A stretch of DNA of 38,446 nt from Candidatus Sifarchaeum marinoarchaea (GCA_016294985.1 JAECRW010000001.1:1-38446), one strand, 5' to 3'. Positions 1-38,446 are shown, counted from the stretch's first letter. Notes: generated by a model from the sequence alone, not told the origin. Numbers and translations: made by a program.

Positions 1-422
1 AATACTACGGGTTCAAGGTGCAAATTGTTTAGTTTAGCCATTATCGAGGATCTGCGGGCGTATAAGCCTTTTAACCGTCTGTCGCGTGTATCATGTTCCT
101 TTATTTCATTGATTTTCTTGTTAATGACTTTTAGTTGCTGTGTCATGCGTTTCCGTCGTTTTTCCAACCAGGTCTTTTGTTGTTCCAGTTTTGCTATGTT
201 GTCACTCAAGATAGTGCCAACATAGGGATTGTTATGACACAGACTCATCAAACACTGCTGGAGGGTTTTGCCCTCGCCGAAGCGTTCTGCCATATAATCC
301 TCACCATGAAACAACAGGTTATAGCAAATTCTTTTCACGCGGTTATAAATGGTGAAGATCTCATGGAGCTGGTGTTCTTGTGTCGCATCTGGATAGATTC
401 TGAATTTGATGGTCTGCATCAT
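1..422 (-). CDS. TnpB/OrfB-like (IS200/IS605-family) protein, N-terminal ~140 codons; gene continues past the left window edge
   Basis: I translated the minus strand from the ATG ATG at 422-417. It reads MMQTIKFRIYPDATQEHQLHEIFTIYNRVKRICYNLLFHGEDY...KRRKRMTQQLKVINKKINEIKEH...RLKGLYARRSSIMAKLNNLHLEPVV and stays open to position 1. It is absent from the ORF track because no stop falls inside the window. The h-x-KFRIYP-x3-Q-x3-L-x3-F-x6-N opening is the typical TnpB/OrfB N-terminus as I remember it. Confidence 0.5.
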   Translation of the reverse strand, partial: MMQTIKFRIYPDATQEHQLHEIFTIYNRVKRICYNLLFHGEDYMAERFGEGKTLQQCLMSLCHNNPYVGTILSDNIAKLEQQKTWLEKRRKRMTQQLKVINKKINEIKEHDTRDRRLKGLYARRSSIMAKLNNLHLEPVV

Positions 423-520
423 CGTGATCGACTTCTTCCATACATGTTATTCATTGTCTTTAATAAACTCCACGCGTTTAAGGCTTAAGCTGCATCACAT
501 CATATAATTCTTCATCTGTC

Positions 521-536
521 ATAGGCCACAGCCTAT
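521..536. repeat. Perfect 6-bp inverted repeat with 4-nt loop (ATAGGC-CACA-GCCTAT), ~100 nt upstream of the TnpB-like start; possible subterminal hairpin of the IS left end
   Basis: The inverted repeat is read directly from the sequence. IS200/IS605 ends carry subterminal hairpins, which is established knowledge. Assigning this one to the element end is inference. Confidence 0.25.
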
Positions 537-765
537 AAAATATTAGGAAATGACTAAATCGGAATTAAATGACAGAGAAGATAGACATTTCTTTTGGAGA
601 CAGTCTCTCCCTGTAGAAAAAGCGGAAGATTTTACTATAAATTATTTAAAGAACCCGACGATCTTTAAATCATAGATCTTTTAGGGCTAAGTAAACGTTT
701 GATTTCATATTCGAACTAAGAATAACTGAAGTTAAACGTTCTTTCAAATAATGTGAAGTGATCAG

Positions 766-900
766 ATGACATGCGATCAATATGATGCTCAAGCAGGTCT
801 TTGTAAATTGCTAGACTTTAAGTTTTATGAAGGCATGGATCGCCCATGTGAATATGTAAAAGATCCCGCAGTCTGCCCTGTAGCAAACATGAAAGGGTAG
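766..900 (+). CDS. Possible 44-aa cysteine-containing small protein
   Basis: An ATG-to-TAG frame encodes MTCDQYDAQAGLCKLLDFKFYEGMDRPCEYVKDPAVCPVANMKG (4 Cys). A T-rich run follows directly. It is below the ORF-track length cutoff and I recognise no homology. Confidence 0.25.
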   Translation: MTCDQYDAQAGLCKLLDFKFYEGMDRPCEYVKDPAVCPVANMKG

Positions 901-908
901 TCAACCTC

Positions 909-925
909 TTTTCTTTTTTATTTTT
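909..925 (+). terminator. Oligo-T tract (ttttcttttttattttt), candidate archaeal-type terminator
   Basis: The T-run lies immediately after the small ORF stop at 900. Archaeal termination at oligo-T tracts is established, but this instance is untested. Confidence 0.25.
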
Positions 926-968
926 AATATCGACTTGTAAATTCGTTTATACTTTCAGCGTATGTTTG

Positions 969-1331
969 CTATTTAATAGATTCGCGTCTTAATGCAGTTA
1001 TTCTTGGGGGAGAATGGGCATTCAATTTTAGTAATGTTTCAGTTCCAATAACTTTAAGCCCATGACACACATGAGGTGGGACTTTTATCACATAGGGAGC
1101 TTCTATGTCATATGATTCTTCCTCTACGGTCATGATTGCTTTGCCTTGTACGATATAACTGAGTTCCTCTTCTTCATGATCATGTATTTCGAAACTTGTA
1201 CCTGGTTCAGCTTGAAGTAACGAGAGTGAAACATTTTCTCCAGAAGCTAAAAGTTTGACAATTACTCCTTCTTCTTTTTTTGATCCTTTAATTTCATCAA
1301 CTTTTAATAAAACAATTTCAACTTTTCTCAT
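969..1331 (-). CDS. Cupin-domain protein
   Basis: 120 aa. GTSFEIHDHEEEELSYIVQG fits cupin motif 1 (G-x5-H-x-H-x3-E...G). PPHVCHG fits the motif 2 histidine region. Confidence 0.8.
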   Translation of the reverse strand: MRKVEIVLLKVDEIKGSKKEEGVIVKLLASGENVSLSLLQAEPGTSFEIHDHEEEELSYIVQGKAIMTVEEESYDIEAPYVIKVPPHVCHGLKVIGTETLLKLNAHSPPRITALRRESIK

Positions 1332-1346
1332 TTGTTATTTTCTCTC

Positions 1347-1916
1347 CTATCGAATCTTAAAAACGATCTTTTCATAGCCACCAACGCGATCACCTTTTTT
1401 GGCAGTCATAATTATCTTATTATCGATTATCTTGAATGAAAGCAAACTCTCCACCTCGATGATCTCAGAACCATAAGGGAAATGATATTTAATTTGGAAA
1501 TCATAAGGAGCGATCTCATCTTCCATATAGAATTCAATAGCATTATTTCCTTCTTGGAGTTTGCAGCGGATTATTATCATAAAATTGAGCTGGGGATATT
1601 CTGGTAATCCATCTTTGAATTTAAGCTCCACTTCCCTTAGTTTCATGCGTTTTTCTTCGTAGTTTACTAATACTGTATCTTGATCCAGATAGAACTGCAT
1701 ATTATCCTTTATTTTGTTCATTTCAGTATCATAGTTTTCTGATGCACACAATTTCTGATAAACGTATTCTCCATCAAGATAAGTATAAACAAGCAATTCT
1801 GTAATTCCGTTTTTACTTACGTAAAAGTCAGCTTCTGCATTCAAAGGAATTTCACTTATTTCATCAAAACCGCTTACGTCGTTTGCGTCTTCTAGAGGCG
1901 GTGGCTCTTCATCCAA
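1347..1916 (-). CDS. Hypothetical protein (acidic N-terminus, no recognised domain)
   Basis: A 189-aa ORF lies 15 nt upstream of the cupin gene on the same strand. I recognise no motif. Confidence 0.55.
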   Translation of the reverse strand: MDEEPPPLEDANDVSGFDEISEIPLNAEADFYVSKNGITELLVYTYLDGEYVYQKLCASENYDTEMNKIKDNMQFYLDQDTVLVNYEEKRMKLREVELKFKDGLPEYPQLNFMIIIRCKLQEGNNAIEFYMEDEIAPYDFQIKYHFPYGSEIIEVESLLSFKIIDNKIIMTAKKGDRVGGYEKIVFKIR

Positions 1917-2044
1917 TAAAATCTACTTCCTTTTTTGTAATGCGTTAATTTTGATATCAGAATATCTTGAATTCATTTCAGATTACTTCTTATTAAAAAA
2001 TAAGCTGTCCCGAAAACATCAATTCATGGGCCGTCGTAATAGAA

Positions 2045-3526
2045 TTAAGTAAGCGATGAAAGGAATCCCTTAAAGACATCGCCAACAGATTTTAGGAAGG
2101 TATGTTTGATTTTACTGGTATCCTCAATTTCATCTAAGCGTTTAATCCTCCAACTTAATGGTGGATGCGGATCTAAACGAATCCAATCGAGGAAAGACCA
2201 TGAAATTCCACCTTTCCTAATTAGCCGTCTGAATCCAATTTTTCTCAAACTGTTTGCCATAATTTTCGGTTCTTTAAGATACACTGCCGCCTCTAAATCA
2301 CTCTTAGCCTCAAAGAATTTGCCGATGAAAAACGTTAAACCCAGAAGTGCCATGAAATAGATAATGAATAGGCTTTGTATTATAGCCGCGATTTGTGGAA
2401 GAAAAGTCAATGCGTAGACGCGTATTATGTATTCAATTGAGAGTATGAAGAAGAGAATAAAGGGATCATGTCCTTTAAGATGACTGACTTCATGTCCAAT
2501 AACCTGGAAAAGTTCGTTTTCATCTAATTGAACTATAGCACCTGTGGTTACAAGCATTGTTCCTCTTTTCGGGCTTAGTCCTGTTGCGGCTGCATTGGCA
2601 GCCATCTTATTACTTACGACTATTGATGGAATTGCCACATTAAACTTAGAGCAAGCCTTACTAACAAGATCATATAGATTAACCGTTTTAACAATGAGGT
2701 TTTGCGGTGTACATTGGATTCCATATTTTGCAAAGACAGGGTGTGCATTATCGCAAGTAATAGGCTCTCCTACAGCTAATGTGTTGTCATAGATTTCTTT
2801 TCGGATTTTTGGGAGTTTTTTACGATGTTGTTTTCTTATTGTATCTGCTTCTTCTTCAGTCAGAGTGTATTGAAGCACTATAACTTCAGATCTATCCTTC
2901 GTAATTCGCCAATCGGACGTTCTTGCAATAAGCCTTCCAGAATACCCTACTACCAGCAATTCGGCTACAACAATCACAATCGGTGAGAGTAGCGCACTCA
3001 ATTGTTGCCCAAATAGAGCGTTAAACAGAAGGAATGTTGCTCCAGCAATTATTATGAAAAAAATAAATAAGGTTATCATGGAATCTGCAAAAAGCTTTTC
3101 AATAATACCTCTTCCATATCGTTGCGCCGTAACTTTTTGACCTGGAATAAAGGCAAGATACATCGTATACTGTCTGGCGTAGTCCTCGAAGAGTTGAATA
3201 TTAAGGAGGATATTATCTTGTATATCTTTTATTAACTCCTCAGAAATTTCCGGCGTGCTACGAGTCATAATCACATGAATTGGGCGACCTCGCTCCGTAG
3301 AGGCTTCTATGGTTACATCTATATGCTCAGATGACTTAGGTAGATACGCACTAAAGATAAGATAATACCGTTGATCAATGTTAAATCGTCGTACATGTTC
3401 TACTCTTCGAAAAGCACGAAGCACATAATAGTTCTCCAGAAATTCTGGAAGATAGCGCAGATATCCAGGCGTGGTTTCAGTAGCTACACTAAAATGAAAT
3501 TCACCTTCTTGTTGAGTGAGCGTCAT
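2045..3526 (-). CDS. Membrane-bound M48-family zinc metalloprotease (HtpX/Ste24-like) with a long N-terminal domain
   Basis: 493 aa. The HExxH motif appears in IGHEVSHLKGHD and is flanked by hydrophobic segments (FIFFIIIAGATFLLF, IIYFMALLGLTFFIG). Confidence 0.85.
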   Translation of the reverse strand: MTLTQQEGEFHFSVATETTPGYLRYLPEFLENYYVLRAFRRVEHVRRFNIDQRYYLIFSAYLPKSSEHIDVTIEASTERGRPIHVIMTRSTPEISEELIKDIQDNILLNIQLFEDYARQYTMYLAFIPGQKVTAQRYGRGIIEKLFADSMITLFIFFIIIAGATFLLFNALFGQQLSALLSPIVIVVAELLVVGYSGRLIARTSDWRITKDRSEVIVLQYTLTEEEADTIRKQHRKKLPKIRKEIYDNTLAVGEPITCDNAHPVFAKYGIQCTPQNLIVKTVNLYDLVSKACSKFNVAIPSIVVSNKMAANAAATGLSPKRGTMLVTTGAIVQLDENELFQVIGHEVSHLKGHDPFILFFILSIEYIIRVYALTFLPQIAAIIQSLFIIYFMALLGLTFFIGKFFEAKSDLEAAVYLKEPKIMANSLRKIGFRRLIRKGGISWSFLDWIRLDPHPPLSWRIKRLDEIEDTSKIKHTFLKSVGDVFKGFLSSLT

Positions 3527-3738
3527 AAAACTAGCCTCAGCTATAGTTCATAGCGATACTCATTTATAAAAGTTGCAATTGCGGCTTATCGTGGTCATTT
3601 GTCTTTTTTAATAAAATAGATTTTATGCACGTATTTTCTTTTTAGAGAATCTCTTCTCTAGGATATCTTGTCATCATAACAATTAGTGAAAGAAAAAGTT
3701 CAATCAAAAAAAGAAATTAAAAAAGGAATAAAAAGAGG

Positions 3739-5106
3739 CTATAAATCCTTAGGTGGCATTGGTATGTAGTTCTCTTTCATCAACAACTGAGTGATTTCTC
3801 TTGATTCTTTGATTATTTTTGATGCACGATCCCAGAGTTCTTGTCGTGTTCGTTTGACCCTAGCAATTCCTTGTTCCATAGCTTTTAGTGCAACAGCGGC
3901 TGCCTCACGTGGAAAGACCTCCCATTCGTCCATGTTAGGCACTATATAACCTTCGCTGAGTCCTTTATCCTCTGCTGTTTTTGCAATCTCTAGAGCAGCG
4001 GCGATAACCATTTCATCGGTAATTGTTTTCGCCTTAACATCAAGGGTTCCTCTGAAAATTCCAGGGAAGCCTAAGCTATTGTTGACTTGATTTTCGAAGT
4101 CAGATCGGCCAGTACCAACGATCCTCGCGCCTGCTTCTTTGCATTCCCATGGCCAAATTTCGGGAATTGGATTTGCACATGGGAACATGATCGCATCTGT
4201 CGCCATCGCTGCAACCCATTCTTTCTTAATTACACCAGGACCTGATTTACTCATAGCTACACAAACGTCAGTCTCTTTCATACACGCCTGCATATCGCCT
4301 TCTCGTCCTTCAGCATTAGTATTAAGGCATACCTGCCACTTGTAAGGATCTTTATCTTTGTTTGCTTCAAGATCTGATCGGTGCTTTCCAAGGATACCTT
4401 TGCGGTCGCAATACATCACGTTTTTAGGATTGATTCCAGCAGCCATCATAACTCGTCCAACAGCGATGTTTGCGGCACCAGCCCCGATCATGGATACAAG
4501 TACTTCATCCATTTTTTTACCAACAACTTTCAATGCATTTATGACTCCTGCAGTTACTATTGTTGCAGTTCCCTGTTGATCGTCATGCCAAACTGGAATT
4601 TCTACTTCTGGATCTGCTCGTAATGTATCTAAAATATAGAAGCACTTAGGCTTGGCAATATCTTCGAGGTTGATCCCGCCGAACGATGGCTGTATTAGTT
4701 TCACAACTTCTATGATCTTATCAGGATCTTTAGTATCTAGACAAAGAGGGACTGCATCAACACCGCCTAGATACTTAAAGAGCAGGGCTTTACCTTCCAT
4801 TACAGGCAATCCTGCTTTAGGACCGATATCACCAAGTCCCAAAACACGTGTTCCATCGCTTACAACGGCGACTGTATTCCATTTGTTCGTGTGTTCATAA
4901 ACCATTTCAGGATTTTTTTGAATGTCCTTACAAGGCTCAGCGACGCCAGGCGTATACCATATGGCGAAGTCATTAAAGTCCCTTATAGCACATTTTGCAA
5001 TGGTTTGAATCTTACCCTCGTAGAATGGATGGAGCACCATAGCATCTTTAGCTGGCTTATATGCCTTTTCTAATAACTCCTCAACAGTGAATTTCTTTTC
5101 AGTCAA
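3739..5106 (-). CDS. NAD(P)-dependent malic enzyme (short form)
   Basis: 455 aa. It carries the malic-enzyme signature VVSDGTRVLGLGDIGP and the dinucleotide fold MIGAGAANIAVG. Confidence 0.9.
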   Translation of the reverse strand: MTEKKFTVEELLEKAYKPAKDAMVLHPFYEGKIQTIAKCAIRDFNDFAIWYTPGVAEPCKDIQKNPEMVYEHTNKWNTVAVVSDGTRVLGLGDIGPKAGLPVMEGKALLFKYLGGVDAVPLCLDTKDPDKIIEVVKLIQPSFGGINLEDIAKPKCFYILDTLRADPEVEIPVWHDDQQGTATIVTAGVINALKVVGKKMDEVLVSMIGAGAANIAVGRVMMAAGINPKNVMYCDRKGILGKHRSDLEANKDKDPYKWQVCLNTNAEGREGDMQACMKETDVCVAMSKSGPGVIKKEWVAAMATDAIMFPCANPIPEIWPWECKEAGARIVGTGRSDFENQVNNSLGFPGIFRGTLDVKAKTITDEMVIAAALEIAKTAEDKGLSEGYIVPNMDEWEVFPREAAAVALKAMEQGIARVKRTRQELWDRASKIIKESREITQLLMKENYIPMPPKDL

Positions 5107-5230
5107 GTTTTCACCTTCTAAAAGGAAAGTATTGTAAATAACAATAGAGAGTTTTTTTTTGTAAGGTTGACTTTATAAAGGTACTCTATGATAGGAGCAG
5201 TTGTTTAATCCAGAGTCATATTTGTAGAAG

Positions 5231-6262
5231 GTGAAGGATTTGGTAACTTGCTCAGCACCTGGCAAAACCCATCTAATTGGCGAACATTCAGTCGTGTATG
5301 GAGAGCCTGCGATAATCATTTCAGTTGGAAAGCGCGCTTATGTTTCTGCTGAGAAAGCGGAAAGCGTAAAAATCTATGCACACGATATTAACGAAAGTGG
5401 AGTTTTTTCTATTTCAGAATTGAAAGAGTTTGCAGAAACGCTTCAGCAACTTTGGGCTAACTGCTTTGAAACAAAGAATTTCGTACCACTTTATTCTCTC
5501 TTAAAAAATGAGCATCTAGGTCACATTAAAGCCATGATCGCTAAGACCATGGCAGAACTCGATATTAATGCCCCTTTTAGTTTAAAAATAAGCTCAGAAC
5601 TTCCAATAGGATCTGGATTAGGATCTTCGGCAGCATTAAGTGTTGCTGTTCCAAAAGCACTGTCTGAACTCTTTAAAAACACTCTGACTTTAGATGAGAT
5701 AAATCAAGTTGCTTATAAAATAGAAAGCCTTGCTCACGGAACACCAAGTGGAGGCGACAATTCCATTTGTTGTTACGGCGGTGCGCTTTGGTTCAAAAAA
5801 GGAACTCCAAATATAATAGAGCCGCTTCATTTAGACTTTACATTGAAAAACTTTGTTTTAGTATTTACACGCATACCGCAGTTGACCACTGGAGAACTTG
5901 TTTCTAATGTGCGCTCTTTAGATCCCGAATATAGAGATCTGCGTGTAAACCAACTAGGTATGTATACTTATGAAATGAGAGAGTGTTTGGCAAAACAGGA
6001 TTTCACTAGAATGAAGGAGCTTATGAATTTAGCACAAGAACTACTTGCAGAACTTGGCGTTTCTATAGATGCAATTGACAGAATTCACACTGCTGTAAAA
6101 GAAATTAATGGCGGAGCCAAATTATCAGGTGCAGGTGGAGGCGGTTACATGGTTTGTTATCACGAAGACCTTCAACTACTCGAACAAACCATAAAGAAAT
6201 TGGGGTACGTGCCTGAGCAAGTCGAATTAGGTGTTGAAGGGGTACGTACTGAACGAAAATAA
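5231..6262 (+). CDS. mvk: Mevalonate kinase (GHMP kinase family)
   Basis: 343 aa with a GTG start. It has the N-terminal APGKTHLIGEHSVVYGEPAI and the GHMP motif PIGSGLGSSAA. Confidence 0.9.
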   Translation: MKDLVTCSAPGKTHLIGEHSVVYGEPAIIISVGKRAYVSAEKAESVKIYAHDINESGVFSISELKEFAETLQQLWANCFETKNFVPLYSLLKNEHLGHIKAMIAKTMAELDINAPFSLKISSELPIGSGLGSSAALSVAVPKALSELFKNTLTLDEINQVAYKIESLAHGTPSGGDNSICCYGGALWFKKGTPNIIEPLHLDFTLKNFVLVFTRIPQLTTGELVSNVRSLDPEYRDLRVNQLGMYTYEMRECLAKQDFTRMKELMNLAQELLAELGVSIDAIDRIHTAVKEINGGAKLSGAGGGGYMVCYHEDLQLLEQTIKKLGYVPEQVELGVEGVRTERK

Positions 6263-6297
6263 TTTGAGTGGTAATATAAAACCAGAGGAGGCACTCT

Positions 6298-6984
6298 TTG
6301 AAAATTTCTCTTTTAGAAATCGTTGTAACAGTTGTATTCCTGATTTGGGGTTTATTTGTGGTAAATATTCTAACAAAGTACCTTTATGGGTGTATGGAAA
6401 ACAGAGGCTTTGAGCACAATGTTGCAGTCTACTATAATCGGAAAGTTATCCATATATTGGCTGGGGGCTTAATAGCCGCATTGGTTCCCTTTTTTTATCA
6501 AACACCATTGCTACCGTTTATTTTTGCTCTACTATTAGCTGTTTATACGTACGTGCCTCATAAAACTGGTAATCTCATGTGGTGGTTTCAGACAGAAGAT
6601 AACATATATGAGTGTACATTTGCTTTTATGTGGGGTGTGGTACTTACGCTTGGATGGATAGTTTCTGGAGGCAATTTCTGGTTCGGAGTGTTACCTATAC
6701 TCTTCATGGCAGTGGGTGACGCGGTTACAGGACTTGTAAGAAACGCTCTATACAAACGGAGAACAAAATCTTGGTGGGGAAACTTAGCTATGGCTGCATT
6801 TTCAATACCTGCAGGAGTTATATTAGGAATCGCAGGAGTTCTTGCTGGAGCAATCGTTTCAGTGGTAGAACATTTCGAATTTGGTCCCATTGACGATAAC
6901 ATCACTGTACCATCAATATCTTTTCTGATACTTGTTATAGCCAATTTTTATGCGCCTTGGCTGCTAACCTTTCAATTATCCTAA
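6298..6984 (+). CDS. Polytopic membrane protein, possibly a CTP-dependent polyprenol (dolichol/phytol) kinase-family member
   Basis: 228 aa with a TTG start and about 6 hydrophobic segments. AVGDAVTGLVRNALYKRRTKSWWGNLAMAAF resembles the GD-x-[LV]-x3-[VI]-[GR]...KS-x2-G-x3-M core of phytol/dolichol kinases as I recall it. The function is tentative. Confidence 0.55.
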   Translation: MKISLLEIVVTVVFLIWGLFVVNILTKYLYGCMENRGFEHNVAVYYNRKVIHILAGGLIAALVPFFYQTPLLPFIFALLLAVYTYVPHKTGNLMWWFQTEDNIYECTFAFMWGVVLTLGWIVSGGNFWFGVLPILFMAVGDAVTGLVRNALYKRRTKSWWGNLAMAAFSIPAGVILGIAGVLAGAIVSVVEHFEFGPIDDNITVPSISFLILVIANFYAPWLLTFQLS

Positions 6985-7136
6985 AACCACTCAGCTTAGT
7001 GCAGTTTAACGAGTGTTCTATTGACTGGACACGCTTATATACTTCTTATTCTTAATTCCTATTATAGCATTTCTTAATGTTTCGCGAAGACTGATCAGTT
7101 GTATTTATTGCAAATATTCATCTTTATTTGCCTTAA

Positions 7137-8501
7137 TTGGAAGCGGCTATTATGAGCAGAATTAAAACTTCACTAGAAGAACATCTGAAATTCTGGTTGA
7201 TTGAAAACAAAGATACTGCTATAAGAATTCTGAAATGGTTAGCACTAGCTAGCCTCATCGGATTCCTCGTAGGACTCGTTACTGTAATTTTCCAAATTGG
7301 TTTAATTGAATCTATCGGAATTCTTGGATCTGTGAAGGTATTATGGGTACTTTTTTTTCTCCCACCCCTAGGACTATTTCTTAGTGGACTTTTGACTGGA
7401 TATGTCGCACCAGAAGCGCGCGGGAGCGGGGCGAGTGAAATTATTAAGGCTTACCACGAGCGAGCGACAACTCGAATTAGAGTTATATTTACTAAACTTA
7501 TTGCAAGCATTATCACCATAACGTTCGGTGGGTCAGCAGGACGTGAAGGTCCTGTAATTCAAATGGGAGGTTCTATTAGTACAAATACAGGGAAAAAACT
7601 TGGCGTTAGTTTTGCAGATAGAAGAATCCTGACTCTATGTGGTATGAGTGCCGCCTTCTCAACTGTTTTTCTTTCTCCTCTTGCGGGAGCACTCTTTTCA
7701 TGCGAAGTTGTATTTAGAGATGATCTTGAGTATTATGGTCTACTCCCGGCATCAGTTTCAAGTCTTGTCGGATTCATAACACGTCGATTGTTGCTTCCTG
7801 AGCGCTTAATCTTTGTAACGATCCCAGAATACGCTTTTGAGCCAATCCATATTCTTTATTTTCTAGTATTAGGTGTATGTTGCGGCCTTGTAGGCTCAGT
7901 CTACATAAAGATTTTACATCACCTTGATGAACTTTTTTTGCGATGGGATCGCCCTGAATATATTAGAACGCTGGTAGGTGGCGTACTAACAAGTTTCATA
8001 GCCTTAGCGTTGTGTATCCTGAGTGTTCTTTCTAACCTTGATTTTTCAGAGGGATTTCGTATTTACAGTCTGGGTTGGGAAACCATTAACTTGCTTATTG
8101 AATCGCCGCTTTATTTTCCACTCGTTTTCTTGATGTTCCTGCTGATTGCAAAGATTCTTGCCACTGCAGCGACCATTGGCACTGGTGGTTCGGGAGGTAT
8201 TGTTTCTCCTTCGTTATTTATTGGTGCCGTTTTAGGCGTGTTAATAGGTGTTTTTCTGGGTTTTAATCCCGGTGTGATGGCAATCGTAGGGGCTGTATGC
8301 CTTTTCGCTGCTATAGCGCATATTCCTATCACAGGAACGCTTATGTGTGGTGAAATATTTGGTTTTGAATTTATTATTCCTGCCATTCTCGTGGGTGTTA
8401 TAGGCTCATGGATTCAGAGAGAGGATAGTATTTACAGAACGACTCTTATTAGCCGAAGAAAACCTTTAAAAGTCGCTCACAAATACCGCATAATTAAGTG
8501 A
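7137..8501 (+). CDS. ClC-family voltage-gated chloride channel/transporter
   Basis: 454 aa. ClC selectivity motifs are present: RGSGASEI, GREGPVIQ and SPLAGALFSCEV. The track starts at a TTG; an in-frame ATG at 7152 is an alternative start. Confidence 0.9.
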   Translation: MEAAIMSRIKTSLEEHLKFWLIENKDTAIRILKWLALASLIGFLVGLVTVIFQIGLIESIGILGSVKVLWVLFFLPPLGLFLSGLLTGYVAPEARGSGASEIIKAYHERATTRIRVIFTKLIASIITITFGGSAGREGPVIQMGGSISTNTGKKLGVSFADRRILTLCGMSAAFSTVFLSPLAGALFSCEVVFRDDLEYYGLLPASVSSLVGFITRRLLLPERLIFVTIPEYAFEPIHILYFLVLGVCCGLVGSVYIKILHHLDELFLRWDRPEYIRTLVGGVLTSFIALALCILSVLSNLDFSEGFRIYSLGWETINLLIESPLYFPLVFLMFLLIAKILATAATIGTGGSGGIVSPSLFIGAVLGVLIGVFLGFNPGVMAIVGAVCLFAAIAHIPITGTLMCGEIFGFEFIIPAILVGVIGSWIQREDSIYRTTLISRRKPLKVAHKYRIIK

Positions 8502-8525
8502 TTCTCATAGAGAATAATTCAGGGT

Positions 8526-9218
8526 TTGATTGGCTTAGAAGGGGTTACAACTGATATAATCACTTTAAACATTGGAGGGTCTAAAATTAGAGTGTTAATA
8601 GTTGGAGGAGGAAGAGTTGGACAAGAAACCGCAAAGATACTTACTGCAGGAAAAAAACACAAAGTGACTCTTATAGAAAAGGACATGCAAAGATGTGAGA
8701 TTCTCTCTGAGGGCCTAGGACACGAAATCTTTTGTGGTGATGGCACGGTGCCTCATATTTTAGAAGAAGTAGGAATACAAAATACGCAAATTTTTTTGGC
8801 AGTCACTGATGATGATAGAATCAACGTTTTATGTGCAATGTTAGCGAAATCTTTTGACGTCCCCTCTATTTATGCAAGAATAAAGGACCCTAAATGGATT
8901 GAAGCATGTGAAAGACTTGGAATTGATGTTATTGATCCTGCACAAATAATGGCTTATAATATAGATGCAAGAATTAGAGGTGATACCTTTCTAGAATTTC
9001 TTGAGGAAATTACCCGGGATGCTGAATTCAAAATGATTCGAATATCTCCTGATACACAAAATGAGCAGAATGTCATTGATTTTGAAAAAGAACGCCATAT
9101 TCATGTTATTGGAATAATGAGAAAAGGCGCTTTTATTGTATCTACCACTGAGGAAACAATTAAACCAAATGACACGGTAGCCTGTTTAAATCGGCGAAAA
9201 GGCATCCATCTATTCTAA
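8526..9218 (+). CDS. trkA: TrkA-type K+ transport regulatory protein (RCK: TrkA-N Rossmann + TrkA-C)
   Basis: 230 aa. It has the Rossmann motif VLIVGGGRVGQETAKIL, and the C-terminal half is TrkA-C-like. The TTG start is uncertain. Confidence 0.85.
   Translation: MIGLEGVTTDIITLNIGGSKIRVLIVGGGRVGQETAKILTAGKKHKVTLIEKDMQRCEILSEGLGHEIFCGDGTVPHILEEVGIQNTQIFLAVTDDDRINVLCAMLAKSFDVPSIYARIKDPKWIEACERLGIDVIDPAQIMAYNIDARIRGDTFLEFLEEITRDAEFKMIRISPDTQNEQNVIDFEKERHIHVIGIMRKGAFIVSTTEETIKPNDTVACLNRRKGIHLF
8859..9218 (+). repeat. Copy 1 of a 360-nt direct duplication (TrkA C-terminal 119 codons + stop)
   Basis: It aligns colinearly, without gaps, to 10944-11303. By my count about 22 of 119 residues differ. 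Confidence 0.85.
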
Positions 9219-9399
9219 TAGCCGCCATTGTTGAGGTTAGTTTTCTATTTCAGAAATTAATCTTGATGGAATAATTGCTTTCTTATAACTAAAGAGCGAA
9301 AAGGCCGCCTTCCAAATAGCTGGCTGAAGCACGTTTCCCATAAAATATTATGCTAACTTCTACAAACGAAAAATAATATAACTTAAATTTCTCTGGCAC

Positions 9400-9882
9400 T
9401 TAACCAAATGTTATCGCAATCCAATCGCCAACATAATGCGTTATAACTATAACTACCAACGCAATAACCAAGTGCTCCATGATCACTTTCCAAGATTTTT
9501 CTTTTTTCTTTTTGGCAATAACAAAACTAAAAATACCTAGCAAAGATAAGCCCCAAACTACACTTACAACGATTGCTGTTGAGAGTTGAAATAGCAAAAG
9601 GGGAACAATAAATGTCAGTGCGAAAACGAATTTGGACAAAACAGTAGAGAATGTTGATTCCCATATCTCGCTTTTAGTGTGCTTATTCTCCGATTCTTCG
9701 GAGATATGAATACCCAGTGCGTCTGAAAATGCATCAGCTATTGCTATTATCAATACGCCACCAATAACCGCAAGTTTTGAACTTGTACCAGAATGTAAAC
9801 CTACCATTAGCCCAAGTGTTGTAATTATTCCAGAGGTTAAACCAAAACTAAATCCTGTTTTTATCGAATGTCTCTTCATCAT
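9400..9882 (-). CDS. VIT1/CCC1-family (DUF125-like) membrane protein
   Basis: 160 aa. The pattern of hydrophobic helices plus IAIADAFSDALGIHISEESE is typical of short archaeal VIT-family proteins. Confidence 0.7.
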   Translation of the reverse strand: MMKRHSIKTGFSFGLTSGIITTLGLMVGLHSGTSSKLAVIGGVLIIAIADAFSDALGIHISEESENKHTKSEIWESTFSTVLSKFVFALTFIVPLLLFQLSTAIVVSVVWGLSLLGIFSFVIAKKKKEKSWKVIMEHLVIALVVIVITHYVGDWIAITFG

Positions 9883-9991
9883 TGTTTTATATCTCCAGCT
9901 TAACTTTTTCTATCACCTACGTTCACATCAACCCCGTGTAGCGGGCAGGACTATATGACATTTTTTTGACCTCTTTTAGTTTTTTCCTTTA

Positions 9992-10627
9992 TTGACTAAA
10001 AATCAGATAGAAAAGATTAAAGGATTACACACACTCACTCATCTTCATACGTTATATCTTGAGGACAATCCAATAAAAGTGGAAGAGTTGTATTTAATAG
10101 GGAAAACTTCTCAGGAGATTGTGAGGTATTGTCTTAAACCCACCGCCCATGAAACCGCGACTCAAAAAAACGTGAACACGGATTATGTAACTGTTAAAGG
10201 CAATAAATTCTCTGTTGCATATGGGACTCTAGACCTTAGTGATAACGATATAACGGACATCAGTGAGATCAAGGGGTTAGATAATCTTCCGAACCTCCGA
10301 ATACTAATCCTTAATGATAATGAGATAACCGAGATCAAAGGACTAGAACATCTCATTCACCTGCAAGAACTACATCTAAATGATAATCTCATAAAAGAGA
10401 TTGGTGGGTTAGAGACACTCACTAATCTCCAATATCTAGATCTTAGGAATAATGAGATAAAAGAGATCAAAGGACTGGAGACGCTCACTAATCTCCAAAC
10501 CTTATATCTTGGTGGTAATCCCATACGGGACAGTGAGCGGCAATTAGTGATTAAATTCGCGCAGGAGATTGTGAAGCATTGTGAGGAAAATGTGGAACTG
10601 ACAAATGCGAGGTTGAAGGACTCGTGA
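9992..10627 (+). CDS. Leucine-rich-repeat protein (LRR-only, internalin-like 22-aa repeats); possibly 5'-truncated
   Basis: 211 aa. Repeats such as LxxLxxLxLxxNxIxEIxGLE recur, for example NLRILILNDNEITEIKGLEHLIHLQELHLNDNLIKEIGGLETLTNLQYLDLRNNEIKEIKGLETLTNLQTLYLGGNPI. The only usable start is a TTG, and the ORF opens in the middle of a repeat unit. Confidence 0.7.
   Translation: MTKNQIEKIKGLHTLTHLHTLYLEDNPIKVEELYLIGKTSQEIVRYCLKPTAHETATQKNVNTDYVTVKGNKFSVAYGTLDLSDNDITDISEIKGLDNLPNLRILILNDNEITEIKGLEHLIHLQELHLNDNLIKEIGGLETLTNLQYLDLRNNEIKEIKGLETLTNLQTLYLGGNPIRDSERQLVIKFAQEIVKHCEENVELTNARLKDS
10229..10525 (+). repeat. Tandem ~66-nt coding repeats (LRR units)
   Basis: The periodic 22-codon units are also visible at the DNA level, for example gagatcaaaggactagaacatctc... 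and gagatcaaaggactggagacgctc.... Confidence 0.8.
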
Positions 10628-10878
10628 AAGAAGAAAAATATAACTTGGAAAGACTTGATGGGATAATAGCTATCTCATTAGCAATACTGGGTTTTGGCGT
10701 CGTACTTACCTGGTGCGAGTCACCGATTGGACAAATCGAAAATTTATTATTAATTGGAAACATTCTAATATTGACGAGTGCTGCCTTCTTACTCATATCT
10801 GTTTTTCTTTGTTTGTTAAATGAAAAAAGGAAGAATTCAAAGGGTTTATCTGACAAGAACAACAAATCCATTTCTTGA
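10624..10878 (+). CDS. Small hydrophobic protein (2 predicted TM helices)
   Basis: 84 aa. Its GTG start overlaps the LRR stop (GTGA), and its stop overlaps the next TTG start (TTGA). Two hydrophobic stretches are present. I recognise no homology. Confidence 0.4.
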   Translation: MKEEKYNLERLDGIIAISLAILGFGVVLTWCESPIGQIENLLLIGNILILTSAAFLLISVFLCLLNEKRKNSKGLSDKNNKSIS

Positions 10879-11303
10879 ACTCACCAGGAAAATTCAGAGA
10901 AATCACTGACGTCCCATATGTGATGTTAGAACAGTTGTATAATGTGCCTTCAATATATGCTAGAATAAAGGATCCAAGATGGATTGAGGCATGCGAAAGG
11001 CTTGGAATAGATGTTATAGATCCTGCACAAATACTGGCCTACAATATCGACGCAAGGATTAGAGGTAATACCTTTCTGGAATTTCTAGAAGAAATTACTG
11101 AAGATGCTGAATTTAAAATGATTCGAATGCCATCAGACGCGTCAAATGAACAAAATATTATAGATTTTGAAAAAAAACAACATCTTCATGTTATTGGAGT
11201 TATGCGAAATGGCGCTTTTATTGTGCCTACTCCAGAAACTACGCTCAAGCCAAGTGACACCGTAGCTTGTCTAAATAAGCGAAAAGGTTTTCATCTGTTC
11301 TAA
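10875..11303 (+). CDS. Stand-alone TrkA-C (RCK C-terminal) paralogue or fragment derived from a duplication of trkA
   Basis: 142 aa. Residues 24-142 align colinearly with TrkA residues 112-230 (VPSIYARIKDPRWIEACERLGIDVIDPAQ...). The first 23 residues are unrelated. Confidence 0.55.
   Translation: MNSPGKFREITDVPYVMLEQLYNVPSIYARIKDPRWIEACERLGIDVIDPAQILAYNIDARIRGNTFLEFLEEITEDAEFKMIRMPSDASNEQNIIDFEKKQHLHVIGVMRNGAFIVPTPETTLKPSDTVACLNKRKGFHLF
10944..11303 (+). repeat. Copy 2 of the 360-nt direct duplication of the trkA 3' part
   Basis: See copy 1 at 8859-9218. It has the same length, the same frame and the same stop context (...CATCT[A/G]TTCTAA). Confidence 0.85.
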
Positions 11304-11311
11304 TTAACAAT

Positions 11312-11998
11312 TCATTGTTGAGCATCAGCTTCTTTTTCAGTACTTTCTTTATCTGTAGATGGATTGATAGAGCGAATGCACTTTTCCACCTGTTTCCAAT
11401 TTACTTCCGTATTATAACAACCTTCTTTTGTCAGAATCACCCCTTGGCTTACTACATCATACTTTTCAGTGACAAGATTGCCTAGGAATATTTCCTTGTC
11501 GCACGCGATCCCGATTACTGCTTTTGGTCTAAATTTTTCGAAGATTTCCACAATTATGGAACCTCCCCTAATTATGAAAACCTTAGCGTATCCTAATCCA
11601 TCAGCAAGTTTCTTTATTCTGCTGATTCCGCATCTTCCGCAGTCCACACAATGATGACCCCATTTATCCGACTTAGCTTCGCAATCAGGGTGTCTAAGAC
11701 ATTGAGGAAAGAGAATTATTCGATTACGGTAGGGAGTAGAGAGAAAAGTCTGTCGATAAGCATCATTTTTCATTTGATTAAAAAGAGTTAGTACTTCCGA
11801 TTCGTCTACGCCAAATCGAGTTGCCAATTTTTCGAACTGGATGGTTAATACCCTTGTTTGCTTTTGTTTGCTTATATTCCGCAATATGCTCATAAGCAAT
11901 GTATTTTTTCCCGGATTTCCTTTTGAATCCATGCTCATTCGTTTCCCAGCTCTCAATTTGTACAAATCCCTTTGTGGAAGTCTATGTACATACATCAT
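11312..11998 (-). CDS. DUF116-family cysteine-rich protein
   Basis: 228 aa. CLRHPDCEAKSDKWGHHCVDCGRCGISRIKKLADGLGYAKVFIIRGGSIIVEIFEKFRPKAVIGIACDKE matches the DUF116 pattern as I remember it. Confidence 0.7.
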   Translation of the reverse strand: MMYVHRLPQRDLYKLRAGKRMSMDSKGNPGKNTLLMSILRNISKQKQTRVLTIQFEKLATRFGVDESEVLTLFNQMKNDAYRQTFLSTPYRNRIILFPQCLRHPDCEAKSDKWGHHCVDCGRCGISRIKKLADGLGYAKVFIIRGGSIIVEIFEKFRPKAVIGIACDKEIFLGNLVTEKYDVVSQGVILTKEGCYNTEVNWKQVEKCIRSINPSTDKESTEKEADAQQ

Positions 11999-12166
11999 AC
12001 TTAATTAATTGAAAAATCTTCCCTTAGACATAACAAAGTTTGCAAAAGAAACAATCACTTTAAATGCGCTGTAGGGATCTTATCGAAGTTTTCAATGCTT
12101 TTTCTGCTGTTTCTTTTGATATAATTGAGATCAAAGCATTGAATAGGCATGAGCACTCTTATATAT

Positions 12167-12364
12167 TTAAGTTTGATGATTTGTCAAGAACTCTGCAGAT
12201 AGATCATGTTTGCGAGAAACAGGGATAACCTCTTTAATCGCGAATTTACGTGCTTTTTGTTGTAAATCCAGTTGTTCTTTTGTCAAAGTAAAATCAAGCG
12301 GCAAAATCAACACCCATAAAACTCCAAATTTGTACTGTATAAAGATTTTCTTATAGGTTAACAT
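12167..12364 (-). pseudogene. Remnant of an acyl-CoA dehydrogenase N-terminus
   Basis: DFTLTKEQLDLQQKARKFAIKEVIPVSRKHDLSAEF is the canonical ACAD opening (compare M-D-F-x-L-[TS]-x-E-Q-x3-Q-x2-[AV]-R-x-F-A-x3-[IL]-x-P). The frame stops about 6 codons later, and I saw no continuation in the other frames. Confidence 0.5.
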
Positions 12365-12546
12365 TTCTTCTTTTTAATGATTATTTAACTTTAGGACTTC
12401 CTTAAACTTTAGTTTCTAAAGCGCTTATAATCGCATAAATCATCATGCGCGAAAAGGAAATAATAAAAGCATCTTGCTTTTAGTGTTTTTCAATTTTATT
12501 TGATACTCCCAATAGCACTCGAATTCATGTATTGATGTGAGATCTG

Positions 12547-13119
12547 ATGTCCACTAAAGAACCAGTTCCAAAATTCATCTTTGAGTGCCAAAAGACTGGG
12601 AGATGCTGCTATATAAGAGATCCGATTAAAATTTTCGATATCGACTTAGCTCGATGGTGGACTGACGGTACTTTTGGCACAGTTTTTCCTTACTTAAAGC
12701 TTAATATGACAGAGACTCTGGTTCCAACTGAAGTAAAAATAGAGAAGACAATTATTCAGGATAATGAGAAAAGGCCTGATGAAGAACATTTTAATTCAGT
12801 CTGTCCATTATTAAATCGTGAGACGAAGGAGTGCACAATTTATTCAACAAGGCCGATCACCTGTAAAGCATTTCCCCTTGGCTATAATGGAGAGAATTTT
12901 GTCATTAGGGATTTAGAATGCTCTGGCATCGATAAAGGTACTATAACCGCTGAACGTCTAAAACAGATAAGAACTGCGGCTAAGAGAGAATTTACTTCTT
13001 ATAACAGAACAATGACTTTACTACCTGCTATTCACAGTCTTCTAATGAAAGAATTAACTGAATTGGCTATGAAAGAAGCCGAGGCTCAAAAAGAAAAGGG
13101 AGAATCCGAATCTGAATAA
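12547..13119 (+). CDS. YkgJ-family (UPF0153, CxxCxxCC-type) Zn/Fe-S cluster protein
   Basis: 190 aa. It has FECQKTGRCCYI and CPLLNRETKECTIYSTRPITCKAFP, which fit the C-P-[FL]-L...C-x-I-Y-x2-RP-x2-C-[RK]-x-[FY]-P pattern. Confidence 0.75.
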   Translation: MSTKEPVPKFIFECQKTGRCCYIRDPIKIFDIDLARWWTDGTFGTVFPYLKLNMTETLVPTEVKIEKTIIQDNEKRPDEEHFNSVCPLLNRETKECTIYSTRPITCKAFPLGYNGENFVIRDLECSGIDKGTITAERLKQIRTAAKREFTSYNRTMTLLPAIHSLLMKELTELAMKEAEAQKEKGESESE

Positions 13120-13131
13120 CTGCTTTTTGCT

Positions 13132-16100
13132 TTAATCGATTTCAAGAAGTTGTTTAACGTCCAAACCTAATTCCATTGCTCGAAGCGTGATCTCTCTTTC
13201 GTCCAGATGAAGAATCAAATTTTGTAACGCGAAATTTGCGTTAAGTTTTTTAAGAATTGATATGCATCTCTTTATAACTTTCACTGCTCGATCAAAATCA
13301 TCAAAAGCAAGTGCGTCCGACAACGTTTCAAATACTCTGGACATGCCGATAAAGTCCTCAAAACTGCGGTAGTGTTCTGCTGCTTTGTAAGCATATTCCA
13401 GCATTAAATCGATGCTAAATTCTTGAACGCGCTTAGCAAAATTTTCATATAATCTCGCACTGATTCGTGCTCTGTTTTCCTCCTGTAGCGTTTGTAATAC
13501 TTCATCGAAAACTGTCCTAAATGCCTCAATAAATTCCGCGCTAGTGAACTCTTCAGAAAGCTTTAATAGAAGGTTTTCTAAAACTTTGGGATCTTTTTCT
13601 TCAGTTACTAATGTCTTAACAAACTGTTGTGCACGATGAACTCCATCTGTTTTCAATAATTTTCTTATAGTCTGCTTCGCATACTCTTCGGCTGCATCTG
13701 AATTCTTCATTGTGTAATATACCTTTATAATTTCAAGAGCGAACTGAACACTATCTTGGTATCTTCCAAGAGTTTCAAGTTTGTCGATGTATTTTTGTGC
13801 TATATCAATTGTTTTTGTGAAGTCGTGAGCCATCGTGATCTCAATAGCTATTGACATAATTTCGTTTGCAAGGGTTATATTAGGCGTTTCAGCATCTAAA
13901 AGTTCTTTAACAAAGCGTATGCAAAGTGCTGTTCCGCTTGCCCACTCGCCTGTCTTCCCTTTCAATTCAGCGAGAGTTTTAATTACTTCTGCTTGATCAG
14001 TCACATTGATCTGATCATTTGTTTCAAAAGACTCAACAAGTTCTTGTAAGAAATTGAGTGCATCTTCTTGTTTTTCTGAATTGAAAAAGTATTGAGCTGC
14101 CGCTGCAGCATGTTTAACGCCGCGAGTGTATTGATTTAATGAAAATAACTGTTCAGCAAACTCTTTGCTGATAATCGCTGCAATTGTCTCTCTATGCTCT
14201 GAGAGATTCATCTCAACTATGAACTCTACAAGCTTTTCAGCCCACGCAGTATCACCAGCCGCTACGATTTGGTCTTTATATTGCGTAAAAAGCACTGTAC
14301 CTTTCCCTATACCTTTAATTATTTCAAAATACTCCTTAAGTTGAGTGATATGCTTATATGCAGTTTCATAGTTTTTCTGTTGAATTAAAAATTCAATAAA
14401 TGGCTTTAAAATCTCTATGCCTGCATGATAGTCGTTTTCAATGTTTATTGCTCGGTTCAAAGCCTGTTCCGTCAATTGCGTTGCCAAACTTAAGTCTTTC
14501 TGCATTAATATGTCCCTATACTTCACTAAAATACCAAATGCGTTTTCCAGATCTGCCATTTCTTCATAAAGTGTGGATATTTGGATAATATATTCTACAT
14601 TGTAGATTTCATTTTCAATCAGAATGTCTGTTACATTCTCTAAGATTGGAATAAGTAGTCTAAGTAAACGCTTTTCTTGATAGTAGTCTGTGATATAGGA
14701 AATAACTTTATAGCCCTCTTCGAATTGTTTTTTATTGAGAAACGTCTCGTAAGTGTCCAAATAGACTTTAATCGCTGTATATGCATCTCCTGATTCATAA
14801 TAAGAATCAAAGGCTCTTTCCAAATATTCTAATGCAATACTATAGTTTTCAGAATCAAGCAATGCTTTTGCGAATGAAAAATTAAATTCAGCAACCCGTT
14901 TTGGTGCATTTGGCCCTCCTAGTTGTGAAATATATTCACTAACTTGATCAACGAACTCTGTTGCGAGTTTAAAATCCCCCTCTTCACATAACATAGGAAG
15001 CGCTTCGTCTTTGTAGATTAACAAAGCTTCATCTATGTCTTCGGCATATTCTATAAGTGTAAATAAACGATCAATAACTTCTTTGGAATCGCCAATTTCT
15101 TTCATTTTACTTGCTGAACTTAGTGTTGCTTCTGCTGTACGATTAAAATCATCTTCGTAAGCTTGTATAGCAAAATCAGTAAACGTCACTAAATATTCCC
15201 GGGCTTCGCTCTTTTGGTTTATCTTGATAAGATCATCAACAGTGTCAAATCCAAATTTAATGACTTTATCGAATTCTCCTCGATCAATATAGACTTTGAT
15301 GGCTGCATTGACAAACTCTAGCGCTTTTAGATACTTTTTTTCTTCTTCCTTCATTAGCTTTTTGGAAAGTGTTGATGCAAGTTCAAGTATTTTCTCATCT
15401 TTACCTTCCTCTTGAAAATACTTAAAACCCCTTTGTGAAAATGAAATTGCCTCTTCTTCCAAATTTACCTCTGAAAGTAATGTGAGAATTTTCTCAGTGG
15501 TTTCAAGAAGATCAAATCTATCTTCTTGAGATTCATAGAAATCGAGTGCGAAATTAAAGAATTTGACAATCTCTTCTTTTACTAAATCGCTAAGTTCTTG
15601 ATCTTCTTCTGGCAGCTGATCAAAATTTTTTAGCAGAAATTCGCCATATTCAACAGAATTTTCTGCATGCGTTCTCATTAGGTCAGCCTTTCGTAAGACC
15701 TCAACTGTTTTCTTCATGTATCGAACAATCACACGAAAATCTAGTCGTTCACGTTTCATTAATGCATCTACGAGCATACTACAAAGTTTTGAAGCATCAA
15801 GGAGTTGTTCTCGTTCAATGATTAAATTGATATTTTCATCGACAAATTCTATAAAGAGATCGACATCTAATTCTAATAACCGCTCTGCAATGTCTTTCCT
15901 TAGTTTATTAGCTTCGGCAAATTTCCCTCGCGTATCTAGAAGTGAAATCGCTTTTGAACCGAATTTTAGTACGCCCAATGGATTTTTAAACTCGCCAAAT
16001 TTGGTCAACAGGGCTGTTGAAAGTTCTGTAGCTTCTTCTATATCTCCATGCTCTTGAACAACCTCTAAGAAGTGTTCAACTGCTTGATTGATTACTAACT

Positions 16101-17274
16101 CTTCTTGAGGTCTTTGTCGGAGTTCTTGTATTACCTTTAGCACGTGATCAGCAGCGAACAAAGCAGCTGATAAGGAAATTTGTGGAATTCCCTGATTTAA
16201 CACCCTTGCTACTTCTTCTTCAATAAGCTCAGCGATTGGCATAGGTTTTGACATACTTTCTCCGGTACTTGTCGAAGAAAATGAGAGAAGCCATTTATCC
16301 GCGCCACGTCGATAGATATGGCCCGTTACGTCTTCCACATGAGAAATCCTAACATCCTTTAAAAAGGCCATTCTGTCCTCGTCTTTCACGCTATCTTTCA
16401 TCAACTCGATATAACGGTCGACATCTTCTGCAGTTCTTAATTTTTTTATCTCGTCTTCCAAAGAAGGTCTTTCTTCGGTAAGCACATCATCGCTACTTGA
16501 TACTGTAACTTCTTCTTTTGGCAAATAATCTACAATGTTATTTAAGACGTCTAAAAGTTTTTCTGCGGCATCATAAGCTCCTGAAAAGGAAAAGAATTCA
16601 AGCTGCTCGTTTAATGTATCAGCAACAGCATCTACAACTGTTGAAGAAATTTTAATTTCTGTTGGACTTGGTGGTTGGCCATGGATAGCAATAATTCGCC
16701 ATTCTTGAGCATCTTTTGCATGTATTTGAAGTGTAGTTTTCCCTCCCTCTACTGATATCTCCTTTACTAATATTTCAGGTTTATCTTCAGTTAATATCGG
16801 GGATGGTATTTCAAGGGCTTCCTTGGGCTGATCTTCTGATTCAGAGGTTTTTTCAATGTCGATAAGCGGCTCTTCTTTTTTCTTTATATCCTTTTCAACA
16901 TCGACCGGTGGTTTCTTTTCTTCTATAACTTTCTTGTCTTCGACAGGTAACTTAAGAATAGTAACTTCTTCTTTTTCCTTCCAAGTGTAATTTTGTGGAT
17001 TCTCTATAACGTCCAATATTTTGTTAACAGCAGCATTTAAACCCGATACTCCATATGATGCAAAGTATTCTGACATATTTTCTGAAATCAACTCAATTAA
17101 TTTGTCTGCAGACGGATTAAGGATATTTCCTTTAAATAAAACGGTAGCTCCGTCTTTAACAAACGTAAAGGACCATAGATACTTTCCTTTCCTTTCTAAA
17201 AAGCAAGACACACTTTCTGTATATGGTAATTCGATTACAGCGACTGTTTTTTCTATTGACATCAGACAACCCAT
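13132..17274 (-). CDS. Giant (1380 aa) uncharacterised protein: three ~85-aa N-terminal repeat modules separated by E/K-rich linkers, then a ~1000-aa alpha-helical repeat (TPR/HEAT-like) body
   Basis: This is a single uninterrupted ORF. For the internal repeats compare YGVSGLNAAVNKILDVIENPQNY, FSFSGAYDAAEKLLDVLNNIVDY and PQISLSAALFAADHVLKVIQELRQ. The remainder is rich in Y/F/A/E/K helical heptad-like segments. Confidence 0.9.
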   Translation of the reverse strand: MGCLMSIEKTVAVIELPYTESVSCFLERKGKYLWSFTFVKDGATVLFKGNILNPSADKLIELISENMSEYFASYGVSGLNAAVNKILDVIENPQNYTWKEKEEVTILKLPVEDKKVIEEKKPPVDVEKDIKKKEEPLIDIEKTSESEDQPKEALEIPSPILTEDKPEILVKEISVEGGKTTLQIHAKDAQEWRIIAIHGQPPSPTEIKISSTVVDAVADTLNEQLEFFSFSGAYDAAEKLLDVLNNIVDYLPKEEVTVSSSDDVLTEERPSLEDEIKKLRTAEDVDRYIELMKDSVKDEDRMAFLKDVRISHVEDVTGHIYRRGADKWLLSFSSTSTGESMSKPMPIAELIEEEVARVLNQGIPQISLSAALFAADHVLKVIQELRQRPQEELVINQAVEHFLEVVQEHGDIEEATELSTALLTKFGEFKNPLGVLKFGSKAISLLDTRGKFAEANKLRKDIAERLLELDVDLFIEFVDENINLIIEREQLLDASKLCSMLVDALMKRERLDFRVIVRYMKKTVEVLRKADLMRTHAENSVEYGEFLLKNFDQLPEEDQELSDLVKEEIVKFFNFALDFYESQEDRFDLLETTEKILTLLSEVNLEEEAISFSQRGFKYFQEEGKDEKILELASTLSKKLMKEEEKKYLKALEFVNAAIKVYIDRGEFDKVIKFGFDTVDDLIKINQKSEAREYLVTFTDFAIQAYEDDFNRTAEATLSSASKMKEIGDSKEVIDRLFTLIEYAEDIDEALLIYKDEALPMLCEEGDFKLATEFVDQVSEYISQLGGPNAPKRVAEFNFSFAKALLDSENYSIALEYLERAFDSYYESGDAYTAIKVYLDTYETFLNKKQFEEGYKVISYITDYYQEKRLLRLLIPILENVTDILIENEIYNVEYIIQISTLYEEMADLENAFGILVKYRDILMQKDLSLATQLTEQALNRAINIENDYHAGIEILKPFIEFLIQQKNYETAYKHITQLKEYFEIIKGIGKGTVLFTQYKDQIVAAGDTAWAEKLVEFIVEMNLSEHRETIAAIISKEFAEQLFSLNQYTRGVKHAAAAAQYFFNSEKQEDALNFLQELVESFETNDQINVTDQAEVIKTLAELKGKTGEWASGTALCIRFVKELLDAETPNITLANEIMSIAIEITMAHDFTKTIDIAQKYIDKLETLGRYQDSVQFALEIIKVYYTMKNSDAAEEYAKQTIRKLLKTDGVHRAQQFVKTLVTEEKDPKVLENLLLKLSEEFTSAEFIEAFRTVFDEVLQTLQEENRARISARLYENFAKRVQEFSIDLMLEYAYKAAEHYRSFEDFIGMSRVFETLSDALAFDDFDRAVKVIKRCISILKKLNANFALQNLILHLDEREITLRAMELGLDVKQLLEID

Positions 17275-17668
17275 TCTATTGACATTTGTTGCTATTTAGG
17301 TCTTTTACTGACTTTACTTAAATTTCTGGTGATTATAAACATCCCTTTTCGTGAATAATCTCTGTCAGCAGCTTAATATAATTCTCATCAGCACAAAATA
17401 TATTTCTTCCGATTCTTATTTACACCCAGTTTCATTTTAGAAAGATTTGATAAAAGCTGTATTGTGAATTAATGCGGAAAAATCGCTTCTAACGAGATTA
17501 ACACCATTATTATTCGACATTTTACAATGATGACATTTCTTTTTCCTTCTTATAGTTTATTTTGTTCTAATGATGAAGATTTATGTTCTATTCAAAAAAT
17601 CTTTAAGGTAAAAGCAGTATTGTGGATTGTTAATTACCACTTTGACAAAATAATAATCATTATCAATC

Positions 17669-26915: not shown

Positions 26916-28055
26916 TTATACTAAGTCATTTTGGAGAAGATGTATTCCTAGAAGTATTCTGTCTTCTACTTCGGGGAGCACTTTTTCGTCGCCCCTCGCC
27001 TTTCTTATTAATTCTCTTGCGCCCAGGAACAGGTTGTATGCCATGTGGAATCCAATCGGAACACCATGTGGGTATAAATCCGCTAAATCTTTCCTCACGA
27101 TTAATTTCAGTATCTGGTTATAACCTAACAGAAAGGTCAGAATATCCTTTCTAGTCTCATTTACAGTTCCAAATCGTTTAAACTCCTGTAAGCAGGGATA
27201 GGCAAAAAAGGTGCCAATATCTTCGAAGCGATCACTATCTCCGGGGTATAAATATTCTGGATCGATGATGTAAACGTTTTGTTTGTACACTGCAGACATG
27301 TCTTTAAGGACTGAGAAATCCAGATTGTCACGCTTAATACTCTGACCAAAGATTACATTGTCCATATGAAAGTCTGCAAAAATAAGGCTACCGCCAATTG
27401 AATTTCTCATTTTACTTAAAGAGAAATCTACAGCAAGAGAAATATCCCTCTTATGCTGATCTGATAGCGGCAAATCGATCAATACTAAAGCCATCAGACC
27501 CTTGTACTTTTCCACATCTATCCTATCTGTTTGCGATCCATGAATCGCCGCAAGGAGTTTTCCCGCAGTTTTGGCTTTAAACATTCTCTCTATCTTCGAT
27601 TCTGTGTACGTTTGTCCAATTATTCCTTCATAGATAAGGAGATGGGATTTTGGATCACTATAGATTAATTTTGGCGTCTTTAGGTTATCAAAATCATCAG
27701 GAAGTTGCTCTAGTCTACTTATCAATATTTTAGAGTTCTCCGCTTCTTGAATTACCTTCTGAGGGCTTGAAGAGAATTTTAATGCAAGCATTGTTTTGAA
27801 GCTGCCAGCATCTGTACCGAGATTGAGTGAAACAAGATGAATTTTGCCAGTACGTCCCATTTTTCGTATACTCGTTACGTCATTGAAGGTTATGAAACGG
27901 GGTCGTGACTGTGTGACTTTCTCGACGGCGGTTTTCAAATAATCTTCAAAACAACTGACAATTCTTGTTAGCAGTTCTGTGTATCGCATTTTTTCTCTGA
28001 TTTCGTTTGCCTTGCCATTCCACGCTTCGTCTTGCCTTGTCATCTCCTTTTCCAT
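26916..28055 (-). CDS. Protein-kinase-like fold phosphotransferase (APH/choline-kinase family)
   Basis: 379 aa. The catalytic loop is FADFHMDNVIF (H-x-D-x4-N), with a downstream YIIDPEY metal-binding Asp motif. Confidence 0.7.
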   Translation of the reverse strand: MEKEMTRQDEAWNGKANEIREKMRYTELLTRIVSCFEDYLKTAVEKVTQSRPRFITFNDVTSIRKMGRTGKIHLVSLNLGTDAGSFKTMLALKFSSSPQKVIQEAENSKILISRLEQLPDDFDNLKTPKLIYSDPKSHLLIYEGIIGQTYTESKIERMFKAKTAGKLLAAIHGSQTDRIDVEKYKGLMALVLIDLPLSDQHKRDISLAVDFSLSKMRNSIGGSLIFADFHMDNVIFGQSIKRDNLDFSVLKDMSAVYKQNVYIIDPEYLYPGDSDRFEDIGTFFAYPCLQEFKRFGTVNETRKDILTFLLGYNQILKLIVRKDLADLYPHGVPIGFHMAYNLFLGARELIRKARGDEKVLPEVEDRILLGIHLLQNDLV

Positions 28056-28223
28056 ATAAGTCCACCGAGATAGCTATTAATCTCTTATTAAAACCCACAC
28101 TCATTTTTAAAAAATTTATCGCACAGAAGTATTGACAAATTGTTTTAAAACAGTATTTATATCGATTGAGGGCGCTCTATTAGGTTCAAAAGAAAATTGC
28201 TTCGGTCATTAGATAATATTATC

Positions 28224-29096
28224 CTAAAAGTTTAGATATGTTATATTGCCTTCTGAATCAATTCTTGCACCTGCATGTCGATCCGCCCAGCAACTGAAGA
28301 CAATTCCAACAGGTAGGCTCGCAGGATGTCTTCCAGCAACTTCGATGTGGACTGATAAAACAGTTGGACCCTCGCCCAGTCCCATAACACCTATTTTCAA
28401 TTCATTTAGCGCTTTAAGTAGTTCCTTTTCTAATTCTGCGATCTTTAGGTTTGTATTATGTGTACCAACAGAACGAAGTAAGGCTTTTTTCGCCAAGTTC
28501 ATTGCTATATCCTCTCCTCCTCCTATCCCTATCCCTAAGAAGTAAGGAGGGCATCCTTTTGCTCCAGCGTCAACTACTGAATCAACAATAAATCTTTTTA
28601 TCCCCTTTAGCCCCTCTCCTGGTTTCAATAATCCTAGTTTTGAGATGTTTGTGCTCCCTCCGCCTTTTGGAAATGCAACGAGTTCTAACATATTGCTGTT
28701 AGGAACGATCTCCCAATAAATCCATGGGATGTAATCTGCTACATTATTGCCAGTATTTCCCTTGAAAAGATCGACAGCATTTGGTCTTAAGGGAACATCA
28801 TGTGTAGCTTTAATAGTAGCTTTTTTGAGGATATTTGGTAATTCTGCAATGATCGGAAAGTGTTCTCCCGCCTTAACGAAAAAAGAAACGACTCCCGTGT
28901 CCTGGCACATAGGAAGTATTGAAGTTTTTGCTGTTATGAAATCATCGACAATAGCTTGTAACTGTGTTTTGGCAACATCAGTTTGGCTCTCTTCTAAGGC
29001 TTTAAGTAGTGCTTTCTCAACGCTATCTGGAAGTTTAGTAACTGCTGATCTTAAGAGTTCAATAGCAACATTCTCAATGATTTCAGGAAGTTCCAT
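28224..29096 (-). CDS. Class I (Fe-S) fumarate hydratase / tartrate dehydratase family, alpha subunit
   Basis: 290 aa. It has PMCQDTGVV and GIGIGG, which are Fumerase N-domain motifs. Confidence 0.9.
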   Translation of the reverse strand: MELPEIIENVAIELLRSAVTKLPDSVEKALLKALEESQTDVAKTQLQAIVDDFITAKTSILPMCQDTGVVSFFVKAGEHFPIIAELPNILKKATIKATHDVPLRPNAVDLFKGNTGNNVADYIPWIYWEIVPNSNMLELVAFPKGGGSTNISKLGLLKPGEGLKGIKRFIVDSVVDAGAKGCPPYFLGIGIGGGEDIAMNLAKKALLRSVGTHNTNLKIAELEKELLKALNELKIGVMGLGEGPTVLSVHIEVAGRHPASLPVGIVFSCWADRHAGARIDSEGNITYLNF

Positions 29097-29099
29097 TAT

Positions 29100-29738
29100 T
29101 CATCCTCCAGGTTCGATTATGTGCAATTGTTTGTAAACTTTGGTGACATTCTCTCTAACACGGTCATTTACTTGTGCAAAGAGGTTGTTCCCATGTGAAT
29201 CTATGGCGACAACTAATGGACCAAAATCTTTTACTTCGTAAACCCAAAGGCATTCGGGCATGCCTAATTCTTGCAGCCAGAACACATCTTTTACTTTCTT
29301 AATTCGATTAGCCGCAAGAAGAGCAGCTCCTCCAGTAAATGCCCCATAAACGCATACTTCCTCTTGACAGGCTTTTGTAGTTCTCATGCCCATTCCACCC
29401 TTTCCAATAATAATCCGAGGATGGAAAGCTTTGATGAATTCTTCCTCAAAAATCTCCATACGTGCCGAAGTAGTAGGACCTGCAGCAATAACAGTCCATT
29501 CGCCAGTTTCACTTTTTTTCATCACTGGTCCACAATGGAAAACACCGATGCCTTCAAAATTTACAGGTAGTTTTTTACCTGCATTATGCAATTCTAAAGC
29601 TTTCAAATGCGCTTCGTCTCTTGCGGTAACAATAGTCCCTGAAACGTATAGTGTGTCTCCAACTTTAAGTCGTCTTACAGCTTCTTCAATTATTGGCGTT
29701 GTCAAATGAAATTCACCCATATGTACCACCTTTTTCAA
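29100..29738 (-). CDS. Class I (Fe-S) fumarate hydratase family, beta subunit
   Basis: 212 aa. It has GTIVTARDEAH, IIGKGGM and AFTGGAALLAA, which are Fumerase C-domain motifs. It ends 3 nt before the alpha gene start. Confidence 0.9.
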   Translation of the reverse strand: MKKVVHMGEFHLTTPIIEEAVRRLKVGDTLYVSGTIVTARDEAHLKALELHNAGKKLPVNFEGIGVFHCGPVMKKSETGEWTVIAAGPTTSARMEIFEEEFIKAFHPRIIIGKGGMGMRTTKACQEEVCVYGAFTGGAALLAANRIKKVKDVFWLQELGMPECLWVYEVKDFGPLVVAIDSHGNNLFAQVNDRVRENVTKVYKQLHIIEPGG

Positions 29739-29814
29739 GGAGAATTTAATAGTGAGAAGGATGCTATCAACTTAAATATTTTAATGATAATATCTGATGC
29801 AAAATCGTTTCTAA

Positions 29815-30129
29815 GAGAGGAGGTGTTATACAATAACGTTAATCGCTTCAGGGACTCTCGGACACGGAGAGACCAAAGATTTTGAGGTGGAATTACGAGA
29901 TGGGGTAAAGTACAGCATTTATGTTAACCCTACTGAACCTCATGTTGATTTCGATCTCTATATCTATGACGAGAATGGTAATTTGATTGAGTATGATAGC
30001 TCAGCTGATAGTGATGCATATTGTTTCATTATACCTAATCACACGGGTTCATTCAGATTATTGATCAAATCAGAAGCAGGTTTTAGTAAGTATTACATCC
30101 GTGTTGTCCAAGAACGAAAATTAGATTAA
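29815..30129 (+). pseudogene. Isolated PPC (pre-peptidase C-terminal)-like domain, probably a gene remnant
   Basis: The open frame ERRCYTITLIASGTLGHGETKDFEVELRDGVKYSIYVNPTEPHVDFDLYIYDENGNLIEYDSSADSDAYCFI...GSFRLLIKSEAGFSKYYIRV has the D-x-D-L-Y-[LI]-Y-D core of PPC domains. There is no ATG; the only start is a GTG at 29887, inside the domain. I see no signal peptide and no catalytic domain. Confidence 0.4.
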
Positions 30130-30374
30130 TTAGGAGGTTTTGGTAAATATTACATCTATGTTATCCAAGAAGGTTAGAATTATCTAATAAACTAAAGTTA
30201 ATAACGACTAGGAATTTATGAGATACTGCCAAGAAAAAACTAAAGATAAAATTTGCTTATTTCTAGAACTTCCTCTACTCGTTCTTGCATGAAAACGAAG
30301 TGAATTAGGGAATTTGGAAGGAAAAGACACTTTACAAAGCCTATGGTCATATATGAAACTTTAAAAGTTGATAC

Positions 30375-30411
30375 ACGTAAAGAATATTGACAAACGTAAA
30401 GTTTAAATAAA
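30375..30411 (+). promoter_or_regulatory. Two ACGTAAAG octamers 19 nt apart followed by a TTTAAATAA TATA-like box, ~70 nt upstream of the second Hdr operon
   Basis: The octamers are at 30375-30382 and 30394-30401, and the A/T box at 30402-30410. The pattern is read from sequence only. Confidence 0.2.
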
Positions 30412-30481
30412 TGGTAACTATCGACAAATAGCAACTTGTTTCCGTACACCACAATTACAGAACTCCCCAACGTGAGTTGAA

Positions 30482-30892
30482 ATGTCTAAGACGATCAGAT
30501 TAGATTCCACGGAAGCAGCGAAATTTGCTGCAAAGATCCAAGAGAGGAGTGGGGAACCGATCGACATGTGCTTTCAATGTGGAGAGTGTTCCTCTGCATG
30601 CCCAGTATCTTCAGATATGGATCTAATGCCTTCTACATTGGTTCGCTTTACTCAATTGGGACTGAAAGATGAATTAATCAATGCAAAGACCATCTGGGTA
30701 TGCGCTTCGTGTTTTCATTGTGTAACTCGATGTCCAAAGGGGATTGATATAGCCAAAGTAGCTGAAGCTCTTCGACAAGAATTACTGCGGAAAAAACTAG
30801 ATTATGTTGAGGTACGAGACCTTTCAATGGAAGAGAGGCAAGAAATTCCACAAATTGCAATCATTTCTAACTTGCGCAAATTTTCAAGATGA
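30482..30892 (+). CDS. hdrC: HdrC-like 2x[4Fe-4S] ferredoxin subunit (second copy)
   Basis: 136 aa. It has CFQCGECSSACP and CASCFHCVTRCP. Confidence 0.85.
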   Translation: MSKTIRLDSTEAAKFAAKIQERSGEPIDMCFQCGECSSACPVSSDMDLMPSTLVRFTQLGLKDELINAKTIWVCASCFHCVTRCPKGIDIAKVAEALRQELLRKKLDYVEVRDLSMEERQEIPQIAIISNLRKFSR

Positions 30893-30905
30893 GATGGTGT
30901 AAGTC

Positions 30906-31808
30906 GTGAAGATCCCATATTTTCCGGGTTGCTCCTTAAAAACCATAGGCGAAGGATTCGAAAAGTCAGCTATCGCATCAGCTGCAATTTTAGACTTTGA
31001 ACTTGAAGAACTACCGAGATGGGTCTGTTGTGGAACGGTTAGTTCTCTCACTACTGATGATTTAATGCACCATCTTGCTCCAATACGAAACCTTATACGT
31101 GTTGAAGACATAAAGGAAACACAGTTAGTCACTTTGTGTTCTGTCTGCTATAGCACACTTAAACGGTCCAATGCGCTCGTGAAGAATGATCCCGAGAAAC
31201 TAAAAACTATGAACCAATTCATGGACAAAGAAAATGAATATCAAGGCAGCGTCAAGGTATTACACTTCCTCGAACTATTAAGGGAGATGGGCTTTGACAA
31301 AATAAAAGAGAAGGTAAAAAAGCCTCTAAGGGGATTAACGCTTTCACCGTATTACGGTTGCTTACTAGTAAGACCGAAAGAATTTGGCATTGATAATCCC
31401 GAAGATCCTACAATATTACAGGAGTTGACCAAGGCGCTCGGTGCAGATGTGATAGACAACCCTTATCAACTTAAATGTTGTGGGAGTTATCATACAGTAG
31501 ATAAACCTAACCTAGTAGCCGATTTAGGCTACAAAATATTGACCTATGCGAGAAATTCAGGGGCAGATGCCTTAGTTCTAAGCTGTCCCCTATGTGCATT
31601 TAATCTGGATAATAGACAACGAGAGATAAAACGTCAATATCCTGATTTTGTTGAAATCCCCATCTTATATTTTACTCAGTTAATGGCACTAGCATTTGAT
31701 CTAGGCGAAGAAAAACTTGGGTTTGATATTCATTATGTTGATCCTGTTCCTTTATTGAAAGAAAAGCAATTACTGATCGATTCTTTACCTTTAATTAAAG
31801 AAAAATAA
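30906..31808 (+). CDS. hdrB: HdrB-like / SdhE-like protein with two CCG domains (second copy)
   Basis: 300 aa with a GTG start. Both cysteine sets are present: GC...CCGTV...CSVC and GC...CCGSY...CPLC. Confidence 0.9.
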   Translation: MKIPYFPGCSLKTIGEGFEKSAIASAAILDFELEELPRWVCCGTVSSLTTDDLMHHLAPIRNLIRVEDIKETQLVTLCSVCYSTLKRSNALVKNDPEKLKTMNQFMDKENEYQGSVKVLHFLELLREMGFDKIKEKVKKPLRGLTLSPYYGCLLVRPKEFGIDNPEDPTILQELTKALGADVIDNPYQLKCCGSYHTVDKPNLVADLGYKILTYARNSGADALVLSCPLCAFNLDNRQREIKRQYPDFVEIPILYFTQLMALAFDLGEEKLGFDIHYVDPVPLLKEKQLLIDSLPLIKEK

Positions 31809-31830
31809 AACCAAATGAGAGGGGTCAAAC

Positions 31831-32535
31831 TTGGAAGAAGAAGCAGAAAAAGAGAAAATGGTGAAGGTATATATCATGGGACGCGAGTTTGAGGTCCCCG
31901 CCACTCTAAATATCGTAAAAGCATTCGAATATGCTGGTTATAGATTTGTACGAGGAATTGGTTGCAGGGGAGGATATTGCGGAGCTTGCGCCACAGTTTA
32001 TCGATTTAAAGATGATTACAGGCTTAATTTTGCCTTGGCTTGCCAGAAGGCAGTAGAAGATGGCATGTATCTTACTATACTGCCATTTGTTCCTGCTGAG
32101 AAGGCGCAATATGAACTGGATAAACTAAAACCTAGAGGAACTGTATTGCTTGAACTTTATCCGGAGATCGCACGCTGTGTGGCGTGCAATACATGCACCA
32201 AAGCCTGTCCACAAGAATTAGAGGTAATGGATTATGTTCAAGCTGCTATTCGTGGTGACATAAAAGAATTATCTAATTTGAGTTTTGACTGTATTCAATG
32301 CGGTTTGTGTGCTATGAGATGCCCTGCAGAGATTGTTCCTTATAATGTAGGACAACTTGCACGTCGATTATATGGGAAATATGTCGCACCCCAGGCAAAA
32401 CACACTCATGCACGCGTTGAGGAAATCCATGCGTGTGTATTTGACGAAGAACTTGACAATTATAGCATATTAGTAAAAGAGGATGTTGAAAAACTAAAGA
32501 AGATATATGTGGAGCGAGAAATTAAGGTGGGATAG
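31831..32535 (+). CDS. SdhB/FrdB-like iron-sulfur protein ([2Fe-2S] + 2 cubane motifs)
   Basis: 234 aa. It has CRGGYCGACATVY...LAC, CVACNTCTKACP and CIQCGLCAMRCP. The track starts at a TTG; the ATG at 31858 is an alternative. Confidence 0.85.
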   Translation: MEEEAEKEKMVKVYIMGREFEVPATLNIVKAFEYAGYRFVRGIGCRGGYCGACATVYRFKDDYRLNFALACQKAVEDGMYLTILPFVPAEKAQYELDKLKPRGTVLLELYPEIARCVACNTCTKACPQELEVMDYVQAAIRGDIKELSNLSFDCIQCGLCAMRCPAEIVPYNVGQLARRLYGKYVAPQAKHTHARVEEIHACVFDEELDNYSILVKEDVEKLKKIYVEREIKVG

Positions 32536-32539
32536 ATAG

Positions 32540-34189
32540 ATGGAACGTGGTTATCCCGATTACATGCTGGAGTCAATTGAACTCGTGAAACAGACGCGAG
32601 AAAGACGTCTAAAAGAAATTCCTGAACTTATGACACTTGAGGAAAGAGAGGCGATCCTAAGACAATATCATCCTGATTACAAAGAAGGTGGAAAGCGCAC
32701 CGTAAAGGTCGGTGTGAACGCTGGAGAACCCATGCCACATGAGGCAGCAGACCTGATTGAGGCTTATCCTCTTATCGAACCAGAACAAATCGATCTGTCG
32801 ACTATAGATTACGATTCAGACATTTTGATCATTGGCGCTGGTGGAGCTGGATTAACAGCTGCATTGTGGGCTGTAAACTCTGGTGCTGACGTTGATCAAA
32901 TACTAATGGTCACAAAATTGCGTATGGGCGATTCAAACTCGAAAATGTCTCAAGGTGGTATTCAAGCTGCAGATTGTGAGGACGATAATCCTGTTCTACA
33001 TTATTTAGATGTTATTGGGGGCGGACACTTCACAAACGACCCTGAATTAGTCAAGTGGCTAGTTCGGGAAGCCCCTATGATCATAAAATGGCATGAAGAA
33101 TTAGGTATAATGTACGATAAGGATGAGGAAGGTTGCATGTTTGTCGCACCAGGTGGAGGGACTTGCAGAAAGAGAATGCATTCTTGTAAAGACTATACTG
33201 GCATGGAGATCGTACGCGTTTTGATGGATGAGGCATTGAATCTAGATATACCGACACTTGAATTTACAAGTGCTGTGGAGTTACTTATGGATGATGCAGG
33301 TAAAGTTGCTGGAGCAGTTCTTTGGGATATGGAAAAAGAAGATTATTTCATTGCAAGAGCGAAAGCAACATTGATGGCAACTGGTGGTTTCGGACGACTC
33401 CATATTCAAGAATTTGCTACCACGAACCATTATGGCGCCACCGCAGACGGTCTGGTTATGGCAAACCGAGTAGGTGCGAGAATCATTGACATGGACTCAG
33501 TTCAGTATCATCCAACTGGAAGTTCATATCCTGAACAAATCGTAGGTCTTCTGTGCACTGAGAAATTAAGAGGAAGAGGCGCTCAGCCCGTAAACAAGTA
33601 TGGCGAAGAGTTCGTGTATCCGCTTGAGCCTAGAGATGTCGAATCAGCAGCTCTTATCAGAGAATGTGCTAAAGGAAATGGGCTTGTAACCCCGACTGGC
33701 ATGCCTGGAGTATGGCTGGACACTCCTCTGATCGATATTCTTCATGGTGAAGGCACTATCGAAAAGGAATTTTCAGCCATGTCTCTAAAGTACAAACGGT
33801 TTGACATTGACATGACACAAGATCCTATTTTTGTTTATCCAACGCTCCACTTCCAGAATGGCGGAATCGTAATTAACGAGCGTACTGGGGTTGTAGGTGT
33901 TCCCGGACTCTTTGCATCTGGTGAAACAACAGGCGGAGTTCATGGCAAGAACAGATTGATGGGTAACTCAATCTTGGACTATTGTGTGTACGGAAGACGA
34001 ATGGGCATCTACGCAACAGAATACGTCAAAAACGCAACAGTGGGCAAATTAAACTTAGATCACGTAACCAAATATACGAAATTATTAGAGGACGCTGGGG
34101 GAATTCCTCGCACTAGAAAGGCGCCTATTCTCCTCCCCGAGTATAGAGGCGAAAGGACAATATCCCATGCTTTAGCATTGCTCGGATAA
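32540..34189 (+). CDS. Succinate dehydrogenase/fumarate reductase-family flavoprotein (TfrA/FrdA-like)
   Basis: 549 aa. It has DILIIGAGGAGLTAA, SVQYHPTG and GLFASGETTGGVHGKNRLMGNS. The GxGxxG motif begins only at about residue 98. Confidence 0.9.
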   Translation: MERGYPDYMLESIELVKQTRERRLKEIPELMTLEEREAILRQYHPDYKEGGKRTVKVGVNAGEPMPHEAADLIEAYPLIEPEQIDLSTIDYDSDILIIGAGGAGLTAALWAVNSGADVDQILMVTKLRMGDSNSKMSQGGIQAADCEDDNPVLHYLDVIGGGHFTNDPELVKWLVREAPMIIKWHEELGIMYDKDEEGCMFVAPGGGTCRKRMHSCKDYTGMEIVRVLMDEALNLDIPTLEFTSAVELLMDDAGKVAGAVLWDMEKEDYFIARAKATLMATGGFGRLHIQEFATTNHYGATADGLVMANRVGARIIDMDSVQYHPTGSSYPEQIVGLLCTEKLRGRGAQPVNKYGEEFVYPLEPRDVESAALIRECAKGNGLVTPTGMPGVWLDTPLIDILHGEGTIEKEFSAMSLKYKRFDIDMTQDPIFVYPTLHFQNGGIVINERTGVVGVPGLFASGETTGGVHGKNRLMGNSILDYCVYGRRMGIYATEYVKNATVGKLNLDHVTKYTKLLEDAGGIPRTRKAPILLPEYRGERTISHALALLG

Positions 34190-34199
34190 AAAGAGATGA

Positions 34200-36629
34200 A
34201 TGATAATGGCTAAGAAAATTGGTGCATTCATCTGCCAATGCGGCGGTAATATTTCCAATGTTGTTGACGTTGACAAAGTGGCAAAGGCGCTCGACGACGA
34301 AGATATTGAATTGGCAGAAATCGAAACGTACCTTTGCTCCGAACCCTCAATTGAGCGAATGAAAGAGGTCATTGAAGAAAAAGGGCTTGATCGACTTGTT
34401 TTAGCTTGCTGTACTCCGAAGATGCATTTGAAGAAGTTTCAGAGAGTACTCAAAGAAGCTGGAATAAATCCCGCACTTGTCGATGTTATTAACGTTAGAG
34501 AACACTGCAGTTGGGTTCATGAAAACGACCCTGAGGGTGCAACTCTAAAAGCCACCGATCTTGTTCGCGGAGGAATTAAAAGAATAGAAAAATCAGTACC
34601 TCTCGAAACAAAAGAAATTGATGTTACACCAAAAGTTTTAGTCGTTGGAGGAGGAATAGCAGGAATTATAGCCTCTCTTCGTGTGGCAGAGAATGGTATA
34701 GACTGCTATCTAGTTGAAAAAGAGCCAAGCATAGGCGGCCATATGATTCAATACCCAAAAGTGTTCCCGACACTTGATTGTAGTCAGTGTATTTTAACTC
34801 CTAAGTTAGGAGATGTCTGGGATTCGTCTATTCAGCTTTCCACCCTATCAGAAATAGAAGACATTTCTGGAACACTTGGAAACTGGAAGGTAAAGTTAAA
34901 ACAAAAAGCACGATATATTGATATTGAAAAATGTACAAGTTGCGGAGATTGTGCCAGATATTGTCCAGTAAAATGTATCAATGAATTTAATGTTGATTTA
35001 GATAAACGAAGTACAGCTTATATTCCTTTTCTTCAAGCAATTCCTCCAGTTTATACAATAGATCCTGAGCACTGCCTCTATTTTAAGTATGGGATTTGTA
35101 AGATTTGTCAAAAAATCTGTTCTGCAGACGCCGTAAAGTTAGATGACGCCGTAAAGTTTGCCGAAATAAACACAGGCGCTATAATTTTAGCAACTGGTTA
35201 TGATCTTTATGACCCAAGTGTTTTAGGAAGATACCTCTACGGCAAACATCCAAATGTCCTAACGTCACTACAAATGGAGCGAATGCTGGATATTACAGGA
35301 CCAACAACCAGCCGAATTGTTCGTCCAAGCGACGGAAAAAGTGTAAAAAAGGTCGCCTTTGTGCTTTGTGCGGGATCACGAAATAATGAAGCTGGAGCAA
35401 ATAGGGATGAAGGTGTTCCGTATTGCTCTACTGTATGTTGTCTCTATGCTCAGAAGCAAGCGATACTGTTGCGAAAACTCGATATTGACGTATGGATCCA
35501 CTACATCGACATTAGATCGCCAGGAACAAAATATGAAGACTTTTATCATCATACACAAGAGTTAGGGGTCAATTTCATCAAAGGTAAGATTTCTGAAATT
35601 ATGCCAACTCCCAATAATGATGGAAGACTTATAGTCCGTGCAGAAGATATGCTCATTAATAGGATGATTGAAAATGAAGTCGATCTTGTGGTTCTCTGTC
35701 CACCAATTCTGCCAAGCGAAGGAACTGAGGAGTTGGCACAGAAGTTAAAGGTTCCATTAAACGAATACAAATTCATATTAGAAAGTCATCCTAAATTAGA
35801 TCCGTTAGCGACAAAGAGGGAAGGAATTTTTGCAGCAGGAATGGCTACGGGACCAAAAGATATCCAGACAACAGTCTCTGAAGCTGAAGGGGCAGCCATG
35901 AAGGCCGTGAATTTTGTAAGTGCGAAAAAAGAAATCGAACCAAATAAAGCGTATATTATTCCTGAATTTTGTAATGGCTGTCGAGAATGCATTAAAATCT
36001 GTCCAGAAGAGGCAATTACAATTATAGACGAAAAAGCAGTGATCAATGATCTAGCGTGTACAGGTTGTGGATTATGTGTTCCTATATGCTCAGAGAATGC
36101 AATCGATATGCAAAGTTATTCAGAGGAACAATTACTCGCGCAGATTAAAGGAACGTTGGCGGATTCAAAGGCTGAACTGAAAATTTTGGTGTTCGTGGAA
36201 AAAGAACTGGTGTATACCGCAGCGGACATTGCAGGTGTTTCTAGACTAATCTATCCTAGCAGTGTTAGGTTTATACCGCTTCCAAGTAATGCGAGATTGA
36301 AACTTTCATACATTCTTTACGCTTTTGCGAATGGAGCAGACGGTGTCATGTTTTTGGAGGCGCCCGAAGAGGAAGGTCCTGTTCCAGAAGCACATAAGGC
36401 TGCAGAAAAAATAATTGAGGAATACCAAGAAGTGCTTGAGGACGACTATGATCTTGACAGTTCGCGTCTATGGTTTAGTCGAATCTTTGTGCCCGATTGG
36501 AGAAAACTCGCTACTGTTTTTGATTCATTCCATCAATTGATCGTGGATCTCGGCCCGTTGACCGATGAAGAACGTAAAGAATTAATGCAAGCGTGGTCTA
36601 AGGGGAAGAAGTTACCACAAGTTCAATAA
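34200..36629 (+). CDS. hdrA: HdrA-like flavoprotein with a C-terminal MvhD-like domain lacking its cysteines
   Basis: 809 aa. It has IGAFICQCGGNISN...ACCTPKMH...VREHCSWVH, VLVVGGGIAGIIAS, FPTLDCSQCIL and ferredoxin motifs (CTSCGDCARYCP, CKICQKICS, CNGCRECIKICP, CTGCGLCVPICS). The tail ILVFVEKELVYTAADIAGVSRL...GADGVMFLEAPEEEG aligns to MvhD. Confidence 0.9.
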   Translation: MIMAKKIGAFICQCGGNISNVVDVDKVAKALDDEDIELAEIETYLCSEPSIERMKEVIEEKGLDRLVLACCTPKMHLKKFQRVLKEAGINPALVDVINVREHCSWVHENDPEGATLKATDLVRGGIKRIEKSVPLETKEIDVTPKVLVVGGGIAGIIASLRVAENGIDCYLVEKEPSIGGHMIQYPKVFPTLDCSQCILTPKLGDVWDSSIQLSTLSEIEDISGTLGNWKVKLKQKARYIDIEKCTSCGDCARYCPVKCINEFNVDLDKRSTAYIPFLQAIPPVYTIDPEHCLYFKYGICKICQKICSADAVKLDDAVKFAEINTGAIILATGYDLYDPSVLGRYLYGKHPNVLTSLQMERMLDITGPTTSRIVRPSDGKSVKKVAFVLCAGSRNNEAGANRDEGVPYCSTVCCLYAQKQAILLRKLDIDVWIHYIDIRSPGTKYEDFYHHTQELGVNFIKGKISEIMPTPNNDGRLIVRAEDMLINRMIENEVDLVVLCPPILPSEGTEELAQKLKVPLNEYKFILESHPKLDPLATKREGIFAAGMATGPKDIQTTVSEAEGAAMKAVNFVSAKKEIEPNKAYIIPEFCNGCRECIKICPEEAITIIDEKAVINDLACTGCGLCVPICSENAIDMQSYSEEQLLAQIKGTLADSKAELKILVFVEKELVYTAADIAGVSRLIYPSSVRFIPLPSNARLKLSYILYAFANGADGVMFLEAPEEEGPVPEAHKAAEKIIEEYQEVLEDDYDLDSSRLWFSRIFVPDWRKLATVFDSFHQLIVDLGPLTDEERKELMQAWSKGKKLPQVQ

Positions 36630-37894
36630 AGTGTAGCTTCCCCATCATCAATTTTGAAGTCTACTGTTTCTTTCATTCTTATCGAGAATAATAGCAGGCC
36701 AGCTAAGGGTAGAATAGCCATAAGAGCCATCATTGTGGCGAGACCGAAAAGTTCAGCAAGGAATCCGGCTATGAGTGGTCCAATAGTAGCACCAATGCCC
36801 AAACTCGTCATAATAAGCCCCATTCCTTCACCTCTATTCTCTCTTGGGGCCACATCTGCAACAATTGTTGTCGCAGAGACCATAACTGATGCATAACCGA
36901 AAGCAACGAGAACCTGAGATGGAATCAATGCAACAGGTGTAGTGGAAAGGCCGAACCAAACAGCACTAATTCCACTGGCGGCGAGTCCCATTATCATGAC
37001 TGGTTTACGCCCAATTCGGTCACAGCAGAGTCCCATAGTCCACATGAAAATCGCTTGTGTCCCCATATTGAGCGCATAAAGTAATCCAACCTGTGCTGGT
37101 GTCCCGCCCACAGCAACTACATACAAAGGAAATAGGCTGTACAGGCCCAGAAGTCCTCCATGGCGGAGTATGAGCGTGACATAAACGGTTGATAGTCCTC
37201 GTTTTCGAACAAACTCATCTTTTTTGAACATCACTGTAAATCTTCGTTTCAGATCATTAACTACCTTTCTAAGGTTAGCAGGCTCATTACTGGGATTTAC
37301 TTGTGTTTCTAAGGCCTTGAAATCTGAAAAAACAAAGATAACAATAATTGCTGCAAGAAATGTTATGAAAGCAGCTGCAATGAAAGGGAATGTTATGGAA
37401 AATAATTCAACCAAAAAACCGCTTGCTAGGGCGCCAACAAACCATCCTGATGAGAGTGCCGCGTTCATTATGCCCATACCACTACCTCGTTTTTCCCCGT
37501 TTAGGTTCGAGGCGATGGCTAGTGCAATGGGAGTAAATGCTCCAACTGCAATTCCTCTGATCAAGCTCAAGCCAATGAGTTCGTAAACGTTCTTGGAGAA
37601 GTAAAAGCCTATCAAGATGAATCCTGAAGCAAAGAGACCACCCATCAAGAAAGGTCTTCTTTTTCGAAGAGTGTCGCTAAGAGAACCCCATATTACGGTA
37701 AATAAGAGGTAAGTGAGGAAAAATGACGAGAACAATATGCTGATTTCAATGAGATTTGCACCTAATTGTTCCGCGTAAAGTGGCAGAATAGGTGGAACAA
37801 TCATGTACGCAAAATAAGCAAAAAAAGCTGTAAAGTAAAGTGGTATCAGTTCTCTCCTCATAATACTACCTTTTCCTAAAACCCATAGAATCAA
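36623..37894 (-). CDS. MFS transporter
   Basis: 423 aa with about 12 hydrophobic helices. MFS motif A-like loops (LSDTLRKRRPFLMGG and CDRIGRKPVMIMG) occur in each half. Confidence 0.9.
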   Translation of the reverse strand: MILWVLGKGSIMRRELIPLYFTAFFAYFAYMIVPPILPLYAEQLGANLIEISILFSSFFLTYLLFTVIWGSLSDTLRKRRPFLMGGLFASGFILIGFYFSKNVYELIGLSLIRGIAVGAFTPIALAIASNLNGEKRGSGMGIMNAALSSGWFVGALASGFLVELFSITFPFIAAAFITFLAAIIVIFVFSDFKALETQVNPSNEPANLRKVVNDLKRRFTVMFKKDEFVRKRGLSTVYVTLILRHGGLLGLYSLFPLYVVAVGGTPAQVGLLYALNMGTQAIFMWTMGLCCDRIGRKPVMIMGLAASGISAVWFGLSTTPVALIPSQVLVAFGYASVMVSATTIVADVAPRENRGEGMGLIMTSLGIGATIGPLIAGFLAELFGLATMMALMAILPLAGLLLFSIRMKETVDFKIDDGEATLY

Positions 37895-38097
37895 TATTTT
37901 TTAACGATTGCGAGATATAAACGCATTTAGACTGATTAGAGATCTATAATACAAGAAAACAATAAGAAATCCAATAGAACAATGCTTTTAAGTTTATTGA
38001 ATTGGGATTTAGAAAATGCTTTTCGATAATAAAAAGAGAAAAGAAAATGAGCAAACAAACCTGCATGGCAATTAATTGATTTTTGGATGTATTATAG

Positions 38098-38446
38098 TTA
38101 TTGTGGTGGTCTTTCTCGCATTATAGCATATAATGAGGGCGGTTTAGGCGTACATTCGAGTTCGACTCGTATCGGATACGTTGAGCCAATATCATGTGTT
38201 TTTTCCAAACCATCCATAATTTCTTCAATTTTCTCTGTCGGAATGCCGAAAATAAGTTCACTGTCTGCAGCCATACCAAATCTTCTCGTTCCGTAACAAG
38301 GAAAAGCAATATTCACATCATTTCTAAGATAAGTTGCTGCTATACCTTCGGCACAGGTTCCCGCTTCCGCGGCAGTGGTAAATGAAAGCCTCTCACCAGT
38401 TTTCCAAGTGGTAGCATGAATCAATCTTGTCATTTGGGCAGGATTT
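38098..38446 (-). CDS. C-terminal part of a protein continuing past the right window edge (possibly DUF169 family)
   Basis: The frame stays open upstream of the listed ATG (NPAQ-MTRLIH...) to the window end. FPCYGTRRFGMAADSELIFGIPTEKIEEIMDGLEK resembles the DUF169 C-terminus from memory. The family call is weak. Confidence 0.45.
   Translation of the reverse strand, partial: NPAQMTRLIHATTWKTGERLSFTTAAEAGTCAEGIAATYLRNDVNIAFPCYGTRRFGMAADSELIFGIPTEKIEEIMDGLEKTHDIGSTYPIRVELECTPKPPSLYAIMRERPPQ

What the first reader, a model, noticed from the sequence alone, without database searches (positions are those of the whole stretch)
30482..36629. HdrC-HdrB-SdhB-SdhA-HdrA operon: candidate HdrA-coupled soluble fumarate reductase
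Seen in the sequence:
- Five same-strand genes are separated by only 13, 22, 4 and 10 nt.
- The genes are an HdrC-like ferredoxin, an HdrB-like protein with both CCG cysteine sets intact, an SdhB/FrdB-like Fe-S protein, an SdhA/FrdA/TfrA-like flavoprotein and an 809-aa HdrA.
- I see no membrane anchor (SdhC/D-type) and no hydrogenase or formate dehydrogenase partner in the window.

Established knowledge:
- CCG-domain proteins partner SdhAB in type E succinate:quinone reductases (SdhE).
- They are fused into TfrB of methanogen thiol:fumarate reductase.
- HdrA is the flavin-based electron-bifurcating subunit of HdrABC-MvhAGD.

Inference: HdrA may wire the fumarate/succinate couple to a low-potential carrier such as ferredoxin, by bifurcation or confurcation. 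I do not recognise this as a characterised enzyme.

Context supports a malate to fumarate to succinate branch. The split class-I fumarase lies immediately upstream and divergent, and a malic enzyme is at 3739-5106.
Basis: partly seen in the sequence, partly recalled or inferred. Interest (0 to 1): 0.75.

Follow-up and report, generated by a model that had tools for sequence, protein, structure and literature searches.

The report
Hdr-linked soluble fumarate reductase operon
An Asgard archaeon carries a five-gene operon that joins a membrane-free fumarate-reducing enzyme to heterodisulfide-reductase (Hdr) electron-transfer subunits; the same cluster recurs in hundreds of uncultured anaerobes, often with a hydrogenase, but no one has tested it biochemically.

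Summary
Five + strand genes at 30482-36629 encode an HdrC-like protein, an HdrB-like protein with two CCG motifs, an Fe-S protein, an Frd-type flavoprotein and an HdrA. The gaps are 13, 22, 4 and 10 nt. No subunit has a membrane helix. A split fumarase lies upstream and divergent.

The flavoprotein keeps every fumarate-reductase catalytic residue. It has Asn in place of the covalent-FAD His, lacks the SdhA C-terminal domain and carries a conserved 93-aa N-terminal extension. It sits in a lineage separate from NadB and from SdhA/FrdA/TfrA.

Relatives occur in at least 588 species-level genomes. In the 83 loci examined:
- the Fe-S gene is adjacent in 80 of 80 loci;
- HdrCB lies directly upstream in 54 of 74;
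- an HdrA is on the same strand in 42 of 45;
- an Mvh hydrogenase is present in 17 of 45;
- fumarase or malic enzyme is nearby in 23 of 45.

Best reading: fumarate is the high-potential acceptor of an HdrABC-type complex that probably bifurcates electrons. One caveat is new. The MvhD-like domain fused to HdrA here has lost all its cluster cysteines, so the electron donor in this organism is unknown.

Similar clusters have been proposed in metagenome papers to work this way. I found no biochemical study. I rate it a new variant of a known kind, of moderately high interest.

The parts
30482..30892 (+). HdrC-like ferredoxin subunit (136 aa, two [4Fe-4S] motifs; shorter than canonical HdrC)
   Evidence: Pfam Fer4_8/Fer4_17. 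NCBIfam HdrC 75 bits and QmoC N-terminus 77 bits, both below cutoff. CxxCxxCxxxCP motifs at residues 30 and 74. Orthologue sits upstream of HdrB in 54 of 74 loci.
30906..31808 (+). HdrB-like subunit with two intact CCG motifs (predicted sites for two non-cubane [4Fe-4S] clusters)
   Evidence: Pfam CCG in two stretches. NCBIfam HdrB 176 bits and SdhE (MFR anchor) 149 bits, both below cutoff. 154 bits over residues 1-280 to HdrB of 8rvu. Motifs confirmed. It is 29% identical to the second HdrB in this window, but 40-59% identical to the HdrBs next to FeS-flavoprotein pairs in other phyla.
31831..32535 (+). Fe-S subunit: N-terminal [2Fe-2S]-type domain plus two [4Fe-4S] motifs (SdhB/TfrB-N-like architecture)
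   Evidence: Weak Pfam Fer2 plus Fer4 dicluster. The TfrB model matches residues 17-82. Cys pattern. Adjacent to the flavoprotein gene in 80 of 80 loci. Fused to the flavoprotein in P0121.
32540..34189 (+). Fumarate-reductase-type flavoprotein (549 aa): non-covalent FAD, 93-aa conserved N-terminal extension, no SdhA-type C-terminal domain
   Evidence: FAD_binding_2 at residues 94-478 and no PF02910. TfrA model 291 bits against a cutoff of 718, covering model positions 6-420 of 546. Catalytic residues conserved and Asn133 at the covalent-His position. AF2 model has pTM 0.82; its best fold match is E. coli FrdA at E = 4e-29. Distinct clade.
34200..36629 (+). HdrA (809 aa): full HdrA core with a fused MvhD-like C-terminal domain that has no cysteines
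   Evidence: 589 bits to HdrA of 8rvu over residues 5-655. Residues 658-790 match MvhD chains. NCBIfam HdrA2 797 bits against a cutoff of 1100. No Cys after residue 630. Orthologues at 52-57% identity sit directly downstream of the flavoprotein in Bathyarchaeia.
30402..30409 (+). TATA-like box TTTAAATA about 73 nt upstream of hdrC, preceded by a repeated ACGTAAAG motif; candidate operon promoter
   Evidence: The sequence is conserved in L086 and L046. It has a unique match in the window. The promoter role is an inference.
29100..29738 (-). Class I fumarase beta subunit, divergent from the operon
   Evidence: Pfam Fumerase_C at 2e-47. NCBIfam TIGR00723 at 208 bits against a cutoff of 145. The same divergent position is seen in Bathyarchaeia and Asgard relatives.
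28224..29096 (-). Class I fumarase alpha subunit
   Evidence: Pfam Fumerase at 8e-84. NCBIfam fumarate hydratase NF004885 at 289 bits against a cutoff of 276.
3739..5106 (-). Malic enzyme: distant here, but immediately downstream of HdrA in Bathyarchaeia orthologous clusters
   Evidence: Pfam malic plus Malic_M. A malic enzyme is adjacent in L004, L012, L025, L032 and other loci.
36623..37894 (-). MFS transporter convergent with hdrA; a conserved neighbour in the closest Asgard relatives (possible dicarboxylate carrier, unproven)
   Evidence: Pfam MFS_1 at 9e-61. Same position in L086 and L087. No specific NCBIfam assignment.

Best explanation
The operon encodes a soluble, multi-subunit fumarate reductase.

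Catalytic module. The flavoprotein (non-covalent FAD) and its Fe-S partner ([2Fe-2S] plus two [4Fe-4S]) form the fumarate-reducing unit.

Wiring. This module connects through HdrB (two non-cubane clusters) and HdrC (two [4Fe-4S]) to the flavin of HdrA.

Proposed mechanism. HdrA's FAD receives electron pairs from a mid-potential donor and splits them. One electron runs downhill through HdrC, HdrB, the Fe-S subunit and the FAD to fumarate (E0' about +30 mV). The other is pushed uphill to ferredoxin through HdrA's ferredoxin domains. Fumarate thus takes the place that CoM-S-S-CoB has in methanogen Mvh-Hdr.

Donor. In many relatives the donor is H2, supplied by an MvhAGD hydrogenase encoded in the same cluster. 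In this Asgard archaeon, and in the Bathyarchaeia version, the hydrogenase is absent and the fused MvhD-like domain has lost its cluster ligands. The donor is therefore unknown. Candidates are F420H2 (as for Methanosarcina HdrA2B2C2, from my own knowledge), another docking dehydrogenase, or ferredoxin alone.

Pathway. With fumarase and malic enzyme, the enzyme completes a pyruvate/malate to fumarate to succinate branch that serves as an electron sink.

Shown: gene content, cofactor motifs, catalytic residues and conserved synteny. Inferred: complex formation, direction of electron flow and bifurcation.
For: Fumarate chemistry:
- All Frd/Sdh catalytic residues are invariant across the family (H324, T340, R365, H437, R472; E341 is at least 90% conserved).
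- The fold matches E. coli FrdA (E = 4e-29).
- Asn replaces the covalent-FAD His. From established knowledge of FrdA H44 mutants and soluble Frds, this goes with fumarate reduction rather than succinate oxidation.
- Fumarase or malic enzyme lies within 10 kb in 23 of 45 loci from many phyla.

Coupling to Hdr:
- Gaps of 4-22 nt within the operon.
- The Fe-S gene is adjacent in 80 of 80 loci, HdrCB is directly upstream in 54 of 74, and an HdrA is on the same strand in 42 of 45.
- The cluster's HdrB is 40-59% identical to FeS-adjacent HdrBs in other phyla, but only 29% identical to the paralogue 9 kb away.
- Characterised TfrB fuses equivalents of the 2Fe-2S, dicluster and CCG modules. The TfrB model matches all three window proteins.
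- P0121 is a natural FeS-flavoprotein fusion.

Module logic:
- A 42%-identical relative pairs the same FeS-flavoprotein unit with a NuoF-like NADH module instead of Hdr. FeS-flavoprotein therefore looks like the output end.

Bifurcation:
- In 17 of 45 loci the order is HdrA-MvhD-MvhG-MvhA-HdrC-HdrB-FeS-flavoprotein. This is a complete Mvh-Hdr set with a single HdrBC pair, followed by the reductase.
- The HdrA aligns end to end with HdrA of solved bifurcating complexes.
- By my calculation from standard potentials, 2 H2 + fumarate + Fd(ox) gives about -69 kJ, more favourable than the heterodisulfide reaction.
Against: - No complex, activity or transcript has been observed. Everything rests on sequence and synteny.
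- In this window the MvhD-like domain has no Cys, and 13 of the 16 downstream HdrAs I examined also have none; the other three are L018 (1 Cys), L077 (a shorter ORF) and L066 (32% identical, a different type). The canonical electron entry into HdrA is therefore missing and no donor module lies nearby.
- A non-bifurcating ferredoxin:fumarate reductase would fit equally well here.
- A few genomes carry only the four core genes without an adjacent HdrA (L002 and L016). HdrA is therefore not obligatory for the core.
- HdrB keeps a complete disulfide-reducing cluster site, so a thiol/disulfide intermediate cannot be excluded.
- All five proteins score below the NCBIfam equivalog cutoffs.
- The 83 loci all carry close orthologues of the flavoprotein (57% identity or more) and may owe part of their synteny to transfer of the whole cluster.
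Confidence: 0.55

Rival explanations
1. A non-bifurcating ferredoxin (or other single donor):fumarate oxidoreductase. HdrA, HdrC and HdrB act only as an electron wire and scaffold from reduced ferredoxin to the FeS-flavoprotein module. Fumarate is a plain electron sink, with no energy coupling at this enzyme.
For: The MvhD-like domain is cluster-less in the window, and 13 of the 16 downstream HdrAs examined also have no Cys there. No donor module is encoded nearby. HdrA keeps its C-terminal ferredoxin domain, with motifs at residues 591 and 620, which could accept electrons from ferredoxin. The same FeS-flavoprotein module works with a simple NuoF-like input in L091.
Against: Keeping a full 809-aa HdrA with all its cluster domains just as a wire is uneconomical. 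Relatives with a complete Mvh-Hdr set look like true bifurcating units. Ferredoxin to fumarate would waste roughly 480 mV.
Confidence: 0.2
2. A split thiol:fumarate reductase (Tfr-like). HdrB oxidises a thiol pair (CoM-SH plus CoB-SH, or an unknown thiol or protein dithiol), and the electrons pass to fumarate. HdrA (with or without Mvh) re-reduces the disulfide at the same or another HdrBC, so a thiol/disulfide couple mediates between them.
For: TfrA and TfrB are the best-scoring characterised models for the flavoprotein, Fe-S, HdrC-like and HdrB-like proteins. Both CCG motifs are intact. A four-gene version without an adjacent HdrA exists in L002 and L016. MAG papers annotate such genes as thiol:fumarate reductase syntenic with Hdr (PMC9635834, PMC8542988).
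Against: The Hermodarchaeota paper leaves open whether a CoM-S-S-CoB cycle operates in Asgard archaea, which lack MCR (PMC8163825). Most host lineages are not methanogens and, to my knowledge, are not known to make CoM or CoB. Only one HdrBC pair is present in the Mvh-Hdr-Frd clusters, so a free mediator is unnecessary. The flavoprotein scores far below the TfrA cutoff and lies outside the clade that holds the TfrA-cutoff-passing P0197.
Confidence: 0.15
3. The enzyme works in the oxidative direction. Succinate oxidation feeds electrons into Hdr (confurcation with reduced ferredoxin, or coupling to H2 evolution), as part of a succinate to fumarate to malate to pyruvate route in amino-acid catabolism.
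For: [quoted passage not shown] Malic enzyme and fumarase could run in that direction.
Against: The covalent-FAD His is replaced by an invariant Asn. From established knowledge, non-covalent FAD enzymes of this family oxidise succinate poorly. Succinate (+30 mV) cannot drive reduction of protons or disulfides, even when confurcated with ferredoxin (mean about -210 mV), except at extreme temperature or H2 levels.
Confidence: 0.05
4. The flavoprotein acts on a different substrate (L-aspartate, another enoate such as mesaconate or urocanate, or a sulfur compound as in AprA), and the link to fumarate is coincidental.
For: NadB models score nearly as well as SdhA models (242 against 268 bits). The family is a separate lineage with no characterised member.
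Against: The dicarboxylate-binding and proton-donor residues are invariant. The NadB Glu121 equivalent is Gly. NadB and urocanate reductase have no Fe-S partner. AprA is not among the hits. Fumarase is a recurrent neighbour in archaea and bacteria.
Confidence: 0.05

Closest known systems
Thiol:fumarate reductase TfrAB of Methanothermobacter (Heim et al. 1998, cited in PMC8163825)
   Same: It is soluble with no membrane anchor. A flavoprotein with the Frd active site pairs with a [2Fe-2S] domain, dicluster domains and two CCG domains. TfrA and TfrB are the best-scoring characterised profiles for four of the five proteins.
   Different: TfrB is a single polypeptide. Here its modules are spread over three proteins, with an extra dicluster. 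The flavoprotein lacks the C-terminal roughly 126 positions of TfrA, has a 93-aa N-terminal extension, scores 291 against a cutoff of 718, and lies outside the clade containing a bona fide TfrA. An HdrA is part of the operon. To my knowledge the hosts are mostly not known to make CoM or CoB.
MvhAGD-HdrABC electron-bifurcating heterodisulfide reductase (structures 5odc, 8rvu, 7bkb)
   Same: HdrA, HdrB and HdrC align over nearly their full length with the solved subunits. In many relatives MvhD, MvhG and MvhA are in the same cluster.
   Different: Two extra subunits (Fe-S protein and Frd-type flavoprotein) follow HdrB, implying fumarate rather than CoM-S-S-CoB as terminal acceptor. In the window version there is no hydrogenase and the MvhD-like domain has no cluster ligands. 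HdrC is truncated (136 aa).
Type E succinate:quinone reductase / MFR (SdhABE, CCG-domain 'anchor' SdhE)
   Same: A Frd/Sdh-type flavoprotein and Fe-S subunit combine with an HdrB-like CCG protein. The SdhE model scores 149 bits on the HdrB-like protein. The Fe-S subunit has a full second [4Fe-4S] motif in place of [3Fe-4S]; from my own knowledge this is also described for type E enzymes.
   Different: There is no quinone-related or membrane-associated partner. HdrC and HdrA are present. FAD is non-covalent. The flavoprotein has no C-terminal domain.
HdrA2B2C2 of Methanosarcina acetivorans (F420H2- and ferredoxin-dependent; from my own knowledge, Yan et al. 2017)
   Same: HdrA with a fused MvhD-like C-terminus and no hydrogenase. 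The NCBIfam HdrA2 model is the best hit (797 bits).
   Different: The score is below the cutoff of 1100. The MvhD-like domain here is cysteine-free. The operon adds the fumarate-reductase module.
Proposed but uncharacterised Hdr-linked fumarate reductases in MAG and symbiont papers: tfrAB with flxABCD-hdrABC in Ca. Endoriftia and Thioflavicoccus (PMC6315080, PMC13147460); TFR with Mvh and Hdr in Ca. Celaenobacter (PMC8542988); Tfr syntenic to an Hdr-like complex in Mnemosynellales (PMC9635834)
   Same: The same idea: fumarate reduction is wired to an Hdr complex that may bifurcate to ferredoxin. L043 from Ca. Mnemosynella belongs to the very family analysed here.
   Different: Those reports are annotations made in passing. 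None defines the split four-gene core, the distinct flavoprotein lineage, the alternative input modules or the cluster-less MvhD variant. The Endoriftia version uses an NADH-oxidising Flx module.
Soluble five-subunit NADH-dependent fumarate reductase of Hydrogenobacter thermophilus (Miura et al. 2008, cited in PMC13147460)
   Same: A soluble, irreversible, multi-subunit fumarate reductase with A and B subunits plus accessory electron-input subunits. From memory its accessory subunits include Hdr-like proteins; I could not verify this here.
   Different: Its donor is NADH through a dedicated subunit, and no HdrA is reported. Its genes are scattered in the genome.

Membership tests
Thiol:fumarate reductase TfrAB | TfrA-type flavoprotein that meets the curated TfrA model over its full length | tested here: not met
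   NF004900 scores 290.9 bits against a cutoff of 718 and matches only model positions 6-420 of 546. A true TfrA representative (P0197, 765 bits) falls in a different clade.
Thiol:fumarate reductase TfrAB | TfrB: one polypeptide carrying [2Fe-2S], a dicluster and two CCG domains | tested here: not met
   The domains are present but split over three genes (Fe-S, HdrC-like, HdrB-like). The TfrB model hits each of them only partially, at 33-40 bits.
Thiol:fumarate reductase TfrAB | CoM-SH plus CoB-SH as electron donors | not testable with these tools
   This needs an enzyme assay. To my knowledge the host lineages are mostly not known to make CoM or CoB.
Fumarate reductase / succinate dehydrogenase flavoprotein superfamily (catalytic competence) | Active-site His, Thr-Glu, proton-donor Arg, His and Arg (E. 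coli SdhA H242, T254/E255, R286, H354, R399) | tested here: met
   H324, T340/E341, R365, H437 and R472 align with them and are invariant or nearly so in 18 family members.
Complex II (SdhAB/FrdAB with anchor) | Covalent 8-alpha-histidyl FAD (His45 in SdhA, His44 in FrdA) | tested here: not met
   Asn133 occupies this position and is invariant in the family.
Complex II (SdhAB/FrdAB with anchor) | C-terminal Succ_DH_flav_C domain (PF02910) | tested here: not met
   There is no Pfam hit. The alignment ends about 150 residues before the SdhA, FrdA and NadB C-termini.
Complex II (SdhAB/FrdAB with anchor) | Membrane anchor (SdhCD type) or SdhE/SdhF pair | tested here: not met
   None of the five proteins has a transmembrane-like segment. 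No SdhC/D genes lie in the window. An SdhE-like CCG protein is present, but together with HdrC and HdrA.
HdrABC heterodisulfide reductase | HdrA with an FAD domain and the full set of Fe-S domains | tested here: met
   589 bits over residues 5-655 to HdrA of 8rvu. However, all NCBIfam HdrA equivalogs score below cutoff (797 against 1100 at best).
HdrABC heterodisulfide reductase | HdrB with two CX31-39CCX35-36CXXC motifs, and HdrC with two [4Fe-4S] motifs | tested here: met
   Motifs at residues 9-81 and 152-230 of HdrB, and at residues 30 and 74 of HdrC. The curated scores are below cutoff.
HdrABC heterodisulfide reductase | MvhD [2Fe-2S] electron entry with an MvhAG hydrogenase (or another donor module) | tested here: not met
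   The FlpD-like domain has no Cys, while separate MvhD proteins in relatives have 5-6. No hydrogenase lies in the window. The feature is met in 17 of 45 related loci.
HdrABC heterodisulfide reductase | CoM-S-S-CoB reduction and ferredoxin reduction by flavin-based bifurcation | not testable with these tools
   This requires biochemistry.
L-aspartate oxidase (NadB) | NadB-specific Glu121 and grouping with NadB | tested here: not met
   Gly aligns with Glu121. The NadB model scores 242 against a cutoff of 453. The lineage is separated from the NadB clade in 99 of 100 bootstraps. It has an Fe-S partner subunit instead of NadA.
APS reductase (AprA) | Sequence or structural similarity to AprA, with an AprB partner | tested here: not met
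   No AprA entry or model appears in the listed NCBIfam, PDB-sequence or Foldseek hits.
Soluble NADH-dependent fumarate reductase (Hydrogenobacter type) | Similarity to FrdA-E of H. thermophilus and an NADH-binding subunit | not tested
   No sequence was available here. The window has no NAD(P)H-binding subunit in the operon. A 42% relative (L091) has a NuoF-like partner.

The most novel reading that the evidence does not exclude
This operon may represent a large, unrecognised class of flavin-based electron-bifurcating enzymes in which fumarate, not a heterodisulfide, is the high-potential acceptor of HdrABC, with or without Mvh. If so, it would explain what the ubiquitous Hdr and Mvh genes do in many organisms that, to my knowledge, are not known to make CoM or CoB (Bathyarchaeia, Asgard, Thermoplasmatota, Bipolaricaulota, Thermotogota). 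It would also give these sediment organisms an energy-conserving fumarate 'respiration' without membrane or quinone. The hydrogenase-free version with the cluster-less MvhD domain would use a still unknown donor.
Probability: 0.4. Interest if true: 0.8.

Novelty: new variant of a known kind. Interest (0 to 1): 0.62.

Why it matters
Hdr and Mvh genes are widespread in non-methanogenic anaerobes, including Asgard archaea and Bathyarchaeia. Their physiological 'heterodisulfide' has never been identified; the Hermodarchaeota paper, for example, leaves this open (PMC8163825).

A dedicated fumarate-reducing module sits immediately after HdrB in at least 54 loci from many phyla. That gives a concrete acceptor that can be tested. 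If confirmed, it would add fumarate to the short list of acceptors that drive ferredoxin reduction by bifurcation. It would also describe a quinone-free, membrane-free form of fumarate 'respiration' and improve metabolic models of abundant sediment archaea.

The family is tight (57% identity or more across domains) and modular, with Hdr, Mvh-Hdr or NuoF-like inputs. That makes it well suited to heterologous expression and structural work.

Tried and rejected
- Bacterial promoter and terminator consensus scans gave counts equal to shuffled sequence, and the host is an archaeon. They are uninformative.
- tRNA and Rfam scans of the window found nothing.
- Nine literature searches and fifteen papers were used looking for a biochemical characterisation. 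Only synteny-based proposals turned up. The phrase 'bifurcating fumarate reductase' returns no paper.
- Several papers that held the search terms proved irrelevant: PMC11176372, PMC9586279, PMC7325909, PMC12542636, PMC6461988 and PMC9239135.
The subunit make-up of the Hydrogenobacter enzyme is therefore quoted only from PMC13147460 and from memory.
- NadB and AprA assignments were considered and rejected on active-site, profile and tree evidence.
- Succinate oxidation was considered and rejected on the non-covalent FAD and on thermodynamics.
- AlphaFold-Multimer of the five subunits was not available. Only the flavoprotein monomer was modelled.
- The NJ tree is distance-based with midpoint rooting. 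It supports separateness from NadB and SdhA/FrdA/TfrA but not a deeper placement.

Full report
**1. The observation**

- 30482-30892 (136 aa)
- 30906-31808 (300 aa)
- 31831-32535 (234 aa)
- 32540-34189 (549 aa)
- 34200-36629 (809 aa)

The gaps are 13, 22, 4 and 10 nt. One caveat concerns the third ORF, which starts at TTG. Its first ATG is at 31858, which would make the second gap 49 nt.

Profile searches confirm the gene identities and a motif scan gives the cofactor sites:
- HdrC-like protein: two CxxCxxCxxxCP motifs.
- HdrB-like protein: both CCG motifs complete (C9/C41C42/C78xxC81 and C152/C191C192/C227xxC230).
- Fe-S protein: a plant-ferredoxin-type Cys pattern (C45/50/53/71) plus two complete 4Fe-4S motifs.
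- Flavoprotein: FAD_binding_2 (E = 1e-68).
- HdrA: aligns over residues 5-655 with HdrA of solved Mvh-Hdr complexes (589 bits), followed by an MvhD-like domain.

None of the five has a membrane-helix-like stretch, whereas the neighbouring MFS gene has many. The split class I fumarase (28224-29738, - strand) and the malic enzyme (3739-5106, - strand) are confirmed. No hydrogenase or formate dehydrogenase occurs among the ORFs of 110 aa or more.

**2. Host**

The closest flavoprotein genes lie in MAGs labelled Candidatus Borrarchaeota (94% identity) and Promethearchaeota (93%). The window also encodes Roadblock/LC7 and LRR proteins. It therefore comes from an Asgard archaeon. Contigs from relatives at 91% identity have the same fumarase, five-gene and MFS layout.

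**3. The flavoprotein**

I aligned it with E. coli SdhA, FrdA and NadB, taken from NC_000913.
- The catalytic set is kept: His324 (SdhA H242), Thr340-Glu341 (T254/E255), Arg365 (the proton donor, R286), His437 (H354) and Arg472 (R399). These residues are invariant or nearly so in 18 diverse family members.
- The His that carries covalent FAD in SdhA and FrdA is an invariant Asn133.
- The NadB-specific Glu121 aligns with Gly.
- The protein ends about 150 residues before SdhA, FrdA and NadB. It therefore lacks the C-terminal domain, and there is no PF02910 hit.
- It has instead a conserved 93-aa N-terminal extension that is confidently modelled as two helices plus short strands.

The AF2 model (pTM 0.82) matches E. 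coli FrdA best (E = 4e-29). From established knowledge of FrdA H44 mutants and soluble fumarate reductases, non-covalent FAD goes with fumarate reduction and poor succinate oxidation.

**4. Where the flavoprotein belongs**

Among 1.84 billion representatives clustered at 50% identity, the whole family collapses into one cluster. The next relatives are 36-48% identical.

I built an NJ tree of 102 sequences (92 representatives of at least 395 aa, six family members, the window protein and the three E. coli references) and ran 100 bootstraps on an 86-sequence subset:
- The family is recovered in 100 of 100 replicates.
- The family, together with other N-extended forms and a set of roughly 400-aa short forms, is separated from both NadB and SdhA/FrdA/TfrA in 99 of 100.
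- P0197, the one labelled representative that passes the curated TfrA cutoff (765 against 718 bits), lies in the SdhA/FrdA side of the tree.

All N-extended forms score best on the TfrA model but far below its cutoff. The protein is therefore not a TfrA, SdhA, NadB or AprA. It is a separate lineage with Frd chemistry.

**5. Conservation of the gene cluster**

The family occurs in at least 588 species-level genomes. Named hosts include:
- Archaea: Bathyarchaeia, Thermoplasmatota, Methanofastidiosum, Theionarchaea, Culexarchaeia, Mnemosynella, Njordarchaeota.
- Bacteria: Bipolaricaulota/Acetothermia, Thermotogae, Aerophobetes, WOR-3 and others.

I mapped the window proteins, plus MvhD, MvhG and MvhA from L001, onto the fetched loci by tblastn and tallied 83 non-duplicate loci:
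- The Fe-S gene is adjacent to the flavoprotein gene in 80 of 80 loci.
- HdrC-HdrB lies directly upstream in 54 of 74.
- Among the 45 loci with at least 7 kb upstream and 2.6 kb downstream, an HdrA is on the same strand in 42.
- In those 45, an MvhA is present in 17, and fumarase or malic enzyme in 23.

Four layouts recur:
- (A) HdrA-MvhD-MvhG-MvhA-HdrC-HdrB-FeS-flavoprotein.
- (B) Divergent fumarase, then HdrC-HdrB-FeS-flavoprotein-HdrA, followed by malic enzyme in Bathyarchaeia. This is the layout of the window and its relatives.
- (C) HdrA-MvhD-HdrC-HdrB-FeS-flavoprotein, without a hydrogenase.
- (D) The four core genes alone (L002, L016).

The cluster's HdrB is 40-59% identical to FeS-adjacent HdrBs in other phyla. 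It is only 29% identical to the second HdrB 9 kb away in the same window. It therefore belongs to a dedicated, co-inherited set.

**6. Evidence for physical coupling and modularity**

- The TfrB model matches pieces of all three Fe-S proteins. Characterised TfrB is thus a natural fusion of equivalent modules.
- P0121 (727 aa) is a natural fusion of the Fe-S subunit (34% identity) with the flavoprotein (48%).
- A bacterial relative at 42% identity (L091) has FeS, flavoprotein and a NuoF-like NADH-binding protein, with overlapping stop and start codons and no Hdr.

The FeS-flavoprotein pair therefore behaves as a portable fumarate-reducing output module. It plugs into different electron-input modules.

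**7.

The MvhD-like domain fused to HdrA (about residues 658-790) contains no cysteine. The last Cys of the protein is at residue 630. I examined the tails of 16 HdrAs that lie downstream of the flavoprotein gene in related loci:
- 13 also have none.
- L018 has one.
- L077 is a shorter ORF and is not comparable.
- L066 is only 32% identical and has a different, Cys-rich type of tail.

By contrast, separate MvhD proteins in layouts A and C have 5-6 Cys, and the MvhD domain of the window's other HdrA-like protein has 5. The [2Fe-2S] cluster that passes electrons from the hydrogenase to HdrA in solved complexes cannot be bound here. In layout B, loss of the hydrogenase goes together with decay of its docking cluster. 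The electron donor of the window's enzyme is unknown.

**8. Mechanism**

Most likely (about 0.55 for the whole statement), the operon encodes an Hdr-linked soluble fumarate reductase in which fumarate takes the role of the heterodisulfide. HdrA's flavin splits electron pairs. The exergonic branch runs through HdrC, HdrB, the Fe-S subunit and the FAD to fumarate. The endergonic branch runs to ferredoxin.

My confidence in the sub-claims is as follows:
- fumarate reductase, about 0.85;
- functional coupling to HdrBC and HdrA, about 0.8;
- bifurcation, about 0.5.

For the Mvh-linked relatives, by my calculation from standard potentials, 2 H2 + fumarate + Fd(ox) gives about -69 kJ.

For the window version, candidate donors are:
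- F420H2 (by analogy with HdrA2B2C2, from my own knowledge);
- a partner encoded elsewhere;
- ferredoxin alone, which would make the enzyme non-bifurcating.

The rivals are:
- a plain ferredoxin:fumarate reductase (0.2);
- a split thiol:fumarate reductase with a thiol mediator (0.15);
- succinate oxidation (0.05);
- another substrate (0.05).

With fumarase and malic enzyme, the enzyme completes a pyruvate/malate to succinate branch.

**9. What is already known**

I found no biochemical or structural study of this arrangement. The idea itself has been raised from synteny several times:
- tfrAB interspersed with flxABCD-hdrABC in tubeworm symbionts, with a proposed bifurcating complex (PMC6315080). 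A 2026 survey restates this and cites co-expression (PMC13147460).
- TFR clustered with fumarase, Mvh and Hdr in Ca. Celaenobacter (PMC8542988).
- A thiol:fumarate reductase syntenic to an Hdr-like complex in Mnemosynellales (PMC9635834). L043 from that lineage is a member of this family.
- SdhA near HdrA2B2C2 in Culexarchaeia (PMC9723716).

The Hydrogenobacter five-subunit NADH-dependent enzyme is the nearest characterised soluble multi-subunit fumarate reductase. I could not compare it here.

**10. Verdict**

The finding is a new variant of known kinds (Tfr, Hdr, complex II type E). It is widespread and uncharacterised, and it bears on the open question of what Hdr and Mvh reduce in non-methanogens. 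Interest is 0.62.

Noticed in passing
window 17669-22651 (+): There is a second Hdr cluster. It encodes a 1173-aa protein made of two HdrA-like halves fused to a cysteine-bearing MvhD domain (NCBIfam HdrA2 1199 bits in three stretches), followed by HdrC (177 aa) and HdrB (298 aa). No acceptor or donor gene is adjacent, so its substrate is unknown.
   Followed up: partly
window 36171-36569 (residues 658-790 of HdrA, 34200-36629): The MvhD-like domain fused to HdrA has no cysteine. Of the 16 downstream HdrA tails examined in related loci, 13 also have none. It is a relic docking domain that cannot bind the [2Fe-2S] cluster.
   Followed up: yes
window 29830-30129 (+): A small conserved ORF lies in the 743-bp fumarase-hdrC spacer (listed as 29887-30129, 80 aa, GTG start). 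Its conservation shows a codon-like pattern in three Asgard relatives. It has a weak PPC (pre-peptidase C-terminal) domain hit at E = 4e-4. It was not called as a gene on the related contigs.
   Followed up: partly
window about 30370-30410 (+): The motif ACGTAAAG occurs twice, directly before a TTTAAATA box about 73 nt upstream of hdrC, and is conserved in L086 and L046. This may be a regulator site plus an archaeal TATA box.
   Followed up: partly
L091 7366-10891: A bacterial relative (42% identity) encodes FeS, flavoprotein and a NuoF-like (Complex1_51K) protein with overlapping stop and start codons. It is a candidate NADH-dependent soluble fumarate reductase built on the same output module.
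   Followed up: partly
L093 5250-7433 (P0121): A natural fusion joins the Fe-S subunit and the flavoprotein in one 727-aa protein.
   Followed up: yes
window 26916-28055 (-): A 379-aa ORF with no Pfam match lies next to the fumarase. A 375-aa ORF without domains sits at the same position in the 91%-identity relatives L086 and L087.
   Followed up: no
window 22802-23236 (+), 9992-10627 (+), 13132-17274 (-): A Roadblock/LC7 protein, an LRR protein and a 1380-aa TPR-containing protein are encoded here. Such genes are typical of Asgard genomes and support the host assignment.
   Followed up: no
loci L145-type short forms (P0145, P0151, P0155 and others): A sister group of roughly 400-aa flavoproteins lacks both the N-terminal extension and the C-terminal domain. 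They score equally on the NadB and TfrA models. Their function and gene context were not examined.
   Followed up: no
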